From: Alphaproteobacteria bacterium
GTDB taxonomy: Bacteria; Pseudomonadota; Alphaproteobacteria; Rickettsiales; SXRF01
Direction: 5' to 3'
Assembly: GCA_033763775.1 (NCBI GenBank)
Contig: JANRJW010000003.1
Coordinates: forward strand, 40,753 to 104,752
DNA length: 64,000 bases
How positions within the stretch are numbered: position 1 is the stretch's first letter; each line of letters starts with the position of its first letter. The position numbers and the translations under genes are program-made. Below are positions 1-64,000 of the stretch, piece by piece. Under the pieces are notes generated by a model. The model searched no databases and was not told the origin of the DNA. It saw only the letters and a list, made by a program, of their open reading frames with translations.

Positions 1-607
1 TCAGCCGGTTCTGCAGCGCGCGGGCATATTCAAGTACAATATCCTTCTCCCGTGTGCCTCGCGGGCCAATCGCGCCGGGATCCTGCCCGCCATGGCCGGG
101 GTCGATCACCACCACCGGTTTTTTCTTTCTGGCGGCCGGTGCTGGCGGTTTTTCCTTTTGTTCAGCGGGTTTTGCTGCGCCTGCAGCAGCGCTTGCCTGC
201 GCAGCACTGATTGCTGCACCCGCCGCAGAAAAACGAACCGTAAGCCTGCCTTCGCGACCGTCATAGCGGTGGCTGGCAATCGAAATGCCGCTTTTCAGCT
301 CAAACACATAACGCACCGTCTCCGGATCAAAGCGCCCACTACGAGCGGCCGTTATCAAGCCGCCTTCATAATTTCGCGGCAGGCTTAACTGCGGCGGTGC
401 ATCCCTGCGCTGCATGTCGATCACCAGGCGGTGGGGGTCGCCCAGAGTAAAGAGCTTGTAGCCATTGAGACCCTTCTGATAAATCGTGAGGGTTTCCTGC
501 CCATCCTGCCCGCGCACCAGCTCCATCGGCTGGCTGCTGGCAACCACTGGTTTCGGCGCCAGCATGACACCCATCAGCGATAGAACAAGAAAAGCTATGT
601 TTTTCAT
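1..607 (-). CDS. N-acetylmuramoyl-L-alanine amidase (AmiC-like), N-terminal part; 3' end lies beyond window start
   Basis: Not in the ORF track because it runs off the edge. My translation from ATG 607..605 gives [26 protein letters not shown] (signal peptide), then an AMIN-like region, then [41 protein letters not shown], which is the amidase_3 N-terminal signature. Confidence 0.8.
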
Positions 608-1015
608 TTGCTTGCTTAAAATATCGCGCGTCTCCCTGACTGTTTTATTCTTACGCAAAAAAAACGCCAAAGTGAAGTTGCTTTATTCATCTGTTGTATA
701 AAAAAAAAATCACAGTATAGTGAGCTGGCTGCAAAAAATAAGTTTTACAGCAAGGAATTAGGCAGGCGTCTTGGTGAGTTTTTGCCCTCGCAAACCCGAA
801 GAAGCCTGTGAGGAAACACGACGTAACAAAGGATGATCGCGACTCTTTTTCAGCCAGTCGCCAGTGAATTATCAATGAGACACTCTCCCACCCATCGTTA
901 CCATGCCCCGCCAGTACACCTTGAATGGTCTGCTGCCCACGGTGCTGGACGCATGTCAGGTGATGGCTCCTAGTTAGCTGGTGGTTGGCCGGGGTCGCTC
1001 ACGAAAGGAGCACTC

Positions 1016-3676
1016 ATGGCTAAGAAAATGTTAATCGATGCGCTACACCCGGAAGAAACACGGGTTGTGATTGCGCATGACAATAAGATTGTTGACTATG
1101 ATTTTGTCAGCAGCAGCAAAAAGCAGGTCAAAGGCAACATCTACCTTGCCAAAATCACCCGGGTAGAACCGTCGCTTCAAGCGGCGTTTGTTGAATATGG
1201 ATCTGGCAGACAGGGTTTTCTGCCTTTTTCTGAGATTCACCCAGACTATTACCAGATTCCCACTTCCGATCGCAAACGCTTGATGGAAGAGGTCTCTCAA
1301 TCCAGCGATGATGATACCGTCAGCGATGGCGCAGATACCAGCCACCAACCACCCTATGATCAGGATGGCGCCGCCACTACCGAGGCGGAGGTAACACAGC
1401 TTACCGACGTCAGCGAGATGGATGCCGCCCTCGCCCCACTGCCGCTGGCACCAGCGATTGAAGAGTTGCCGGAAACGGAATTCAGCCCGGACGATGACCG
1501 TCCGGTATTTGCAGCAGAAAGTTCAGGCTCTAATGTGCTGGCCACTGAGGCCGCCCCCCAGCCGGATGATTTGGCCGCAAGCGATGATGTTCAGCCCACT
1601 GAGCATGGTCAGGAACCTTCGGATATCAACCCCTACAACGACGCACCAGCCGCTGAATCGGGCGCAGAATCTTCTGGCGAATCGGTTGAAACCATTCCCA
1701 ACGATGAAGAAGAAATCCAGAGTCGCCGCACCAAAAATCGCTTTTCCCGCCGCTACAAAATTCAGGAAGTGATTCGCCGCGGCCAGGTGGTACTCATTCA
1801 GGTTATCAAAGAAGAGCGCGGCAATAAAGGCGCATCGCTCACCACCTATCTGTCATTGGCTGGCCGCTACTGCGTGCTGATGCCGAACTCGCCCAAAGAT
1901 GGCGGTATTTCGCGCAAAATCGCCAGCGCGGATGACCGCAAGCGCCTGAAAGCCATCTCCACTGAGCTGAAACTGGCGCAAGGCATGAGCGTGATCATCC
2001 GTACCGCCGGCATGGATCGTACACGGGCAGAAATCAAGCGCGATTATGACTATCTGGTCAAGCTCTGGAACCGTATCCGCGAGGATACACTGCGCTCCAA
2101 TGCACCAGCGCTGATTTACGAGGAAAGCGATGTTATCAAACGCGCCATCCGCGACCAGTACACCAACGATATTGATGAGCTGGTCATTGAAGGCCGTGAA
2201 GGCTTTGAAACCGCCCGCGATTTCATGAAGCTTCTGCTGCCAAGCCACACGCCAAAAATCAAGCTGCATCAGGAAAGCATGCCGCTGTTTTATGCACATA
2301 ATATCGAAGATCAGCTGCTATCGATGCATGATGAGGTGGTGAAGCTTCGCTCTGGCGGCTATATTGTTATCAACCCCACCGAGGCACTCATCTCGATTGA
2401 CGTAAACTCCGGCCGTGCCACCGGTGAGCGCAACATTGAAGAAACCGCCACCAAAACCAATCTGGAAGCAGCTGCGGAAGTCGCGCGGCAGCTTCGCCTG
2501 CGCGACCTTGCTGGGCTGATTGTCATCGATTTCATCGACATGATGGAATCACGCAACCGCCGTGCGGTTGAAAAAGCGCTCAAAGATGCGCTGAAAATGG
2601 ATCGCGCGAAGATTCAGCTTGGCCGTATCAGCCCGTTTGGCCTTCTGGAAATGTCGCGTCAGCGTCTGCGTCCGAGCATTTCGGAAACCAACATGGTACA
2701 GTGCCCGCACTGCAGTGGCCGTGGTTATATCCGCTCCAATGAATCCTTAAGCATTCAGATGATCCGCGCACTGGAAAAAGAGGCAGCCAGCGGCAACTGG
2801 AGCGGCATTCGCTTGATTGCGCCGCAACAGGTCGCACTCCATCTGCTCAACACCAAGCGCGAAAATCTGCGCAGCATTGAAGAACGTCATCAGGTCACTA
2901 TTCAGGTGCTGATTGATACTGAGCTGGCAAGCTCTGAGTATAATCTGGAAAAAATGCGCCGCTCTGGATCAGATCGTCAATCCGGCAATGATCGTCGTGG
3001 CCGCGGGCGTGAACGCGACCGCGATCGTGACCGTCCACGCGAACAGGAAAACACCCCCGTTCAAGCCGACACGATTCTGGAAGAAATGAGTCTCGAACCG
3101 CAGGAAGAGAGCGGTGATGATCAGGAACCAATGTTCCCATCCGAAACATCAGAAAACGATAGCGGTAGCGGCAGCGAATTCCGCCCGGGCGGTCGTCGCT
3201 CGCGTGGGCGCGGACGCAATCGCCGTGGCGGTCGCGGACGTCGTGATCGCACGGATAGCCCGGCTTCCGAACAGCCGCAGGATCGCATCATGTCAGATAG
3301 CCAGAGCGCCGATGCACCTGCGATGGGAGCAACCGAGGGTGAGCCACAACCAAACCAGCGCTCCGGTCGCCGCGATGGTCGGGGCAGGCGTCGTTGGCGC
3401 GATCGCGGCGGGCGAGAGCAGACCAATCAACACTCAGCAGCTACCTCCTACAGCAGCACGAGTGATGCAACCAATGATAATCTTCAATCTGAACCCACAA
3501 GGCTACCCGCCTTTGCCACGCAGGAAGCAGCCTCAGTACAAACTGCTTTTGCAACGCCAAGTGTTCAGCCAATGATAAGCGCACCGATGGAACCACCGCC
3601 GCCCGCCAACCCGCGCGACCCAAGCGCTCCCGCCAAGAAAGGTTGGTGGCAGAAGATGATCCAGCTGGATGACTAA
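1016..3676 (+). CDS. rne: Ribonuclease E
   Basis: 886-aa ORF. The N-terminus MAKKMLIDALHPEETRVVIAHDNKIV and an S1 domain are present. Core blocks VIKEERGNKGA, GGYIVINPTEALISIDVNSG and the Zn-link CPHCSGRG are present, followed by an Arg-rich/acidic C-terminal tail. Confidence 0.95.
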   Translation: MAKKMLIDALHPEETRVVIAHDNKIVDYDFVSSSKKQVKGNIYLAKITRVEPSLQAAFVEYGSGRQGFLPFSEIHPDYYQIPTSDRKRLMEEVSQSSDDDTVSDGADTSHQPPYDQDGAATTEAEVTQLTDVSEMDAALAPLPLAPAIEELPETEFSPDDDRPVFAAESSGSNVLATEAAPQPDDLAASDDVQPTEHGQEPSDINPYNDAPAAESGAESSGESVETIPNDEEEIQSRRTKNRFSRRYKIQEVIRRGQVVLIQVIKEERGNKGASLTTYLSLAGRYCVLMPNSPKDGGISRKIASADDRKRLKAISTELKLAQGMSVIIRTAGMDRTRAEIKRDYDYLVKLWNRIREDTLRSNAPALIYEESDVIKRAIRDQYTNDIDELVIEGREGFETARDFMKLLLPSHTPKIKLHQESMPLFYAHNIEDQLLSMHDEVVKLRSGGYIVINPTEALISIDVNSGRATGERNIEETATKTNLEAAAEVARQLRLRDLAGLIVIDFIDMMESRNRRAVEKALKDALKMDRAKIQLGRISPFGLLEMSRQRLRPSISETNMVQCPHCSGRGYIRSNESLSIQMIRALEKEAASGNWSGIRLIAPQQVALHLLNTKRENLRSIEERHQVTIQVLIDTELASSEYNLEKMRRSGSDRQSGNDRRGRGRERDRDRDRPREQENTPVQADTILEEMSLEPQEESGDDQEPMFPSETSENDSGSGSEFRPGGRRSRGRGRNRRGGRGRRDRTDSPASEQPQDRIMSDSQSADAPAMGATEGEPQPNQRSGRRDGRGRRRWRDRGGREQTNQHSAATSYSSTSDATNDNLQSEPTRLPAFATQEAASVQTAFATPSVQPMISAPMEPPPPANPRDPSAPAKKGWWQKMIQLDD

Positions 3677-5042
3677 CAGGCCGGCAAAGCAAGGCAGGCA
3701 GCGCTTCAAAGCGCTGCTGGCCTGCCTTTTGGCAGGATTACTCACCGCTCAGAGCGCTTTTGCCGTACCATTGATACGTGATGCCGAAACCGAGCACACG
3801 CTGCGTATGATGGCAGATCCAGTGCTTGAAGCGGCTGGTCTTAAGCCAGACTCCACCAGACTTTTCATCGTCAATGACGACAGCATCAATGCCTTCGTTG
3901 CTGGCGGAGCGAATATGTTTATTTTCACTGGCCTTATACTCGCGGCAGAAACACCAGACATGCTGATTGGTGTCATGGCGCATGAATCAGGTCATATCGC
4001 TGGTGGACATCTGGCGCGCGGCGGTGAAAAGCTCAAAGATGCACAGCTTGGCACCATCATCAGCGCCGTGATAGGCGCTGCCGCCGCCGCTGCCAGCGGC
4101 AAACCGGAAGCCGCCGCGGCGGTTATCAGCGGTGGCCAGAATGCCATGCTGCGAAATTTTCTGGCATTCACCCGCGCCCATGAGGAAGCGGCCGATCAAT
4201 CAGCGCTTCGAACACTCGACAAGCTAGGTATTTCAGCGCAAGGGATGCTGAAAACATTTCAGCTTCTGCAGCGCAATGAACGCATGCGCGGTGGCAAGCA
4301 GGATCCCTACATGATGAGCCACCCGCTGAATGCAGCGCGAGTGGATCATGTACGCAATCACATCGCCAATTCCAGCATTCCGCCAGGCGCCTATCCAAGC
4401 CGTTTTGACCTTCCGCACCGACGCATGGCAGCCAAACTTTTCGCCTTCCTTGAATCGCCGGAGCGCACCTTTCAGAAATATCCGCGCAGTGATCGCTCTG
4501 TGCCTGCGCGTATGGCTCGCGCCATTGCTTATTTTAAAATGCCTGATGTTGCCCGCTCGCTGGAAGAGATGGACAGCCTGATGCGCGAACTTCCAAACGA
4601 TGCTTTTCTTTATGATCTGAAAGGTCAGATTCTGTTTGAAAGCAATCGAACCAGAGAAGCCTTAACCGCTTACCAGCGCGCCAACCAGCTGGCGCCGGAT
4701 AATCCGCTGATTCTCACCGAGCTAGGCAAAGTTGAAATGGCGCAGGAAAAAGCCAATCTCAGCGAGGCCACCAAACATCTGGAACGCGCATCTGTTCTCG
4801 ATCGCACTAATTCTCTTACATGGCGCCTGCTCGCCACCGCCTATGGCAAACAGGGCAACATCGCGCTATCAAACCTTGCACTGGCTGAAGAAGCACTACT
4901 GAGGGATGAGCCAGAGCAAGCCATGGCACGCATCGAGCAGACACTTACTCTTTCCAAAGAATCATCGCCCACACGCCAGCGCGCCATTGACATCAAAGAA
5001 GAAGCAATCAAGTTAAAAAAAGAAAAGGAAGATGCGCGCTAG
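3669..5042 (+). CDS. M48-family zinc metalloprotease with C-terminal TPR repeats (BepA/YfgC-like)
   Basis: Signal peptide, HExxH in VMAHESGHIAGGH, and a TPR-like C-terminal half. The start overlaps the rne stop by 8 nt. Confidence 0.85.
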   Translation: MTNRPAKQGRQRFKALLACLLAGLLTAQSAFAVPLIRDAETEHTLRMMADPVLEAAGLKPDSTRLFIVNDDSINAFVAGGANMFIFTGLILAAETPDMLIGVMAHESGHIAGGHLARGGEKLKDAQLGTIISAVIGAAAAAASGKPEAAAAVISGGQNAMLRNFLAFTRAHEEAADQSALRTLDKLGISAQGMLKTFQLLQRNERMRGGKQDPYMMSHPLNAARVDHVRNHIANSSIPPGAYPSRFDLPHRRMAAKLFAFLESPERTFQKYPRSDRSVPARMARAIAYFKMPDVARSLEEMDSLMRELPNDAFLYDLKGQILFESNRTREALTAYQRANQLAPDNPLILTELGKVEMAQEKANLSEATKHLERASVLDRTNSLTWRLLATAYGKQGNIALSNLALAEEALLRDEPEQAMARIEQTLTLSKESSPTRQRAIDIKEEAIKLKKEKEDAR

Positions 5043-5112
5043 CGGCGCAAAATTAAACTATACTTTGCGTCATCTTCTCCATAAAATGACGCCACTTATT
5101 TTTGGAGGATCC

Positions 5113-5958
5113 ATGATACAACGCACCACCCTATTTACCATGCTTGCTGCCGCCGCTGTTTCCCACAGCGCTTTTGCACAGGCGCCTGCTCCTGCCGCCG
5201 CACCAGCAGCCAATCAACCTGTCACGCGCGGCGAAATTCCGGCGCTTGTTAAAGAAGCACTGCTGAACGAGCCGGAAATCATCATGCAGGTTGCCCAGAA
5301 ACTCCGTGAAAAACAGGAAGAAGCAGCGAAGAAACAAGCCGCTGATGGTCTCAAGAAACATAAAGACAATCTTTTCAATAATCCTGATTCTCCTGTCATC
5401 GGCCCGAATGATGCGGATGTGACGATTGTTGAGTTCTTTGACTATCACTGTGGCTATTGCAAGCACATGCTGCCCGTCATCAATGACCTGATGAAAGAAG
5501 ACAAAAAAGTGCGTTTTGTGTTCAAAGAATTCCCGATTCTCAGTGAAGATTCTGTGCTGGCAGCGCGCGCTGCGCTGGCAGTAAACCGCGTGGCGAAGGA
5601 TAAATATTTCGCCTTCCATCAGGAGCTGATGAAAGCGAATGTCAAGTTCGATGAAAAGATGCTGCTCGATACGGCTAAGAAAGTTGGCGCGGATCCTGCC
5701 AAAGTCAAAGCCGAAATGGAAAAACCGGAACTCACAGCAATTCTCGATAAAAACCGTGAGATTGCTGGCGCACTTGGTATCAGCGGCACCCCCGCCCTCG
5801 TGATGGGTGATTCGATTACGCCAGGCGCTATCGACCTGCCAACCATCAAACAGATGGTCGCTGCGATTCGCGCTGGCAAAGACCCGCATGAGGTACTGAA
5901 GGCCGCGGATGATGCCATCGCCGCAGAAGCCGCCAAAGCAGCCGGTAATAAACAGTAG
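5113..5958 (+). CDS. DsbA-family periplasmic thiol:disulfide oxidoreductase
   Basis: CxxC motif in FFDYHCGYCKHM and signal peptide MIQRTTLFTMLAAAAVSHSAFAQ. I moved the start from 5032 to ATG 5113, which is preceded by GGAGGA. Confidence 0.85.
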   Translation: MIQRTTLFTMLAAAAVSHSAFAQAPAPAAAPAANQPVTRGEIPALVKEALLNEPEIIMQVAQKLREKQEEAAKKQAADGLKKHKDNLFNNPDSPVIGPNDADVTIVEFFDYHCGYCKHMLPVINDLMKEDKKVRFVFKEFPILSEDSVLAARAALAVNRVAKDKYFAFHQELMKANVKFDEKMLLDTAKKVGADPAKVKAEMEKPELTAILDKNREIAGALGISGTPALVMGDSITPGAIDLPTIKQMVAAIRAGKDPHEVLKAADDAIAAEAAKAAGNKQ

Positions 5959-5963
5959 TTTTT

Positions 5964-6371
5964 TTATTCTGCGTGCGTATCGAGGGTGTAATGCTCGCGA
6001 TACGTACGCAGCACTATCCTGCCTTTCATGGCATCAACGATTTCGCGGCACAGCTGATACGTATCAAAAGATCGCTCACGCTTGCTGAAATGATGTTCAG
6101 ACTGCTCAAAGATACCGGCCGGTAGCAAAGGGCACCACTTCCGTCCATCATACACGTCCATTTTCAGATAGCCGACAAAACCAACCACATCGTAGCGAGC
6201 TTCGGCTGGCGCGTTCTGACCACTGTAATGCGCATAAAACAACAGATCACCTTTAGCCGCGTGGTCATTAATATCCTCGTCTAAAAACTGCAGCCAGCTT
6301 TTACCGGAAAGCACGATTTCAATGCGCTCTACTGGCTTTGCCGTGTAGCGGATTTTGTTACGCTTGCCCAT
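5964..6371 (-). CDS. Hypothetical protein (135 aa), no family recognised
   Basis: Clean ORF on the same strand as ispE. Its ATG overlaps the ispE 3' end by 14 nt. There is no signal peptide or TM segment. Confidence 0.5.
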   Translation of the reverse strand: MGKRNKIRYTAKPVERIEIVLSGKSWLQFLDEDINDHAAKGDLLFYAHYSGQNAPAEARYDVVGFVGYLKMDVYDGRKWCPLLPAGIFEQSEHHFSKRERSFDTYQLCREIVDAMKGRIVLRTYREHYTLDTHAE

Positions 6372-7215
6372 GTGCGACCATCCTGCAAGGTTGAAACCAG
6401 TAATTCATGAAACGCGCGCTCAGCTGCTGCTGAGCAGCCTCTGCTTCCTGCATGGAGCGATAAAGCGCAAAGCACGCCGCACCACTGCCAGACATACGCA
6501 CCAGCTGTGTGCCTTTGGTTTCTGCGAGTGCATTAAGTAATACGCCAACCGCAGGGCACAGACTCACCGCCGCGGAAGTAAGGTCATTGCGCGCACGCGC
6601 CAGATAGCCGAGCAACGCCTCCTCATCTACCAGCGTATCAGGGCGACTGACAGGTGGCTGCAATGCTGAGAAAGCACGATACACAGACACAGTCGGAAGT
6701 GCCATGGCTGGGTAGGCCAGCAGCAGGAAGCTTTTGTAATCCAGCACTGCCGGCTCAAGCGTATCGCCAACACCAGAAAGCCACACAGGGCGAGAAAGCA
6801 CACAGGCCGGCACATCACTGCCTAGCTCAGCTCCCAGGCGCGCCAATTCTGTCATCGCAAGACCTAGCCGCCAGTGCTGGTTCAGCGCTCTCAGCGTGGC
6901 TGCCGCATCCGCGGAGCCTCCCCCAAGCCCTGCCCCAACCGGTATATTTTTTTTGAGTGTGATACGAACCTGCCTGGCGACGCCAAAGCTCGACTGCAGA
7001 AGCCTGACCGCGCGCAGTACCAGATTATCTTCTGCGGAAATCAGATCAGCATATGCGCCGCGCAGCTCCAGCGAGGTTTCATCCGCATCCGTCACCGTCA
7101 GCTCATCACCAAAATCCAGAAACACCACAAGGCTATCGAGCAGATGATACCCATCCTCACGCTTGCCAGTGATATGAAGGGTCAGATTAATTTTCGCGGG
7201 CGCAAAAAACTGCAT
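6358..7215 (-). CDS. ispE: 4-diphosphocytidyl-2-C-methyl-D-erythritol kinase
   Basis: MQFFAPAKINLTLHITGKREDGYHLLDSL N-terminus and the GHMP kinase loop PVGAGLGGGSADAAA. Confidence 0.9.
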   Translation of the reverse strand: MQFFAPAKINLTLHITGKREDGYHLLDSLVVFLDFGDELTVTDADETSLELRGAYADLISAEDNLVLRAVRLLQSSFGVARQVRITLKKNIPVGAGLGGGSADAAATLRALNQHWRLGLAMTELARLGAELGSDVPACVLSRPVWLSGVGDTLEPAVLDYKSFLLLAYPAMALPTVSVYRAFSALQPPVSRPDTLVDEEALLGYLARARNDLTSAAVSLCPAVGVLLNALAETKGTQLVRMSGSGAACFALYRSMQEAEAAQQQLSARFMNYWFQPCRMVAHGQA

Positions 7216-7223
7216 GGGGGTGG

Positions 7224-8951
7224 CTAACGCAGCGCGCCTTCAGAACCAGCCTGCTCTGACATCAGCACAGCTTTGCCGGTGGCGGCCGAACTCAGCGCAT
7301 CAAGACCATGCTCAATTTTCCTCAGAATCAGCTCGGCCTCTGCTTTTTCCGGGTTAAAACTCAGTGACCGTTCCCACTGAAATCGCGCTTCGGTTTTACG
7401 TCCCAGCCTCCAATAAATATCGCCAAGATGATCATTCACCGCCGGATCGCTCGGTAGCAGGCTGACAGCGCGCTCCATATAACGTGCGGCATCTTCGTAG
7501 CGCCCGCGCAGGTACAGCGACCACCCCATGCTGTCGATAATCTGCGGATCATTCGGGCGGGCGGCCAGCGCCTTTTCTATCATCTGCGATGCCTCGTCGA
7601 GCTTGACACCGCGCACCATCCAGCTATAGCCCAAATAGTTCAGCACATCCGGCTGATCGGGCGCAAGCACCAGCGCTTTCATCAGGTCATTCTCCGCGTC
7701 ATCCCATTGCTGCGTACGCTCAAAGCAGACGGCGCGTGCAAAAAGCAGCGCCCAATCTTCTTTAGAAAGCGCATCGAGCGAATTAAGCACCTGCGTGTAA
7801 GCATGGATTGCTTCATCATACCGGTGGTGACGGCGCAGCAGATCCCCGCGAGCAATCATTGCGCTGCGCGTGCCGGCGCCATGCTCAACCAACTTATCCA
7901 GTTGCCTGAGCGCTCCGGGCAGATCACCCATACGCTCCAGATTAATCGCGGCGCGCACCTGCGCATCGCTGTAAAGCCGTTCTTGTTCACGTATTTTTGC
8001 ATAGCCAAGACGGTTTGCGCGCTCATAAAGCCGCACATCGCTGTAGGCATCGCCGAGCGACATCAGCGCCGAAGCATTATCCGGTTTCAAATACAGCGAA
8101 AGCTGGAGATAGGCCAGCGCATCATGCGTAATGCCAGCGGAACGCATCACACTGCCCATGCTGAACAGCACCTCTGCCACCCCATCCATCATTGTGGGTT
8201 TAGGCGCATTTGCCGCTGACGCCATCTCAGGATAAAGTGCGAGATAGTCTTTCACCAGCGGCGCCAGCAGCGCCGGTGATCCATGGCGGCTGTAAAAGCG
8301 AATCATCTGCTCCATGACACGTGGGGGCGGATTTTTCGGGTTTTCCAGCGCGTCTTTGAAGTTGGTTGCGGCCGCCTCTGTAAACCCGGCATATTCGTTG
8401 ATCAGCGCCAGATGATAATGAAGAATCGGCACCGCGCGCGACAAATTACCACTCAGCTGCTGAATCACCACCGGCTCATCCGGCGGTCTGCGAACCACCT
8501 CAATCCACGACGAAATCAGTGGCAGCCATAGCTGGCCAACCCCGATTTCAAATGCATCATCCACCCGGCGCGATGCCTCATCCATCTTGTTGTTTTTCAC
8601 AGATTGCAGCAGCTGCACCAACAGCACCAGCGGGTCTTTGCCGCCAGTTTCCGGAAGCCCAGCAGCAATCTGCGTCGCCTCACGCACCTGCCCATCAAGC
8701 AGCATCAGGCTGATAAGCTGGGCAGAAATCTCAGCATCATCCGGCTGGTTGCGATGCACACGGCGCAAAAAGTGAATCGCGCCATCAATATCACCGCTGC
8801 TGCGAGCATAGTGGCTGGCAAGAAAACTGCCCGTCAGGCTGGCCTGCTTGGAAAGTTCGGCCTCTGTTTCCGCATGCGCCTGCCACGGCAGCAGCAGCGA
8901 CAACGCCAGCAAAGCCGCTGAAAAACGAATCAAATTCAGGCCATTAAGCAT
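7224..8951 (-). CDS. Secreted TPR-repeat protein
   Basis: 575 aa with a signal peptide (LLLPWQAHA) and many TPR-like helix pairs. It sits directly upstream of ispE. Confidence 0.8.
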   Translation of the reverse strand: MLNGLNLIRFSAALLALSLLLPWQAHAETEAELSKQASLTGSFLASHYARSSGDIDGAIHFLRRVHRNQPDDAEISAQLISLMLLDGQVREATQIAAGLPETGGKDPLVLLVQLLQSVKNNKMDEASRRVDDAFEIGVGQLWLPLISSWIEVVRRPPDEPVVIQQLSGNLSRAVPILHYHLALINEYAGFTEAAATNFKDALENPKNPPPRVMEQMIRFYSRHGSPALLAPLVKDYLALYPEMASAANAPKPTMMDGVAEVLFSMGSVMRSAGITHDALAYLQLSLYLKPDNASALMSLGDAYSDVRLYERANRLGYAKIREQERLYSDAQVRAAINLERMGDLPGALRQLDKLVEHGAGTRSAMIARGDLLRRHHRYDEAIHAYTQVLNSLDALSKEDWALLFARAVCFERTQQWDDAENDLMKALVLAPDQPDVLNYLGYSWMVRGVKLDEASQMIEKALAARPNDPQIIDSMGWSLYLRGRYEDAARYMERAVSLLPSDPAVNDHLGDIYWRLGRKTEARFQWERSLSFNPEKAEAELILRKIEHGLDALSSAATGKAVLMSEQAGSEGALR

Positions 8952-9078
8952 GTAAAGCGCGACCGAAATAATATATCGGCATCTGTCATAGCAGAAAGCG
9001 CAGTAAAATCCCAGAAATTACTTGCAGACGAATGAAAAATTACTACTATTCGCGCCTCATCAAGACAAAGGATTGACT

Positions 9079-9267
9079 ATGAGCAGCAAGAATAACCCGG
9101 AAGCCCGTGGCAAGGTCACGGAGCTGCGCAAATATAACGGCAAAAGCGTAAAGCCAGTGCTGTATATTCAGCGCGGCGTAGGTCGCTACATCGCCGCCGC
9201 GTTTGAAAATGGCGATCTGGTGATCGACAAAAACACCAAGCTTCCTATCGCTTACAAGAATATCTGA
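9079..9267 (+). CDS. Small hypothetical protein (62 aa)
   Basis: ATG at 9079 lies inside the 9022 (TTG) ORF and is preceded by AAAGGA. The product MSSKNNPEARGKVTELRKYNGKSVKPVLY... matches no family I recognise. Confidence 0.4.
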   Translation: MSSKNNPEARGKVTELRKYNGKSVKPVLYIQRGVGRYIAAAFENGDLVIDKNTKLPIAYKNI

Positions 9268-9320
9268 TTAAGGCCTGTTTTGCCGCCAGTCAGATAGCCC
9301 CAGCGCTTTCTGTCGCAAGG

Positions 9321-10904
9321 CTACATGCCTGAATAGTTTGGGCCACCCGCACCTTCCGGCGTTTTCCAGACGATGTTCTGTGTTGGGTCCTTGATATCGC
9401 ATGTTTTGCAGTGCACGCAGTTCTGTGCATTAATCTGCAACCTCGGCTGCGGGTCGCGCACAATCTCATACACACCAGCAGGGCAATAGCGCTGCTCCGG
9501 CGCGTCATACAGCGCAAGATTATGCGCAACAGGCACCTGCGAGTCTTTCAGCGTCAGGTGGGCTGGCTGGTCTTCTTCATGGTTCGTACTGGATAGAAAC
9601 ACCGACGACAGCCGGTCAAATGTCAGCACACCATCGGGTTTGGGATAATCAATCGGCTTGCAATCCTTCGCTGGTTTCAATGCCAGATGGTCAGGATGAT
9701 GGCGCAGCGTCCATGGCGCTTTGCCTCGCAGCAGGAAAGTATCCAGCGCGGCATAGAGCAGCCCCGCCCACAGCCCATAGCGGAAAGCCGGGCGAATATT
9801 GCGCACCGCGCGTAGCTCGCTATGAATCCAGCTTTGCTTCACACGTTGCGGATAGCTTGCGAGGTCGCCCTCCGCTATCGCTTCTGCCGCCAGCATCGCG
9901 GATTTAATGGCCGTATGAGAGCCTTTGATTTTCGGCACATTCATAAAACCTGCCGAGCAGCCAATCATGGCGCCGCCAGGGAACACCAGCTCGGGAATGG
10001 ACTGAAAACCACCCTCATTGAGCGCACGCGCGCCATAGGCAATACGCCTGCCGCCCGCAAGCACACGACGGATGGCCGGGTGCGTTTTATAACGCTGAAA
10101 TTCCATGAACGGGTCAAGATGCGGGTTCTCATAATCAAGCCCAACCACCAGCCCAAGCGCCACCTGATGCCCCTGCAGATGATACATAAACGAACCACCA
10201 TAGGTTTTGCTATCCAGCGGCCAGCCAATGGTATGCACCACCCTGCCCGCTTCGTGATGCTGCGGCTCGATCTGCCATAATTCCTTGATGCCGATACCAT
10301 AGGTTTGCGGCTGGCAATGCTGCCTGAGATTGAACTCGCGCATGATGCGCTCGCTGATCGAGCCGCGGCAGCCCTCCGCCAGCAAGGTAAAGCGCGCACG
10401 TATGGGCATGGCTGGTTGATAGCTGGATTTTTTCTGCCCGTCTTTGCCAACACCAAATTCGCCCGTCACCACACCGGCAACACGGCCTTCTTCCATGAGT
10501 ATATCTGCCGCTGCAAAGCCCGAAAAAATCTGCACACCCAGCGCTTCCGCCTGCTGACCAAGCCAGCGACAGAGATTGCTCATGCTGACAATAAAATTAC
10601 CCTGATTATGCATCTGCGGCGGTGTCGGCAGACGAAACGCCCGGCGCGCCGTCAGCAGCATGAAGTGATCGTCTTTTGCCGGTGTCAGCAGCGAGGCGGC
10701 CTGCTGCTGCCAGCCCGGCAGTAGCTCGTCAAGCGCGCGAGGCTCAATCACCGCGCCGGAAAGAATATGCGCCCCCACTTCCGAACCTTTTTCCAGCACA
10801 CACACACTCAGCTGCGGTGCCAGCTGCCTGAGGCGGATGGCTGCCGCGAGTCCGGCAGGCCCAGCGCCTACAATCACGACATCATACTCCATGGTTTCGG
10901 TCAT
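9321..10904 (-). CDS. Electron-transfer flavoprotein:ubiquinone oxidoreductase (ETF-QO)
   Basis: FAD fold YDVVIVGAGPAGLAAA and a C-terminal 4Fe-4S motif NAQNCVHCKTCDIKDP. The length is typical at 527 aa. Confidence 0.9.
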   Translation of the reverse strand: MTETMEYDVVIVGAGPAGLAAAIRLRQLAPQLSVCVLEKGSEVGAHILSGAVIEPRALDELLPGWQQQAASLLTPAKDDHFMLLTARRAFRLPTPPQMHNQGNFIVSMSNLCRWLGQQAEALGVQIFSGFAAADILMEEGRVAGVVTGEFGVGKDGQKKSSYQPAMPIRARFTLLAEGCRGSISERIMREFNLRQHCQPQTYGIGIKELWQIEPQHHEAGRVVHTIGWPLDSKTYGGSFMYHLQGHQVALGLVVGLDYENPHLDPFMEFQRYKTHPAIRRVLAGGRRIAYGARALNEGGFQSIPELVFPGGAMIGCSAGFMNVPKIKGSHTAIKSAMLAAEAIAEGDLASYPQRVKQSWIHSELRAVRNIRPAFRYGLWAGLLYAALDTFLLRGKAPWTLRHHPDHLALKPAKDCKPIDYPKPDGVLTFDRLSSVFLSSTNHEEDQPAHLTLKDSQVPVAHNLALYDAPEQRYCPAGVYEIVRDPQPRLQINAQNCVHCKTCDIKDPTQNIVWKTPEGAGGPNYSGM

Positions 10905-10949
10905 ACGCGGTGCTTTCCAATCATCCCAAACCCTACTATATAGGGCAAT

Positions 10950-11735
10950 ATGGATAATAAAGCGTTACTGGACTGGTATCTTCTTGCCGGGGTTGATGAG
11001 GTGGTGGGCGATAGCCCCGTTAACCGCCTGCTGGCGCCGCCTGAGCCTCCGGTAGCTGTCGAAACTTCACCAGCCAAGCCCCCCGCTGCAAAGCTTTCTG
11101 TCCTTCACATCGGCGCTGCCTCGCCCATCGCGGCGGCAACCGTTGCGCGCGCGGCGGCAGATCGTTGCCAGAGCCTTGCAGAGCTGCGTGAAGCCGTGTT
11201 TGCGTTTGATGGCTGCTCGCTTAAGAAAACAGCCAGCAAAACAGTCTTCGCTGATGGCAATCCGGACTCCGGCCTAATGATCATCGGCGAGGCGCCCGGG
11301 GCTCAGGAAGATCTTCAAGGCATCCCGTTCTGCGGCCCAAGCGGGGCGCTGCTCGATAAAATGCTGGCCAGCATTGGCCTATCGCGGGAAGGCTGCTACA
11401 TCACCAACACTGTATTCTGGCGCCCCCCCGGCAATCGCCAGCCAAGCCCGGAAGAAACCGCCATCTGTCTGCCGCTGGTGGAAAAACATATCGCGCTGGT
11501 CAGGCCAAAACTTATCCTGTTGGCCGGCGGCACAGCCACCAGCACATTACTGGGGCAGGATAGCTCGCTATCGCGCCTGCGCGGAAAAATCCATCGCTAC
11601 AGCAACCAGTATCTCGGCGCCGATATTCGCACCTTGGTCACCTATCACCCCTCCTACCTTCTGCGAACACCAGCTCATAAAAAATATGCCTGGTCCGACC
11701 TGCTTAAGCTTAAGAAACTCATGGAAGAACATTAA
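10950..11735 (+). CDS. Uracil-DNA glycosylase, family 4
   Basis: GEAPGAQEDLQGIPFCGPSG motif and the TYHPSYLLR C-terminal motif, plus an N-terminal extension as seen in alphaproteobacterial homologues. Confidence 0.85.
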   Translation: MDNKALLDWYLLAGVDEVVGDSPVNRLLAPPEPPVAVETSPAKPPAAKLSVLHIGAASPIAAATVARAAADRCQSLAELREAVFAFDGCSLKKTASKTVFADGNPDSGLMIIGEAPGAQEDLQGIPFCGPSGALLDKMLASIGLSREGCYITNTVFWRPPGNRQPSPEETAICLPLVEKHIALVRPKLILLAGGTATSTLLGQDSSLSRLRGKIHRYSNQYLGADIRTLVTYHPSYLLRTPAHKKYAWSDLLKLKKLMEEH

Positions 11736-11840
11736 TCAACTATCTGTTATATAATAATATTTAACACAGGTTTCTATTAATTAATAATTCGTTAATTCAC
11801 CTTGCGGCATGCATCAAATTCGGCTATGTATGGTCGCCCT

Positions 11841-13373
11841 ATGCAGATTCAGAGACGATACCTCATCGCCCTCGCTTTGCTTCCGGCACTGGCTTTGGCC
11901 ACTGCTCTCCTGAAGCCATGGCAGCATGTTCATTCGCGCGGTTCGTCCGGCTCGCTTGTTTCGGCCATTCCCTTTCTTACCACCAGCAGCATGGAAGTGC
12001 TCAAACCTGCCGATGCAGAGGCTTACCGCGCCATTTTCACTGCGCAGCATCATGGCGAGTGGCAAAGTGCTGATGCGCTGATCGGCACACTTACCAGCCC
12101 GGTGTTGATGGGTCATGTGCTGGCCGAACGCTATCTCAGCACCAGCCATGCCACCAGCAATGAAGAGCTCCAGGACTGGCTGAAACTCTACCACGAACAC
12201 CCTCAAGCCAGCGCCCTTCGCGCCATGGCCGAGCGCCGCGGCGTGACACTCGCACATTTACCCAGCCAGAAACAGGCTCGCCTGCGCGGCTATGGCGATG
12301 ATAACGGGCTTGCCGCCAGCTTTGCCGATTCGCCGCATGCGGTAACATGGCATAAAGCCATGAAAGCATGGCGCGAAGGCAGCCGGATGGACGCCGCCAA
12401 ACTATTTTCCAGCCTGCTGAAAGATGAAGATCTTTCTCCGTGGAAACGCGCCGCCGCAGCTTACTGGAGCCACCGCGCCTATCATCTTGCCGGACGCCGC
12501 GAACTGGCCAGCGAAATGCTGGAAATTGCTGCCAGCGAGCCGCGTAGCTTTTATGGTATTCTTGCGCGGCAGAAATTGGGGCAATCACTGGAACTGGATA
12601 CCGACCCCATCGAACTTTCCGCGCATGATATGGAAGATGTGCTGGATCTGCCGCAGGCGCGCCGTGCGGTGGCGCTGGTTCAGGTTGGGCGCGATGATCT
12701 AGCAGAACGTGAACTCAGGCTTGCTTTTCCTGGCGCACGGCATGAAGAAAAAATATTGCTGCTTGGCCTTGCCCACCGTCTCAATCTACCTTCGGTACAG
12801 ATTGCGATGGCGCGTCAGCTTGGCGGCGATGAGCGCAGCTTTGATTTCGCGCGCTATCCCATTCCGCAGTGGGAACCAAAAGATGGTTTTCAGATTGATC
12901 CGGCGCTGCTTTACGCGCTGATACGTCAGGAATCCGGCTTTCACACCACCGCACAAAGCCCCGCAGGCGCGATGGGTTTGATGCAGCTGATGCCGGATAC
13001 CGCCCGCTACATCAACCAGAAGCGCGAGGATAACCTGATCACCGCGCTGCACACCAGCGATCCACATGTGAACATGGCGCTCGGTCAGGATTATGTGCGC
13101 CACCTACTAGCCAATGATCTGGTGGAAGGCAACCTGATTTTCATGCTGACTGCCTACAATGCCGGGCCCGGCCGTTTGCAGGAATGGAAAAAATCGATTG
13201 ATTATCGTGATGATCCGCTGCTTTTTATTGAAAGCATTCCCTACCCGGAAACCCGCAACTATGTGATGCAGGTCATGACCAATTACTGGATTTATTCTCA
13301 GCTTACCGGCAGCCCAAGTCGCAGCGCCAAGGCACTTCTTTCTGGCAGCTGGCCGTCCTACCAAGCGGGCTAA
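11841..13373 (+). CDS. Soluble lytic murein transglycosylase (Slt family)
   Basis: Catalytic block LYALIRQESGFHTTAQSPAGAMGLMQLMPDTA and a signal-like N-terminus MQIQRRYLIALALLPALALA. The track start at 11802 is TTG, so I chose ATG 11841. Confidence 0.85.
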   Translation: MQIQRRYLIALALLPALALATALLKPWQHVHSRGSSGSLVSAIPFLTTSSMEVLKPADAEAYRAIFTAQHHGEWQSADALIGTLTSPVLMGHVLAERYLSTSHATSNEELQDWLKLYHEHPQASALRAMAERRGVTLAHLPSQKQARLRGYGDDNGLAASFADSPHAVTWHKAMKAWREGSRMDAAKLFSSLLKDEDLSPWKRAAAAYWSHRAYHLAGRRELASEMLEIAASEPRSFYGILARQKLGQSLELDTDPIELSAHDMEDVLDLPQARRAVALVQVGRDDLAERELRLAFPGARHEEKILLLGLAHRLNLPSVQIAMARQLGGDERSFDFARYPIPQWEPKDGFQIDPALLYALIRQESGFHTTAQSPAGAMGLMQLMPDTARYINQKREDNLITALHTSDPHVNMALGQDYVRHLLANDLVEGNLIFMLTAYNAGPGRLQEWKKSIDYRDDPLLFIESIPYPETRNYVMQVMTNYWIYSQLTGSPSRSAKALLSGSWPSYQAG

Positions 13374-13375
13374 GC

Positions 13376-13987
13376 GTGCCCGATCTTTCGCTAGAACACA
13401 CGCATGACGGGGTTGTTGCCGGTGTTGATGAGGCCGGGCGCGGCCCATGGGCAGGGCCGGTGGTGGCCGCCGCGGTTATCCTTCACCGCGATGCTATTCC
13501 TGCTGGCATCAATGATTCCAAACAGCTTTCTGCTGGCGCGCGCGAGATGCTCCATGATGCTATTTTAGCCAGCGCCATCTGCGGCATTGCCGAGGCCAGC
13601 GTGGAAGAGATTGACCGGCTGAATATCTGGGGCGCCACCCAACTTGCGATGCAGCGTGCGGTGGCACAGCTGACGCCAGCACCAACACTCGCATTGGTTG
13701 ATGGCAAGCTGAGCCTACCGCTTGCCTGCGCGGTGATACCGGTGGTGGGCGGCGATGCGAAAAGCCTGTCGATTGCCGCGGCCAGCATTCTTGCCAAAGT
13801 CACGCGCGACCGGCTGATGCGCGGGCTCCATGAGCATTATCCTGCGTACGGCTGGGAAAGCAATGCAGGCTATGGCACAGCACAGCATATCCGTGCCATT
13901 GAACGCTGCGGAATCACACCTCACCATCGCCGAAGTTTCAAACCCATCCGCGCCTACCTTGACGCACAGCAGAAAGTTCCAGCATGA
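13376..13987 (+). CDS. rnhB: Ribonuclease HII
   Basis: GVDEAGRGPWAGPVVAAAV N-terminal catalytic motif. Length 203 aa. Confidence 0.9.
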   Translation: MPDLSLEHTHDGVVAGVDEAGRGPWAGPVVAAAVILHRDAIPAGINDSKQLSAGAREMLHDAILASAICGIAEASVEEIDRLNIWGATQLAMQRAVAQLTPAPTLALVDGKLSLPLACAVIPVVGGDAKSLSIAAASILAKVTRDRLMRGLHEHYPAYGWESNAGYGTAQHIRAIERCGITPHHRRSFKPIRAYLDAQQKVPA

Positions 13988-14466
13988 GCGAAAAGCGTCG
14001 TTTCAGCCTGTTTCCCAAGCCACTTTCAGGCTGTATTGAACCACTGACGCGACCGGTTATCCGCAAACACGCTGGTGCGCTGGCGCGGCTGCTCACGGAT
14101 TGGCCATCAATTGCGGGCGAGTCACTCGCAGCCATCTGCCATCCGCATCAAATCGCTCGTGGCCGCAGCAGCCAGCAAGGCGCCACCCTCATGCTGGCGG
14201 TTCAAAATGGCCACGCCACAGAAGTACAATATATGAGCGCGGTGCTCCTGGAACGAATCAGCCAAACGCTGGGGGATCACAGCATTCACCGCATCACCAT
14301 CGCCCACACCTACACCCCTCCTGCAGCTCCGGCAAAAGCGCCTCCACGCACACGCGCGGCCGCCGGGCGCCTGAGCGCATGCGCCGCACAAGCCGCACTG
14401 GCCGAAGTAGAAGATGATGAGCTGAGACAAACACTGACCTCGCTTGCCAGCGCAATGGAGACATAA
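13984..14466 (+). CDS. DUF721/DciA-like protein
   Basis: 160 aa, and its start overlaps the rnhB stop (ATGA). The size and the pattern LTDWPSIAGESLAAICHPHQI...LMLAV resemble DUF721. The call is weak. Confidence 0.55.
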   Translation: MSEKRRFSLFPKPLSGCIEPLTRPVIRKHAGALARLLTDWPSIAGESLAAICHPHQIARGRSSQQGATLMLAVQNGHATEVQYMSAVLLERISQTLGDHSIHRITIAHTYTPPAAPAKAPPRTRAAAGRLSACAAQAALAEVEDDELRQTLTSLASAMET

Positions 14467-14557
14467 AAATCAAACAGCTACCTGCGAACAAGATGGTTGC
14501 GAAAATCCGGCGCGAGCATTACAACATGCTTACCAAATAACTTTCACGGAGAACCCC

Positions 14558-15295
14558 ATGCGCCTCTATGCTGCCGCCCTTGCTACCGCTGCTCTCATGC
14601 TGAATTTCGCTGTCGCTGCCAGCGCTCAGCCAAAACCTTCAGAACCTGCGACCAGAGCCGTCCCGGCGGATACCAGCAATGAACCCAACCTGAAGGTTAT
14701 CGAAGGTAGCGGCGGCATGTCCGTATCCCGCCTGATCACCGACGCGCCACTTCCCGGCGATTATGTCATGGGTAGCGATAAAGCCCCGCTGATCATGGTT
14801 GAATATGCCTCCTTCACCTGCCCGCACTGCGCTCATTTCAGCAACGCCGTATTGCCGGAACTGGAAAAGAAATACATCGAAACCGGCAAAATGCGCTACA
14901 TCCTGCGCCACTTTCCGCTGAATGAACCTGCGCTCAAAGCCTCGATGCTGGCGGAATGCGTGGGCGAGACCAGCCACCGCAAATATTATGTTTTTTCGAA
15001 AGTGATGTTTGATGCGCAGGCAAAATGGGCGTTTGATGGCAACTACATGGCAGGGCTTGAGACCATTGCTAATGTAGGCGGCCTCAGCAAACAGCAGTTT
15101 ATGGAATGTGTCAGCAACACTGATCGGGAAATGCGCGTGCTGCAGGTCAAAAAAGCCGCCGGTGACGAGCTGAAAATCCCGCATACCCCCTATTTCTTCA
15201 TTGGCGGCGAGGTCTATGGTGGCGAAAAAACTGTGCCTGCCATGTCGCAGTTTATTGACGCCAAACTGGCCAAGCTGGAAGAGAAGAAAAAATAA
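14558..15295 (+). CDS. DsbA-family thiol:disulfide oxidoreductase (second paralogue)
   Basis: CxxC in FTCPHCAHF and signal peptide MRLYAAALATAALMLNFAVAASAQ. I chose ATG 14558, which is preceded by GGAG. Confidence 0.85.
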   Translation: MRLYAAALATAALMLNFAVAASAQPKPSEPATRAVPADTSNEPNLKVIEGSGGMSVSRLITDAPLPGDYVMGSDKAPLIMVEYASFTCPHCAHFSNAVLPELEKKYIETGKMRYILRHFPLNEPALKASMLAECVGETSHRKYYVFSKVMFDAQAKWAFDGNYMAGLETIANVGGLSKQQFMECVSNTDREMRVLQVKKAAGDELKIPHTPYFFIGGEVYGGEKTVPAMSQFIDAKLAKLEEKKK

Positions 15296-15317
15296 TATAA
15301 ATCATCACCAGAATCGC

Positions 15318-15346
15318 TTGACAGCGGGGTGCTCACTCCATAGATT
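15318..15346 (+). promoter_or_regulatory. Candidate sigma70-type promoter of the F0 atp operon
   Basis: TTGACA (15318..15323), a 17-nt spacer, then TAGATT (15341..15346), about 20 nt upstream of the atpI ATG. Confidence 0.5.
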
Positions 15347-15367
15347 GCCGAGCGCTGAAAGGGGCTT

Positions 15368-15655
15368 ATGACCGATTCAAAAACGCCGCCACCCTCACTT
15401 GAGGAGCTGCAGAAAAAAATCGATCAGCTCACCCCCCAAGGCACACCCGACACGAAAAGCTCGGAAGAAGCAGGCGCAGCCGCCAAAGCGATGCGCCTCG
15501 GCACCGAGCTGATGGCGGGGGCGCTGGTCGGTTGTTTTATCGGTTACTGGATTGATAAATCAGCCACAACCAGCCCGATATTTCTGATTGTGTTTACGCT
15601 GCTCGGCTTTGCAGCGGGTGTCAGGAATATCATAAGGAATATGGATAAGGTTTAG
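15368..15655 (+). CDS. atpI: ATP synthase protein I (AtpI/AtpR-like)
   Basis: 95-aa protein with two TM segments, immediately upstream of atpB. Confidence 0.7.
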   Translation: MTDSKTPPPSLEELQKKIDQLTPQGTPDTKSSEEAGAAAKAMRLGTELMAGALVGCFIGYWIDKSATTSPIFLIVFTLLGFAAGVRNIIRNMDKV

Positions 15656-15660
15656 GTATC

Positions 15661-16392
15661 ATGTCACAAGGTCACAGTCCGCTTTCACAATTCGAAGTTT
15701 ATCCCCTGCTGCCAATGACGCTCGGCGGCGCGGATGTCAGCTTCACCAATGCCTCACTGTGGATGCTTATCGCTATTGTGCTTGCCACCAGCGTGATGAT
15801 GCTGGGTGTGCGCAAACGTGCGCTTGTGCCGGGACGCTGGCAGTCCGTATCGGAACTCATGGTTGAATTTGTCTCTAACATTGTGCGCGAAAACGCCGGT
15901 AAGGAAGCCATGCGCTTTTTCCCGCTCATTTTTTCGCTGTTCATGTTCATCCTGTTCTGCAATCTCGCGGGCATGCTGCCTAAATCTTTCACTGTGACCA
16001 GCCACATCATTGTCACCTTTGCGATGGCTGCCTGCGTGTTTATCGGTGTCACGGTCATTGGTTTTATCCAGCACGGCCTGCATTTTTTTTCGCTGTTCCT
16101 TCCCAAAGGCACACCTGCATGGATGGCGCCGATCATGGTGGTCATCGAGATGATCTCTTATCTTGCCCGTCCATTCAGCCTTTCCATTCGTCTTGCCGCC
16201 AATATGCTCGCGGGTCACGTGCTGCTCAAAATTCTTGCTGGCTTCGTGGTGATGATGGGCGCCTTTGGCATTTTACCTTTTGGTTTCCTGTTGATTATTA
16301 CCGGTTTTGAGATATTCATCGCCTGTCTTCAGGCCTACATTTTTACCTTGCTGACCTGCATTTACCTGCATGATGCAATCCACCTTCACTAA
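15661..16392 (+). CDS. atpB: F0F1 ATP synthase subunit a
   Basis: Polytopic membrane protein with the a-subunit signature LSIRLAANMLAGH. Confidence 0.95.
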   Translation: MSQGHSPLSQFEVYPLLPMTLGGADVSFTNASLWMLIAIVLATSVMMLGVRKRALVPGRWQSVSELMVEFVSNIVRENAGKEAMRFFPLIFSLFMFILFCNLAGMLPKSFTVTSHIIVTFAMAACVFIGVTVIGFIQHGLHFFSLFLPKGTPAWMAPIMVVIEMISYLARPFSLSIRLAANMLAGHVLLKILAGFVVMMGAFGILPFGFLLIITGFEIFIACLQAYIFTLLTCIYLHDAIHLH

Positions 16393-16406
16393 TTTAACAT
16401 GAATAG

Positions 16407-16673
<267 letters not shown>

Positions 16674-16694
16674 CCCAAGCCTGGTACGCCCACC

Positions 16695-17186
16695 ATGCCT
16701 CAACTAGACCCCACCTGGTTTGCCTCTCAGCTCTTCTGGCTGGCACTATCCTTCGCGGCTCTTTTCTTTGTGATGTCGCGTTTGGTGCTACCGCCGCTGC
16801 TGGCGATCATGGCCAAACGCCGTGATACCATTGACAGCGACCTGAGCCTTGCTCAGGGCATGAAAACTGAGGCGGAGCAAGCTCGGGGGGCGTATGAGTC
16901 TACGCTGGCTGAGGCACGTTCTAAATCGCAGCAGCTGGTTGCGGACGCACTGCAGGAGCAAAAGCAGAAAGCAGAAGCAGCCAGCCGCGCGCTTGAGCAA
17001 GAAATTGCTGATCGCCTGCGCGAGGCAGAACGCCGTATCACCACTCAGAAACAGGAACTGATGGCAACCCTCACGCCGGTGACCGCAGAACTCACTGCCA
17101 TGATTGTTGAAAAACTCTCCAACATACGCCCGGATGACAATGCGGTATCCACCGCGATTACCCGCGGTGTAAAAACAGGTCGCTGA
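16695..17186 (+). CDS. atpF2: F0F1 ATP synthase subunit b'
   Basis: A single N-terminal TM segment followed by a long charged helix. It is the first of two tandem b-type genes, as in alphaproteobacteria. Confidence 0.85.
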   Translation: MPQLDPTWFASQLFWLALSFAALFFVMSRLVLPPLLAIMAKRRDTIDSDLSLAQGMKTEAEQARGAYESTLAEARSKSQQLVADALQEQKQKAEAASRALEQEIADRLREAERRITTQKQELMATLTPVTAELTAMIVEKLSNIRPDDNAVSTAITRGVKTGR

Positions 17187-17680
17187 TGATGATGGATGTA
17201 TTTCAGGAGCCAAAGTTCTGGGTGTCTGCTGCTTTTGTGGTATTTATCCTGCTCGTCTACAAAAAAGCCGCGGCGTTCATTATTGGCGCTCTGGACGCTC
17301 GCTCACAGCGCATCAATGAGGAGCTGAAACAAGCCGAAACGCTTCGCCGGGAAGCAGAGCAAGTGCTTGCCCAGTACAAACAGAAGCAAGCTGAATATCT
17401 CAAAGAAGCCGAGTCCATGCTCAGCAAAGCGAAGAATGATGCAGCATTACTGCGCGAACAGGCAGAGCGCGAGTTAAAGTTGGCCATGGAGGCACGCACT
17501 CAAAGCGCCATGGATCGCATTGCGCGCGAAGAAAGCCGCGCCATTGATGAAGTTCGCCATCATGTCGTTGATATTGCGCTAGCCGCTGCTCGCAGCTTGA
17601 TGGCGGAGCGTGCTGCCAAGTCTGATGCATCTGATGTGGTTCGTCTTGCCCTCAGCGATATTGAGCGCAAAATTCACTAA
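17186..17680 (+). CDS. atpF: F0F1 ATP synthase subunit b
   Basis: An N-terminal TM segment followed by an Ala/Glu/Arg-rich helix. Its ATG overlaps the preceding stop. Confidence 0.85.
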   Translation: MMMDVFQEPKFWVSAAFVVFILLVYKKAAAFIIGALDARSQRINEELKQAETLRREAEQVLAQYKQKQAEYLKEAESMLSKAKNDAALLREQAERELKLAMEARTQSAMDRIAREESRAIDEVRHHVVDIALAAARSLMAERAAKSDASDVVRLALSDIERKIH

Positions 17681-17743
17681 AAATTCCAAACTTTTTCTGG
17701 TCATTCTGCGGTCAGCCCCCTAGCTTTGAGCTGGGAGTTTGTG

Positions 17744-18538
17744 ATGCGTTTTTTTATCATTGTTTGTTCTATCGCTTTTACATCCATGGCAGCGATCGCC
17801 GGCGCATGGACTCAGCCAGCGGGTCACAGCCAGCTGATTATCAGTGCAACCACCTACCACAGTGACAAGCGGCGTGAAGACTCAGGCATCACCACACGCC
17901 AGCCAACCTATCGCAAAACAGCCATCAACCCTTATTATGAATATGGCCTGACTGACCATATCACGCTGGGAGCCAATTTATTTTTGATTCATGCCAGCCA
18001 GCAGGAAAGCAGTCAGACCGGCCTGGGCGACAGCGAGTTTTTTCTTCGCCACCATCTACTGTCTTACAAGAGCTGGGTATGGTCGATCGAGCCGATGATC
18101 AAGCTACCAAGCCCTCATTCGACCAGTGATACCCTGTCGCTTGGCAGCGATAGCGCAGATCTTGGCCTCACCACCAGAGCTGGCTATAGTTTTCGCGCTT
18201 TATCGCGCAGTCATTATCTTGATCTGGCCAGTGGCTACCACTACCGTTTCGGCAGCCCGCTCGACCAGATAAAGCTCTCCGCCGCACTGGGTATCGGTTT
18301 GTCCCCCAGCTGGTCTTTGTTATCGCAGCTTGATACTGTCTGGCGAGTATCCGAGCCACAGATAACCCGCTTCACACAATCTCCGGCGGACGACTACAGC
18401 CTGATTAAAACCCAATTTTCAGCGCTATATCACCACAGCGAAAATACTCGTTGGCAAGTGGGATTATTCAGCCATCTGGACGGTCGTAACACCGGCCTTG
18501 GCACAGGTTTCATTGTATCCGCATGGAGGAATTTCTGA
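17744..18538 (+). CDS. Outer-membrane beta-barrel protein (MetA-pathway/transporter-like family)
   Basis: Signal peptide MRFFIIVCSIAFTSMAAIAGA, alternating beta-strand pattern, and the C-terminal aromatic ...VSAWRNF. I chose ATG 17744 after GGGAG because the track start at 17726 is TTG. Confidence 0.65.
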   Translation: MRFFIIVCSIAFTSMAAIAGAWTQPAGHSQLIISATTYHSDKRREDSGITTRQPTYRKTAINPYYEYGLTDHITLGANLFLIHASQQESSQTGLGDSEFFLRHHLLSYKSWVWSIEPMIKLPSPHSTSDTLSLGSDSADLGLTTRAGYSFRALSRSHYLDLASGYHYRFGSPLDQIKLSAALGIGLSPSWSLLSQLDTVWRVSEPQITRFTQSPADDYSLIKTQFSALYHHSENTRWQVGLFSHLDGRNTGLGTGFIVSAWRNF

Positions 18539-20406
18539 TGATCAAGCTGGGTGATATTCTGACCGGACGCGGCTGGATCAGCCAAGACATGCTGGCAAAA
18601 GCACTCCGTCTGCAGGAAAAGCAATCAGGTAAACTGGGCGATACATTGGTGGCGCTGGGCGCTATAGGTCTTCGCCAGCTGCATCAGGCTTTGGCCGACC
18701 AACATGGGCTGCGCTACGTCAATCTGATGGATGAACCACCAGAATCGACGCTGCTGCATCAGATGCTCTCGCCCGAGCTGTGCCTATCGCGCAGATTAGT
18801 CCCATGGCGCCGCCATGAGGATGGCGGACTGATGATTGCCGTCACCGACCCGAGCGAAGAAACTAGAAAATGGTGCCGTAAACAATTTGGTAGCCTGACG
18901 CATCTGGTGATGACATCGCCAATGGATATTCGCCTGATTCTCCAGCGCGAGTGTGGCCTGCAGCTTGAGCAGGCGAGCATTCTTTCGCTATGGCAGCGTA
19001 ATCCTCTGCTTTCGTCTCGAAATATCTGGTGGCCGGCGCAGCAGCGATGGTTTGCCGCGCTGGGGCTTATGATCGCACTGTGTTTACTGATGGCGCCATG
19101 GCAAACACTCGTAGCGCTGATGGTCATTTTCAATCTGTTATTTTTTGCCACCTTGCTGTTTAAGAGCATTATTTTTCTTTCAGGACTGAGGCCGCAACCA
19201 ACGCTTAACTGGCAGCAGATACTCGCGGATCTGGATGAGGCCAGCCTCCCCGTCTATACCATTCTTGTACCGATGTACCGCGAGAAAGAAAGCCTGCCGG
19301 GAATGATGAAGTCGCTTGCCGCGCTTGATTATCCTGTCTCACGGCTGGATATCAAGCTGGTACTGGAGGCTGACGATGAAGAGACTTACCGCGCAGCCTG
19401 CGCTCTGAAACCGCCCTACCATATTGATATCATCCTCGTACCTGCCAGCCATCCGCGCACCAAGCCCAAAGCATGCAATTATGCGCTTCGTTTTGCGCGC
19501 GGCGAATACATCACCATTTACGATGCAGATGATCGGCCAGAACCAACGCAGCTGAAAAAGGCGGTGGCCATGTTTCGGCGCCTGCCGCCGGAAGTGGTCT
19601 GCCTGCAGGCCAGGCTGAACTACTATAATGCTGGCGATAATCTGCTGACACGTTTCTTCTGCCTCGAATATGCGATGCTGTTTGGCACACTGATGCCCGG
19701 GCTACAGCGCCTCGGCATTCCCATGCCGCTGGGTGGCACCAGTAATCATCTCGCGCTGGCGAAGCTGCGTGCGCTTGGTGAGTGGGATCCGTTTAATGTG
19801 ACCGAAGATGCAGATCTCGGCACACGCCTTTGCCTAGAAGGCGGCAAAACAGAAATGCTTGATTCCTTTACGCTTGAAGAAGCACCGATTCATGTCATGC
19901 CGTGGATACGTCAGCGTGGCCGTTGGATTAAAGGCTATATGCAGACCTGGCTGGTATATATGCGTGCACCCATCATGCTTTATCAATCACTGGGGCTGGC
20001 TGGCTTTGTCGGTTTTCAGTTCTTCATGGGGCTTTCCTGCCTGACATTTCTCGTGGCGCCGCTGGTCTGGCTGGTCAGCCTGCTATGGCTCACGGGATCG
20101 GCGCTGCATCATCTTCCTGAATGGCTGATAATGCTGGCGGTGGTCAATCTTGCATTTAATATCCTTGGCCACTGGATCATGGCCGCGGCCAGCCTGACAC
20201 ACCAGCATCACAGCAAACTTCGCCTGCTTTCAGGCGTGCTGTTTTTCCCGCTTTATCTGGCACTCCATTCCCTCGCCAGCTACCGCGCGCTATGGCAACT
20301 TTTTGTCGCGCCGCATCTATGGGATAAAACAGAGCATGGCCTGAGCCAGCCATCCGCGCCAAATATCTCAGAAAATGAGGCGCTTAAAGTGAGAGTTGCA
20401 GCGTAA
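18538..20406 (+). CDS. Membrane-embedded processive family-2 glycosyltransferase with N-terminal MshEN (T2SSE_N) c-di-GMP-binding domain
   Basis: A tandem 24-residue MshEN motif lies at 18544..18702. GT2 blocks are [26 protein letters not shown] (19519..19533) and QRGRW (19912..19926). There are 2 TM segments before and about 4 after the GT domain. ATG 18538 overlaps the upstream TGA and follows GGAGGA. Confidence 0.8.
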
Positions 20407-20470
20407 TAAATCCATTGACAAGCGCCCTGGCACTAAGCTAGACATGCGGCCTGCAAATAAAGGAATGGTT

Positions 20471-20596
20471 ATGAAAGTTCTCAGCTCGCTCAAATCTGCC
20501 AAAAAACGTGACAAAGACTGCCGCGTCGTTCGTCGCAAAGGCCGCGTTTATGTGATTAATAAGAAAAACCCACGCTTTAAAGCGCGTCAGGGCTAA
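20471..20596 (+). CDS. rpmJ: 50S ribosomal protein L36
   Basis: [41 protein letters not shown] (41 aa). ATG 20471 is preceded by AAAGGA. Confidence 0.9.
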
Positions 20597-20599
20597 TTC

Positions 20600-20995
20600 T
20601 TACTCCACAAATACCCTGATTTCATGGCTAGAAACCGCCTTCGAGTTTTCGGAGGCGGTTTTAATGCGTTCTGCTGGCACACCAAGCTCCGCCATGGCGG
20701 CGGTAACTTCCTTCAATTGAGCAATCGCTTTGCTGGCAGGAACCGGTGTCACACCGCGGCGGCTGACCGGCACCACCGATACCACACGATACACCACACC
20801 GGGGCGCAGATTCTCAGCATTGGCAACAGCCTGCCGCAGCGGGCGGGCATAGTGTACATGCTCCTGATTAAAGCGGATAAGCAGCAGTGGACGCTGATCC
20901 GCTGATGCCGCTGCCGGTGAAGCAGAGGCAGTAACCGGTGCCAAAGCGAGTAAAATAGATACAAGAACTGCAGAAATACGGGGCAGAGACGCCAT
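20600..20995 (-). CDS. Secreted hypothetical protein (131 aa)
   Basis: Signal peptide MASLPRISAVLVSILLALAPVTASA. No family recognised. Confidence 0.5.
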   Translation of the reverse strand: MASLPRISAVLVSILLALAPVTASASPAAASADQRPLLLIRFNQEHVHYARPLRQAVANAENLRPGVVYRVVSVVPVSRRGVTPVPASKAIAQLKEVTAAMAELGVPAERIKTASENSKAVSSHEIRVFVE

Positions 20996-21194
20996 AACAA
21001 ACTCCCAAATGAATAAGACTGAAATAAGCAGTAATGCAAGCGCGCGGGCGAGTCAATCCTGCGTCGCACAGGCTGCAAATAAAACCCTTGTATTTTGAGC
21101 CGCTATTGTTTAGTTTGCGCCTCCGTTGCTTAAAATGCGCAGCAGAAAAAACCGTTCTAAAGCTTACCACCAGAGCCGTAGAATGGTGCCATGT

Positions 21195-21271
21195 GGACCC
21201 GTAGCTCAGTTGGATAGAGCATTTGACTACGAATCAAAAGGTCGGGCGTTCGAGTCGCTCCGGGTCCGCCA
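21195..21271 (+). tRNA. tRNA-Arg (anticodon ACG)
   Basis: Cloverleaf read by hand. The acceptor stem is GGACCCG/CGGGTCC and the D arm is GCTCAGTTGGATAGAGC. The anticodon stem-loop is TTTGA-CTACGAA-TCAAA, the T arm is GGGCGTTCGAGTCGCTC, and CCA is encoded. Confidence 0.9.
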
Positions 21272-21272
21272 C

Positions 21273-22562
21273 CTACCCTTTCTTTTCCCTCAGTTTCTGC
21301 CAGTAATCGAGACGCTTGATAATCTCGCGCTCAAAACCGCGCTCATTAGGCTTATAAAATTGCTGGCGCGCCATGGTTTCTGGAAAATAATTCTGTCCGG
21401 AAAAGCCGTCTTCTTCATCGTGGTCATAAGCATAATCCGCGCCGTAACCAAGCGCCTTCATCATCGTTGTTGGTGCGTTCAGAATATGTGCTGGCGGCAT
21501 CAACGATCCGTGGCTGCGAGCGCTGCGCGCGGCAGCTTTTGCCGCAACATAAACCGCGTTGGATTTTGGGGCGGTTGCCAGATATACCACAGCCTGTGCG
21601 AGTGCCAGCTCTCCTTCCGGCGAGCCAAGAAACTCATACGCCTCTCTGGCGGCATTGGCCTGCATGAGCGCCTGCGGGTCGGCCATGCCAATATCCTCAG
21701 CCGCGAAGCGCACCAATCTGCGTGCAATATAAAGTGGGTTTTCGCCGCCTTCCAGCATCCGTGAAAACCAGTAAAGCGCCGCATCAACGTCGGATCCACG
21801 CAGTGATTTGTGCAGCGCGCTGATGAGGTTGTAATGCCCATCCTGCTTTTTATCATAGACCGGTGCACGCTTTTGCACATAAGCAGCCAGTTGCGCAGCA
21901 TCCATCGCGTTGCCCTGATACGCCGCCACCAGCTCGCAAAAATTCAAAAGTGCGCGGCCATCGCCATCCGCCATTGCTATCAGCTGGAGCCGTGCTGGCT
22001 GCGTCAGTGGCAACGATTTGCCTAGCTTTGCTTCGGCGCGAATCATCAATTGTTCGAGCGCTGGTTGCTCAAGGCGGCTCATCACCACCACCTGCATGCG
22101 TGAAAGCAGTGCGCTGTTAATTTCAAACGAGGGGTTTTCGGTGGTGGCGCCAATGAGCACGATGGTGCCATCCTCAACCACTGGCAGAAATACATCCTGC
22201 TAGGCGCGGTTGAAACGATGAATTTCATCCACAAACACCACCGTTTTTCTGCCATCCTTGGCACGTGTGCGAGCGCGTGCAAAAATCTCCTTCAGCTCTG
22301 CCGTGCCAGAGGCAACGGCCGATACCACATCCATCTCATAGCCACTCTGCTCTGCGATAATGCGGGCAAGCGTGGTTTTGCCGCAGCCGGGCGGCCCCCA
22401 TAGCACCAGCGAGACAGGCCTGCGACTTGCAAGCATCTGCCTGAGCATGTGCGATTGGCCAAGCAGCGCCTCCTGCCCCACCAGCTGGTCAAGCGAGGTT
22501 GGCCGCAGCTGCTCTGCCAGCGGCATGTCGCTCGTCGTGTTTTGTTCAAAAAGTGTTTTCAT
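21273..22562 (-). pseudogene. rarA: Replication-associated recombination protein A (RarA/MgsA) interrupted by one in-frame TAG
   Basis: Two same-frame ORFs (22200..22562 and 21273..22181). The Walker A motif is GPPGCGKTT. The junction reads [39 protein letters not shown], where homologues have Q at the stop position. Confidence 0.85.
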
Positions 22563-22608
22563 CCGCTGAAAGATTAGCTAAAGCTAGCATAGTAAACCAG
22601 AGAAAATC

Positions 22609-23136
22609 ATGATCACACCTCGCCTCATCACCTTAAGCCTTATTGTTCTTGTTGCAGCTTTCTCCAGATTGCTGCCGCATCCCGATAATGTCACGCCAAT
22701 CGCCGCGCTGGCATTGTTTGCCGGCGTGTATCTGGAAAAAAAATGGCTGGCATTTGCGCTGCCTCTTTTGTCCATGCTCCTCAGCGATGCCATTCTTGGT
22801 TTTCACAGCAGCATGTGGGGGGTATATCTTGGCTTTGCGCTGATCACCTGCCTCGGCTTCCTGCTGAAAGAAAAAGCACGGATACTAACTGTTGCAGCAG
22901 CGGCGACTCTGGGCTCAGTCGTATTTTTTATCACCAGCAATTTTGCCGTCTGGCTGTCGGCCGGTCTTTATCCGCTGACAACGCAGGGGCTGGCGCAGTG
23001 CTTCGTCGCGGCTATTCCGTTTTATCAAAACACACTTTTGGGCGATCTCTTTTATACCGGCCTGCTTTTTGCTGGTTTTGCGCAAGCCGAGCAGCGCTTT
23101 GCATGGCTTCGCAGCTCGCCGCTTAAAACCGCCTGA
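22609..23136 (+). CDS. Polytopic membrane protein, family uncertain
   Basis: 175 aa with 5-6 hydrophobic segments (MITPRLITLSLIVLVAAFSRLLPHPDNVTPIAALALFAG...). I cannot assign a function. Confidence 0.55.
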   Translation: MITPRLITLSLIVLVAAFSRLLPHPDNVTPIAALALFAGVYLEKKWLAFALPLLSMLLSDAILGFHSSMWGVYLGFALITCLGFLLKEKARILTVAAAATLGSVVFFITSNFAVWLSAGLYPLTTQGLAQCFVAAIPFYQNTLLGDLFYTGLLFAGFAQAEQRFAWLRSSPLKTA

Positions 23137-23139
23137 TGA

Positions 23140-25470
23140 TTACGCCCTGCTACTGCTGAACTGCAGCGCGCCAAGCAGCGACGACTGCAGGCTGCGCGCC
23201 TGAGCAATCACCGCAACCGCCGCATTCACCCGCACCGCAGACTGCGCATAGTTGATCGATTCCTCAGCAATATCAGTATCCACCAGCACGCTGCGCGCCT
23301 GGGTGAGGCCCTCGATGGTGCTGCTTAAATTACTGCGTGCAAAATCAAGCCGCTGCTGCTGCGCCCCCAATGTGCTGATCGTGCCAAGCACCGCATTGCG
23401 CGCAATCGCAATCGCGCTTTGCGCCGCTGCAGCAGCGGACTGGCTGGCCACGCTTGGCAAAGTGCCGTTAAACAGTGCGCTGCTGCGCGCATCGTCAATC
23501 ACTACATTCAATACATCATCACTGCTGATACCAAGCTGAAATCTTGCGCCATTATCGCTGGCGCCAAGCCGCAGTGCTGAGCGAAACGCCGATGCAAAAG
23601 CTGCCGCTGCTTCAGCATCCGAAAAATTCTTCTCAACGGATCCATTTCTTAGAATCAGCTGTTTATTGCTATCCACGACACTGCTGAACACCACCGTTTC
23701 ATACGCGCCGATACGCCCGCCCAGCCCTGTTTCCGCGCTGAACTCTTCGCCATTAATCACCAGCTTGATACGCCCATCCGCGCTCGTGGGCGCGGTGACA
23801 GTGAGACTATCAATACGCACATCGCTGAAATCTTTCAGCTGCAGCCGCGCTGAAGCGTCCAGAAAACTGCCCGCCGCCACCACATTACTCACCGGACGGC
23901 TGTTATAAAATGTCAGGGTAGAAAATGCGGCATTCATACGGCTTGCAAACGTATCAGCGCTGCTTTGATTAGTCACAGCCAGCCCGCCGGAAGCAAGCTG
24001 CACATCCAGATACCCGCCCTCATTCGAGCGCAGCCGCACAGTGGTGTTGGTTGCTGGTGTGGTGTCGCTGATGGTGGCGCTGTACACACTGCTGCCCACT
24101 GTCAGATTGAGGGTGATATTATCGGCTGAGTTATAGGTCGCGGAAAAGCCCTGAATCGTGCCGATAAAATCGCCGTTATTGATGGCTGAAACATTCACGC
24201 CGGTTGTCGTGCCATTATTCAGCGTTGTCGTTGAGAGGGTGCCATTAGCAATTGTTTCAGCAATATCCAGCGCGGCGCCGCTGAGATCGGTGGGGTTGCC
24301 CGGGGTTTGACTGCGAATCGTGAGCGTATTGCCGCTGATAGAAAACTCCAGCTGCCGCAGCCCATAATTATCGCTGCCCTGATACTGGCTGAGTTTGGCG
24401 ACAATATTCTGGAGCGTCTCTTCCGTCGTTGCGCCAATTTGAATTTCCGTGGCAGTCGAGGCGCTATTGCTGAAGCTGAAATTAATCAGGCCGCCATTGC
24501 CATTGTCGATGCGCAGCTGCTCACCGGCCGTGACGGCACCATTTAGCGTTAGCGTTGCGCTGGCCGCGACCTGCGACTGCGCGGTGACCAGCGAATCACC
24601 CACAATGCCCGCCGCGCGCGTGCTGGAAAACCCCAGCCCATTATCAGCGCCGCCGGAAAGCGTAAACACGTTGGTCACGCTGGTGGCACCGCCCGAGGTA
24701 GTGAATGTGGTGGTGGAGCCGGCTTGGTTAATCACAAACTGGTTGCCCAAGGTGCCGCCGGAACGTGCGGTGAGCGTCAGCACGTTGGTGCCGGTGCGTT
24801 CAGCCCGAACGCCAGAAAGTGCGGTGTTTGTAGAATTATTGATGGCAAGCACCAGATTATCGAGCGTTGTTTGCGTGCTGCCGCCCACGGCAAAATCCGT
24901 ATTCGCCGCCAGCGAAACACCATTCAGCACCACCGTCTGACCTGCGGTCGGGTTCGCACTGAAAGTGAGCGCAGCGCTTGCTTTGGTGGCTGGGGTTGAT
25001 TGTGTCAGTGCTTTAGCTGCGCCGGAGAGTGCGCCGGAAAGCAGCCGAATGGCATTAAAGGAAGTGTTGCTCGCAATGCGATCAATCTCAGAAAGATACT
25101 GGCTGAATTGCTGCTGCAGAAATGCACGGTCTGTGCTGGTGAGTGATGCGCTGTTGGCCTGCACAGCGGTGGCATTCATCTGGTCGAGTATCTCGCGAAT
25201 CTGGCCAAGTCCGCTATCGGCGACCTGAAGCAGGCTGGTGCCCTGCGCGACATTGATGGAGGCTTGCTTCAGCCCGGAAATCTGCGACTGCATACGCGCC
25301 GCGATGGAAAACGACGCCACATCATCGCTGGCGCGCGCCAGACGATTACCACTGGAAAGCCGCAGCGTCGAGTCAGCCAGCTCGTCGCTGGCGCGGTTTA
25401 GAGAAAATAAAGCCGGAGTAAAAAACGCTGAGGAACTCAGCGACGAAGAAATCGTCGTCATAGACATCAT
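23140..25470 (-). CDS. Flagellin, unusually large (776 aa)
   Basis: The N-terminal flagellin domain contains LRLSSGNRLARASDDVASFSIAARMQSQISGLKQASINVAQGTSLLQVADSGL. The C-terminal domain contains LGAQQQRLDFARSNLSSTIEGLTQARSVLVDTDIAEESINYAQSAV. Between them is a Thr/Ser/Gly/Asn-rich insert of about 540 aa. Confidence 0.85.
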   Translation of the reverse strand: MMSMTTISSSLSSSAFFTPALFSLNRASDELADSTLRLSSGNRLARASDDVASFSIAARMQSQISGLKQASINVAQGTSLLQVADSGLGQIREILDQMNATAVQANSASLTSTDRAFLQQQFSQYLSEIDRIASNTSFNAIRLLSGALSGAAKALTQSTPATKASAALTFSANPTAGQTVVLNGVSLAANTDFAVGGSTQTTLDNLVLAINNSTNTALSGVRAERTGTNVLTLTARSGGTLGNQFVINQAGSTTTFTTSGGATSVTNVFTLSGGADNGLGFSSTRAAGIVGDSLVTAQSQVAASATLTLNGAVTAGEQLRIDNGNGGLINFSFSNSASTATEIQIGATTEETLQNIVAKLSQYQGSDNYGLRQLEFSISGNTLTIRSQTPGNPTDLSGAALDIAETIANGTLSTTTLNNGTTTGVNVSAINNGDFIGTIQGFSATYNSADNITLNLTVGSSVYSATISDTTPATNTTVRLRSNEGGYLDVQLASGGLAVTNQSSADTFASRMNAAFSTLTFYNSRPVSNVVAAGSFLDASARLQLKDFSDVRIDSLTVTAPTSADGRIKLVINGEEFSAETGLGGRIGAYETVVFSSVVDSNKQLILRNGSVEKNFSDAEAAAAFASAFRSALRLGASDNGARFQLGISSDDVLNVVIDDARSSALFNGTLPSVASQSAAAAAQSAIAIARNAVLGTISTLGAQQQRLDFARSNLSSTIEGLTQARSVLVDTDIAEESINYAQSAVRVNAAVAVIAQARSLQSSLLGALQFSSSRA

Positions 25471-25727
25471 GCCCGTTTTCGCTATGGACGATCCCTACGT
25501 GGGCTGACCATACCTGATACACGCGGTTCATTTACATAATGAAACCGGACACGGAGCCTACATCGCTCCTGCTACAACATATGCAGCCTGAATACTCTAT
25601 CACATAAAATATTTAAAATGAATTAATGACAGTGAACTTAGGCAAAGAAAACTTCCTGCTTGCATAGCAACCATAAAAACGACTATTTTGCTGCCAAATT
25701 AAACATTTCTATCAAAAACATAGGCTT

Positions 25728-27548
25728 ATGTGCGGCATCCTTGGCATTACTGGGAACAAACCCGCAGCACAGCGCATCCTCGAGGGGCTGCGCCAGCTGG
25801 AATATCGCGGCTATGATTCTGCGGGCATTGCCACGCTGACCCACGGCGGCATTGAACGCCGGCGCGCGCAGGGCAAGCTGAATCATCTGGCTGATGAGCT
25901 CAAAAAAGCACCACTTACCGGCACCACCGGCATCGGCCACACACGATGGGCAACCCACGGCGCGCCAAGCGAGACCAATGCCCACCCTCACGCCACGGAT
26001 AAGGTCGCGGTGGTGCATAATGGCATCATCGAAAATTTCAAAGAGATTAAAGATCGCCTGATCGCGCGCGGCCACCATTTCTACAGCCAGACCGATACCG
26101 AAGTCGTGCCCGTGCTGGTAACTGATCTTCTGAGCGAAGGGCTAAGCCCGCGCGACGCCGTGATGCAGGCGCTGGGAGAGCTGCGCGGCGCCTATGCGCT
26201 GGCGCTTATCTTTGCGGATCATCCAGATTTAGTGATTGCTGCGCGAAACGGCCCGCCGCTGGCCATCGGCTATGGCGAAGGCGAGAACTACCTCGGTTCG
26301 GATGCGATTGCGTTATCGCACCTCACCAGCCGTATCACCTATCTGGAAGATGGAGACTGGGCGGTCATCACCCCCGGTAGCGTCACCATCTATGACAGCA
26401 CCCATCAGGAAACATCCCGGGCAGTGCTGCAATCTGCCTACAGCAGCGGCGCCATCGCCAAAGGCAATTACCGCCACTACATGCAGAAAGAAATTTACGA
26501 GCAGCCGGGCGTGGTCGGCGAAACCCTCAAGCTTTACTGCAACCCGGATACACTCACCACCACCCTGCCCACGCTGCCGTTTGATCTTGCGGCCATCCAG
26601 CGCGTACAGCTGGTGGCGTGCGGCACATCATACTATGCGGCCAGCGTCGCGAAATACTGGATAGAGTCGATGGCGCGCCTGCCGGTGGATGTTGATATTG
26701 CTTCGGAATATCGTTATCGCCAGCCGATTATTGATAAAAACACGCTATGCGTTGTCATTTCGCAATCAGGCGAAACTGCCGATACGCTCGCGGTGCTGCG
26801 CATGGTCAAACCCATTCAGCCGACACTCGCTATTGTCAACGTGCCGGAAAGCACCATCGCACGAGAAGCAGGCGCCGTGCTGCACACCTATGCCGGGCCG
26901 GAAATCGGCGTGGCCTCCACCAAAGCATTCACCACCCAGCTCGCCACGCTTGCCTGCCTGACGCTGGCACTGGCGGATGCCCGCAAATCTGCGCCAGTAG
27001 AGCAGCTTAAAGCGTGGTGTTCGCATCTGCTTGAACTACCAGTGCTGATGAATGAAGCGCTACACCATGATCATGCGCTGCAGGCACTGGCCAGCAACCT
27101 GATGCATGCGCGCGATATGCTCTATATCGGTCGCGGCACCAGCTATGCCATCGCCATGGAAGGCGCGCTGAAAATGAAAGAAATTTCCTATATTCATGCC
27201 GAAGCCTACGCCGCAGGCGAGCTCAAACATGGCCCCATTGCGCTGATTGATGAGCAGGTGCCGATTATGGTGCTCGCGCCCAGCGATAGCTGGTTTGAAA
27301 AAACCGCCTCCAACCTTCAGGAGGCCGCAGCGCGCGGCGGCCGCATTGTGCTTGTTACGGATAAAAAAGGCGCAGATGCCACAGGCGATATGGCCAGCGC
27401 CACCATCGTCATGCCAACATGTGACGCGTTTGTCGCCCCCCTGCTCTATGCGCTGCCCATGCAGCTACTCGCCTATCATACGGCTGTACTCAAAGGCACG
27501 GATGTTGACCAGCCGAGAAATCTTGCCAAGTCTGTTACTGTGGAATAA
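25728..27548 (+). CDS. glmS: Glutamine--fructose-6-phosphate aminotransferase
   Basis: MCGILGI N-terminal nucleophile, two SIS domains, and the C-terminal ...KSVTVE. Confidence 0.95.
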   Translation: MCGILGITGNKPAAQRILEGLRQLEYRGYDSAGIATLTHGGIERRRAQGKLNHLADELKKAPLTGTTGIGHTRWATHGAPSETNAHPHATDKVAVVHNGIIENFKEIKDRLIARGHHFYSQTDTEVVPVLVTDLLSEGLSPRDAVMQALGELRGAYALALIFADHPDLVIAARNGPPLAIGYGEGENYLGSDAIALSHLTSRITYLEDGDWAVITPGSVTIYDSTHQETSRAVLQSAYSSGAIAKGNYRHYMQKEIYEQPGVVGETLKLYCNPDTLTTTLPTLPFDLAAIQRVQLVACGTSYYAASVAKYWIESMARLPVDVDIASEYRYRQPIIDKNTLCVVISQSGETADTLAVLRMVKPIQPTLAIVNVPESTIAREAGAVLHTYAGPEIGVASTKAFTTQLATLACLTLALADARKSAPVEQLKAWCSHLLELPVLMNEALHHDHALQALASNLMHARDMLYIGRGTSYAIAMEGALKMKEISYIHAEAYAAGELKHGPIALIDEQVPIMVLAPSDSWFEKTASNLQEAAARGGRIVLVTDKKGADATGDMASATIVMPTCDAFVAPLLYALPMQLLAYHTAVLKGTDVDQPRNLAKSVTVE

Positions 27549-27560
27549 GCACTGCTTAAC

Positions 27561-28334
27561 TTACCAGAACGTGGGTAGCACCGCGCCATAGAGCGCACAC
27601 AGCATCACCGCCAGCCCAAATGCCGCCGTGTAAGGCGCATGCATCAAGCCCAGCTTGCGAGCCAGCCAGAACAGCAACCAGAAGGCAGCATAAAGCACAA
27701 GAAATTGAGGCAGCAGGGCAGCGCCCACACAAAGCCCGCCCACTACCAGCACCAGCGCCGGCGGCGGCAAGGTATAAATATGCCCGACCTTCACCAGCTT
27801 TTTTCGCCATATCACCGCGGCAAGCAGGAGTGCATACAGCGCCCCTTCCACCATCGGATAAAGGCTGTGATCCATCAGCAGCCGCAGCAGCGCGCCGGAA
27901 ACCGCCACCACCACCATCATGTTTTTCATCACCATGCCCTCGTTGGCATGAATCGCTGCAAGTACAACCAGAAAAACCCCAAGCATGGTGACGAGTAGAA
28001 ACTGCTCACCATAATTAAACTTGAAGTAAGCAAGCACCAATAGCGCGGCGACCAGCAGCTCTGTCCATGTATGCGAAACAGGAAAAGGCGTTTTGCAGTA
28101 ACGGCAGCGATGCCGCAGTATCAGTGCAGAAAATACGGGAAAAAGATCTTTGGTCGCAAGCGGCGTGCCGCAGTGGCCGCAATAAGGTGGCTTATCGAGC
28201 ACCAGACGGCCACGTGGCAGCCGATGCACCAGACTACAGGCATAATTCCCAATCGCAAAACCCACGGCAATCGACCAGATGATACCACAGATCACATAGC
28301 CGATTTTAACATCCAGCACGCCATCGAACATCAA
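27561..28334 (-). CDS. Prepilin peptidase (A24/PilD) homologue lacking the GxGD catalytic motif
   Basis: The N-terminal HRLP...CGHCGTPL...CRYCKTPF Cys-box domain and about 7 TM segments align with PilD as I remember it. There is no Asp in the last ~108 residues. Confidence 0.7.
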   Translation of the reverse strand: MMFDGVLDVKIGYVICGIIWSIAVGFAIGNYACSLVHRLPRGRLVLDKPPYCGHCGTPLATKDLFPVFSALILRHRCRYCKTPFPVSHTWTELLVAALLVLAYFKFNYGEQFLLVTMLGVFLVVLAAIHANEGMVMKNMMVVVAVSGALLRLLMDHSLYPMVEGALYALLLAAVIWRKKLVKVGHIYTLPPPALVLVVGGLCVGAALLPQFLVLYAAFWLLFWLARKLGLMHAPYTAAFGLAVMLCALYGAVLPTFW

Positions 28335-29605
28335 TTCGCCACCGCCAGTGTGGGAGTGACCAGCGAATCAATAAACCGCCCCTGAAAGAGTGTGATACCA
28401 AGGCCATGGCCATAATCAACGGCGAGTTTGTTATCACACCGGCATAAAATCACACGGTTATGCCCACAATCGGCGACCGCTTTTGCCAGCTCAACATTCT
28501 GACGGTTGCTGAGATCCGATTCAACATCCGCATTCCACTGCACTTTCAGCAGATCCAGCGAGAGCCTTTTGCGATCAATATTGATAAAGCTGTTAATGGT
28601 CAGGCCATCGAGACACACGCGATAGCCCATTTTCTGAGCCTGCGTGCGAGCCAGTATGAAGGCAGACATATCGGCAAACACATCCACCACCGGCAACTCA
28701 AGCACCACCGAGGATTTGATCTCCGGCGCCAGCATCGCATCAAACGCATCAAAATGTTCGGAAAGCAGCGTTTCTACGTTCAGGTTGATGCTGACCGGGT
28801 TCAGCCGCAGCGAAACCGCATCACGACGTATCAGATCCAGCACGCGTTCATCCATGGCGCAGCTGAGATATTTAAACAACCATCGATTCGTGAGCATGTG
28901 GGAATCGGCCACCAACACCTGCCGAAGCTGTGGAATATGCAGGTAACACTCGTCAAACAGGCGGCGTGCAGAAAAATTCTGCCCCACGACACAGACCGGC
29001 TGGCGACGCATCACCGACGCCAGATCCACCGATCGAATCTCTGCTTCAATAGCCTCAAAAAGCGGCAGGCCAGCGCTCACCTGCGATGGCTGCGACGGCG
29101 CTGAAGCGGCCGGAGTTACTGTTCTCACAGATTCCAGCACAGGCGTGCGAGGCGAGGATTCTGTCTGGCGTTCTGGCTGTGTGGTTTTACGAGCTGCAGC
29201 GGCCATGCGGCGATTGCACATTTCGGCAAAACCATTCCAATCACGCGCAAGATCATAAATCGTGCAGAAATCAGGGTTTTCGTGGCCTTCATCGGTATAG
29301 GCGAGCGGATCATCCATGTAGAGATACCGCAGCTGAAACACCAGCTTGTTCAGCACTGTTTTTTCCAGCTGCTGCACCAGCACAATAATGCCATGATCCT
29401 GCAGCAGAAAAATACCGCCTTCATAGGTTTTGAGCAGGTCGTTGATCAGGTTAATAGCGATTTTCACCTGATATTCGCTCTGATATTGCTCAAGCAGATC
29501 GGAGAGCTTGAAGTGCACCGCTTGCCACCCCTGCGGGTCGCGGATGGTGCTCAGCATGTCCACCAGCTTAGCTTCTGCAGAACGCATGATGATCGCGATC
29601 GTCAT
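28331..29605 (-). CDS. Degenerate EAL-domain protein with novel N-terminal domain
   Basis: The C-terminal ~240 aa follow the EAL block order: RRQPV, ECY (in place of EAL), INLNV, VVLELP, CLDGLT (in place of DDFGTG), LKVQ (in place of KxD), and FQGRFI. The stop overlaps the next gene's ATG (ATGA). Confidence 0.6.
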   Translation of the reverse strand: MTIAIIMRSAEAKLVDMLSTIRDPQGWQAVHFKLSDLLEQYQSEYQVKIAINLINDLLKTYEGGIFLLQDHGIIVLVQQLEKTVLNKLVFQLRYLYMDDPLAYTDEGHENPDFCTIYDLARDWNGFAEMCNRRMAAAARKTTQPERQTESSPRTPVLESVRTVTPAASAPSQPSQVSAGLPLFEAIEAEIRSVDLASVMRRQPVCVVGQNFSARRLFDECYLHIPQLRQVLVADSHMLTNRWLFKYLSCAMDERVLDLIRRDAVSLRLNPVSINLNVETLLSEHFDAFDAMLAPEIKSSVVLELPVVDVFADMSAFILARTQAQKMGYRVCLDGLTINSFINIDRKRLSLDLLKVQWNADVESDLSNRQNVELAKAVADCGHNRVILCRCDNKLAVDYGHGLGITLFQGRFIDSLVTPTLAVAN

Positions 29606-29608
29606 GGC

Positions 29609-32386
29609 TTAATTCCCAATAATACGTTTTGATACATAAGCTTCCAGCGAGTCGGTATCCGTGGTCATGTCCGCATCGTCGACCGAGCCGGTAAGCTGCA
29701 CACTGAGTGTCGGCACGGTTTCCGAAGTCATGGCAGGAAACTGGAATAAAGTCGAGAGATTCATCGTCCAGGCAATCAGCCTGAGCTCACCGGTGAGGTT
29801 GCCCAGCATATTACCGGATTTAAGCGTAATGCCTGGCGTACGCACCAGCCCGTTTTTGACATTCAGATAGCCTTCCAGCGAAAATTCTGTGCTGCCATTG
29901 GGTAGTGCCAGATTCACATTGGTCACCACATCAGCCGTTGTACGCGATACTGCAACCGTATCCACCACGCCCCTGAGATTAAAGTTTGACACATTCACCC
30001 CCACGCCGTTGATCGTCAGCTTAGCATCTGCCTGCTGCACCCACGATAGCGGATTAACGCCAGATGTTGTTATCGAGCCGCTGACGCCCACTCTGCCGGT
30101 GATATTGTTGCGCTTACTGAAAGTGGCGATAATTTCTGCAAGGTCGGCATTAGTGATGGTAAAGCCAAGCGATGTTCCCGGCACCTTGCCACCATAGAGC
30201 GTGCCGGTAATATCGCAGCGCCCCTGCCAGAAACCAAAATTAAGCGCCTGAATAGTCAGCACACGGTCACGCAGCACTGATTTCATGCGAAAGCGCTGCA
30301 ACACCGTATCGCGGTGAATCAGCCGCCCAAGGCTGATATCGAAGGTGGCGTTATACCCCTCCATCCAGCTCATATCGAACAGTTCCTCAGGCCATGCCTT
30401 GCCGCCCTGCTGGCTGGGTTTCAGCGCAGCAATATCCGTCTCTACGTCCTTATCTAAGGCAGTGCCGGTGACATCGGCAGCATTTTCCGGCGTGGCCATG
30501 AAGTAGCGCGTATTCAGATCGCTGCCATCATTATAAACCAGTGAGAAAAAGGGTACATCGCCCTTCACATTCAGGTTAAAACTCGCCTCAACCGTGTGGC
30601 TCGGATAGTAAAAGCGCAGGTTATAAATACCAAATTCGCCCTCCTGAGCAAAAAGCCTGAACGCGGCGGATTGTCCGGGGGTGTCCAGAAATGTAAACCC
30701 ATCCACAATCACTTTGAAATCAACGCTCGTTTTCAGTTTTTTGAGCCAGCTGAAATTCATGCTTTTATCAAAGCGCAGAAAATAATCGCTTTTATTCTGG
30801 CTGGAGCGACCTTCGCGCCACACATCGCGGAAATAGTCAAAATTAATATCACGCAGCTTAACATCCGCCTCGATGCGTGGCTTGCCATCAAAATAAGCCA
30901 CCATACCACCGCTCAGATTCAGCTCATTGAGTTTTACTTCTGCCTCAGAAAGCCGCACCTGCTCTGGCGAGATAAACAGATTGGAGCGCACCGAAAACGC
31001 GCCAAACCCTGCCTCTGGCAAATCGCCGGCATTAGGGTCAAGCAGAGTCATCACCTCACGCAGGCTGGAACCCTGCGATTCCATGGTTCCCTCAAAGCGC
31101 AGATTTTTGGATGCACCTTGTGAAATGATACCAAACAACGACAATGATGCATCACCCGGCAGCTGGATTCCGAGCTGATTGATGGTAATAGCAGCATCCT
31201 CCATCTCCGCAGAAAGCCTTGCCTTCTGCCAGGTTTTATCACCCATGAGCACCGTCTCAGCCGTAGCATTCACATTCAGCCTCAGCTGGTCTGGCAGCGC
31301 CATCTGGGGTTTTTCAAACTCATCCCGCATCATCGCCGCAGCATCAGGTTTTCTCTGTTCAGCCAGCAGCAGCATTAACGATTGCCAGTCATGAAACTGA
31401 AACTGCGAAAAGTCCGCCCGCACATCAAACGCAGGCGCTTTGTCCCAGGCAAAGCTGATGCTACCGGCTGCTTTTGAACCCAGCCCTTCAAAGGCCGCTT
31501 CTTTCAGCGCTACCGCCCAGCCATCCTGCGACCAGACACCCGCAAGTTTTATCGGTAGTAGCGGCTGCGATGCATCCTGCGCCGGGGTTGATGGCTGCAT
31601 CGAAAGCCAGTAGTTAAGATCTTCGATACGGCTTGCAAAATCACCGCTGATACTAAGTTTCTCATGCACATAGCCGAGCTGGCCTTTTAGCGTGATTTCG
31701 TCGTTCCTGCTGGCAAGACGAACATCCAGCGGGCGCAAACCATCTGGCGTCGACGCTGGCGCAAGCGCTGCATTCAAGCGCAGATTATGCCCTGCAATCT
31801 CAACACCACCGGAAAGATTCAGCTGGCTACCGGTATTGATCGTCAGATTAATATTCCTGATGGGTAGCGCCTGATTACTCAGGTCGTTGTAATAAAACAC
31901 TCTGCCACTGACAAACACCAGCTCCATCGGCCGCGCAGGCTCGCCGGAGCGCAGCATCGGCTCGAGCAGATCCTGCGCCAGCCAGTCCCAGTGCACTTTA
32001 CCATCATTGGCTCGGCGCATCTCAAGCAGCGAATTTTCGAAAGTAATCGACGAAACGATAATCTGATCCGAAAAAAGCGATAGCATATCCGCGCTGATAT
32101 ACACAGCCTGAGCCGTGAAGGTCGGGGCGGGGTCTTTATCGTCGATACCGCGCAGTTCCAGCCCCGGCACAAAAAGACCGGGCGTTGGCAAGAGCCGCGC
32201 CGTCACACGCCCTTTGATGACGACATCTTTGCCTGTACGCTCTTTGATGGTGCGAATAATCTGCTCGCGGTAATCCTTGGTATCGATGAAACCTTGCGCC
32301 ACCAGCGTCACACCAAGCAGCAGCAGCACGCCAGCCGCCACGCCAACCAATTTTCGCAGAACAGACTGAAATGAGTGTTTAATCAT
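29609..32386 (-). CDS. AsmA-family protein
   Basis: 925 aa with an N-terminal TM anchor (VGVAAGVLLLLGVTLVAQG). The AsmA-like N-terminal block is YREQIIRTIKERTGKDVVIKGRV, followed by a long beta-rich body. Confidence 0.8.
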   Translation of the reverse strand: MIKHSFQSVLRKLVGVAAGVLLLLGVTLVAQGFIDTKDYREQIIRTIKERTGKDVVIKGRVTARLLPTPGLFVPGLELRGIDDKDPAPTFTAQAVYISADMLSLFSDQIIVSSITFENSLLEMRRANDGKVHWDWLAQDLLEPMLRSGEPARPMELVFVSGRVFYYNDLSNQALPIRNINLTINTGSQLNLSGGVEIAGHNLRLNAALAPASTPDGLRPLDVRLASRNDEITLKGQLGYVHEKLSISGDFASRIEDLNYWLSMQPSTPAQDASQPLLPIKLAGVWSQDGWAVALKEAAFEGLGSKAAGSISFAWDKAPAFDVRADFSQFQFHDWQSLMLLLAEQRKPDAAAMMRDEFEKPQMALPDQLRLNVNATAETVLMGDKTWQKARLSAEMEDAAITINQLGIQLPGDASLSLFGIISQGASKNLRFEGTMESQGSSLREVMTLLDPNAGDLPEAGFGAFSVRSNLFISPEQVRLSEAEVKLNELNLSGGMVAYFDGKPRIEADVKLRDINFDYFRDVWREGRSSQNKSDYFLRFDKSMNFSWLKKLKTSVDFKVIVDGFTFLDTPGQSAAFRLFAQEGEFGIYNLRFYYPSHTVEASFNLNVKGDVPFFSLVYNDGSDLNTRYFMATPENAADVTGTALDKDVETDIAALKPSQQGGKAWPEELFDMSWMEGYNATFDISLGRLIHRDTVLQRFRMKSVLRDRVLTIQALNFGFWQGRCDITGTLYGGKVPGTSLGFTITNADLAEIIATFSKRNNITGRVGVSGSITTSGVNPLSWVQQADAKLTINGVGVNVSNFNLRGVVDTVAVSRTTADVVTNVNLALPNGSTEFSLEGYLNVKNGLVRTPGITLKSGNMLGNLTGELRLIAWTMNLSTLFQFPAMTSETVPTLSVQLTGSVDDADMTTDTDSLEAYVSKRIIGN

Positions 32387-32449
32387 GGCACGCTTGGAAT
32401 ATCATCACGAACAGATATCGTAGGGAGTATTCCATAATTTTTCACTAAA

Positions 32450-33067
32450 TTATTTTGTAATCATGAAAACACCCTGCTCGCCACACAGGTTGGCAAGCAA
32501 GCCATAGCGGGAAAATCTTGCTGGCGCGCCCTGATGCGACACCCATAGACGCTGCTCAATCGTCAGGCCCAGCGTTTCGCACAGCACCACAAAATCACGA
32601 ATCGTGCAGAAATGAATATTCGGCGTATCATACCACTGATAGCTGAGGCTGCGCGTCACCGGCATACGGCCATGCCACAGCAGGTAAAAACGGTTTTTCC
32701 AGTGGCCGAAATTCGGCACCGACACAATCGCATGACGGCCAATACGCACCAGCTGTTCCAGCACTTCTCTGGGGTTATCCAGCGCCTGCAGTGTCTGGCT
32801 GAGAATGGCGTAGTCATAGGCCTGCGTCGGATAATAGGCAAGATCGCTGCTAGCATCGCCCTGAATCACTGAAAGTCCGCGCGCAATGGCACGATTAACG
32901 CGCTGCTGGTTGATTTCAATGCCACGGCCACGAATCGCTTTTTCACGCTGCAGCCAGTCGAGCAGGTCGCCCTCGCCGCAGCCAATGTCAATCACACTGG
33001 CGCCGTGGGGCACCATGCTGGCAATCGCCTGTAAATCGACACGAAGCAGGCTCATACCACGCCCCAT
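32450..33067 (-). CDS. metW: Methionine biosynthesis protein MetW
   Basis: SAM-MTase-like [15 protein letters not shown]. It overlaps the metX 3' end, which is the classic metXW pair. Confidence 0.9.
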
Positions 33068-34278
33068 TTTCGTGCTGATCCATCCAGAAACCCCTGCAAT
33101 GTTTCATCGAACACCGGCAAATCAAGCAGAAAGGAATCATGCCCCTTATCGCTATCGATCTCCGCATAGCTGACATCCGCGGCCACTGCGTTCAGTGCAC
33201 GCACCAGCCGCTTGCTCTCAGCGGGCGTGTAGAGCCAGTCGCTGGTAAAGGCCACCACCAGAAACCTGACCGACGTGCCGGCAAACACCTCCGCAAGACC
33301 ATGCTTGCCTCCGCTCGTCAGGTCAAAATAGCTGGCAGCGCGGGTGAGGTAGAGGTAACTATTCGCATCAAAGCGATCAACAAAGCTCATGCCCTGATGA
33401 CGCAGGTAGCTTTCAATCGTAAAATCCGCATCAAACCCATAAGTGTAGTGCTCGCGGTTTTGCAGGCTGCGGCCAAATTTCTGCTGCAGCATCGCTTCTG
33501 AAAGATAGGTCACATGCGCTGCCATCCGCGCCACAGCCAGCCCTTTGCTGGGATACTGATGCTGCTGAATGTAGCTGCCGCCGCACCAGCTAGGATCGGC
33601 CATAATCGCCTGGCGGCCAATTTCATGAAACGCGATATTCTGGGCAGACTGGCGAGTGGCGGTGGCAATCACCGCTGCTGATTGAACACGCTGGGGAAAT
33701 CGCACCGTCCATTCCAGCGCCTGCATACCGCCCATGGATCCGCCCACCACCGCAAACAACCGCTCTATACCAAGATAATCCAGCAGCAGCGCCTGCGCCT
33801 GCACCATGTCGCCCATAGTGATAAACGGAAAATCCAGCCCATAAGGCTGGCCGGTGTCGGGGTTTGTTTCTTTCGGGCCAAACGATCCCATGCAGCCGCC
33901 CATCACATTGCTGCACACCACAAAAAAACGATCCGTATCAATCGGCTTGCCAGCGCCAACCATGCGGTGCCACCAGCCGTCTTTTCCAGTCACGGGGTGG
34001 GTGCCGCACACATATTGATCCCCGGTTAATGCGTGGCAGATTAGAATCGCATTGCTGCGCTCGGCGTTAAGCTTGCCGTAGGTCTGATAGGCAATAGGAA
34101 TATCACGCACGCTGACGCCGCTTTCCAGCTTCAGCGGGTTGCTAGCAGCAAGACGCACCACATGTCCTACGTCCACCTGCCGGTACGATGCACCAAAAAA
34201 AGAAACCACCATCCTTTCTTGATAGGTGATGCGTGTGAGCGGGTCAAGCGCCTGCCGCCCTCGAGTTGCGCTTGCCAT
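33052..34278 (-). CDS. metX: Homoserine O-acetyltransferase
   Basis: Alpha/beta hydrolase with [12 protein letters not shown] and [10 protein letters not shown]. The start is uncertain, and an internal Met is possible. Confidence 0.9.
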
Positions 34279-34306
34279 TTACCGGCGCGTCCATTATCGC
34301 TCAGGC

Positions 34307-35194
34307 ATGAGCATGGATATGAGCATAAAAGATACCACCCCACCCGAACTGAAAGCGTTCCGCGACCGCATCGATGCGGTGGATGACCAGCTGATTGCGC
34401 TTTTTAAGCAGCGCGCGGGCATTGTGCGCGAAGTGGGGCGCTACAAGCATCGCGTCAAGCCGGGCATCTGCCCCATTCGTCCGGCGCGTGAGGCGCATAT
34501 GGTGGCACGGATCGCCGCGGCATTTACCGGCAGCGAGTTCAGCCCGGCCGCTGCGGCCACGCTGTGGCGCACGTTGATTGGCGCCTCCACCGCCATGGAA
34601 GCGCCACTGCCGATTACCGCCGCCACCAGCACCGGAGATGATTCGCTTTACTGGCTGGCGCGGGAATATTTCGGACCATTCCTGCCGATCAGCCGTCAGC
34701 CCACCGCCCGGCGCGCCGTCAGCGAAGTCTTTGACGGCCGGGCATCGGTCTGTGTGCTCCCGCTGATACGAGCAGACGAGCAGGAGAGCTGGTGGCCACT
34801 GCTGATGCAGGAGCGCGAGGTGCCGCTGCGTGTCTTTGCGCATGTGCCCTACACTTATTTTTCAGGTGATGAGAAATCCAGAGTTGGCGGCTTTGCGGTA
34901 GCGGCGCTCGAAACAGAAATCACCGGCGATGATCGAACGCTGGTAGTGCTTGAAACATCCCACGATGTAAGCCAGAGCCGCTTGAATAGTGCGCTGGAGG
35001 CGGCGGCGCTGGATGCGCGCTGGCTGCACACGGCCAGCCCGGGCACAGCCAGACGCCAGCACGTGCTGGATGTGGCGGGTTTTCTCAGCGAAAACAGCGT
35101 GGCGATCACAGGTCTGAAAAAGGTTCTGGAACCGGCACTTGAGCGGGTGTATATCCTCGGCCATTATGCCTCTCCCATCACCCTTACGACCTGA
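34307..35194 (+). CDS. Chorismate mutase family protein
   Basis: CM_2 N-terminus LKAFRDRIDAVDDQLIALFKQRAGIVREVGRYK. I chose ATG 34307 inside the longer track ORF. Confidence 0.75.
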   Translation: MSMDMSIKDTTPPELKAFRDRIDAVDDQLIALFKQRAGIVREVGRYKHRVKPGICPIRPAREAHMVARIAAAFTGSEFSPAAAATLWRTLIGASTAMEAPLPITAATSTGDDSLYWLAREYFGPFLPISRQPTARRAVSEVFDGRASVCVLPLIRADEQESWWPLLMQEREVPLRVFAHVPYTYFSGDEKSRVGGFAVAALETEITGDDRTLVVLETSHDVSQSRLNSALEAAALDARWLHTASPGTARRQHVLDVAGFLSENSVAITGLKKVLEPALERVYILGHYASPITLTT

Positions 35195-35198
35195 CCCT

Positions 35199-36284
35199 AT
35201 GCCCCAGCTTTCACCCAAACCCGGTATTCTTGATATCGCTCCCTATGTGGGCGGCAAATCCAGCACTCGGCCGGGCGTTAAAACCATCAAACTTTCTTCC
35301 AATGAAAACCCGCTTGGTGCCAGCCCGCTGGCGGCGAGCGCCTATAGCGCAGCCGCCGCGACCCTTCACCGCTATCCGGATGGCAGCGCGGCCAAGCTGC
35401 GCGAGGCGATTAAACATGTGCATGGCCTGCCTGCAGAAAATTTAATCTGCGGCGCCGGCTCCGATGAGCTGATTGGCCTGCTCATCCATGCCTATGCCGG
35501 AGTGGGTGATGAGGTGCTGATGAGCCGCCATGGGTTTCTCATGTATCAGATCTACGCGCAGGGCTTTGGCGCCAGCGTGGTGATGGCACCGGAAAAAAAC
35601 CTCCACACTGATGTTGATGCCATGCTTGCGGCAGTCAGCCCGCGCACGCGCATCGTGTTTGTGGCCAACCCGAACAACCCCACCGGCACCTACCTGCCGC
35701 GCTCAGAGCTCCACCGTCTTCATGCGGGTCTGCCTTCGAATGTACTGCTGGTGATTGACGATGCCTACAGCGAGTATGTCACGGCCGATGATTACAGCGA
35801 TGGCCATGAGCTGGTGCGCCACGGCAATGTCTGCGCGCTGCACACTTTTTCTAAAATTCATGGGCTTTCTGCGCTGCGCGTGGGCTGGGGCGTGACCAGC
35901 GCTGAGATTGCTTCGGTCATCGGACGCATACGCGGGCCATTCAATCTCTCCACCCCTGCCATCGAGGCCGCCGCCGCCGCCATCATGGATGAGACCTTCA
36001 TCCGCACCTCGCGTGATACGAATAACCAGCAGCTGGCATGGATGCAGCGTGAGCTGACCGCGCTTGGGCTGCAGGTCGTGCCGAGTGTCACCAATTTCGT
36101 GCTGGTACGTTTCGCTGGCGAACCTCATAGCGCTAAACAAGCCAATAGCTACCTCACCGAGCGCGGCATCATCCCGCGTGAGGTCGCGAGCTATGGACTT
36201 GCGGATTATCTTCGTATCAGCATCGGCCTTGCGCAGGAAAACCGCGCCGTTATCGATACTCTCAAGCAATTTCTGGGGCGCTGA
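35199..36284 (+). CDS. hisC: Histidinol-phosphate aminotransferase
   Basis: Class II aminotransferase pattern: KLSSNENPLG, NPNNPTG, and TFSKIHGLSALRVGW (PLP Lys). I chose ATG 35199. Confidence 0.85.
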   Translation: MPQLSPKPGILDIAPYVGGKSSTRPGVKTIKLSSNENPLGASPLAASAYSAAAATLHRYPDGSAAKLREAIKHVHGLPAENLICGAGSDELIGLLIHAYAGVGDEVLMSRHGFLMYQIYAQGFGASVVMAPEKNLHTDVDAMLAAVSPRTRIVFVANPNNPTGTYLPRSELHRLHAGLPSNVLLVIDDAYSEYVTADDYSDGHELVRHGNVCALHTFSKIHGLSALRVGWGVTSAEIASVIGRIRGPFNLSTPAIEAAAAAIMDETFIRTSRDTNNQQLAWMQRELTALGLQVVPSVTNFVLVRFAGEPHSAKQANSYLTERGIIPREVASYGLADYLRISIGLAQENRAVIDTLKQFLGR

Positions 36285-37369
36285 TGTTTCTTTTTGAACG
36301 CATCACCATCATCGGCCTCGGGCTCATCGGCAGCTCGCTGGCACGCGCCATCAGGCAGCAAGAGCTATCCGGCACGCTTGTTGGCTGTGATCAGGATGAA
36401 GAGTCGCTGCTCTATGCGCGCTCGCACAAGCTGGTGGATCTTGCGCTGCGTGATCCTGCCACTGCCGTGAAGCAATCCGATCTGGTGATTCTCGCTGTAC
36501 CTCCAGGCAGCATGGGCGATGTCGCAAAACAGATGCGCCCAGGCCTTCGCAAAGGCGCGATTGTGATGGACACCGCCTCAGTGAAGCTACCGGTGATTGA
36601 AGCCATCAGCGCGCAGCTGCCGACCACGGTGGATTTCATTCCCGCCCACCCGATTGCCGGCAGCGAACATGCTGGCATCAGCGCTGGCCGCGTGGATTTA
36701 TTTTCCGGCCGGCGTGTCATCCTCTCCCCGGCGGAGCCACTTCAGGGGCGTATGCTGGAGCTCATGACGCGCTTCTGGCAAAGCCTTGGCGCACGCGTCG
36801 AGGGTGTGCCACCGCAGCTGCATGATACTATCTACGCCCATATCTCCCATCTGCCGCAGCTGCTTGCTTTTGCCACACGCGGCATTATTCCTTCTGGCGG
36901 CCGCGAAATACTCGAGCGTTTCATGCGCCTGCAGGCGTCGCCGCCGGCGCTCTGGGCGGATATTTTTCTGCTGAACCGCGAGCCGCTGCTGGCGGCGCTG
37001 GATCGCTACATGGATGCGCTATGGCATATTAAAAGCGAGCTATCGCAGGCGCCTAAGGATGAAGGTAGCCAAAGCGATGAAGCCATGGTGCGCAGTGTGC
37101 TGCTACCGCGCATTCTGGCGGCGTGCCTTGTCACCACCGTCATGGAATGTGAAAAAAAGCTCGGCTTTAGTTTCTCGCGCTACAGCGGGCAGGGATTCAA
37201 GGATTTCACCGCGCCAGCGAGCGAAACGCCTGATGGGGATATTGAACAGATCTCAAGCCACTACCTGCCCACCCTTGCCCTGCTTCAGCAGTTTCTGGAC
37301 ACGCTCAGCAAACTGCGCGAGCTACTCGCCAGCGGGCAGCTATCATCACTTTCCTCAGCGCTGAAATAG
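36284..37369 (+). CDS. tyrC: Prephenate/arogenate dehydrogenase
   Basis: Rossmann fold ITIIGLGLIGSSLA and HPIAGSEHAG. Its ATG overlaps the hisC stop. Confidence 0.8.
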   Translation: MFLFERITIIGLGLIGSSLARAIRQQELSGTLVGCDQDEESLLYARSHKLVDLALRDPATAVKQSDLVILAVPPGSMGDVAKQMRPGLRKGAIVMDTASVKLPVIEAISAQLPTTVDFIPAHPIAGSEHAGISAGRVDLFSGRRVILSPAEPLQGRMLELMTRFWQSLGARVEGVPPQLHDTIYAHISHLPQLLAFATRGIIPSGGREILERFMRLQASPPALWADIFLLNREPLLAALDRYMDALWHIKSELSQAPKDEGSQSDEAMVRSVLLPRILAACLVTTVMECEKKLGFSFSRYSGQGFKDFTAPASETPDGDIEQISSHYLPTLALLQQFLDTLSKLRELLASGQLSSLSSALK

Positions 37370-38059
37370 CTGCAAGGTCTGGGTGTGGTCGCGCACATGC
37401 GCGTCATAAGCAAAGCCGAGAAAATGGGTCGCGCTGTAATCAGGGTGCGTGGCCGCATGCTCACCATATAAAATCGCTGTGCAGCCAGTATTGTGCGCGC
37501 ATTCAAGATCAATATCGCTATCGCCGATAAACCACACATCTCTGGCGGGTTTAATCTGTGTTTTTTCAAACGCCATATGCACCGGGTCCACAAAGGGTTT
37601 ATCGCGGCGCGCATCATCCGCACCCACCACATGGTCAAACCAGCTCTGCCAGCCAATATGCTGCACTTCCTGCCTCAGGTTTGGTCCTTTTTTATTACTC
37701 ACCACCACGCAGTAAAGCCCCTGCTCCTTCACGCGCGCAAGCACTTCCTCAGCACGCGGAAGCGCTTCCAGCCGGTCGAGATGATGCTTGCGATAGTGGC
37801 GCTGATAGATCTCACCGGCCTGTTGCCAATGCTGCCCAAAAATTTCAGGGAATGAATCGCGCATCGATTTACGCACGCGGTTTTTGGTCTGCTCGAAGCT
37901 CCAGGGCTGCTGCCCCATTTCTTCAAACGTGGCTACCAGCGCGGCGTGGATAATCGGCCAGGTGTTCACCAGCGTGTTATCCCAGTCAAAAATCACTGCT
38001 CTTGGTTCAGTTAAGGTCATCGCGGCGAAATCCTGTGCTGGTGAAAACATGCTGGTCAT
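37355..38059 (-). CDS. HAD-superfamily hydrolase (phosphoglycolate phosphatase-like)
   Basis: Motif I is VIFDWDNTLV and motif IV is WFIGDSDIDLECA. The start is uncertain because there are several in-frame Met codons. Confidence 0.75.
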   Translation of the reverse strand: MTSMFSPAQDFAAMTLTEPRAVIFDWDNTLVNTWPIIHAALVATFEEMGQQPWSFEQTKNRVRKSMRDSFPEIFGQHWQQAGEIYQRHYRKHHLDRLEALPRAEEVLARVKEQGLYCVVVSNKKGPNLRQEVQHIGWQSWFDHVVGADDARRDKPFVDPVHMAFEKTQIKPARDVWFIGDSDIDLECAHNTGCTAILYGEHAATHPDYSATHFLGFAYDAHVRDHTQTLQLFQR

Positions 38060-38885
38060 AGAGCGCCTGAAGCTGGCGTGTCACGCTGCCAACCTCGCCG
38101 CTGCCGATTGGTTTACCATCGAGCAATACCACCGGCAGCACATTAATGCTCGTTGAGGTGATAAATGCCTCGCGCGCGGCCATGGCCTCGGCGGGGCTGA
38201 AAGGCCGCTCGGTAACCTGAAAGCCGCCAGCGCGTGCAAGCCCAAGCAGCACATCGCGGGTAATGCCGCCGAGAATGCGCTCATCGGCCGGATGGGTAAT
38301 GATATGGCCGTCATCATTCACAATATAGCTGTTGGAAACGGCGCCTTCGGTCATCATGCCGTCGGTCGCCACCAGCCACGCCTCGCGCGCGCCGCTTCTG
38401 GCGGCTTCCTGTTTTGCCAGCACATTGGCAAGTAGCGAGATGGATTTAATATCCCTGCGCGCCCAGCGCTGGTCAGGCTGGCTGATCACAGCAACGCCGC
38501 GCAGCACCTCAGCCGGTTTAGGAAATTTCGCCGCACCCACCGTCATCACCAGCGACGGCCGAGCCGACTTCGGAAAAGCATGGTCACGCCGTGCCACCCC
38601 CCGGCTTATCTGCAGATACAGCCCGCCATGCTCGCGGTTGTTTCGGGCAATCAGCTCATCAATCACCAGCGCCAGCGCTGCGCGGCTCATCGGCGCGGCA
38701 ATGGCCAGCGCTTTCAGGCTGCGCTCCAGGCGGGCAAAGTGCAGCTCGCCATCCAGCAGACGGCGATGATAAAACGCGATATACTCATAAATCCCATCAG
38801 AAAACTGATAGCCGCGATCTTCAATCGGCACCACCGCATGCGACTGCGCCACAAAACGACCATTCACATAGGCAATACGCGCCAC
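38007..38885 (-). CDS. D-amino-acid (class IV) aminotransferase
   Basis: PIEDRGYQFSDGIYEY matches the Dat-type N-terminal block. Length 292 aa. Confidence 0.75.
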   Translation of the reverse strand: MARIAYVNGRFVAQSHAVVPIEDRGYQFSDGIYEYIAFYHRRLLDGELHFARLERSLKALAIAAPMSRAALALVIDELIARNNREHGGLYLQISRGVARRDHAFPKSARPSLVMTVGAAKFPKPAEVLRGVAVISQPDQRWARRDIKSISLLANVLAKQEAARSGAREAWLVATDGMMTEGAVSNSYIVNDDGHIITHPADERILGGITRDVLLGLARAGGFQVTERPFSPAEAMAAREAFITSTSINVLPVVLLDGKPIGSGEVGSVTRQLQALYDQHVFTSTGFRRDDLN

Positions 38886-38893
38886 AAATCCCC

Positions 38894-40714
38894 CTAATAC
38901 CCCTCAATGTCTTTCATGCCTCCGCTCAGGAAGCGGCGGCCGTAATAGCCGAAATCGCGCGCGGCGTCATCATGGAAAAACATCAGATCATCATTCATCC
39001 GGCGGGCGATCTCGCCGTTGATATGTTTTTTACGTGTCATCACGCCGACCATATCAAGAATAAACGGCAAGGTCGTATTCTCTTCAATTCGTGGGCGCCT
39101 GCCGCAGACAGCGAAGATGCGCTCGAGCATCGCACGGTAGGTCAGCACCTCGCCGCCGCTCACATTATACGCCTTGCCATAAGCGGCTGTGCAGTTCACC
39201 AGCTTCACCGCAGCGGAGCCAAGATCGTCCGCATGCACTGGCTGGCGTTTACCCACCGCCGGCGGGTAGACCGGCAGAAAATTGAGAAAACCAATCAGCT
39301 TGGCCAGCGAGGTCACATTCACATCCAGCCCCACCCCGTAGGTCATGGTCGGGCGCAGGAGGGTGCATTTCATGCCCATTTGCGCGGTGCGCTCCAGCGT
39401 ATCACGCTCGGCGCGCGCCAGCTTTTCCACCAGCCCCTGCTCATAGCTGTTGCGCGAGAGCACTTTGCCAAACACCGAGGTCGAGCCAAACGCAATCACC
39501 CGCGCCACCTCCGCCTGCTTGAGCAGTGCCAGTGTCGGCGGCAGGTGCCACAGCGGCGCGCAATGCACCACCACATCCACCAGATAGCCGTCAAGATGCA
39601 GCGCATCATCGGTCAGATCGCCCTTCAGCCAGCGCAAATGCTCATGTTCAAAAGCAATGGGGTCGCTGCGGCTGATTGCCAGCACACCAGCGCCCGCGGC
39701 AATCATATGTTTCACCACACTCAGGCCAACCTGACTGGTCGCGCCGGTCACCAGCACCGTTTTGCCGGCTAGTTCGCCGGTGACGGGCAGGTCAGCGAGG
39801 CCGGACGCCAGCACCATGAGCCGTTTATCGGCAATGCTGTGCGACATAGCATAGCTCGGCCGCGCTTTCACACTCAGCCAGTAACGGGTGACGCGCCATG
39901 CCATCACCAGCAGCGCCGCCAGCCGCACCAGCAGCATCATCCCCGGCGGGTAGCCAGCTGCGAAATGCTTGGAAAAATAATGCACCACCCCGCGCATACG
40001 CTGCCATTCAAGACGATAACGTCTGCTGTTATCATTCGTATTCAGCCGGGTGACGCGTATGTTAGTAGCAAGCAATGTGCGTCCGCCAATACGGTGCACA
40101 CGTTGGCACAAATCCATGCCAGCGCCGCGCACCACATACGCCTCATCGAGCCCGCCAAGCTGCTGATAATCCTTGCGGCGCAAGCACAGGCAGGCGCCAG
40201 AAACCGCAGGCACCAGCTGCACACCCGCACTGATCTCGACAGGCGCCGGATTTTTTTTGCCAAAAGGCCAAAGCCTTGCCAGTGCCGAGCGCGCAGAAAG
40301 AAGGCTGCGCGCATGGTCGCCCATCAGCTGACCGCGTGCATTACGCGTGGCAGCGCCCACCAGCACAGCATCGCTATGCGACTCAAACGCAGCCATCATG
40401 GTTTCAATCGCCGCGGGCGGCAGCAGACAGTCAGGATTCAGTAGCAGCACATAATAGCCGCTGGCCTGCTGAACTCCGAGATTAGATCCTTTGGCATAGC
40501 CGACGTTCCCGTGGCCGCTGACCACCTTCAGGCGGCGCTCGGTCAGCGCGAGCTGGCGCAGCCGCGCAAGCACATCCGGCGGGTTTCCATTATCCACCAC
40601 CACCAGCTCAGCAAGCTGCTTCTGCCTGAGCACACTGCTGATAGAGGCAAAAAGAATCGCTCCCGTGTGATACGACACCATCACAACGCTGGTCGTGGTC
40701 ATACGGCGCTCCAT
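38894..40714 (-). CDS. Fusion protein: family-2 glycosyltransferase (N-terminal) + NAD-dependent epimerase/dehydratase SDR (C-terminal)
   Basis: The GT2 part has VVMVSYHTG...VVVDNGNP...LLLNPDC. A hydrophobic segment LLVRLAALLVMAW follows. The SDR part has VLVTGATSQVGLSVV. An alternative ATG at 40702 gives an ATGA overlap with rfbC. Confidence 0.7.
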   Translation of the reverse strand: MERRMTTTSVVMVSYHTGAILFASISSVLRQKQLAELVVVDNGNPPDVLARLRQLALTERRLKVVSGHGNVGYAKGSNLGVQQASGYYVLLLNPDCLLPPAAIETMMAAFESHSDAVLVGAATRNARGQLMGDHARSLLSARSALARLWPFGKKNPAPVEISAGVQLVPAVSGACLCLRRKDYQQLGGLDEAYVVRGAGMDLCQRVHRIGGRTLLATNIRVTRLNTNDNSRRYRLEWQRMRGVVHYFSKHFAAGYPPGMMLLVRLAALLVMAWRVTRYWLSVKARPSYAMSHSIADKRLMVLASGLADLPVTGELAGKTVLVTGATSQVGLSVVKHMIAAGAGVLAISRSDPIAFEHEHLRWLKGDLTDDALHLDGYLVDVVVHCAPLWHLPPTLALLKQAEVARVIAFGSTSVFGKVLSRNSYEQGLVEKLARAERDTLERTAQMGMKCTLLRPTMTYGVGLDVNVTSLAKLIGFLNFLPVYPPAVGKRQPVHADDLGSAAVKLVNCTAAYGKAYNVSGGEVLTYRAMLERIFAVCGRRPRIEENTTLPFILDMVGVMTRKKHINGEIARRMNDDLMFFHDDAARDFGYYGRRFLSGGMKDIEGY

Positions 40715-41259
40715 CTGGTTGGATTAGCACAATATTCCTGCCAGCTGGGCTGCTGGGTATCGCGCGCGGAAAGAACCGGATTTTGAACCGGCCACGCAAT
40801 TGCCAGCGCCGCGTCATCAAAACGAATACCCCCCTCGCCCTCGCGGCGATACGGCGCATCAACTTTGTATACCACATCCGCCGGTTCGTCGCCCATCACG
40901 CAGAAACCATGAGCAAACCCAGCAGGCACCCACAGCAGCAGACCGTTCATGTCCGAAAGCTCAAGACCAACATGGCGGCCAAATGTCGGCGAATGCGGCC
41001 GAATATCCACCGCCACATCAAAAATCCGCCCGCGTGTCACCCCCACCAGCTTGCCTTGTGCTGGCTCGTGCTGGTAGTGCAGCCCGCGCAGCACGCCCGG
41101 CGCTGAGCGCGAGTGATTATCCTGAACAAAATCATGCGCAAGGCCATGCGCTGCCCACTGGCTGGCCTGAAAGCGCTCGACAAAAAAACCGCGTTCATCC
41201 CCCAGCACATTCAGCTGAATCACCTTGAGGTCAGCGATCGGAGTATCAATCACGCGCAT
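40699..41259 (-). CDS. rfbC: dTDP-4-dehydrorhamnose 3,5-epimerase
   Basis: GDERGFFVERF and LRGLHYQ blocks. Length 186 aa. Confidence 0.9.
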   Translation of the reverse strand: MRVIDTPIADLKVIQLNVLGDERGFFVERFQASQWAAHGLAHDFVQDNHSRSAPGVLRGLHYQHEPAQGKLVGVTRGRIFDVAVDIRPHSPTFGRHVGLELSDMNGLLLWVPAGFAHGFCVMGDEPADVVYKVDAPYRREGEGGIRFDDAALAIAWPVQNPVLSARDTQQPSWQEYCANPTRWSAV

Positions 41260-42160
41260 GGGAAAACTTCACTCTGAAACAAGCCTCAAGCCCGCACATC
41301 CATTCATCCATGGCGACTCCAAGAACCCGCTTTGCCTTCTCGCAGCTAAGCCGCGAGTTCTTCGGGCGCGCGGCTGGCACGGGGTAGTCAGAGGTCGCAA
41401 TTGGCAGAACCTGCTGGCATGTCAGGCTGTAGTTCTGAACCGAATTCATGGCTCTGGCAAGCGTAAAAATTGCCGTCGCAAAGCCATGCCAGCTGGTTTC
41501 GCCGGCCGCCGCCAGATGATAAACGCCGCGGGGAAAAACCGGCTGAGAAAGTGCCGCCTCCAACCCAGCCACCAGCTCGCGGGCAAACATCGGCACATAG
41601 GTTGGCGCGCCGATCTGATCCGCCACCACACGCAGCGTCTCGCGCTCTTTCATCAGCCGCAGCATGGTGTTAAAAAAATTGTTGCCATGCGCGTCGTAAA
41701 GCCATGAGGTGCGAAAAATCAGATAATCACCACCAGCCTGCTCAATCAGCTGCTCACCCGCCAGCTTATGCGCGCCATAAGCATTCAGCGGCGCTGTCTG
41801 TTCATCTTCGCGGCGTGCGTGCTTGCCGCTGCCATCAAACACATAGTCGGTCGATACATGCACCAGCGGCAAGCCATGGCGCACGCACCATTGCGCCAGC
41901 TCGCCCACCGCCTCAGCATTGATACGCAGCGACATCGCCGCGCCTTCGCCCTGCGCCTTATCCACCTGCGTGTAGGCTGCGGCATTAATCACTGCATGTG
42001 GCCGCCCCTTGGCCAGCGCCAGCTCAAGCTGTTGTGTGAAGTCCGGCGCCATTAGATCAAGCTGCGGCAACCCCACAAAACGCGCCTGCGATCCCAGTTG
42101 CTCGCTCAGCGCCTGTGCCAGCTGGCCACCCACGCCCAGCACCAGATATCGGGCGGTCAT
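41246..42160 (-). CDS. rfbD: dTDP-4-dehydrorhamnose reductase
   Basis: [11 protein letters not shown] Rossmann fold and STDYVFDG. Length 304 aa. Confidence 0.9.
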
Positions 42161-43035
42161 ACGCTGCCAAACTCGCGGGCAATGCTCGCAAGATAGGCGC
42201 CATAATCACTCTTGCCATAGGCGGCAATCAGCGCCTTAAACTGCGTAAGGTCAATCAAGCCGCGGCGTAGCGACACTTCTTCAAGACAGGCGATTTTCAC
42301 CCCCTGACGCGCCTCAATAATCTGCACATAGTGTGCGGCTTGCATCAGCGCGTCTGGCGTGCCGGTATCCAGCCATGCCGAGCCGCGGCCAAGTAGGTCA
42401 ACCTGCAGTGCGCCACGCGCAAGATAGGCTTTATTGACATCCGTTATTTCCAGCTCACCGCGCGGGGATGGCTTGAGTGATTCAGCAATCCTCACCACCT
42501 CTGCGTCATAAAAATAAAGCCCGGTCACCGCATAGTTGGATTTAGGCTGTTTTGGTTTTTCTTCAATCGAGAGGGCTTTGCCCGCAGCATCCATCTCCAC
42601 CACGCCATAGCGCTCAGGGTCACGCACCTGATAGGCAAAGACGCGTGCGCCCTCACGCAGGCTGGCCGCCTCTTCAAGTCGCTTGGTAAGCGACTGACCA
42701 TAAAAAATATTATCGCCCAGAATCAGACACACTGGCGATCCAGCGATGAATTCTCGGGCAATCAGAAATGCCTGAGCAATGCCTTCCGGCTTTGGCTGCT
42801 CGGCATAGTGCAGACGAAGGCCAAGCGCCGAGCCATCGCCAAGGAGTTCACGCATCAGCGGTAGATCGCGCGGGGTGGAAATAATCATCACCTCGCAAAT
42901 ACCCGCCAGCATGAGCACCGAAAGCGGATAAAACAACATCGGCTTATCATAAACCGGCAACATCTGCTTGCTGATGGCATTGGTCATCGGCGCAAGCCGT
43001 GTCCCAGCGCCGCCCGCCAGAATAATTCCCTTCAT
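42157..43035 (-). CDS. rfbA: Glucose-1-phosphate thymidylyltransferase
   Basis: [21 protein letters not shown] 43035 follows GGAGGG and overlaps the rfbB stop (ATGA). Confidence 0.9.
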
Positions 43036-44048
43036 GCCGCCCTCCGGATGGCATCCACCCATGCGCGGTTATCCAGATACCAGCGAACCGTCGCCTCAAG
43101 CCCGCTCTCAAGCGTCATCTGCGGCAGGTAGCCAAGTTCACGCTGTGCCTTGCTATCATCAATCGCATAGCGCCGATCATGGCCGGGGCGATCCGCCACA
43201 AAAGTAATCTGCTGTGCATACGACACCTTATCCGCACGCGGGCAAAGCTTGTCCAGCAGCACGCATAATTGTTTCACCATCGTAATATTCTGCGCTTCGG
43301 CACGGCCACCAAAATCATACACCTCACCTGTTTTGCCCTGCTTCAGCGCCAGAAGCAGGCCGCGGCAATGATCGCTGACATGAATCCAGTCGCGAACATT
43401 AAGGCCATCGCCATAAACCGGAAGCGGCTTGCCCGCGAGCGCTGAGTCAATCATGCGCGGAATCAGTTTTTCCGGGTGCTGGCGGGGGCCATAATTGTTC
43501 GTGCAATGGGTGATGAGGCACGGCAGGCCGTAAGTTTCAAACCATGCACGTGCGAGATGATCCGCCGCTGCTTTCGATGCGGAATAAGGCGAGTTCGGCC
43601 GCATCGGCGAGGTTTCACTGAAAGCACCCGTAGCGCCCAGCGAACCATACACCTCATCGGTGGAAACCTGCAGCACACGAAAACCTTCTGGCGCCTGCGG
43701 CTGATAAGCGCGGCAAGCTTCCAGCAGCGAAAACGTGCCGAGGATGTTCGTATCCATAAAATCACGCGGGCCGCTGATGGAGTTATCAACGTGCGACTCC
43801 GCCGCCATATTCACCACCCAGCGCACGCGGTGTTCGCTAAGCAAACGCAGCACCAACGACTGATCACCAATATCGCCAACCACCAGCTGCCAGTTGCCGC
43901 GAATCCATTCCAGATTAGCGCGGCTGCCGGCGTAGGTAAGCTTATCAAGCACCACCACATGGTGCCCCGCCGCCACGCACGCGGCCACCATCGAGCTGCC
44001 AATAAAGCCAGCGCCGCCGGTGAGTAAAATGCTATGGTTCTCGCTCAT
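43032..44048 (-). CDS. rfbB: dTDP-glucose 4,6-dehydratase
   Basis: [12 protein letters not shown] and [11 protein letters not shown]. Its ATG overlaps the tonB stop (ATGA). Confidence 0.9.
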
Positions 44049-44923
44049 CGTGTAAATACAATCGGCACAATAAATTCAATCATCTCGCCCGAGGGATAAT
44101 CCTGAGGCGCAGCAGGCACCGGGTTTGCACGGCGCACGGTATCCAGTGCGGCGCGATCCAGTTCCTCAAGGCCGCTACGTTTATCCAGCTCCAGAAAGCG
44201 AATATTACCGCGGCGATCAATCCGGATGCGAACCGATGCCACCGCGCGCTCAGGCTGGCCACTCACCATCAGTTTTTCAGGCTTGAATTTATCAATCCAT
44301 GAGGAAATCAGCTGCTCATAGCGCGTAATCATATCCGTGCCGTCGCTTGCTTCGAGCTGAGCCGGCTCGGCTTCACGCACATATTGCTTGGCTACCACTG
44401 ATTGCACTGGTGCCGCCACCGCCACGCCTTCCGTGCGCATATCAAAAGGCTTAGCCTTGGCCATCAGCTTTTCCATATTCACCGGTGCTTCTTTCTTGTT
44501 TTTCTGCGCTGATTTCTCAACCACTTCAGAGCGATCATCAGCGCGTGTGGTGCCTTGAATATCACGCGCGATTTTCTCAATCGCCTGCTCTACACCCGCA
44601 GCGTTTGCCGATGTGCGGGAGGCGCCACCATCATCCGCCAGGGTATCTTCCGTTTCAGCAAGCTTAAGGCTGAGCACACGCACCGGAATATCCACCACCT
44701 CATCGCGCGGCAGGCTGCGCCAGATACCATAAGCCGCGCTGTGTATCGCAAGCGCTGCAAGCATCGCCAGCAAAAGATAACCATCATGAATTTTTTCTTG
44801 CGCGTCGCTGCGCCGAGTGCGTAGCTGCATGAGCCGCCGCGCCATAGTCGCCCGCCAGTTCAACCACAACGGCATCAGCGCATCAGTTCGCATCAATTCG
44901 CACCTGTCCAGATTGGGTGACAA
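44045..44923 (-). CDS. tonB: TonB-family energy transducer
   Basis: The C-terminal TonB_C pattern is VASVRIRIDRRGNIRFLELDKRSGLEELDRAALDTVRRANPVP. An N-terminal TM segment is YLLLAMLAALAIHSAAY. The start is uncertain. Confidence 0.75.
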   Translation of the reverse strand: MSPNLDRCELMRTDALMPLWLNWRATMARRLMQLRTRRSDAQEKIHDGYLLLAMLAALAIHSAAYGIWRSLPRDEVVDIPVRVLSLKLAETEDTLADDGGASRTSANAAGVEQAIEKIARDIQGTTRADDRSEVVEKSAQKNKKEAPVNMEKLMAKAKPFDMRTEGVAVAAPVQSVVAKQYVREAEPAQLEASDGTDMITRYEQLISSWIDKFKPEKLMVSGQPERAVASVRIRIDRRGNIRFLELDKRSGLEELDRAALDTVRRANPVPAAPQDYPSGEMIEFIVPIVFTR

Positions 44924-45326
44924 TCGATAAGTTTTTGCCGCCCGCTTTTTTGATAGCCTCCATCAACTCCACCACGCGGTTGGCAGGCACCTGTGCATCC
45001 GCCTTCACAGTGATAATTTTGCCGGGATGTTTTTCAAGCTCGGGCGCCAGCATCTGCCCAATCTGAGCCATATCAATAATCTCATCACCGACAATCACCT
45101 CATCATGGCGCCCTAGCGTCACCACCACATGCCCCTCATCCATCAACTTCCCGCTTTTTGCAATCGGTGGATCAATCGGCACCATCTCAAACTTTTCAAC
45201 CGTGCCTGCCAGCATGAAAAAAATGAGAAGAAAAATTGACACATCAATCAGCGGAATCAGGCTGATTTCAATGCGTCGTTTGCTAATGCGTGGAAAGTCC
45301 ATCAGTCCGCCTTTTTTGTTGTCCAT
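44883..45326 (-). CDS. exbD: ExbD/TolR biopolymer transport protein
   Basis: IPLIDVSIFLLIFFML TM motif. Length 147 aa. Confidence 0.85.
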   Translation of the reverse strand: MDNKKGGLMDFPRISKRRIEISLIPLIDVSIFLLIFFMLAGTVEKFEMVPIDPPIAKSGKLMDEGHVVVTLGRHDEVIVGDEIIDMAQIGQMLAPELEKHPGKIITVKADAQVPANRVVELMEAIKKAGGKNLSIVTQSGQVRIDAN

Positions 45327-45721
45327 GTGCGCACGAGCAGGCTTTTTGCGCCCATCAGCGAAACCTTGTCCATCATATCCACCAGCTGCTGCATCGACAC
45401 ACCATCGGCCGTCAGCAGCATGATCCGCACATCCGGATTACCAACAATCAGACGTTGCAGCGTCTCATCCAGATCGGCGCCGCTCAGCTTGCGCTTGCCG
45501 AGTGTCACCTCGCCTGCGGATGAAAGATAAAGCCGCACGACATCGTCAGTTCGGCTGGCGCTATTTTGCTTCACCGCTGATGGCAGCATCAACTCCATGG
45601 ATTCAATACGCATGAACGATGTGGTCAGCATGAAGAAGATAATCAGAATGAACAGCACGTCGATCAGCGGCGTGAGATTCAGCGCGCGAATTTTTCGGCG
45701 TGGTGTGCGCACGAAATCCAT
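45302..45721 (-). CDS. exbD: ExbD/TolR biopolymer transport protein (second copy)
   Basis: LTPLIDVLFILIIFFML TM motif. Length 139 aa. Confidence 0.85.
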   Translation of the reverse strand: MDFVRTPRRKIRALNLTPLIDVLFILIIFFMLTTSFMRIESMELMLPSAVKQNSASRTDDVVRLYLSSAGEVTLGKRKLSGADLDETLQRLIVGNPDVRIMLLTADGVSMQQLVDMMDKVSLMGAKSLLVRTWTTKKAD

Positions 45722-45724
45722 CGG

Positions 45725-46558
45725 CTATTTTCCTGAGTATTTGGGGCTGAGCAGATGCAGTGTCGATGTTTTCTGGGGTGTACTCGGAGCGATGCTTTTA
45801 CGCTGCTCGTCCGCCCATTGCTCGGCATCCATTTTCTTGCGTTGCTCGTTCAATAACTTGCGCTCTTCTTCTTCGCGAGCTTTGCGCTCGCGCTCGATGC
45901 GTTTGGCTTCCTCAATCGCAAAAAGGCGTTCATTGCGGCGGAATTCATCTTCCAGCGCCAAAATCTGCACCGAAACGTCTTTCATCGTCGCGCGCACTTT
46001 CTCGATGATGCCATCAAGAATGTAATGCGCAGCAAGCGCCGGAATCGCTACCGCGATGCCACCCGCCGTGGTGAGCAGCGCTTCCCATATGCCGCCCGCG
46101 AGCATGGTGGGGTCCACCCGCGTGCCGGAAATGCTGAGCTTGGAGAATGAGCTGATCATACCAATGACGGTGCCAAACAGCCCCATCAGCGGCGCAACGG
46201 TGGCGGTCATTTCCAGCCCGCGCAGATGCGATTCCAGATAACGGATATCCGCCGAACCGACACGAGTAATTTCGGCCTCTTTGCTTTTTTGCGAAATATC
46301 GCGGTTGGCCACGCATTCAAACGTCACACGCATGATACGTGCCACCGGCCCCTTGGTTTCGGAAAGGGTTTTAAATGCCTGGTTGCGATCCCCCTGCTTG
46401 ATTTCTTTCAGCGCAGGTTCAATGAAACTGCGATCAAACACATTCGCGCGATAAAACTGCAGCACTTTGAAAATGACCACACCCACCGCATAAACCGATA
46501 GCGCCAGCAGGCCATACATGACCACGCCGCCCTTCTCAAACAGATGAATCTCCGTCAT
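45725..46558 (-). CDS. exbB: MotA/TolQ/ExbB proton channel with charged C-terminal extension
   Basis: GLFGTVIGMI and GGIWEALLTTAGG blocks, followed by a Glu/Arg/Lys-rich tail of about 80 aa. Confidence 0.85.
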   Translation of the reverse strand: MTEIHLFEKGGVVMYGLLALSVYAVGVVIFKVLQFYRANVFDRSFIEPALKEIKQGDRNQAFKTLSETKGPVARIMRVTFECVANRDISQKSKEAEITRVGSADIRYLESHLRGLEMTATVAPLMGLFGTVIGMISSFSKLSISGTRVDPTMLAGGIWEALLTTAGGIAVAIPALAAHYILDGIIEKVRATMKDVSVQILALEDEFRRNERLFAIEEAKRIERERKAREEEERKLLNEQRKKMDAEQWADEQRKSIAPSTPQKTSTLHLLSPKYSGK

Positions 46559-46619
46559 ATTTTTTCCCCACCCTGTGTATGGTTCTGGTTGTAGCGATTA
46601 ACGCTCCTGAGGTCTAGAA

Positions 46620-46643
46620 AAAATGTTTCACGTGAAACATTTT
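46620..46643. promoter_or_regulatory. Perfect 24-bp palindrome, candidate operator in the exbB / small-lipoprotein divergent region
   Basis: AAAATGTTTCAC|GTGAAACATTTT, 12+12 nt with no mismatch. It is centred about 73 nt upstream of the exbB ATG (46558). Confidence 0.4.
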
Positions 46644-46845
46644 GCGCGCACACCAGCACAGGACTAGCAAAAAAATTTTCCGCTTCCGGAACCGTCATTT
46701 TTGTGCCTTGCCGAACGGTGAAAACCCAGATGCCGCGCACGCCAAGCGTAAAAAGCAAATTACATTGCATTTTATTAATTCATTAACGCGCGCTTAGGCT
46801 GTTTCTGATATTCATTGAGGTAAGCAGCAACCACAGGAGCGTGCC

Positions 46846-47013
46846 ATGAAAACACAAACCTTGATCTCGCTAGTCTGCCTTTTAGGGCTATCCGCCTGTA
46901 TCGCAACTCCGCGCATCGAAATTCCTGACCAGATGAGCTTTAACTACGTTGTTCCCAACCAGCAACCCATGAGCTATACGGATATTATGTGCTGCGTTGA
47001 TTGTCACGTATAG
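46846..47013 (+). CDS. Small Cys-rich lipoprotein (55 aa), not in ORF track
   Basis: ATG 46846 follows AGGAG. The product is MKTQTLISLVCLLGLSAC (lipobox LSAC) ... SYTDIMCCVDCHV, ending at TAG 47011..47013. Confidence 0.45.
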   Translation: MKTQTLISLVCLLGLSACIATPRIEIPDQMSFNYVVPNQQPMSYTDIMCCVDCHV

Positions 47014-47064
47014 TTACTAAATAGTTAACAGCCTTGTTGTCATCATAATGTCATAGACCAGAGA

Positions 47065-47093
47065 TTGACGCGCTGAGCGGCCGTTGTTACCAT
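47065..47093 (+). promoter_or_regulatory. Candidate promoter for the PEPC-like gene
   Basis: TTGACG (47065..47070), a 17-nt spacer, then TACCAT (47088..47093). If real, it excludes the TTG start at 47084. Confidence 0.3.
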
Positions 47094-47122
47094 GCATTAA
47101 CGACTCAACCAACGGAAAATGC

Positions 47123-50100
47123 ATGAATAAAATCAGCCCGTCCAGTATCTCCGCCAGCAAAAGCCACCACCCCACCTTCACGCTGACCCCCGCAAGGCTC
47201 ATGGCTGGCCTGAAGGAAGAGCTGGACAGCAGCACCCTCAGCGAAGCGCAGCAACTCTATGCCGATGCCCTGCTGCTCAATGTAAGCAACCATGCAGCAA
47301 GCGCACTCGCCGAGGACGCTTCCATCACCAGCAGCACCAAAGCGCGCAGCGCCCCTCCCGCCCATAGCCGCACACGCGCCGGCCAATATGAGCCGGTGCT
47401 CTATGAGCTGATTAAAGATGGCAAAACAGAGGAGATCGGCCGTTTAGTCGAAAAGCAGTCCATCACTATCACCAGCCACCCGAATTTCAGCCGCTCACGC
47501 GAGCTGGCAAAACTCTCTCGCGAGCTGACCGATGCACTGAGCGGCTTATCACGCATAGAGCAGCATGAGATCCAGCAGACGGGCACCCTGCCGCAAGGCG
47601 AAATCCGAGATAAAGTTGCCGATATACTGGCCAAACTACCCGCCGAGCTGAAACCCCGAAAAAAACGCACACGACGAGATGAGGTGGAAGAAACCACACT
47701 CGACTTCATCCCCACCGCGATGAAAGCCGCCAGCGAACAACTCGCCATCATCAAAAAACGTGCGCCGCAAAAGCTGGAATTTAAGAGCACAAACCAGCTG
47801 GATGCCGTAGCCGAACTGCTGCCGGAATATAATAGCTGGATCACTGATGGCGACGGCAAGCGTACCTGCCATGTCTATGACACGGAATACATGATCCCCG
47901 CCATCAAGCGCAAAACCTATGAAGAATACCTAAAGCAGATGGAAAAACTGCCCGACCAGCTGGGTGAATGGAATGTAAAAGCAGCGAGAGAAAAACTCTC
48001 CGGCGATATCGCAAAACTAACTGAGATTGAAGAACTCACAATACGGCGCATGGAGGCATTTAACCACCTCCATGAAAAATATGAGGCGCAGAAAGGTGAA
48101 GGCCGCGATACACCGGCCGTCAGCGCTTATCAACAGGCAAGACGTGATACACAGAAAATCTGCGAAGAATATATCCAGAAAGTCACGGGCAGTGATGCCG
48201 CCAAACAACTGCTGCAAGGCGACGCTGTCTCCGAAATACTTACTCCACTGGCCGCTTCGCTGGGGAGCATCTACAAAGATGCTCTCACACTCGATGCTGA
48301 CCGACAATCTGTGGCAGAAGATTTATATGTTAAACTCAAACATTTCGGCAACTTTGCCGTGCGCCTCCAGCGCCGCGAAAATGCCGGCCAGTATCATGAA
48401 ATTTTCAAACATCTTATCGAGAAACAAAACAGCGTTCGCGAGGCACTGGTTGAAAGGCTGGCTGGAACCTATGGCGTAGATGAAAATGATATCATCAGCA
48501 GGATGGAAGATAAAAAATTCCTCAGCGATGCCATTAATACTTTTGCCCACGATATCATTATCGAGGACAAGGATTCGAAAGTCAGGAAAGCCATTAAAGA
48601 AGAGTATCGAAGGCTGGCTGCCAAACTGGAAAAAAGCGCCAAGAAAAACAATGGCGGTGACCAGAACCCCGCCATCAGTGCGCTGGAAAAAGACGAGCTG
48701 CTCGCGCTTGATGGCCTTGGGCATTTTGTGATGGCGCAGTATTATCCTGAAGCATTTAAAGGCGGCTTTGTGATTGCTGAGTTTGGCCAGCCCGGGCTTG
48801 ATGTGCTTAAGCGTGGTGATGAGGCGGAAATTGCACAGGAAGTTGGCCGTGTCGCAATGGATGATATGAAATTGCAGGTCGCGCTCGCCCACGCGATGAA
48901 AACCAACAAGTTTGACAGAAGCAGAGTCAAAATCATCCCCCTGCACGAAGACCCGGCCACGCTACTGCATATCCCGGGCGCACAAGGCGTGCTGCGTGGC
49001 AATGGCAGTGAGGATTCACTCATCGGCAATTACCTGCTCGATTACATGGGAGTGACCAAGGAAAATGCTGAAAGCAAGGCAAAACTTACGATTGATAAAG
49101 ATGGTAAACTCAGAAAACTAACCGCCTATGATGAGATGAAGCGCCTTGGCGTGAGCGATGGTGAGCTTCAAAAGCGCGGCCTGAACGCAGAATCGCTTAA
49201 AAAGACGCTGGTGCTGGAAGGCCCGGAGGATATGGAGGCGTGCAGCGATAACAGCAAACGCGCCGGCATTATCGGCGCTGAGCTTGCCGAGTGGTCGGTG
49301 CGTGAAAAAGCCATTGAAGGCGCAAAGCACCCGGTCAGAATCGGCGAGCAGCTTTTTATCATCCGCAAACCTAAATATCTTGGTCAGGGCGGCGCTGTGG
49401 CGCGCGCGACCGATGTGCCCATCACCTCATCGCAGGCCACCTGGCAGGGCGAACATGCCGCCTCGCAAACCGGCAAATCGCTGGCACACACCGCGCATCA
49501 CAACCTGCTCGGCAGGCTGTATCTTACCACCACCGCATCGCGCGGGGAGACTGAGCCGCCGGAGCTATTTGCCAAAGCCGCATCCATGCCCCATTTTGCG
49601 AACCGTCTTGGCCTGCCAACTTATGGGATGGAAGAAAGCGAAATTGAGCTGATGAAAGAAGCCATCAATGAGCGCATCGCTTCCACGCGAGACGATAAAC
49701 GCTATGATAAATTTCTGGATAAATATGCCGAGCCAGCGCCGAATTACAGCGCGCGGCCGGATTCCAAAAAAGCCGGCAGCAAAGGCTTTGCTGAAAAACG
49801 CGCGATTGGTGTGGCGGCGGAAGAAGCGGGTATTTTTGCCAACGTGATGGCGCTGGCGGATATTTTTTCAGTGGTGGATAAAGGTAGCCGCAAGGGTGAA
49901 ATTTCTCATGAAAGCATAGAAGATATTAAGCGCTGGCGAAACAATGACCCCGCGCTTCAGCAACGCCTTTCCGCCGCCGCGCTGATTGCTAATTTTGTTA
50001 ATTTGGAGAAGAAATGGGCGCGCGGAGGCATCACGCTGGAAACTAAAAATGGTCAGGAGTTACTGACAAAAAATGAGCAGACCATCAGTCTGGATACCCT

Positions 50101-50452
50101 TTTAGACGCCTACAAAAACAAGCAGCCGAATATTCAGGGTTTTGATGAGGCGGATATGGTGATGGCGTATCTACACAGCCAGTTCAGAAAGCTGGAAAAA
50201 GGCTTGCTCGCACTGAATAAAAAACAAACACTCATCGAGCTATTCGACGAGCCGCACCGCGAAAGCATTATCGCCACCAAAGTGCTGTATGACAAGGTTT
50301 TGGAACGGCTGCAAACCACCAAGGGCGAAAAAAATACCGATCGCGAGCTGCTCGAAGGGGTGTATTACCTGATATTTGAACAGGGCGGCGCGCAATTTCC
50401 GCTACCCCATCTGCTGGAAAAACCAAACGGCAAAAGCGCCAGTGCTCTCTGA
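47123..50452 (+). CDS. Highly divergent phosphoenolpyruvate carboxylase-like protein
   Basis: Nine collinear blocks resemble PEPC signatures: TSHPNF, SWITDGDGKRT, KHFGNFAVRLQRRENAG, FVIAEFGQPGLDVL, IPLHED, ACSDNSKRAG, LGQGGAVARAT, TWQGE and SARPDSKKAGSKGFAEKRAIGV. I chose ATG 47123 because the track start at 47084 is TTG. Confidence 0.6.
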   Translation: MNKISPSSISASKSHHPTFTLTPARLMAGLKEELDSSTLSEAQQLYADALLLNVSNHAASALAEDASITSSTKARSAPPAHSRTRAGQYEPVLYELIKDGKTEEIGRLVEKQSITITSHPNFSRSRELAKLSRELTDALSGLSRIEQHEIQQTGTLPQGEIRDKVADILAKLPAELKPRKKRTRRDEVEETTLDFIPTAMKAASEQLAIIKKRAPQKLEFKSTNQLDAVAELLPEYNSWITDGDGKRTCHVYDTEYMIPAIKRKTYEEYLKQMEKLPDQLGEWNVKAAREKLSGDIAKLTEIEELTIRRMEAFNHLHEKYEAQKGEGRDTPAVSAYQQARRDTQKICEEYIQKVTGSDAAKQLLQGDAVSEILTPLAASLGSIYKDALTLDADRQSVAEDLYVKLKHFGNFAVRLQRRENAGQYHEIFKHLIEKQNSVREALVERLAGTYGVDENDIISRMEDKKFLSDAINTFAHDIIIEDKDSKVRKAIKEEYRRLAAKLEKSAKKNNGGDQNPAISALEKDELLALDGLGHFVMAQYYPEAFKGGFVIAEFGQPGLDVLKRGDEAEIAQEVGRVAMDDMKLQVALAHAMKTNKFDRSRVKIIPLHEDPATLLHIPGAQGVLRGNGSEDSLIGNYLLDYMGVTKENAESKAKLTIDKDGKLRKLTAYDEMKRLGVSDGELQKRGLNAESLKKTLVLEGPEDMEACSDNSKRAGIIGAELAEWSVREKAIEGAKHPVRIGEQLFIIRKPKYLGQGGAVARATDVPITSSQATWQGEHAASQTGKSLAHTAHHNLLGRLYLTTTASRGETEPPELFAKAASMPHFANRLGLPTYGMEESEIELMKEAINERIASTRDDKRYDKFLDKYAEPAPNYSARPDSKKAGSKGFAEKRAIGVAAEEAGIFANVMALADIFSVVDKGSRKGEISHESIEDIKRWRNNDPALQQRLSAAALIANFVNLEKKWARGGITLETKNGQELLTKNEQTISLDTLLDAYKNKQPNIQGFDEADMVMAYLHSQFRKLEKGLLALNKKQTLIELFDEPHRESIIATKVLYDKVLERLQTTKGEKNTDRELLEGVYYLIFEQGGAQFPLPHLLEKPNGKSASAL

Positions 50453-51107
50453 TCGCCTGCTTTACCGCGATGCGCTGATGCTGGTAATCGACAAACCAGC
50501 AGGTATTCCCGTTCACAAAGGCAGCGGGGGCGGGGAAAATCTGGAGCAGTATTTTGACGAGCTGCGCTTTGGCCTGCCGCGTTTGCCTGCGCTTGCCCAC
50601 CGGCTGGATCGCGATACCAGCGGCTGCCTCGTGCTGGGGCGCAACCGCCATGGCCTCGCCACGCTGGGCAAACTCTTCGAGCAGAACCACATCGAAAAAA
50701 CCTACTGGGCGGTGGTCAAAGGTACACCGAAGGAATCACAAGGCATCATCGATGCGCCGCTGGCGAAAGTGTCCGCACGCAAAGATCGCTGGCAGATGAA
50801 GGTGGATGCTGGAGGCCTTCCCAGCCTCACCGCCTACCGCGTGATGGGCACAAGCGGCGCCCATAGCTGGATCGAGTTCAAACCCAAAACCGGCCGCACC
50901 CATCAGCTGCGTGTGCATAGCGCCGCGCTCGGCTGCCCGATTCTTGGCGATAAAATCTATGGCGAGGCGGACGCAAGCGGCCTGCAGCTGCATGCCCGCG
51001 CTATCACCATCCCTCTTTATGCGAAAAAAGAGCCGATTACGGTGACTGCGCCGGTGCCGCCACATATGCAGGCGTTGCTTGCGGCCTGCGGCTATTACAT
51101 AGCTTGA
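50376..51107 (+). CDS. RluA-family pseudouridine synthase
   Basis: LLYRDALMLVIDKPAGIPVH, HRLDRDTSGCLVL (catalytic Asp) and GRTHQLRVH. The start is uncertain: TTG 50376 overlaps the upstream gene by 77 nt, and GTG 50442 is an alternative. Confidence 0.8.
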   Translation: MNRAARNFRYPICWKNQTAKAPVLSDRLLYRDALMLVIDKPAGIPVHKGSGGGENLEQYFDELRFGLPRLPALAHRLDRDTSGCLVLGRNRHGLATLGKLFEQNHIEKTYWAVVKGTPKESQGIIDAPLAKVSARKDRWQMKVDAGGLPSLTAYRVMGTSGAHSWIEFKPKTGRTHQLRVHSAALGCPILGDKIYGEADASGLQLHARAITIPLYAKKEPITVTAPVPPHMQALLAACGYYIA

Positions 51108-51147
51108 CACCATGGCGCGCCTCTGGCAGTTGTTGGCCTCTTGAAAA

Positions 51148-51349
51148 AGCCCAGCCTACCCCCGCAACAAGTGTAGGGTTCGGCGGGCGTAAGATTTTCT
51201 AAAGCGCTAAAACGCTAGAGAAATGAAGTAGGGCTTGTCTCGCCGTAGCGTATGCGAAGGCGGATGGCCGGAATTGATAGAGCCCAGCCTTCGCCCTTCG
51301 GGCTACGGCGGGCGCTGATTTCCTAAGCGGCTAAGCCGCTAAGGAAATC
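51148..51349. repeat. Two direct copies of a ~70-nt palindromic element plus an inverted partial copy (REP/MITE-like)
   Basis: Copy 1 (51148..51224) and copy 2 (51281..51348) share three parts: AGCCCAGCCT, CGGCGGGCG, and a terminal hairpin ending GAAAT. Segment 51241..51261 (CGCCGTAGC..GCGAAGGC) is the inverted match of 51287..51310. There is also a 14-bp hairpin GATTTCCTAAGCGGC-TAA-GCCGCTAAGGAAATC. Confidence 0.6.
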
Positions 51350-51353
51350 TAGC

Positions 51354-51445
51354 GGAGGGGTGGCCGAGTGGTCTAAGGCGCACGCCTGGAAAGTGTGTGT
51401 ACGGGTAACACTGTACCGTGAGTTCGAATCTCATCCCCTCCGCCA
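51354..51445 (+). tRNA. tRNA-Ser (anticodon GGA)
   Basis: The acceptor stem is GGAGGGG/CCCCTCC and the D arm is GCCGAGTGGTCTAAGGC. The anticodon loop is CTGGAAA. There is a long variable arm and the T arm GTGAGTTCGAATCTCAT. CCA is encoded. Confidence 0.9.
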
Positions 51446-51533
51446 TTTTCAGTTGGGTTTGTCAAAACCGTCTAGGCTTGAATCTAAGTTTCAAAAAATT
51501 ACATAGATTTTTTCCCACATAAGAAATTGTAAC

Positions 51534-52148
51534 TTATGTAAGTTTTACAAACTTAGCTAAAAATTTTGGTCTCGCATAAAATGCTCTTGAGGTCGACCCA
51601 TGACCCGCACCTTTAGTGCGCGGCTGAATGTAGACACCCATACGCCCTGTAAGTGCCTTGAAGCCGCGCCTGGGATCTTTCAGGCACTGTTGGACTGTCT
51701 CGTAATCGCTTTTTACAGCTGCATACAGATCACCATTAAGATCTAAAGTGACAACTGAATGCACATAGCTTGGATCGCTATAATGTTTCCCAACTTCTCT
51801 CACCACACAAACTGCTTTTCTAAGCTTTGCCAAAAGATGGCTTTCTTCAAACGGCGTGCGCTCAACATGATAGGGATCGATCATGGTGATTGCCATGGTT
51901 TCCTTAAATTGTAGTTTGCCATTTTTAAGGCGCTTAAGCGGTATGGACTTTAATTCCCATGAACCAAAATTTGGGCTTTGCGCAGAATTAATAGGAATGC
52001 CAAGAAACCGCTCGCAAACATGCCCCGCCCAGCCTTTGTTCACTTTGCCATTCGTAGATAACACGGTAACTTCAAATTGCTTGGCAAGAGAATGCAGATT
52101 TACTCCCTCAAGTTCTTTTAGCTTGAGTAAAGCATCAGCTCTTTCCAT
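51534..52148 (-). CDS. MutH/Sau3AI-family endonuclease (single domain, 204 aa)
   Basis: KGWAGHVCERFLGIPINSAQSPNFGSWELKSIPL parallels MutH KGWIGVLLEIWLG...DFAALGVELKTIP. YIQPRTKGAG...RAFYARPKFLAKFV parallels MutH YLQIRPKAAN...RGFYLKKNF. Confidence 0.7.
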   Translation of the reverse strand: MERADALLKLKELEGVNLHSLAKQFEVTVLSTNGKVNKGWAGHVCERFLGIPINSAQSPNFGSWELKSIPLKRLKNGKLQFKETMAITMIDPYHVERTPFEESHLLAKLRKAVCVVREVGKHYSDPSYVHSVVTLDLNGDLYAAVKSDYETVQQCLKDPRRGFKALTGRMGVYIQPRTKGAGHGSTSRAFYARPKFLAKFVKLT

Positions 52149-52149
52149 G

Positions 52150-53067
52150 CTAAACTGCCGTTAGCAGGTTGGGCTGATCTCTAAAATAAACCTCATTAAG
52201 CCTCTTGATTGACAGGTCTATAAACGCATCCTCTAGTTCAACACCGCAAAACTTTCTATTTAGCCGCAGCGCTGCGACACCAGTTGTGCTGCTACCGGCA
52301 AATGGATCAAATACGAAATCACCCGGCTTAGTTGCCGCTTCTATGCAGCGCTGCAGTAGCGCTAAAGGCTTTTGAGTAGGGTGCTTTCCGTGCTCTTTTT
52401 CAACAGATCCTGGAGCAGTAAATCTCCAAACAGATTTCATCTGTTTGTCGCCATTATATTTTCGCATTAAATCATAGTTAAAATAATGCTTTGATTTATC
52501 ATTTTTAGCTGCCCAAAGAACAGTTTCAGTAGAGTGAGTAAAATAACGGCAAGCTAAATTTGGTGGAGGATTAGGCTTCTCCCACGCAATATCATTCAAT
52601 AATTTAAACCCAATTTGCTGCAAAGCAAAACCGATAGAATAAATAATATGCATTGTGCCTGACACCCAAATCGTTCCATTTGGTTTTAATAGTTTCTGAC
52701 AACGCGAGAGCCACTCTATGTTGAATGCATGATTAACATCTGCGCCCTGAGACTTATCCCACTTCCCCTTATCCACCTTCACCATTTTCCCGGCCTGACA
52801 GGTGATTCCGCCATTTGATAAGAAATAAGGAGGATCAGCGAAGATCATATCAAAACAACCCTGTGGGTGTTTGGCGATGATCATATCCATAATTTCAAGG
52901 CAGTTTGCCTGATAAAGATATGCCCCAGCCTCGCGGTTAGATAGCACCAGCTTCTTGGTTTCAACCAAACCGCCAGACTCTTGGAAACCTTGCGTTCTAT
53001 CGCCATCAAGCAGGTGCGATAGATCATAATCAAGGTTGTTGCTATAGATCATATTTTTCATTCTCAC
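52150..53067 (-). CDS. Beta-class N6-adenine (or N4-cytosine) DNA methyltransferase, DpnA-like
   Basis: Motif IV DMIFADPPYFLSNGG precedes motif I FDPFAGSSTTGVAA. Other blocks are NPPPNLACRYFTHSTE and GKHPTQKP. The stop lies 1 nt from the nuclease ATG. Confidence 0.9.
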   Translation of the reverse strand: MRMKNMIYSNNLDYDLSHLLDGDRTQGFQESGGLVETKKLVLSNREAGAYLYQANCLEIMDMIIAKHPQGCFDMIFADPPYFLSNGGITCQAGKMVKVDKGKWDKSQGADVNHAFNIEWLSRCQKLLKPNGTIWVSGTMHIIYSIGFALQQIGFKLLNDIAWEKPNPPPNLACRYFTHSTETVLWAAKNDKSKHYFNYDLMRKYNGDKQMKSVWRFTAPGSVEKEHGKHPTQKPLALLQRCIEAATKPGDFVFDPFAGSSTTGVAALRLNRKFCGVELEDAFIDLSIKRLNEVYFRDQPNLLTAV

Positions 53068-53184
53068 AGCCTAGTTTGATATTATCTTTTAGTAAAGGCT
53101 TTGGCGAATGCATCTAGAAATTCGCTATAAAACTCGATTGTGTATCCACTAACCTTAGAACACTATTGAGCTAATAAATCTATC

Positions 53185-53211
53185 GAGGGTGGCTTTAAAA
53201 AAGTCACCCTC
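53185..53211. other. Strong hairpin at the right edge of the AT-rich islet (possible bidirectional terminator)
   Basis: GAGGGTGGCTTT-AAA-AAAGTCACCCTC forms a 12-bp stem including one G-U pair. It is followed by AAATTTTTA on the + strand. Confidence 0.4.
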
Positions 53212-53378
53212 AAATTTTTATGATTCCAGCCAGATAATGCAGCCCCAGCCTCTCCAAAAACCCCGCCCGTCGCAGCCAATAAACATACGCCAGATTCAGC
53301 TTCACAATCGCCTGTCTTGTCTCCTCGCAGGTTCGCATAGCGTCTACAATGTCCCGCCACTTCTGCCCGTCACCCAGC

Positions 53379-54578
53379 TTATTTCAGGTAGTCAGCGCCG
53401 GGGGGTTTTTTTAGCCACATATCGCGCTCTTTGCCCATGGCCACGCCCACCTCGAACAGCGCGCTCATATAGACGGGGTCAAATAACTCACGCGGGTGCA
53501 CACGAAACGAATCCGGTATCACGGCGAGGTTATAGTCCACCCCGTCGCGCTGCGCGCCGACATACAGGCGGTATAAATCGCCGATGCTGTGATATTTGGT
53601 GAGCGTTTCGATCGAGCGGCGCGAGAGCGAAAACAGCCCGGGATCCAGCGCCTCATATTCCGGCGTGACCTTGCTGTTTCGAATGACATAAAGATGGCGC
53701 TTCAGGCCGTGGTGCTCGAACTCATCAATCACCCGCCGCTGAATGCGCAGCGGATACATGAACACATGCGCCGTGACACCGCCATCGGTGTGAATTTCCG
53801 TGTAGCGCTCGCCGCCCGCCACCACATCAAAAAATACCGGCTCAAACAGCCCCGGCACCGATGCTGATGCAAGCATGATGCGGTGAATGAGTGCCAGCGA
53901 GCCGGGATTGCCACTATTGGCGATCTCGCCAATATCCCAGATGACACCGCGCTGCGCCTCGAGATTGGTGGTGCCGATGAATAGCCGCCGTCCTTCGCGG
54001 TGGCGCGCGGCAATCTGCTGCATGAGTTCGGGCGTGATGTTTGACTGGATTTTTTTGGCCAGCGGCGCGCTGTTGGTCACCGCCAGCCCGCCGGTCAGCC
54101 CATCAAGCACCTGCGCCGTGCTGGTTTCGAAGATGGCGCTCGAATCGCTGCTGGTAAAAAGCTCGCGCAGCTGGTGGTCATGCTGCGTGCCGACAAACAC
54201 AAACGGCGCAATGAGCGCCCCCGCGCTGACGCCGGTGACCAGTGCAAAGTCCGGCCGTGTGCCAGACGATTGCCAGCCATGAAGCAGACCTGCGGCAAAC
54301 GCCCCGTCATAAGCGCCGCCGGAAATGGCGAGATAGTGCAGCGGCGGGTAGTGGCCATGGCGATTGAAATAAGCGCTGTTTGCCTGCCGGTAAGCATCCA
54401 GCCGCTGACGGATGCGCGGCAGGATGTCCGGTGGCGCTTCATCCGCCCAGAAACGAATGCTTGGTGGATAGCCCGCAAGCTGCGCCTCAGCCAGCTTCTG
54501 CTGCGGCACTGGGTGATGCGCCGGCATGGCCGAGCAGGCAGAAAGAACCAAGAGCATCACCCACGCGAAACGTTTCAC
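53379..54578 (-). CDS. Patatin-like phospholipase, lipoprotein signal
   Basis: Lipobox MLLVLSAC, oxyanion ISGGAYDG, GxSxG as GVSAG, and the catalytic Asp in HTDGGV. Confidence 0.85.
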   Translation of the reverse strand: MKRFAWVMLLVLSACSAMPAHHPVPQQKLAEAQLAGYPPSIRFWADEAPPDILPRIRQRLDAYRQANSAYFNRHGHYPPLHYLAISGGAYDGAFAAGLLHGWQSSGTRPDFALVTGVSAGALIAPFVFVGTQHDHQLRELFTSSDSSAIFETSTAQVLDGLTGGLAVTNSAPLAKKIQSNITPELMQQIAARHREGRRLFIGTTNLEAQRGVIWDIGEIANSGNPGSLALIHRIMLASASVPGLFEPVFFDVVAGGERYTEIHTDGGVTAHVFMYPLRIQRRVIDEFEHHGLKRHLYVIRNSKVTPEYEALDPGLFSLSRRSIETLTKYHSIGDLYRLYVGAQRDGVDYNLAVIPDSFRVHPRELFDPVYMSALFEVGVAMGKERDMWLKKPPGADYLK

Positions 54579-54593
54579 CCCTGCCCCTTTGTC

Positions 54594-55466
54594 CTATGCC
54601 GCTGGAAGTGGAATAAATTCTTTATCGTCGCCGGGCACGGTGCCGAAGCGGCCTTGCTGCCAGTCTTCTTTCGCCTGCGCGATGCGATCTTCCGAGGTGG
54701 AGACAAAATTCCACCAGATAAAGCGCGGCTCAGCAAACGGCTCGCCGCCGAGGAGCACAAAACGCGCTTCCTCCAGCGCTTCAATGCGAATATCGCCGCC
54801 CGCCTCAAACACCGGAAGGGTGAGCGGCGAAATGATATTACTACCAATGCGCAGCTTGCCGGAGACAAGGTAAAGCGCGCGCTCGCGATATTCTGGTGGC
54901 AGCGCCATGCTGCTTCCCGCCGGCATCTGCACATCCACATAAAAAATCGGGCTATAGACTTTCACCGGCGCTTCGTGGCCAAAAGCGCGCCCGCAAATGA
55001 GCTTCAGCTGCGCACCGCCGAGGGAAAATTCCGGCAGCGTCGCCGCGCCGTGGTGATGAAATTCCGGCGCGATCTCCTCAAACTCCTTCGGTAGCGCCAC
55101 CCAGCTTTGCAGCCCATGCAACCTGCTTGCGCCTGCGCGCTGAGCTACGTCTGTGCGTTCGGAATGGACGATGCCTCGCCCCGCCGTCATCCAGTTCACA
55201 GCGCCGGGAGAAATCGCAAGGTTGCTGCCGAGTGTGTCGCGGTGCTGGATCTCGCCTTCAAACAGATAGGTGACGGTGGAAAGGCCGATATGCGGGTGCG
55301 GCCGCACGTCCAGCCCGTGGCCAGCGGTAAACTGCGCCGGCCCCATATGGTCGAGAAAAATAAACGGCCCCACCATGCGCCGCTTGGCAAAAGGCAGAAT
55401 GCGCCGCACCGAAAACCCGCCAAGGTCTTTCTCGCGCGGTTCAATGGTGAGTTCGATCAAACTCAT
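54594..55466 (-). CDS. Pirin-family protein (290 aa)
   Basis: [24 protein letters not shown] and [26 protein letters not shown]-type cupin blocks. Confidence 0.9.
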   Translation of the reverse strand: [290 protein letters not shown]

Positions 55467-56020
55467 TTAGGGCTGGCCACCAGCGTGACGTTAATAGCAA
55501 TTTCCTTGCTCACCCATTCGGCTTTGGCATCAGATTTCAGGCCGATATCATGCGCGAGGCGGTCGAGCGTGAGCGTGAAACTGGTTTTAACCGGCGGGCT
55601 AGCGAGATTGCTCAAGGCAAAATCAAACGCGACCGGAACGGACTTGCCACGAATGGTGAGCTGACCCTTGGCGCTGTAGCTACCATCTACTTTTTTGCTG
55701 ATGGATTCGCTGGCAAACGTCGCCTGCGGGTGGTTTTTCACATCAAACCAATCGGCGGTGGGCAGCGTGCCATCATACATCGCGTCGCCGGTTTTCGCGC
55801 TGGCGGTGTCGATCGTCACTTTTACACTGCTGGCCGCAAGGTTTGCATCATCAAACTGGATGGCGGCGTCCCATGTGCCAAAGCTGCCCTTGAAAGGCTT
55901 GCCGGCATGGGTGCCGGAAAATTCGATGGAGCTTGCGGCTTTATCCACCACATACTCGGCGGCAAAAGCGGAGGTGAAGGATGCAAAAAATACCGCAAGT
56001 GAAATAACAATTTTTTTCAT
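55463..56020 (-). CDS. YceI-family periplasmic protein
   Basis: Signal peptide, then YVVDKAASSIEFSGTHAGKPFKGSF and LTIRGKSVPV blocks. Confidence 0.85.
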   Translation of the reverse strand: MKKIVISLAVFFASFTSAFAAEYVVDKAASSIEFSGTHAGKPFKGSFGTWDAAIQFDDANLAASSVKVTIDTASAKTGDAMYDGTLPTADWFDVKNHPQATFASESISKKVDGSYSAKGQLTIRGKSVPVAFDFALSNLASPPVKTSFTLTLDRLAHDIGLKSDAKAEWVSKEIAINVTLVASPK

Positions 56021-56577
56021 AGTTTCTCCTTTAATTTCCCAATGCCCATGCGCGGCAGCAGGTTTTCTTTTTCCACCAACGCATGTTTGATCACCGCTGC
56101 GATATGCATCGCGATCAGCGCGATGAAACTATAGGCCAGCAGCGCGTGGGTTTCTTCAGCCAATTCTTCAATTGCCTCATTCGCGGCAATACCGGGAATA
56201 TGCGGCCATTCAAACCAGCCAAAGACAATCGTTGGAAGCCCGTAGGGGCTGGCGGAAACCATCACCCACCCAGCAATCGGCAGCGCCAGCATCCAGCCAT
56301 AAAACGCCCAGTGGCCAGCCTTAGCCGCTTTTTTCTCCAGTGGTTTCATCGAGTCCGGCAGTGGCGGCTGTTTGGTTGCCAGTTTAAGCGAGAGCCTGAG
56401 GAATGCTGCCATCAGCAGCAACACGCCAAGCGATTTGTGCCATTGGAACATCTGGAACTTGAGGCTCTGATCCAGCTCCAGATGCACCATAGCAAGACCA
56501 CTGCCCAGCATGGCGAAAAACGCCACCGCCATCACCCAGTGCAGGGTGATGGCAAGGCCGTGATAGCGGCGCGGCAT
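56017..56577 (-). CDS. Cytochrome b561 family protein
   Basis: 4-TM protein with ITLHWVMAV and WHKSLGVLLL His ligands. It is flanked by yceI genes, as in the yceJ-yceI arrangement. Confidence 0.85.
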   Translation of the reverse strand: MPRRYHGLAITLHWVMAVAFFAMLGSGLAMVHLELDQSLKFQMFQWHKSLGVLLLMAAFLRLSLKLATKQPPLPDSMKPLEKKAAKAGHWAFYGWMLALPIAGWVMVSASPYGLPTIVFGWFEWPHIPGIAANEAIEELAEETHALLAYSFIALIAMHIAAVIKHALVEKENLLPRMGIGKLKEKL

Positions 56578-56579
56578 GG

Positions 56580-57200
56580 TTAGGCGGCCTTGTGGAATTC
56601 CACCTCGATCAGCACTTCCACCTCGTCGCCGATATTCGGCACATAGGTGCCAAAGCCCCAGTCCGAACGTTTGAGTTTGGTGGTGGCGGAAAAGCCAAGG
56701 CCGGGCACATCAGCAAAGGGCTTTTTGAGGTAAGCACCGTTGAATTTCACATCCAGCACCAGTGGCTTGGTCACGCCGAGCATGGTCAGGTTGCCATGCA
56801 CCTTACCCGTGTTCTCGCCGGTTTTTTCCACTTTGGTGGATTCGAATTTAATCTCGGGAAACTTGCCGGCATTGAACCACTCTGCATCACTCGCCAGTTT
56901 TTTATCAAAATCCTTCTCGGCGGCGTTTGGATAGTCGGTGCGGATTGAGGTGGGATCAACCGTGGCGACCAGCTTGCTTTTGGTAGGATCCTTAGCATCA
57001 AACTCCAGCGTCGCATCCATTTTAGCAAAACGCGCCGTGTAGTTGGAAAGGCCAAGGTGGCTGACTTTCCATGTCACGCTGGCGTGGCTTTTATCCAGCT
57101 CATATTTGCCAGACGGCATCTCGACCAGCGGCGTCATTTGTGCGTAAGCAGCTACTGGTGCTAATGCCATCATAGCTGCGGTCATAAGTGATTTTATCAT
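56580..57200 (-). CDS. YceI-family periplasmic protein (second copy)
   Basis: Signal peptide, then YELDKSHASVTWKVSHLGLSNYTARF and LTMLGVTKPL blocks. Confidence 0.85.
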   Translation of the reverse strand: MIKSLMTAAMMALAPVAAYAQMTPLVEMPSGKYELDKSHASVTWKVSHLGLSNYTARFAKMDATLEFDAKDPTKSKLVATVDPTSIRTDYPNAAEKDFDKKLASDAEWFNAGKFPEIKFESTKVEKTGENTGKVHGNLTMLGVTKPLVLDVKFNGAYLKKPFADVPGLGFSATTKLKRSDWGFGTYVPNIGDEVEVLIEVEFHKAA

Positions 57201-57215
57201 CGTATTTCTCCCTGT

Positions 57216-57929
57216 TTAATGTTGATTTACACCTGGCACATCAATCACCAGAATTTCGCTATCCGTGATAGCACGAATGGTGATCGAAGTGCTACCAGTA
57301 ACTTCCGCGCCATCGCCCTGCTTGATAACGGTGCCATCAATCTCCAGCTCACCTTTTGAAGCAAGAATATAGGCCTGATGCTTGAGCGACTGGGTGATGA
57401 CAGTGCCAGACTTGAGGTTACCGCCATAGATGGCGCTGTCGGTGTGAATATAGAGCGCGCCACTTTCTTTATGCTCACTCCTGCCAGAGGCCAGCACCGC
57501 AAGCTGGCTGCCCACCGGCTCTTTGGGAAATTGCCTTGCTTCCCAGCGCGGCGCTACGTTTTGCTGGTTTGGCTCAATCCATATCTGGTAAAGCCGCGTA
57601 TCAACCGGCTCAAGATTCATTTCCGAATGCGCCACACCAGTGCCGGCACTCATCACCTGCACATCGCCCGCCTCCGTGCGCCCGATATTGCCCATGCTAT
57701 CTTTATGGGTGATTGCGCCTTCGCGCACATAGGTGATGATCTCCATATTATCATGCGGGTGGGTGCCAAAGCCGCGGCCAGCCGCAACCTTATCGTCATT
57801 AATCACCAGCAGGTCGCCAAAACCACGCCGCTTGGGGTTGTAATACATAGCAAAGCTGAAATGATGGCGAGCGTCCAGCCAGCCATGGTTTGCGTGACCA
57901 AGGGTCTCGTAGGGATAAACGGTAATCAT
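57216..57929 (-). CDS. Pirin-family protein (237 aa, YhaK-like short form)
   Basis: HANHGWLDARHHFSF and GFGTHPHDNMEIITYV cupin blocks. Confidence 0.9.
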   Translation of the reverse strand: MITVYPYETLGHANHGWLDARHHFSFAMYYNPKRRGFGDLLVINDDKVAAGRGFGTHPHDNMEIITYVREGAITHKDSMGNIGRTEAGDVQVMSAGTGVAHSEMNLEPVDTRLYQIWIEPNQQNVAPRWEARQFPKEPVGSQLAVLASGRSEHKESGALYIHTDSAIYGGNLKSGTVITQSLKHQAYILASKGELEIDGTVIKQGDGAEVTGSTSITIRAITDSEILVIDVPGVNQH

Positions 57930-57984
57930 AGAAAGTCTCTAGCAGCCGGGATGTTAATCGGCGCAATACACTATCTAAGGCGTT

Positions 57985-58638
57985 TTAGCGCCGCTTCAAG
58001 CCCTCAACAACCAGCTGGATTTCGTTGCGGCGGTTCCATGGAAAGGTGAATGGATCGTCATAATAAGCGATCACCGGCTCGCCCGCCACTTTCAGCCCAC
58101 GCGCCTCCACCCACTGCTTCAGCTTGGCTGTCTCAGCAGCAACGGCACTGTCGTTCGTGAAACCGGAAAACATCACCACGGCCTTTTTCACAGCTTTAGT
58201 TTGAAAGAAACGAATGCGATCATCCTTGGCTTTTGGCAGTGTCTTGAGAGTATATTGCGACGGCATCATGAACTGTACCAGCCACGTCTCGCCGTCCTTC
58301 GCCTGCGTGACCGGCGAAGTCATGGCGATGGTGGTTTTTACCTGCGTCACTGGCGAGGTCATCGCCACCTTGGCAGCAGGTTCGTTTTTGCCAAAAATAT
58401 AGGCGGCTAAAATGCGAAAGCCATCACTCACCGCCTCGCCGCGATCCCCCTGTGTGCGCACCTCAGCCATCAGCGCCGGCGCATACTCACGAATTTCAAA
58501 CGCGCCATCACGCTCAGAAACTTTATAATTTGGTGTTTCATAGCCACGGTAAGTGCCCGGTGCGTGCTCAGTGCTGCTACAGGCACTCAGCAATGTCAGC
58601 ATCCCCATCATCACCCCCGAAATTACCAAACGATTCAT
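57985..58638 (-). CDS. SOUL/HEBP heme-binding family protein, lipoprotein-like signal
   Basis: YETPNYKVSERDGAFEIREY and the duplicated AMTSPVTQ motif typical of SOUL proteins. The signal peptide ends LLSAC. Confidence 0.8.
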   Translation of the reverse strand: MNRLVISGVMMGMLTLLSACSSTEHAPGTYRGYETPNYKVSERDGAFEIREYAPALMAEVRTQGDRGEAVSDGFRILAAYIFGKNEPAAKVAMTSPVTQVKTTIAMTSPVTQAKDGETWLVQFMMPSQYTLKTLPKAKDDRIRFFQTKAVKKAVVMFSGFTNDSAVAAETAKLKQWVEARGLKVAGEPVIAYYDDPFTFPWNRRNEIQLVVEGLKRR

Positions 58639-59072
58639 AGGCCACCTCCATCATCCAGCTCTTCCATAATCTGATGACGCCAGCGCTGAACCAGCCACAC
58701 CGATTGCACGATGTTAATCCCCTGACAGCACAGCGCAAGCAATATAAATGATAACGTCAGCGGATGAGACTGCATAAACCAGAAATAGAGAGCGCCGAGA
58801 ATGCACAGCCAGTCCGCCGCAATTTCGCGCAGGTAATAAAGCCCCCACTGGCGCACGAACCAGCGCCGCGTCGATGGCGACAGCGCATAACGATAGTCTG
58901 GCTCGTGCTTACCAAACATTACATCCAGCAGATGACGATCCATGATGCAGGTGAGCTGGCGCAGTGAAATAATGTGTGGCCGCCCGCCCATAATGTCGCG
59001 CCAGCAGTAAATATAGGATGCCAGCGAGAGTGCCGAAACCAGCAGCAGCACCAGCAGCAGAAGTGCGCTCAT
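58635..59072 (-). CDS. Hypothetical membrane protein (145 aa)
   Basis: Three hydrophobic segments. It overlaps both neighbours by 4 nt. No family recognised. Confidence 0.5.
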   Translation of the reverse strand: MSALLLLVLLLVSALSLASYIYCWRDIMGGRPHIISLRQLTCIMDRHLLDVMFGKHEPDYRYALSPSTRRWFVRQWGLYYLREIAADWLCILGALYFWFMQSHPLTLSFILLALCCQGINIVQSVWLVQRWRHQIMEELDDGGGL

Positions 59073-59509
59073 CGCTTCGCTCCATACAGCGCATCAGCGC
59101 GGGTGCTGAACGCAGCGACCATCTTGGCAGTGGCGCGGCTGAATAACGCGCCGATCAATGTTTCCAGCAGCCGGCTGCGAAACTCAAACTCAAGCGAAAA
59201 ATCAATCTGCGTACCGCCTTCAGCTTTCGGCGTAAAACGCCAGTGATTGCTGAGTTTTTTAAACGGCCCGCGCACCAGCGACACATCAATCGCGCTGTGC
59301 GGCGTCAGCGTCACGCGCGAAACATAGCTCTCGGAGATATTCGCAAAGCTGATCATCAGCTCACCGAGAAACTGACCTTCGCCGCGCTCGAGTATGCGCG
59401 CCGCACGGCACCACGGAATAAATTCAGGATAGCGCTCCACATCCGATACCAGCGCAAAAAGCTGCTCCGGCGTGTAGGGCGAATGCTGTGTCTCGCGGTG
59501 AGAATGCAT
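59069..59509 (-). CDS. SRPBCC protein, RatA/COQ10-like (polyketide cyclase/dehydrase fold)
   Basis: YTPEQLFALVSDVERYPEFIPWC block. It holds the conserved position downstream of lipA in alphaproteobacteria. Confidence 0.8.
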   Translation of the reverse strand: MHSHRETQHSPYTPEQLFALVSDVERYPEFIPWCRAARILERGEGQFLGELMISFANISESYVSRVTLTPHSAIDVSLVRGPFKKLSNHWRFTPKAEGGTQIDFSLEFEFRSRLLETLIGALFSRATAKMVAAFSTRADALYGAKR

Positions 59510-59515
59510 CGGCCG

Positions 59516-60451
59516 TCAGGAAGCTGTGCTTTCAGCGGCCAGCCGCGCATCGCGCGCTTTTTTCATCTCGGCGAAGTCTTCGCCAGCATGATAGCTGGAA
59601 CGAGTCAGCGGCGAGCTTGCCACCATCAGGAAACCCTTAGCCTTGGCTTGGCGCTTGTAATATTCAAACTCATCCGGCGTGACAAACCGATCCACCGGCG
59701 CATGCGCTGGCGTGGGCTGCAGATATTGGCCAATGGTCATGAAGTCCACATCTGCGGCGCGCAAATCATCCATCACCTGCAGCACCTCGTCTTTTTCCTC
59801 ACCGAGGCCAACCATGATGCCGGACTTGGTGAAAATCGATGGATCAATTTCCTTCACTCTTTTGAGCAGATGCAGTGAGTTGAAATAGCGCGCACCCGGG
59901 CGAATGGTTTTATAAAGACGCGGCACCGTTTCGATATTGTGGTTATACACATCCGGCTTCGCCGCAACGACGATGGGGATGCCATGCTCCTTGCGCAGAA
60001 AATCAGGGGTTAGAATTTCAATCGTGGTGGCGGGAGCGCGCCTTCTCAGCGCGGCAATACACTCAGCAAAATGTGCCGCGCCGCCATCCGCGAGGTCATC
60101 ACGATCCACCGACGTAATCACCACATGTTTGAGAGCAAGTTTGGCGACTGCTTCGGCAAGATTTTCCGGCTCGTGCGGGTTCAGCGCGCCGGGCACGCCG
60201 GTTTTTACATTACAAAACGCACACGCACGCGTACAGGTATCGCCCATGATCATCACGGTGGCGTGCTTCTGGCTCCAGCACTCGCCAATATTCGGGCAGG
60301 CCGCCTCTTCACACACCGTGTTGAGCTTTAGTTTGTGAATCACATCACGCGTGGCCTGATATTCGCGGGAAGTGGGCGCTTTCACGCGTATCCAATCCGG
60401 TTTAGGCACGCGCTTATCGTTTTTTTCCAGTAAGTTGTGGAGTTCCGCCAT
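59516..60451 (-). CDS. lipA: Lipoyl synthase
   Basis: Radical-SAM [10 protein letters not shown] plus the N-terminal [12 protein letters not shown] cluster. Confidence 0.95.
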
Positions 60452-60576
60452 GGTGGGGCCTTACAAATCAGGGGTGACGTTGCGAGAAGCGAGAGTATAC
60501 AAGGCACTTTTTACTTGTCACGAGCAAAAAAACACACTAAAAGCCAGCCTCCCCAACTTATCTGGAGTTTGCGTTC

Positions 60577-60981
60577 ATGGCACGCGTCACCGTCGAAGAC
60601 TGCATTTTAAACGTTCCCAACCGCTTTGAGCTGGTGCTTCTGGCCGCTCAGCGCGCCAAGCAGATTACTTCCGGTGGCCCTCTGACCATTGATCGCGATA
60701 ACGATAAGGACGGCGTTGTGTCCTTGCGCGAAATTGCTGACAAAACCGTGAGCCTCGAAGGCCTCGAAGAAACGCTTATTCAGAGCTTCTTCAAAAAACC
60801 TGTGGCAGATATTGCCGATAAAAAACTCCTCACCAAAGGCGAAGAAATTTCTTCAGAAATTGAAGAAGCTTTCAAGGATGCCGCGCAGAACATCACGGTG
60901 AAAACCGAGGGCGCGGAAGAAGATGTTGAAATGCCGGAAGGCATGTCGTTTGGTGACGACAACGTCGATAGCGACGATTAG
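60577..60981 (+). CDS. rpoZ: DNA-directed RNA polymerase subunit omega
   Basis: [30 protein letters not shown], followed by an acidic C-terminal tail. Confidence 0.9.
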
Positions 60982-61001
60982 CCAGGCAGCGCCCTAACGC
61001 G

Positions 61002-61583
61002 CTACTTAGTTACTTTTGCCACGTTGTTTTGACTGAATTGATTAAGCTTTTCAGTTATTGCACTGTTTTTACTGTTAGTATTGATATTTCCGATGGGTAA
61101 AGAAGCTTTTGCCACAAGCTTTTCTATGTTTAGAGAAGTTTCGTCTGCAGTGATTTGTGCTGTTGCAGCCAATGCAGTGGCAGCGATCGCAGCAATATCG
61201 TGCTGATGATTGATATTTGTTAAAGAAGCATCAATGCCATCAAGCTGCAGGATGTTAACAGCTGCCTCTGCCGGTAGATTAACACCTGCAAGACTGACTA
61301 TTTCAGGAACATCACTCGATTTTGTATCAAATTTTGTATCCACCGGCACAGCAGCCAGTTGCGCAAGCGACAAATCAGAAACTTTCACAACTTCGGCGAC
61401 CCCTGTCGATTTAATGGTTGAAAGCGGAAGTTTCTCAATCGCCTCACGGCTCACGGCCGCTGGAATCGTATCGGTATAATCAACACTGGCGGGTGCACTG
61501 ATTATCAGCTCCGCGTAAGATGGCGCTGAAAAGCTCAGTAAAGCGATAAATACAATAGGCTGTATCTTATTAATATTTCTCAT
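61002..61583 (-). CDS. Secreted hypothetical protein (193 aa) in an AT-rich segment
   Basis: Signal peptide IVFIALLSFSAPSYA. The product is Ala/Thr/Asn-rich with no family recognised. Composition is visibly AT-richer than the flanks. Confidence 0.5.
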   Translation of the reverse strand: MRNINKIQPIVFIALLSFSAPSYAELIISAPASVDYTDTIPAAVSREAIEKLPLSTIKSTGVAEVVKVSDLSLAQLAAVPVDTKFDTKSSDVPEIVSLAGVNLPAEAAVNILQLDGIDASLTNINHQHDIAAIAATALAATAQITADETSLNIEKLVAKASLPIGNINTNSKNSAITEKLNQFSQNNVAKVTK

Positions 61584-61753
61584 AAAACCGCCCCTAACAA
61601 GGGATTATGCAGCCACCCAATTAACTATTTAGAGGTGATTTGCGTATGCTTATACTAAAATATATATCAAATTTTAGTTAATTTATGATTAATTTTAGCA
61701 CGCTGATTATGAATATTTGGTTACAGTTTGTGGCTGATAAGAGTCTATCCGTG

Positions 61754-64000
61754 CTAATCCTGCCTGTCATCGCCATCATTAACAGACTTAATCGGCAGCG
61801 TGAAAGTAAAGACGGCGCCGCCTTCCTGCGCGTTCTGCGCCCAGATTTTACCGCCATGTGCCACGATAATGCCGCGGCAAATAGCGAGCCCCAGCCCGCC
61901 AGCTTTGTTGTCACGATGATTGCCGATATAAAACTTATCAAAAATACGCTCTTCCTGACCTTTAGGCACACCCGGCCCATTGTCGGACACCATCACGCGG
62001 ATATCCGGCTTATCCATCTGCGCAGAAATGGTGATGGTCGAACCAGTGGGAGTGTATTCAGCGGCATTTTCAAACAGATTAATCAGCACCTGTTCGATCA
62101 GCAAACCATCCATGCGAAGCAGTGGCAGGCCATGCTCAATATCGGTCACCACGCGGTGGGTTTTGAGCTTGCTCTCCACTCGCATAAGTGCCGAACCGAT
62201 CAGCTCCTCAATGAAATAAAGCTCCTTATTGAGTTTCACCGCGCCAGACTCAAGGCTGGAAACATCAAGCAGGTTGGTCACCATTTTGGCAAGACGAGCA
62301 CCTTCCTCGTGAATGGAACGCAGCAGCTCTCTGCGATATTCCTGCGTGATAGTCTCATATTCAATCAGCAACGTGCTGGCCGCGCCAGTAATGGCCGCCA
62401 GCGGCGTGCGCAGATCATGCGATACGGAGGACAGCAGAATATTACGCAGCTTTTCGCTTTCGGCTTCCACCAGCGTTTTTTCCACCATTTCCGCCGCGCC
62501 CGCGCGCTCCAGCGCCGATGCTGTAATGGAAGCAAACGCCTCCAGCAGATCCACCACATCAGCACTGAATGAGGTTTTATCTTCATCATGCGGCACCACT
62601 CCCATGACTCCCACCACGCCATTGGAACCCACCAGCGGTACATAAAGCGCCTTAGCGCTGGGGAGCGTATCCGTACCAAGGCCAGCGTTCTGCTTATGAG
62701 TGTAACTCCAGGCGGCAACGCTTTCCTCGCGCACCGGATCAAGCCCCTCATCCTCCGCTTCCATCTGCGCCACTACCGTCTGTAATATGCCTTTTTCATT
62801 GGGTATCCAGATATACACGTCGCCATCCACCATTTCGGCAATGTGCTGCGAAGCAATCTGTGCCAGCTGCACCTTGCCGCGATTTGCTGATAGTTCGCGG
62901 CTCATGGCATAAAGCGTGGCGATATTTTTTTCGCGCCGTCTGGCATTGAGCGCCTGAAGTCTCAGCCTTGCTGTCTGCGTGCCGATCACCAGCCCGGTGA
63001 CAAGCGTCACAAAAAACGTCACCAGATGGCGCTCGCCGGAGATTTTCAGCGAATAGTAAGGTTCCATGAAAAAGAAATTAAATCCCAGCGTCGAAAGAAT
63101 CGTGGCAAGGATGGACGGACCACGCCCAAAGCGCAGCGCCACGGCCACAATGCCAATCAGATACAGCAGAACCAGATTGACGGGATCCACCACATTGCGC
63201 AGCGGAAACAGCAATAACGTGAAACACATCGCCATCAGCGGTGCAGCAAGATAGGCCTGCCATGACGCCTGCATCCACCACCATGCATTGCTGTAGGAAC
63301 GCCGATCTTCCTTATCGCCGGTAATGACATACACATCAATCTCGCCGCTGCGGCGCATGATGTCGTCGGCAAGCGTGCCGGTTAATATCTCCTGCCAGCG
63401 TGGGCGCGGTTTTTTGCCCACAATAATTTTGGTCATATTGTTGGCACGAGCATAAGTGATAATTTCTTCCGCCGCCTGCGCGCCTTTGACCACCTCAGTA
63501 TCCGCGCCCATACGCACCGCCAGCCGCAAGGTGCGATCCAGCTGCTCCTGACCTTCCTTGCTGAGCATGTGGTGGCGGTCATTTTCAACATAAATCGCTG
63601 TCCACGGCGCCTTCAGCCCGCTCGCCATGCGCTTGGCAGCACGCACCAGCTTGCCCGAGAGCGCATCCGGCCCGATACAGACCAAAATGCGATCCGCGCC
63701 GCTCCATGCCTTCGTCATGCCGCCTTGCGACTTATAGTCGTCCATCTGCGCATCCACGCGCTCGGCAGTGCGACGCAGCGCCAGCTCGCGCAGCGCAATC
63801 AGATTGCTCTTTTTGAAAAAGTTCTGCGCGGCTCGTTTTTTGGCTTCCGGCGCAATATAGACCTTGCCCTCTTTCAGGCGCTTGAGCAGATCCTCGGTGG
63901 GAATATCAACCAGCGAGATTTCATCCGCCTTGTCAAACACCGCGTCCGGCACGGTTTCCTTCACCCAGATGCCGGTGATACGCGCCACCACATCATTCAA
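61754..64000 (-). CDS. kdpD: Sensor histidine kinase KdpD, 5' end beyond window
   Basis: The end of the KdpD N-terminal domain and a Usp-like region (RILVCIGPDALS) are present. They are followed by a 4-TM block, a GAF-like region, the HisKA block LSSVSHDLRTPL, and the HATPase block DNGPGVP...GGLGLAICRGI. Confidence 0.9.
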   Translation of the reverse strand: MNDVVARITGIWVKETVPDAVFDKADEISLVDIPTEDLLKRLKEGKVYIAPEAKKRAAQNFFKKSNLIALRELALRRTAERVDAQMDDYKSQGGMTKAWSGADRILVCIGPDALSGKLVRAAKRMASGLKAPWTAIYVENDRHHMLSKEGQEQLDRTLRLAVRMGADTEVVKGAQAAEEIITYARANNMTKIIVGKKPRPRWQEILTGTLADDIMRRSGEIDVYVITGDKEDRRSYSNAWWWMQASWQAYLAAPLMAMCFTLLLFPLRNVVDPVNLVLLYLIGIVAVALRFGRGPSILATILSTLGFNFFFMEPYYSLKISGERHLVTFFVTLVTGLVIGTQTARLRLQALNARRREKNIATLYAMSRELSANRGKVQLAQIASQHIAEMVDGDVYIWIPNEKGILQTVVAQMEAEDEGLDPVREESVAAWSYTHKQNAGLGTDTLPSAKALYVPLVGSNGVVGVMGVVPHDEDKTSFSADVVDLLEAFASITASALERAGAAEMVEKTLVEAESEKLRNILLSSVSHDLRTPLAAITGAASTLLIEYETITQEYRRELLRSIHEEGARLAKMVTNLLDVSSLESGAVKLNKELYFIEELIGSALMRVESKLKTHRVVTDIEHGLPLLRMDGLLIEQVLINLFENAAEYTPTGSTITISAQMDKPDIRVMVSDNGPGVPKGQEERIFDKFYIGNHRDNKAGGLGLAICRGIIVAHGGKIWAQNAQEGGAVFTFTLPIKSVNDGDDRQD

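Follow-up and report, generated by a model that had tools for sequence, protein, structure and literature searches.

Three consecutive genes in a 64-kb stretch of alphaproteobacterial DNA (hereafter, the window) encode an AsmA-family protein, a protein with a degenerate EAL domain, and a relative of prepilin peptidases. Their arrangement raises the question of whether the three products belong to one system and, if they do, whether a nucleotide second messenger such as c-di-GMP might act through it on the cell envelope.

Gene cluster and its conservation

All three genes are minus-strand open reading frames, and their orientation and coordinates are as given in a preliminary description of this DNA. 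The AsmA-family gene (29609..32386, minus strand) encodes 925 aa, with an N-terminal membrane anchor at approximately residues 13 to 33, followed by a long periplasmic AsmA-type domain. It is followed by the EAL-like gene (28331..29605, minus strand; 424 aa) and by the A24_N gene, which encodes the pseudo-prepilin-peptidase and extends over 27561..28331 when read from an ATG or 27561..28334 when read from a TTG (minus strand; 257 aa with the TTG). At the asmA/EAL junction, the stop codon TAA and the nucleotides gcc precede the ATG of the EAL-like gene, confirming the 3-nt gap that had been described. The 4-nt ATGA overlap reported for the second junction was incorrect, because the sequence there reads TTGATG (AAT TGA TG TTC), with the stop codon of the EAL-like gene at 28331-28333 (minus strand). 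Translation of A24_N from TTG 28334 would create a 4-nt TTGA overlap, whereas only 1 nt would be shared (TGATG) if translation began at ATG 28331. This ATG is the likelier start, since A24_N orthologues begin with MFD and P0121 (94% identity) is 256 aa long. The cluster has the features of an operon, namely, a shared strand, a 3-nt gap, a 1- or 4-nt overlap, and a gene order that is kept across genomes.

Upstream of asmA, 63 nt from it and in the same orientation, are metX (33052..34278, minus strand; MetX, 7e-160) and metW (32450..33067, minus strand; MetW, 9e-74), which may be cotranscribed with it. These two genes occupy the position upstream of AsmA in a single main branch of the family, in loci L001 to L031, and are absent from it in other branches. 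No Rfam riboswitch was detected upstream of metX or elsewhere in the cluster. The downstream boundary is formed by glmS (25728..27548, plus strand; SIS and GATase domains), which is convergent with the A24_N gene, lies 12 nt from its stop codon, and is frequently found convergent downstream in related loci. Housekeeping genes surround the locus (metXW, glmS, and aro genes). The MshEN synthase, previously placed 8 kb away, is real (18523..20406, plus strand; MshEN, 2e-10, plus a GT2 glycosyltransferase domain), with a corrected distance of 7.2 kb. Because an MshEN domain of the c-di-GMP type is encoded 7 kb from the cluster, the host organism probably uses c-di-GMP; an MshEN synthase near the module was not seen in the three loci for which called genes were listed.

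Carriers were counted in 364 genomes. Gene order was surveyed in 80 species-representative genomes, all of them metagenome-assembled genomes (MAGs), and the denominators given below refer to testable loci. Isolate names among these MAGs include ones in "RE-", which we take to stand for the Rimov reservoir, a freshwater site, and others of the "ME" and "Rohwer_bin" type. The full AsmA/EAL/A24_N triad was found in 37 of 64 testable species-level genomes, with identities of the EAL-like protein ranging from 42 to 99%. Conservation in relatives had been named beforehand as a refutation test, and the triad passed it; this arrangement across genomes is not due to chance. The description of the triad as one unit holds for this conserved cluster and needs to be qualified in one respect. 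Its conserved core is the EAL-A24_N pair, in which the A24_N gene directly follows the EAL gene in 63/73 loci, mostly overlapping it or lying within approximately 30 nt. A reciprocal check that started from A24_N recovered the adjacency in 20 of 21 metagenome loci; in the sole exception (L109), A24_N is inverted yet still adjacent. The AsmA gene immediately precedes the EAL gene in 45/69 loci, which represent both deep branches of the tree, and about half of the loci have gaps of 0 to 20 nt. It is missing within 8 kb of the EAL gene in 24/69 loci, mostly from a single subclade that keeps the pair. AsmA adjacency looks like the ancestral state, lost chiefly in that subclade. The AsmA orthologues of divergent branches are also assigned to AsmA by Pfam, and distant members of the EAL subfamily are linked to neither AsmA nor A24_N.

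As stated in the preliminary description, the composition of the cluster appears to be new, and literature searches for a system of AsmA, a degenerate EAL protein, and a pseudo-peptidase found no published description. A search for names and cultured hosts of the family clusters returned only "hypothetical protein" entries from MAGs.

Two-domain EAL-like protein with a degenerate active site

The Pfam profile EAL (PF00563) scored 24.4 bits against the window protein, below its cutoff of 31.3, and matched 26/26 aligned relatives at an E value of 0.1 or less (best, 3.8e-11). When the PDB was searched by sequence, neither the family profile nor the isolated EAL domain retrieved an EAL structure, and a fold search was used instead. 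The AF2 model of the protein, with an overall pLDDT of 80 (81 to 95 over N-domain residues 1 to 141), retrieved many EAL structures in Foldseek, with E values from 1e-13 to 1e-7 overall and from 1e-8 to 1e-7 where the EAL domain is concerned. Alignment of the family by hhalign to a six-sequence E. coli EAL profile gave an E value of 6e-5 over 202 columns; against E. coli PdeH alone, no alignment was obtained. The model, the fold search, and the profile alignment all indicate an EAL (beta/alpha) barrel.

The best Foldseek matches were tandem GGDEF-EAL proteins, including 5xgb (2e-13) and LapD (6pwk, 3e-11; 3pjw, 1e-10), and the alignments to these tandems spanned 440 to 470 columns. As predicted from the model, the protein is composed of two domains, an N-domain that by its fold is putatively GGDEF-like (29183..29605, minus strand; residues 1 to 141) and a very divergent, catalytically degenerate EAL barrel (28334..29053, minus strand; residues 185 to 424). 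Its earlier designation as an EAL protein was accurate for the second of these and overlooked the N-terminal alpha/beta domain. The latter carries a GGIF hairpin at the place of GGDEF, an invariant RYLYMDDP motif, and 30 invariant alignment columns. At the sequence level, no GGDEF domain was detected in it by Pfam, and an hhalign comparison with three GGDEF domains of E. coli yielded a probability of 0.1%. The protein has no further Pfam domains, and its model contains no transmembrane helices. The mean pairwise distance was 0.47 for the EAL-like protein versus 0.37 for GlmS, making it nearly as conserved as this enzyme.

Active-site residues of the EAL domain were inspected in two sets, one of 99 orthologues and the other of 149 cluster representatives. 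In both, E219, N274, E303, D333, K354, and Q408 are retained in approximately 100% of the sequences. The Asp pair of the DDFGTG motif is the catalytic pair of EAL enzymes (PMC6717892). Its second Asp is replaced by Gly in 99/99 orthologues, changing DD to DG. In addition, the orthologues carry C, T, or S in place of the EGVE Glu; V, I, L, or A in place of the second Glu of ExxE; and N, H, or S in place of the EALxR Arg, whose hairpin is also missing. The degeneracy of the domain, already noted in the preliminary description, therefore extends to the whole orthologue set, and the residues expected of an active EAL phosphodiesterase in the DDFGTG, EGVE, ExxE, and EALxR motifs are not all present. 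Judging from these residues, the barrel keeps one metal/substrate set and has lost key catalytic residues. An active phosphodiesterase was ruled out because the catalytic residues are absent throughout the family. In the reading favored below, the EAL-like protein would most likely bind, and not hydrolyze, c-di-GMP or a nucleotide related to it. The EALxR arginine and its hairpin normally contact c-di-GMP, and their loss makes ligand binding uncertain.

These observations delimit a large, previously uncharacterized EAL subfamily of approximately 1,600 clusters at 50% identity. Its fixed signature is a "half-site" that retains E, N, E, D, K, and Q, has DG for DD, and includes an LCRCD motif. 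Rosetta-stone fusions were sought among long family members, and none was found. P0319 owes its extra length only to a low-complexity acidic tail, and a tandem duplication accounts for P0248.

A24_N and AsmA-family proteins

The A24_N protein matched A24_N_bact (PF06750) with 65.4 bits (cutoff, 23). The Peptidase_A24 model of Pfam did not match the window protein; among 26 members, it was weak in 1 and undetectable in 25. Alignment by hhalign to E. coli PppA (97% probability) placed H129 and H185 in the columns of the catalytic aspartates. The first of these columns is variable (H, E, or Q), the second is His (H185) in 50/72 orthologues, and none of the 72 has Asp at both positions, including that of the GxGD motif. 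E92 and D155 were found in 72/72 and 66/72 orthologues, respectively. The cytoplasmic four-Cys zinc-ribbon domain (residues ~39 to 86) has both of its Cys pairs, with C52, C55, C77, and C80 present in 70 to 72 of 72 orthologues. The AF2 model (pLDDT, 88) contains eight transmembrane helices, and 45 of 57 invariant columns fall within residues 17 to 95, which comprise TM1 and the cytoplasmic domain. Foldseek with this model yielded nothing significant, with presenilin chains as the only matches (E value of about 1).

On the evidence of these alignments, the A24_N protein appears to be descended from a prepilin peptidase and lacks the catalytic Asp dyad, in agreement with its initial description as a pseudo-prepilin peptidase. 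PilD, GspO, and PppA (MEROPS A24A) are GxGD aspartyl proteases and N-methyltransferases with a similar four-Cys A24_N domain and eight-TM core. They differ from the window protein, in which both catalytic Asp columns are altered and Peptidase_A24 is not detected. An active prepilin peptidase was rejected, since catalytic residues are missing family-wide. No earlier A24 peptidase family that is clearly catalytically dead is known to us.

The AsmA-family assignment is based on a PF05170 (AsmA) score of 64.5 bits, above the cutoff of 29.8, and on a hydrophobic segment at residues 13 to 33 that would form the N-terminal anchor. The NCBIfam AsmA equivalog model (NF008091) aligned to the C-terminal part only (3e-14). 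The protein is not an orthologue of E. coli AsmA, as its 52.3 bits fall far below the 412-bit cutoff of that model. Only ~12 of its residues are cytoplasmic, so any coupling to a cytoplasmic partner must cross the membrane. Named invariant patches in the proteins of the module are GNYACSLVHRLPRG, DLFPV, and SHTWTE.

Possible functions of the module

The reading that we prefer, tentatively and at somewhat less than even odds, is that a dead LapD/FimX-like receptor docks on a pseudo-peptidase scaffold that was ancestrally coupled to an AsmA-type lipid bridge. The genes would encode a membrane-associated signaling module conserved in an alphaproteobacterial lineage that is uncultured. Its receptor, the 424-aa protein, would be soluble and inactive, with an architecture like that of the cytoplasmic GGDEF-EAL module of LapD and FimX, holding c-di-GMP or a related nucleotide through one metal site and substrate-contacting residues without hydrolysis. 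It would be produced by translational coupling with the eight-helix inner-membrane A24_N protein. In this partner, the protease chemistry is gone, and the zinc-binding cytoplasmic domain, its most conserved part, would be where the receptor docks. The ancestral layout, which is also the commonest, would have the pair coexpressed with the inner-membrane-anchored, periplasm-spanning AsmA-type protein. Nucleotide occupancy would be passed on through the membrane scaffold and may thereby tune AsmA-dependent outer-membrane lipid or envelope homeostasis.

LapD of Pseudomonas fluorescens and Vibrio cholerae resembles this proposal in its tandem of an alpha/beta domain and a dead EAL domain and in controlling a periplasmic or envelope process from the inner membrane. 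However, LapD contains TM helices, a periplasmic domain, and a HAMP module within one protein, whereas the receptor proposed here is soluble and its membrane part would be a separate protein of unrelated origin. In LapD, the Arg that is missing here is also among the residues with which the EAL domain binds c-di-GMP. FimX of Pseudomonas and Xanthomonas likewise has a dead GGDEF-EAL module (Foldseek matches 4fok, 3hv9, and 4j40) and is tied to type IV pilus components, while the partner in our cluster descends from the pilus peptidase PilD. It differs in having REC and PAS domains, which are absent from the EAL-like protein, and in having PilB (an ATPase) or PilZ as its binding partner; genes for pili are absent from the vicinity of the cluster.

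It is somewhat unlikely that the EAL/A24_N pair is instead a ligand-independent envelope-biogenesis factor, in which the EAL-like protein acts by protein contacts alone and, with the pseudo-peptidase, provides the AsmA bridge with a constitutive partner or assembly platform in the inner membrane. E. coli YdiV/BluF illustrates how an EAL fold can be kept for a nonenzymatic role. These EAL-like proteins do not bind c-di-GMP and have lost most metal and substrate residues, whereas the residues from E219 to Q408 listed above are almost invariant here. The missing EALxR Arg and hairpin, a GlmS-like conservation that is atypical for fast-evolving c-di-GMP receptors, and the housekeeping surroundings would all fit such a factor, but the strict metal-1 ligands, K354, Q408, and the QP motif are hard to explain without a bound phosphodiester. 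A platform role would have counterparts in TamA-TamB and YnbE-YdbH, in which AsmA-like lipid-bridge proteins have dedicated partners. As in our cluster, an inner-membrane-anchored, periplasm-spanning AsmA-family protein is encoded beside accessory proteins; those partners, however, are outer-membrane or periplasmic proteins, and AsmA adjacency to the pair is not universal.

Inherited synteny, by which EAL and A24_N may cooperate and AsmA is only a stable neighbor in a slowly rearranging region, is unlikely. Long-distance synteny is also seen for metXW and glmS, and a whole subclade without the AsmA neighbor retains the pair. Mirror-tree analysis detected no EAL/A24_N coevolution beyond shared phylogeny (partial r given GlmS, 0.11), and a consensus promoter and terminator scan gave counts equal to the shuffled expectation. 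Nevertheless, the short asmA-EAL gaps speak against synteny alone, and the adjacency outlasts both the insertion of IS elements and toxin-antitoxin genes that split metX-metW and the inversions in L073 and L078, where the AsmA gene is divergent from the EAL gene next door. An EAL gene is paired with an AsmA-family gene in E. coli as well, where the EAL-only gene pdeH (yhjH) lies beside yhjG on the same strand, 69 nt apart. PdeH differs in being an active phosphodiesterase encoded first in the pair, and an A24_N partner is absent. We know of no functional link between these two genes.

Quite improbable is the idea that A24_N is still an enzyme, either a stand-alone N-methyltransferase that uses the retained zinc domain or a protease with new chemistry based on H185, D155, and E92, that acts on a pilin-like or other membrane protein under regulation by the EAL-like protein, with AsmA only syntenic. 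The near-perfect conservation of its cytoplasmic four-Cys domain, which in PilD is linked to methyltransferase activity, would suit this idea, as would the new polar residues and the action of FimX-type receptors on the type IV pilus apparatus. However, genes for pilins, pili, and type II secretion are absent from the window, Peptidase_A24 is undetectable in nearly all members, H185 is not found in all orthologues, and methylation by PilD normally requires a cleaved N terminus.

Returning to the docked receptor, its boldest form, in which a dead EAL domain and a scaffold exapted from a GxGD protease make up a new inner-membrane complex that gives an AsmA-type lipid bridge a second-messenger response, is one to which we give little credence. 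If true, it would for the first time place the delivery of phospholipids to the outer membrane under the control of c-di-GMP or a related nucleotide and would provide the first inner-membrane partner of any AsmA-like protein. To our knowledge, no second-messenger input to AsmA-like lipid bridges is known, nor has a cytoplasmic nucleotide-type regulator or an inner-membrane polytopic partner of these proteins been described. The regulation and inner-membrane docking of such bridges are open questions in the field, and E. coli pdeH-yhjG offers a tractable place to probe a functional link between EAL and AsmA-family proteins. In the lineage studied here, both partners are pseudo-enzymes, a dead EAL protein and a dead prepilin peptidase, under strong purifying selection. 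The triad points to an undescribed membrane signaling module of putative function and would be a phylogenetically robust candidate for such regulation in hundreds of species.

Gene order and conservation of the cluster

Between positions 27561 and 34278, five ORFs run in the same direction on the minus strand. By ORF and domain calls, metX (33052-34278) and metW (32450-33067) precede genes for the AsmA-family protein (29609-32386; 925 aa), which begins 63 nt beyond the metW end, the EAL-like protein (28331-29605; 424 aa), and the prepilin peptidase homologue A24_N (27561-28334; 257 aa counted from a TTG start). The convergent glmS lies 12 nt from the end of the A24_N gene. The 3-nt gap between asmA and the EAL gene given in the preliminary description matches the junction sequence, a TAA stop followed by gcc and the EAL ATG. 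The ATGA overlap claimed between the EAL and A24_N genes is absent, the junction reading AAT-TGA-TG. This allows a TTG start at 28334, with a 4-nt overlap with the EAL stop (TTGA), or an ATG start at 28331, with a 1-nt overlap (TGATG). Because A24_N orthologues begin with MFD... and P0121, a 94% identical relative, is 256 aa long, the ATG is the likelier start. A hairpin with a T-run at 32473-32501 (minus strand), within the final metW codons and just upstream of asmA, is the only site in the cluster that resembles a terminator and lies close to a gene boundary. Transcription of metXW could be set apart there from that of asmA; such sites were equally frequent in shuffled sequence.

Full-length relatives of the EAL-like protein number more than 1,000 at approximately 50% identity, and when each species was represented by one genome, 364 genomes contained relatives. 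All of the 80 best were MAGs, carrying the labels Rickettsiales, Alphaproteobacteria, or "Azospirillum sp." Over the EAL-like gene, the window shares 99% protein identity with a contig of Rickettsiales bacterium RE-15aug16-6. Gene order was counted by searching HMMs of the three proteins against the loci of the best 80 of the 364 genomes, the denominators 73, 69, and 64 being the loci among those 80 with enough flanking sequence. In 63 of 73 loci, the A24_N gene was the next gene downstream of the EAL gene; of the others, two have a 1.4-kb insertion and eight lack the A24_N gene. Directly upstream of the EAL gene, an AsmA-family gene was found in 45 of 69 loci, with gaps of 0 to 20 nt in about half. 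The proposed triad as a whole was conserved in 37/64 loci. It occurs in both deep branches of the EAL protein tree, while one subclade holds most loci without AsmA; the two loci scanned from that subclade (L042 and L070) carry a FYDLN_acid gene in the upstream position instead. Upstream genes in divergent branches belong to the AsmA family according to Pfam, and in two loci (L073 and L078) AsmA is inverted yet still a neighbor. When metagenome contigs were scanned in the reciprocal direction, starting from the A24_N protein, 20 of the 21 loci with sufficient room had the EAL gene immediately upstream; the exception (L109) keeps the adjacency but with the A24_N gene inverted. An exhaustive profile search with the EAL-like family returned 1,598 clusters at 50% identity, of which 548 fell below 1e-30. 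Neither of the two placeable distant members, P0299 and P0369, has an adjacent AsmA or A24_N partner. From the adjacency counts, the tree, the reciprocal scan, and the distant members, one large clade has the EAL-A24_N pair as its conserved core, with AsmA as an apparently ancestral and frequent third member. That the cluster is real and conserved is almost certain. In its conservation, the EAL-like protein comes close to GlmS (mean pairwise distances of 0.47 and 0.37, respectively; 0.62 for A24_N and 0.76 for AsmA).

Several variants were also observed. In one MAG (L001), the AsmA and EAL genes are separated by an inserted 680-aa gene (5788-7830, plus strand) in which a spermine-synthase-like domain is weakly recognizable. 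In this locus and L003, IS or toxin-antitoxin genes part metX from metW, and the AsmA-EAL-A24_N order is intact. Among distant members, P0248 (712 aa) contains the whole two-domain EAL-like unit twice in tandem, P0319 (660 aa) carries a 250-residue acidic tail rich in Pro, Ala, and Glu, and P0299 adjoins Dot/Icm-type type IVB secretion genes.

With one TM anchor and no more than about 12 residues in the cytoplasm, the AsmA-type protein could be reached only via a membrane scaffold. An independent parallel, in which an EAL gene adjoins an AsmA-family gene, exists in Escherichia coli K-12 (locus L086, 6291-9188; NC_000913.3, 3676290-3679187), where 69 nt separate pdeH from yhjG, the next gene downstream on the same strand. 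Of the two, pdeH (yhjH) encodes an active EAL phosphodiesterase and yhjG an AsmA-family protein. AsmA as the output of the module is possible, at somewhat less than even probability; the rival explanation, mere synteny, would suit the AsmA-less subclade better than it suits this parallel or the inverted neighbors.

The EAL-like and A24_N proteins

The AlphaFold2 model of the EAL-like protein (mean pLDDT, 80) contains an alpha/beta domain (residues 1 to 141), a disordered linker (142 to 180), and a barrel (185 to 424). Its top Foldseek matches in the PDB were tandem GGDEF-EAL proteins over 440 to 470 columns (RbdA/PA0861, 2e-13; MorA; PA0575; LapD, 3e-11), followed by EAL-only structures at 1e-8 to 1e-7. 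At the sequence level the protein is very remote; a PDB sequence search gave no match, and its Pfam EAL score of 24 bits is under the cut-off, with 26/26 relatives matching. A GGDEF signal sought in the N-domain sequence was not found, so "GGDEF-like" is a structural inference only; the hairpin at the GGDEF position reads GGIF.

Residues were surveyed in 99 orthologues and 149 cluster representatives, in combination with a family profile aligned to six EAL domains from E. coli (E value, 6e-5). The QP motif, E219 (the EAL Glu), N274, E303, D333, K354, and Q408 are kept at approximately 100%. In EAL enzymes, the Asp pair is the catalytic pair (PMC6717892). The degeneracy noted in the preliminary description is evident here: the second Asp is Gly in 99/99 orthologues; the EGVE Glu is replaced by C, T, or S as part of L-C-R-C-D, a motif that is new and invariant; a hydrophobic residue stands in place of the second Glu of ExxE; and the EALxR Arg is missing together with its hairpin. 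Mutagenesis of RocR by Rao et al. in 2008 reportedly showed that both the EGVE Glu and the second Asp are essential. Given the loss of these two residues, c-di-GMP hydrolysis is unlikely, and the protein is likely to lack phosphodiesterase activity. The metal-1/phosphodiester site is preserved, which favors, short of proof, a putative ligand-binding role. The chances that this ligand is c-di-GMP are evenly balanced; alternatively, the EAL-A24_N pair could be a ligand-independent envelope-assembly factor, a reading that accommodates the missing EALxR Arg and hairpin more readily than the preserved site.

The A24_N protein matches only the N-terminal A24 domain in Pfam. Alignment by hhalign to the E. 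coli prepilin peptidase PppA (97% probability over residues 53 to 245) matches H129 and H185 to the two catalytic Asp residues. Of 72 orthologues, 3 have Asp at the first of these positions, where the residue is otherwise E, H, Q, Y, or A, and 4 have it at the second, where 50 have His; none has Asp at both, in line with the pseudo-enzyme previously proposed. Nearly all orthologues retain the four Cys, E92, P190, and D155. The AlphaFold2 model (pLDDT, 88) shows TM1, a cytoplasmic zinc-ribbon loop (residues 39 to 86), and seven more helices, and found no significant neighbor in a PDB structure search. As 45 of 57 invariant columns fall within residues 17 to 95, selection acts mainly on the cytoplasmic domain, not the former protease core. 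Judged from these residues, the protein very likely lacks aspartyl-protease activity; in a rival reading, which would fit the nearly universal residues, it would still be an enzyme, either a methyltransferase or a protease of a new kind, under the control of the EAL protein.

Other genes in the window

The MshEN gene reported near the cluster is real (18523-20406, plus strand; 627 aa). It combines MshEN, of the c-di-GMP-binding type, with a processive-type GT2 glycosyltransferase and may encode a c-di-GMP-gated polysaccharide synthase. A 270-aa ORF without a Pfam match (17726-18538, plus strand) precedes and overlaps it. On the minus strand, 23140-25470 encodes an unusually long flagellin (776 aa) in which about 540 residues are inserted between canonical flagellin domains at the N and C termini; 38894-44048 includes a 606-aa GT2-epimerase fusion directly downstream of a complete rmlBADC-type dTDP-rhamnose set; and 54594-57929 is a duplicated block in the order Pirin, YceI, cytochrome b561, YceI, Pirin. 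A 1122-aa ORF (47084-50452, plus strand) has no Pfam family at E <= 1e-4. Beside a tRNA gene (51354-51442), in a stretch of low GC content (0.48 at 52 to 54 kb), a MutH/MvaI-like endonuclease and an N6/N4 DNA methylase form a type II restriction-modification pair (51354-53067), probably a small acquired island.

Proposed receptor module

As the best fit to the evidence, we tentatively propose, at rather less than even confidence for the reading as a whole, a two-protein receptor with an AsmA bridge. Its sensor, soluble and catalytically dead, would be the GGDEF-like/EAL protein, whose translation would be coupled to that of a pseudo-peptidase serving as membrane scaffold; the zinc domain of the scaffold is the probable docking site. 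Most lineages would co-express this pair with an AsmA-type bridge, within reach only by way of the scaffold. That the EAL-like and A24_N proteins act together is reasonably probable. The pair would work like LapD divided over two polypeptides, although it is not a LapD family member. Cluster name look-ups, a fusion search, mirror-tree analysis, a promoter/terminator scan of the cluster, and an Rfam search neither supported nor contradicted the model.

Each part is a member of a known superfamily, labelled in databases as "EAL domain protein," "prepilin peptidase," or "AsmA family." A literature search found no description of the conserved module, the dead-peptidase family, or the fixed half-site EAL signature. 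The known kind to which the finding belongs is that of degenerate-EAL receptor modules, here in carriers that are all uncultured.

Follow-up and report, generated by a model that had tools for sequence, protein, structure and literature searches.

Phosphoenolpyruvate carboxylase (PEPC) is regarded as an enzyme family with two classes, one of bacterial/plant type and one of archaeal type, that catalyses a single reaction and whose catalytic loops hardly vary. The archaeal-type enzyme PepcA shows that a PEPC class can diverge strongly, stay active and long escape the standard models. With about 540 aa (PF14010; C. perfringens 3ODM) it has about half the length of the 1109 aa protein described here, which did not match PF14010. 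The bacterial/plant-type enzymes (PF00311; E. coli Ppc 1FIY/1JQN, maize C4 PEPC 1JQO, Arabidopsis PPC1, Flaveria) resemble our protein in fold and in the order of the catalytic blocks. They also share with it the catalytic His, the Mg2+ ligands, the three arginines binding the PEP phosphate, the bicarbonate Lys, the equivalent of Arg587, the hydrophobic pocket and the TxQGE motif. In contrast to them, the 1109-aa protein is only about 15% identical (L-INS-i alignment), is missed by PF00311 and NCBIfam, and forms a separate long branch. A third comparison is the PEPC of Plasmodium falciparum (1148 aa; PMC3894211), which is also long; its barrel is conserved, and its extra length comes from insertions on the surface around it. 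However, that enzyme is readily recognised as a PEPC; it has kept loop I in the canonical form GRGGxxGRGG as well as the catalytic peptide at the C-terminus, both of which are missing from the divergent family.

The gene is situated at 47123..50452 on the plus strand of the window, the whole stretch of 64,000 nt that was analysed, and codes for 1109 aa followed by a stop codon (assigned from the open reading frame, the fold and homology). The product, at present labelled "hypothetical protein", is best explained as a cytoplasmic enzyme of the PEPC superfamily. Including an alternative start the reading frame spans 47084/47123..50452. The TTG at 47084 appears less likely as start codon than the ATG at 47123, because a sigma70-like promoter candidate is found at 47065..47093 (plus strand; TTGACG-17-TACCAT with an extended TG, a consensus match) and because of the N-termini of the homologues. 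An Rfam search of the 565-bp upstream region found no riboswitch or leader.

Standard annotation cannot recognise the protein as a PEPC relative. Searched as a single sequence it matched neither PF00311 nor PF14010 even at E<=10, and it matched no PEPC model of NCBIfam; no PEPC in the PDB was found with the single sequence or with a 12-sequence profile, and none of the core-family members carries a precomputed Pfam domain. Taken alone, the null results of the single-sequence and 12-sequence-profile searches would have been misleading, leading to a false refutation of the kinship with PEPC.

The predicted structure gave a different picture. The AlphaFold (AF2) model has a pTM of 0.80, with pLDDT values below 50 in the catalytic loops (residues 706-716, 756-763, and 876-902). 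In a Foldseek search the best 50 of 56 matches (E<=0.001) were all PEPCs; the top one reached E=7e-15 at a probability of 1.0, and TM values were 0.50-0.57 over about 1170 aligned columns, that is, over the full length. The model thus shows the PEPC fold, a beta-barrel with about 40 helices around it.

At the level of profiles the connection is transitive, from the core family through a bridging clade to PEPC. HH comparison of the core family with the bridging clade gave E=2e-38 over 909 columns, and that of the bridging clade with 20 diverse canonical PEPCs E=4.4e-33 over 675 columns, both alignments being full-length and overlapping. The diverse canonical PEPCs were taken from the search with the bridging clade, as a search seeded with E. 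coli Ppc yielded only relatives with at least 81% identity, too close for a profile. Direct comparison of the core family with canonical PEPC was marginal (E=0.0034), and when E. coli Ppc was used as a lone sequence, only the TAHPT block was aligned (E=0.077). The homology therefore rests on the bridging clade and the predicted fold. With an extended family profile, HMMER found PDB PEPC chains at E=2.4e-11, the blocks being aligned motif to motif. The residue map was the same in the HH chain and in the independent L-INS-i alignment and is colinear over ten blocks. Judged from these comparisons the homology to PEPC is solid.

We also considered that the likeness of the motifs is coincidental and the protein unrelated to PEPC. 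Such a reading could draw on the Pfam, NCBIfam, and PDB searches, on the 12-sequence profile without a PEPC, and on the marginal direct HH comparison. It is refuted by Foldseek, whose listed matches are PEPCs only, at E values around 1e-14 and over the full length, by the HH chain with its colinear blocks, and by the extended-profile HMMER search; we regard it as extremely improbable and rejected it. The earlier note had proposed a full-length but highly divergent PEPC-like protein and had named a lack of profile or structural similarity as grounds for abandoning the proposal. Both kinds of similarity were found, and Foldseek, the HH chain, and HMMER agree on its proposal.

The family is small (24 matches among 1.84 billion representatives) and is known solely from alphaproteobacterial/"Rickettsiales" MAGs. 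In the L-INS-i alignment and tree it stands apart from the ordinary alphaproteobacterial Ppc. This placement, together with the silence of the PEPcase models, bears out the earlier view that the gene is not a routine ppc. The bridging clade (P0145, P0146, P0147/P0151, P0149, P0150; P0151 is labelled 'phosphoenolpyruvate carboxylase' in IMG) clears the Pfam PEPcase gathering score with 50-91 bits, and its profile matches canonical PEPCs in a database of 5.8 billion proteins. Like the core family, its members are full-length homologues of similar length (1097-1208 aa), lack H579 and R581 (Q/T and T/V there) as well as K773, and have their gene in a chromosomal neighbourhood of a comparable, alphaproteobacterial kind. 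Both groups share the signatures W..GD.D[GS]K, R[QE]NA, PL[HL]E, and RAIG. In contrast to the core family, to which it is about 19% identical, the bridging clade has an N-terminal third still recognised by Pfam PEPcase and keeps TPHPTE and GDRDSK, nearer to the canonical forms. In the best explanation the 1109-aa protein belongs to a small clade of long (1100-1280 aa), very divergent PEPC-like proteins of alphaproteobacterial MAGs and stands at its far tip.

The PEPC blocks can be followed along the plus strand. ITSHPNF starts at 47468 (TSHPNF, 47471..47488) and corresponds to TAHPTE; T117, H119, and P120 are invariant in the divergent clade, and H119, the equivalent of the catalytic base His138 of E. 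coli (PMC10176493, PMC3894211), in 20/20 of its sequences. It is followed by PRKKRTRRDEVEETTLDFIP (47654..47713), which is aligned with R-P-x-P-x-DE...E-x-x-x-x-x-VP of PEPC (P197 = P218), and by SWITDGDGKRT (47834..47866), the counterpart of SWMGGDRDGNP. In the latter W239 (W248), D242 (D252), and D244 (D254) are kept, while R253 is exchanged for G243 and N256 for K246. The block KHFGNFAVRLQRRENAG (48338-48388) includes LQRRENA (48365..48385), corresponding to LDIRQES, with R418 in the place of R396, an Arg binding the PEP phosphate (Flaveria R450, which is essential; PMC6363079). A barrel strand, YVISMAxxxSDVL in PEPC, is represented by FVIAEFGQPGLDVL (48767..48808). IPLHED (48935..48952) corresponds to VPLFET, L607 being L504 and E609 being the Mg2+ ligand E506 (PMC10176493). 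In MEACSDNSKRAG (49232..49267), which corresponds to MIGYSDSAKDAG and includes ACSDNSKRAG at 49238-49267, M704 aligns with M538, D709 with the Mg2+ ligand D543, and K712 with K546, the Lys of the bicarbonate site (Flaveria K600; PMC6363079). The altered loop I, YLGQGGAVARAT (49376..49411; LGQGGAVARAT starts at 49379), takes the place of FHGRGGxxGRGG and is followed by TWQGE (49439..49453), the TEQGE of PEPC, with T773, Q775, G776, and E777 invariant. Finally, SARPDSKKAGSKGFAEKRAIGV (49748..49813) corresponds to loop II (residue roles in PMC6363079, PMC3894211), with R878 for R699, K882 for R703, and R893 for R713 and a spacing from Arg to Arg of 15 residues vs 14 in E. coli.

The E. coli motif strings given in the earlier note match the real protein. 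Its coordinates were exact for SWITDGDGKRT, KHFGNFAVRLQRRENAG, IPLHED, ACSDNSKRAG, TWQGE, and SARPDSKKAGSKGFAEKRAIGV, but one codon off for ITSHPNF (47471 instead of 47468) and LGQGGAVARAT (49382 instead of 49379); the block FVIAEFGQPGLDVL, given there without coordinates, could be located. Its view that the protein has kept the His, the Arg of RQE, and the two metal ligands agrees with our alignments, in which H119, R418, E609, and D709 are aligned and invariant, and the alteration of the GDRDGNP block was likewise found.

Conservation is concentrated at these positions. E609 and D709, the Mg2+/Mn2+ ligands, are invariant across the divergent clade, as are R418, R878, and R893 throughout; K712 does not vary within the core family, while members of the bridging clade have K or R there. 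Across 20 sequences with a mean identity of 28% there are 29 informative invariant columns (a 30th is the start Met), 19 of which hold the same residue as an invariant column of canonical PEPC; four more fall on invariant PEPC positions. The spacing within the catalytic loops is preserved as well (D-x2-K, G-x6-R, R-x14/15-R). W239, L607, and M704 are the counterparts of W248, L504, and M538, which we take to be the hydrophobic, water-excluding CO2 pocket of the E. coli structures. By alignment, nearly every clade-wide invariant residue is a PEPC active-site residue, including some that serve solely the carboxylation half-reaction, the His base and the presumed CO2 pocket. All the residues with which canonical PEPC binds PEP and Mg2+ and performs the carboxylation are present in the protein.

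Other elements have been changed or lost. In loop I only G580, G582, G583, and R587 are kept. The exchange of HGRGG for LGQGG, seen in both alignments, replaces H579 by L753 and R581 by Q755; the second RGG now reads RAT, its Arg being kept as R761 and G588/G589 being exchanged for A762/T763. H579, R581, G588, and G589 are invariant in the 20 aligned canonical PEPCs. A role of loop I is described in PMC3894211; no description of the role of Arg581 was found in the literature searched. The site for the feedback inhibitors aspartate and malate consists of R587, K773, R832, and N881 in E. coli (Flaveria R641, K829, R888, and N964; PMC3586729), and three of these four residues are changed or lost: K773 is aligned with F958, and R832 and N881 are unaligned or nonconserved in the HH and L-INS-i alignments. 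The C-terminal QNTG, part of a peptide termed catalytic in PMC3894211, is absent, and neither G883 nor N881 has an HH counterpart, consistent with the loss of NTG claimed before. Instead, a variable segment (aa 1045-1090; 50255..50392, plus strand) precedes a conserved FExG...P.P.LLE and a nonconserved tail. Beyond the LLE motif the C-termini of the family vary in length and sequence.

The surplus over E. coli Ppc, estimated in the earlier note at about 220 aa, is 226 aa (1109 - 883) and consists of fast-evolving insertions between core elements. One indel-rich segment with lineage-specific insertions lies around and after the RQE strand (aa 301-500; 48023..48622, plus strand); it is 32-82% identical to L002 with a 30-aa indel and encloses a stretch (about aa 398-424) that is conserved and holds the RQE block. 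A second insertion, between the PLxE and SDS strands (aa 625-694; 48995..49204, plus strand), makes this interval about 63 aa longer than in E. coli. At the amino acid level, identity to L002 is 88% for the PEPC-like protein vs 98-99% for its neighbours. dN/dS is 0.22 gene-wide and 0-0.1 at the motif segments; the divergence is confined to the inserts.

On the evidence of the sequence, retained PEP carboxylation with loss of allosteric control would be the simplest reading, and with modest confidence we consider it most likely that the protein is an active PEP carboxylase without allosteric regulation. In such an enzyme Mg2+ would be bound by Glu609 and Asp709 and the PEP phosphate by Arg418, Arg878, and Arg893. 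Lys712 and Arg761 would serve the bicarbonate site and loop I, His119 would be the base decomposing carboxyphosphate, and Trp239, Leu607, and Met704 would form the water-excluding CO2 pocket. PEP and HCO3- would still be converted to oxaloacetate and Pi, probably in an anaplerotic role in an organism making its own amino acids. The site for feedback inhibition by aspartate and malate and the QNTG at the C-terminus appear to be lost, and loop I may be stiffer, with two Gly replaced and Arg581 exchanged for Gln; the enzyme would therefore probably be constitutive, without an allosteric T/R switch. Surface insertions between the core elements would account for the extra 226 aa. Counting against this reading are the replacement of H579, R581, G588, and G589, the missing C-terminal peptide, and the lack of a conserved metabolic neighbourhood.

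The earlier note had allowed only new chemistry or a pseudo-enzyme, a restriction not well supported, as the active-site residues are invariant and the motifs are under purifying selection. Changed chemistry is possible but clearly less probable than carboxylation: the enzyme would still bind Mg2+ and PEP, or in place of PEP a similar enol-phosphate or 2-oxo-acid, and would use another second substrate or reach another outcome, possibly hydrolysis of PEP or a phosphotransfer, either independent of bicarbonate, or capture of the enolate by a different electrophile. When loop I or His138 of PEPC is mutated, carboxylation is lost and HCO3--dependent PEP hydrolysis persists, a phenotype that would fit this alternative. 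Also in line with it are the exchanges of PEPC-invariant positions for family-invariant residues (H579->L, R581->Q, N256->K, Q397->E, E612->W, P716->G), the new invariant basic residues K246, R247, R417, R713, K749, and K751, the missing 'catalytic peptide' (PMC3894211), and the position of one member between ppk1 and ppx, genes of phosphate-polymer metabolism. However, this neighbourhood occurs in one locus only, and the spacing of the catalytic loops is preserved. Moreover, the residues of the carboxylation step, His119, K712, R761, and W239/L607/M704 of the presumed pocket, are all invariant, and no homologue of PEPC that catalyses another reaction is known to us. Doubtful, too, is a wider version in which core family, mid group, and bridging clade would form a third structural class of the PEPC fold with a reaction other than bicarbonate-dependent PEP carboxylation, caused by the rebuilt loop I (G-Q-G-G-x3-R-A-T), relocated basic residues, and replacement of QNTG by an internal conserved Glu motif. 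A pseudo-enzyme, that is, a PEPC-derived scaffold or regulatory protein without catalysis, would account for the extreme divergence from PEPC, the lost regulatory and C-terminal elements, and the evolution faster than that of the neighbours. Yet the overall rate is high because the insert regions evolve fast, and a scaffold has no reason to conserve metal ligands, substrate-binding arginines, and the catalytic His throughout the clade. We consider it quite unlikely, since the active-site residues are invariant and their motifs are under very strong purifying selection.

The neighbour analysis of the family loci found no consistent operon partner or conserved metabolic neighbourhood: yaaA lies upstream in three, ppk1/ppx flank one, and in others the neighbours are ilvD/edd or acs. 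An HMM for canonical PEPC found no match in about 270 kb of DNA, made up of the contig neighbourhoods only. In the window there are genes for the biosynthesis of Met, Tyr, and Phe and for aminotransferases, ETF-QO, and ATP synthase, and therefore a source of oxaloacetate is needed; both observations are in line with the anaplerotic reading.

In this clade the PEPC fold keeps the PEP/Mg/CO2 site yet loses His579 and Arg581, glycines of loop I, the peptide at the C-terminus, and most residues of the feedback-inhibitor site. It is a natural experiment on which of the 'invariant' PEPC residues serve catalysis and which serve allosteric switching. If the reading as a third class were true, a superfamily known so far for a single reaction would gain its first member with a new function. 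A naturally feedback-insensitive PEPC could interest metabolic engineers. Proteins now labelled 'hypothetical' are given a testable function; without it, PEPC would be counted as missing when the metabolism of these alphaproteobacterial MAGs is reconstructed.

A single long open reading frame (47084..50452, +) was found at the locus. The ATG at 47123 is the likely start, giving a protein of 1109 aa, because a candidate sigma70-like promoter fitting the consensus pattern (TTGACG-17-TACCAT) is situated at 47065-47093 and the N-termini of the homologues lie at the same position. An earlier note made from the sequence alone had described nine motif blocks shared with E. coli Ppc. All nine strings are present and colinear in the translated window, and the E. 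coli Ppc strings quoted there agree with the real sequence from NC_000913. Six of the coordinate ranges were exact, but two starts had been placed one codon late (ITSHPNF starts at 47468, LGQGGAVARAT at 49379). The extra length compared with E. coli Ppc (883 aa), estimated at ~220 aa, is 226 aa.

This protein is currently invisible to standard annotation. Searches with the window protein alone gave no match in Pfam or NCBIfam even at E<=10 and none among the PDB sequences. Its relatives amount to 12 proteins in a collection of 5.8 billion sequences, all 'hypothetical' and none with a Pfam domain; scanning 1.84 billion representatives in full with HMMER gave 24 family matches, and the family occurs in 6 of 185,579 species genomes, all labelled Rickettsiales or Alphaproteobacteria MAGs. 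No member of the core family (the window protein and its close homologues) has been given a name in any source, whereas one protein of the more distant bridging clade (P0145, P0146, P0147/P0151, P0149 and P0150) is already named 'phosphoenolpyruvate carboxylase' in IMG. The 12-sequence family profile matched no PDB chain, and its direct HH comparison was marginal with one PEPC sequence (E=0.077) as well as with a 20-sequence PEPC profile (E=0.0034).

Homology to PEPC is established by three independent lines, namely the fold, a chain of HH alignments and an extended profile. Structure prediction and comparison, as proposed in the earlier note, recovered the PEPC fold: with the AlphaFold2 model (pTM 0.80, mean pLDDT 73.7) only PEPCs from Arabidopsis, Flaveria and maize were found among the 50 PDB matches listed by Foldseek (E=7e-15, probability 1.0, TM 0.50-0.57, ~1170 aligned columns). 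P0145, P0147, P0149 and P0150, the most distant matches of the representative search, score 50-91 bits with Pfam PEPcase (gathering cut-off 22.4 bits), and the bridging-clade profile retrieves diverse canonical PEPCs. The core family aligns with the bridging clade at E=2e-38 (909 columns) and the latter with canonical PEPC at E=4.4e-33 (675 columns), both alignments overlapping across the whole catalytic core. Finally, a HMMER profile combining core and bridging sequences matched PDB PEPCs at E=2.4e-11, and every block of the earlier note was aligned to its PEPC counterpart. With such E-values in the HH chain and the Foldseek search the motif resemblance is not coincidental.

The residue map was derived from the HH chain and agrees with that from 40 sequences aligned independently by MAFFT L-INS-i. 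Retained are (E. coli Ppc -> window protein) T136/H138/P139 -> T117/H119/P120 of the TAHPTE block, W248 -> W239, D252/D254 -> D242/D244, the RQE Arg R396 -> R418, D482 -> D581, P503/L504/E506 -> P606/L607/E609 of the PLxE block, M538 -> M704, S542/D543 -> S708/D709 of the SDS block, K546 -> K712, G580/G582/G583 -> G754/G756/G757 and the Arg R587 -> R761 of loop I, T611/Q613/G614/E615 -> T773/Q775/G776/E777 of TxQGE, the SRP Arg and Pro R699/P700 -> R878/P879, R703 -> K882 and R713/A714/I715 -> R893/A894/I895 of the RAI block. W248, L504 and M538 are assigned to the CO2 pocket from the E. coli-Mn-DCDP structure. Other family-invariant residues have taken the place of R253 (G), N256 (K), Q397 (E), E612 (W), P716 (G), K773 (F) and, in loop I, H579 (L), R581 (Q) and G588 (A). 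Nothing aligns with G589 (Thr763 follows Ala762), and R832, N881, G883 and K620 are without counterpart in the residue map. A 20-sequence alignment of the divergent clade (core, bridging clade and the mid group P0137-P0139), with 28% mean identity, shows 30 invariant columns, 29 of them informative (the 30th is the start Met). In 19 of the 29 the residue is that of an invariant column of canonical PEPC, and four further ones fall on invariant PEPC positions, the chance expectation being ~3.

In a distance tree of 781 shared columns the sequences form a ladder from the canonical PEPCs over P0149/P0150, P0145-P0147 and the mid group to the core family. Mean identity to PEPC is 15% for the core and 17% for the bridging clade, and 19% between the two; the loss of H579, R581 and K773 is common to the whole divergent clade. 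The protein is no ordinary Ppc, and the earlier note was right in this respect.

The 226 additional residues are spread unevenly between the mapped residues: -19 from the N-terminus to the His, +10 to the Trp, +31 to the RQE Arg, +81 to the PLxE Glu, +63 to the SDS Asp, +8 to the loop-I Arg, +5 to the SRP Arg, +1 to the RAI Arg and +46 to the C-terminus. The internal spacings of the catalytic loops are kept. For the selection analysis the window was compared with the near-identical genome L002. Identity is 98-99% for ExbB, ExbD and RluA (dN/dS 0.03-0.055) and 88% for the PEPC-like gene (dN/dS 0.22). Its excess divergence is found only in aa 301-500, 601-694 and 1045-1090 (32-82% identity, with indels), which are the intervals with most extra length (+31, +81, +63, +46). 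Since the catalytic-block segments show dN/dS of 0-0.1 and the excess is confined to the inserts, the pattern is that of a working enzyme under purifying selection whose surface insertions are plastic, and is no sign of decay. Synonymous divergence between 47123..50452 and L002 2033..5299 is very uneven (dS 0.03 to 1.2 in 50-codon windows), and the L002 gene has a 30-aa deletion; both suggest that the inserts have undergone recombination or mosaic exchange.

In PEPC the Mg2+ is held by a Glu and an Asp, and carboxyphosphate is deprotonated by a conserved His, which sits on a flexible loop, while a hydrophobic pocket holds the CO2 (PMC10176493). In the Flaveria enzyme K600 belongs to the HCO3- site, and both R450 and R767 are essential (PMC6363079). 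The malate/aspartate site consists of Flaveria R641, K829, R888 and N964 (PMC3586729). The window protein has the constellation for PEP, Mg2+, His base and pocket intact, but it has lost the C-terminal peptide and, in the inhibitor site, three residues out of four. The earlier note had considered new chemistry or a pseudo-enzyme. Altered chemistry on the PEPC fold would fit the loss of four canonically invariant loop-I residues together with the C-terminal peptide, and the presence of new invariant basic residues. It is, however, less likely than a very divergent, deregulated PEPC; a pseudo-enzyme is unlikely. Most likely, the protein still carboxylates PEP, since the few invariant positions include those that serve only the carboxylation half-reaction (His base, CO2 pocket). 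It is probably a constitutive, non-allosteric form, as besides the three inhibitor-site residues the C-terminal Gly is gone and Ala and Thr replace two hinge glycines. In canonical PEPC this C-terminal Gly positions the loop-I Arg. Speculatively, its carboxylate could be replaced by that of E1086 (motif FExG), which the joint alignment places at N881; this Glu varies nowhere in the core family and hardly at all across the clade.

Upstream of the gene lies a divergent exbB-exbD-exbD-tonB-rmlBADC block, and downstream an RluA-type pseudouridine synthase ORF (50376..51107, +) overlaps its stop codon; both genes are probably co-transcribed. The arrangement recurs in L002 and in L014, a syntenic contig, where the called RluA start overlaps the stop by ~10 nt. 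The RluA overlap is lineage-specific and missing from distant members, whose neighbours change: yaaA lies upstream in three loci and ilvD/edd in one, and on contig L012 (7738..15391) the gene for the homologue P0012 is situated between ppk1 (polyphosphate kinase) and ppx (exopolyphosphatase), which share its strand; nearby is a virB8-virB11/virD4 type IV secretion cluster. The bridging gene P0147 is flanked by Fe-ADH and acetyl-CoA synthetase, and both it and the homologue P0009 are close to the alphaproteobacterial slt-rlpA-dacC-tmk cluster. Across the family loci compared there is no dedicated operon, and Rfam identified no riboswitch in the 565-bp upstream region. This intergenic region contains an unlisted 55-aa ORF (46846..47013, +; MKTQTLISLVCLLGLSAC...). 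It has a lipobox as well as an AGGAG ribosome-binding site and probably encodes a small conserved lipoprotein; L014 has a 55-aa gene call at the matching position (9725-9892).

Further downstream, after tRNA-Ser(GGA) (51354-51445), come two minus-strand genes, one for a MutH/Sau3AI-like endonuclease (51534-52148) and one for an N4/N6 DNA methyltransferase (52150-53067). This stretch (51354..53067; GC 0.48 versus 0.55) is missing from the syntenic L014 and probably represents a small restriction-modification island that inserted at the tRNA. Elsewhere, rarA/mgsA (21273..22562, -) is split into an N-terminal Walker-A part (22200-22562) and the C-terminal domains (21273-22181), which indicates a frameshift (pseudogene or assembly error); tRNA-Arg(ACG) (21195-21271) directly adjoins it. 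A flagellin (23140..25470, -) is unusually long (776 aa); its N- and C-terminal helical domains are conserved, and the large region between them has no match. A small ORF (20396..20596, +) is a candidate for ribosomal protein L36 (rpmJ), judged by its C-terminal sequence pattern.

A canonical PEPC HMM found no canonical PEPC in the ~270 kb of family contig neighbourhoods searched. The window is ordinary chromosome of a flagellated alphaproteobacterium encoding RNase E, ETF-QO, ATP synthase F0, GlmS, metXW, tyrA, chorismate mutase and lipA. The organism is respiring and biosynthetically competent and therefore needs an anaplerotic source of oxaloacetate.
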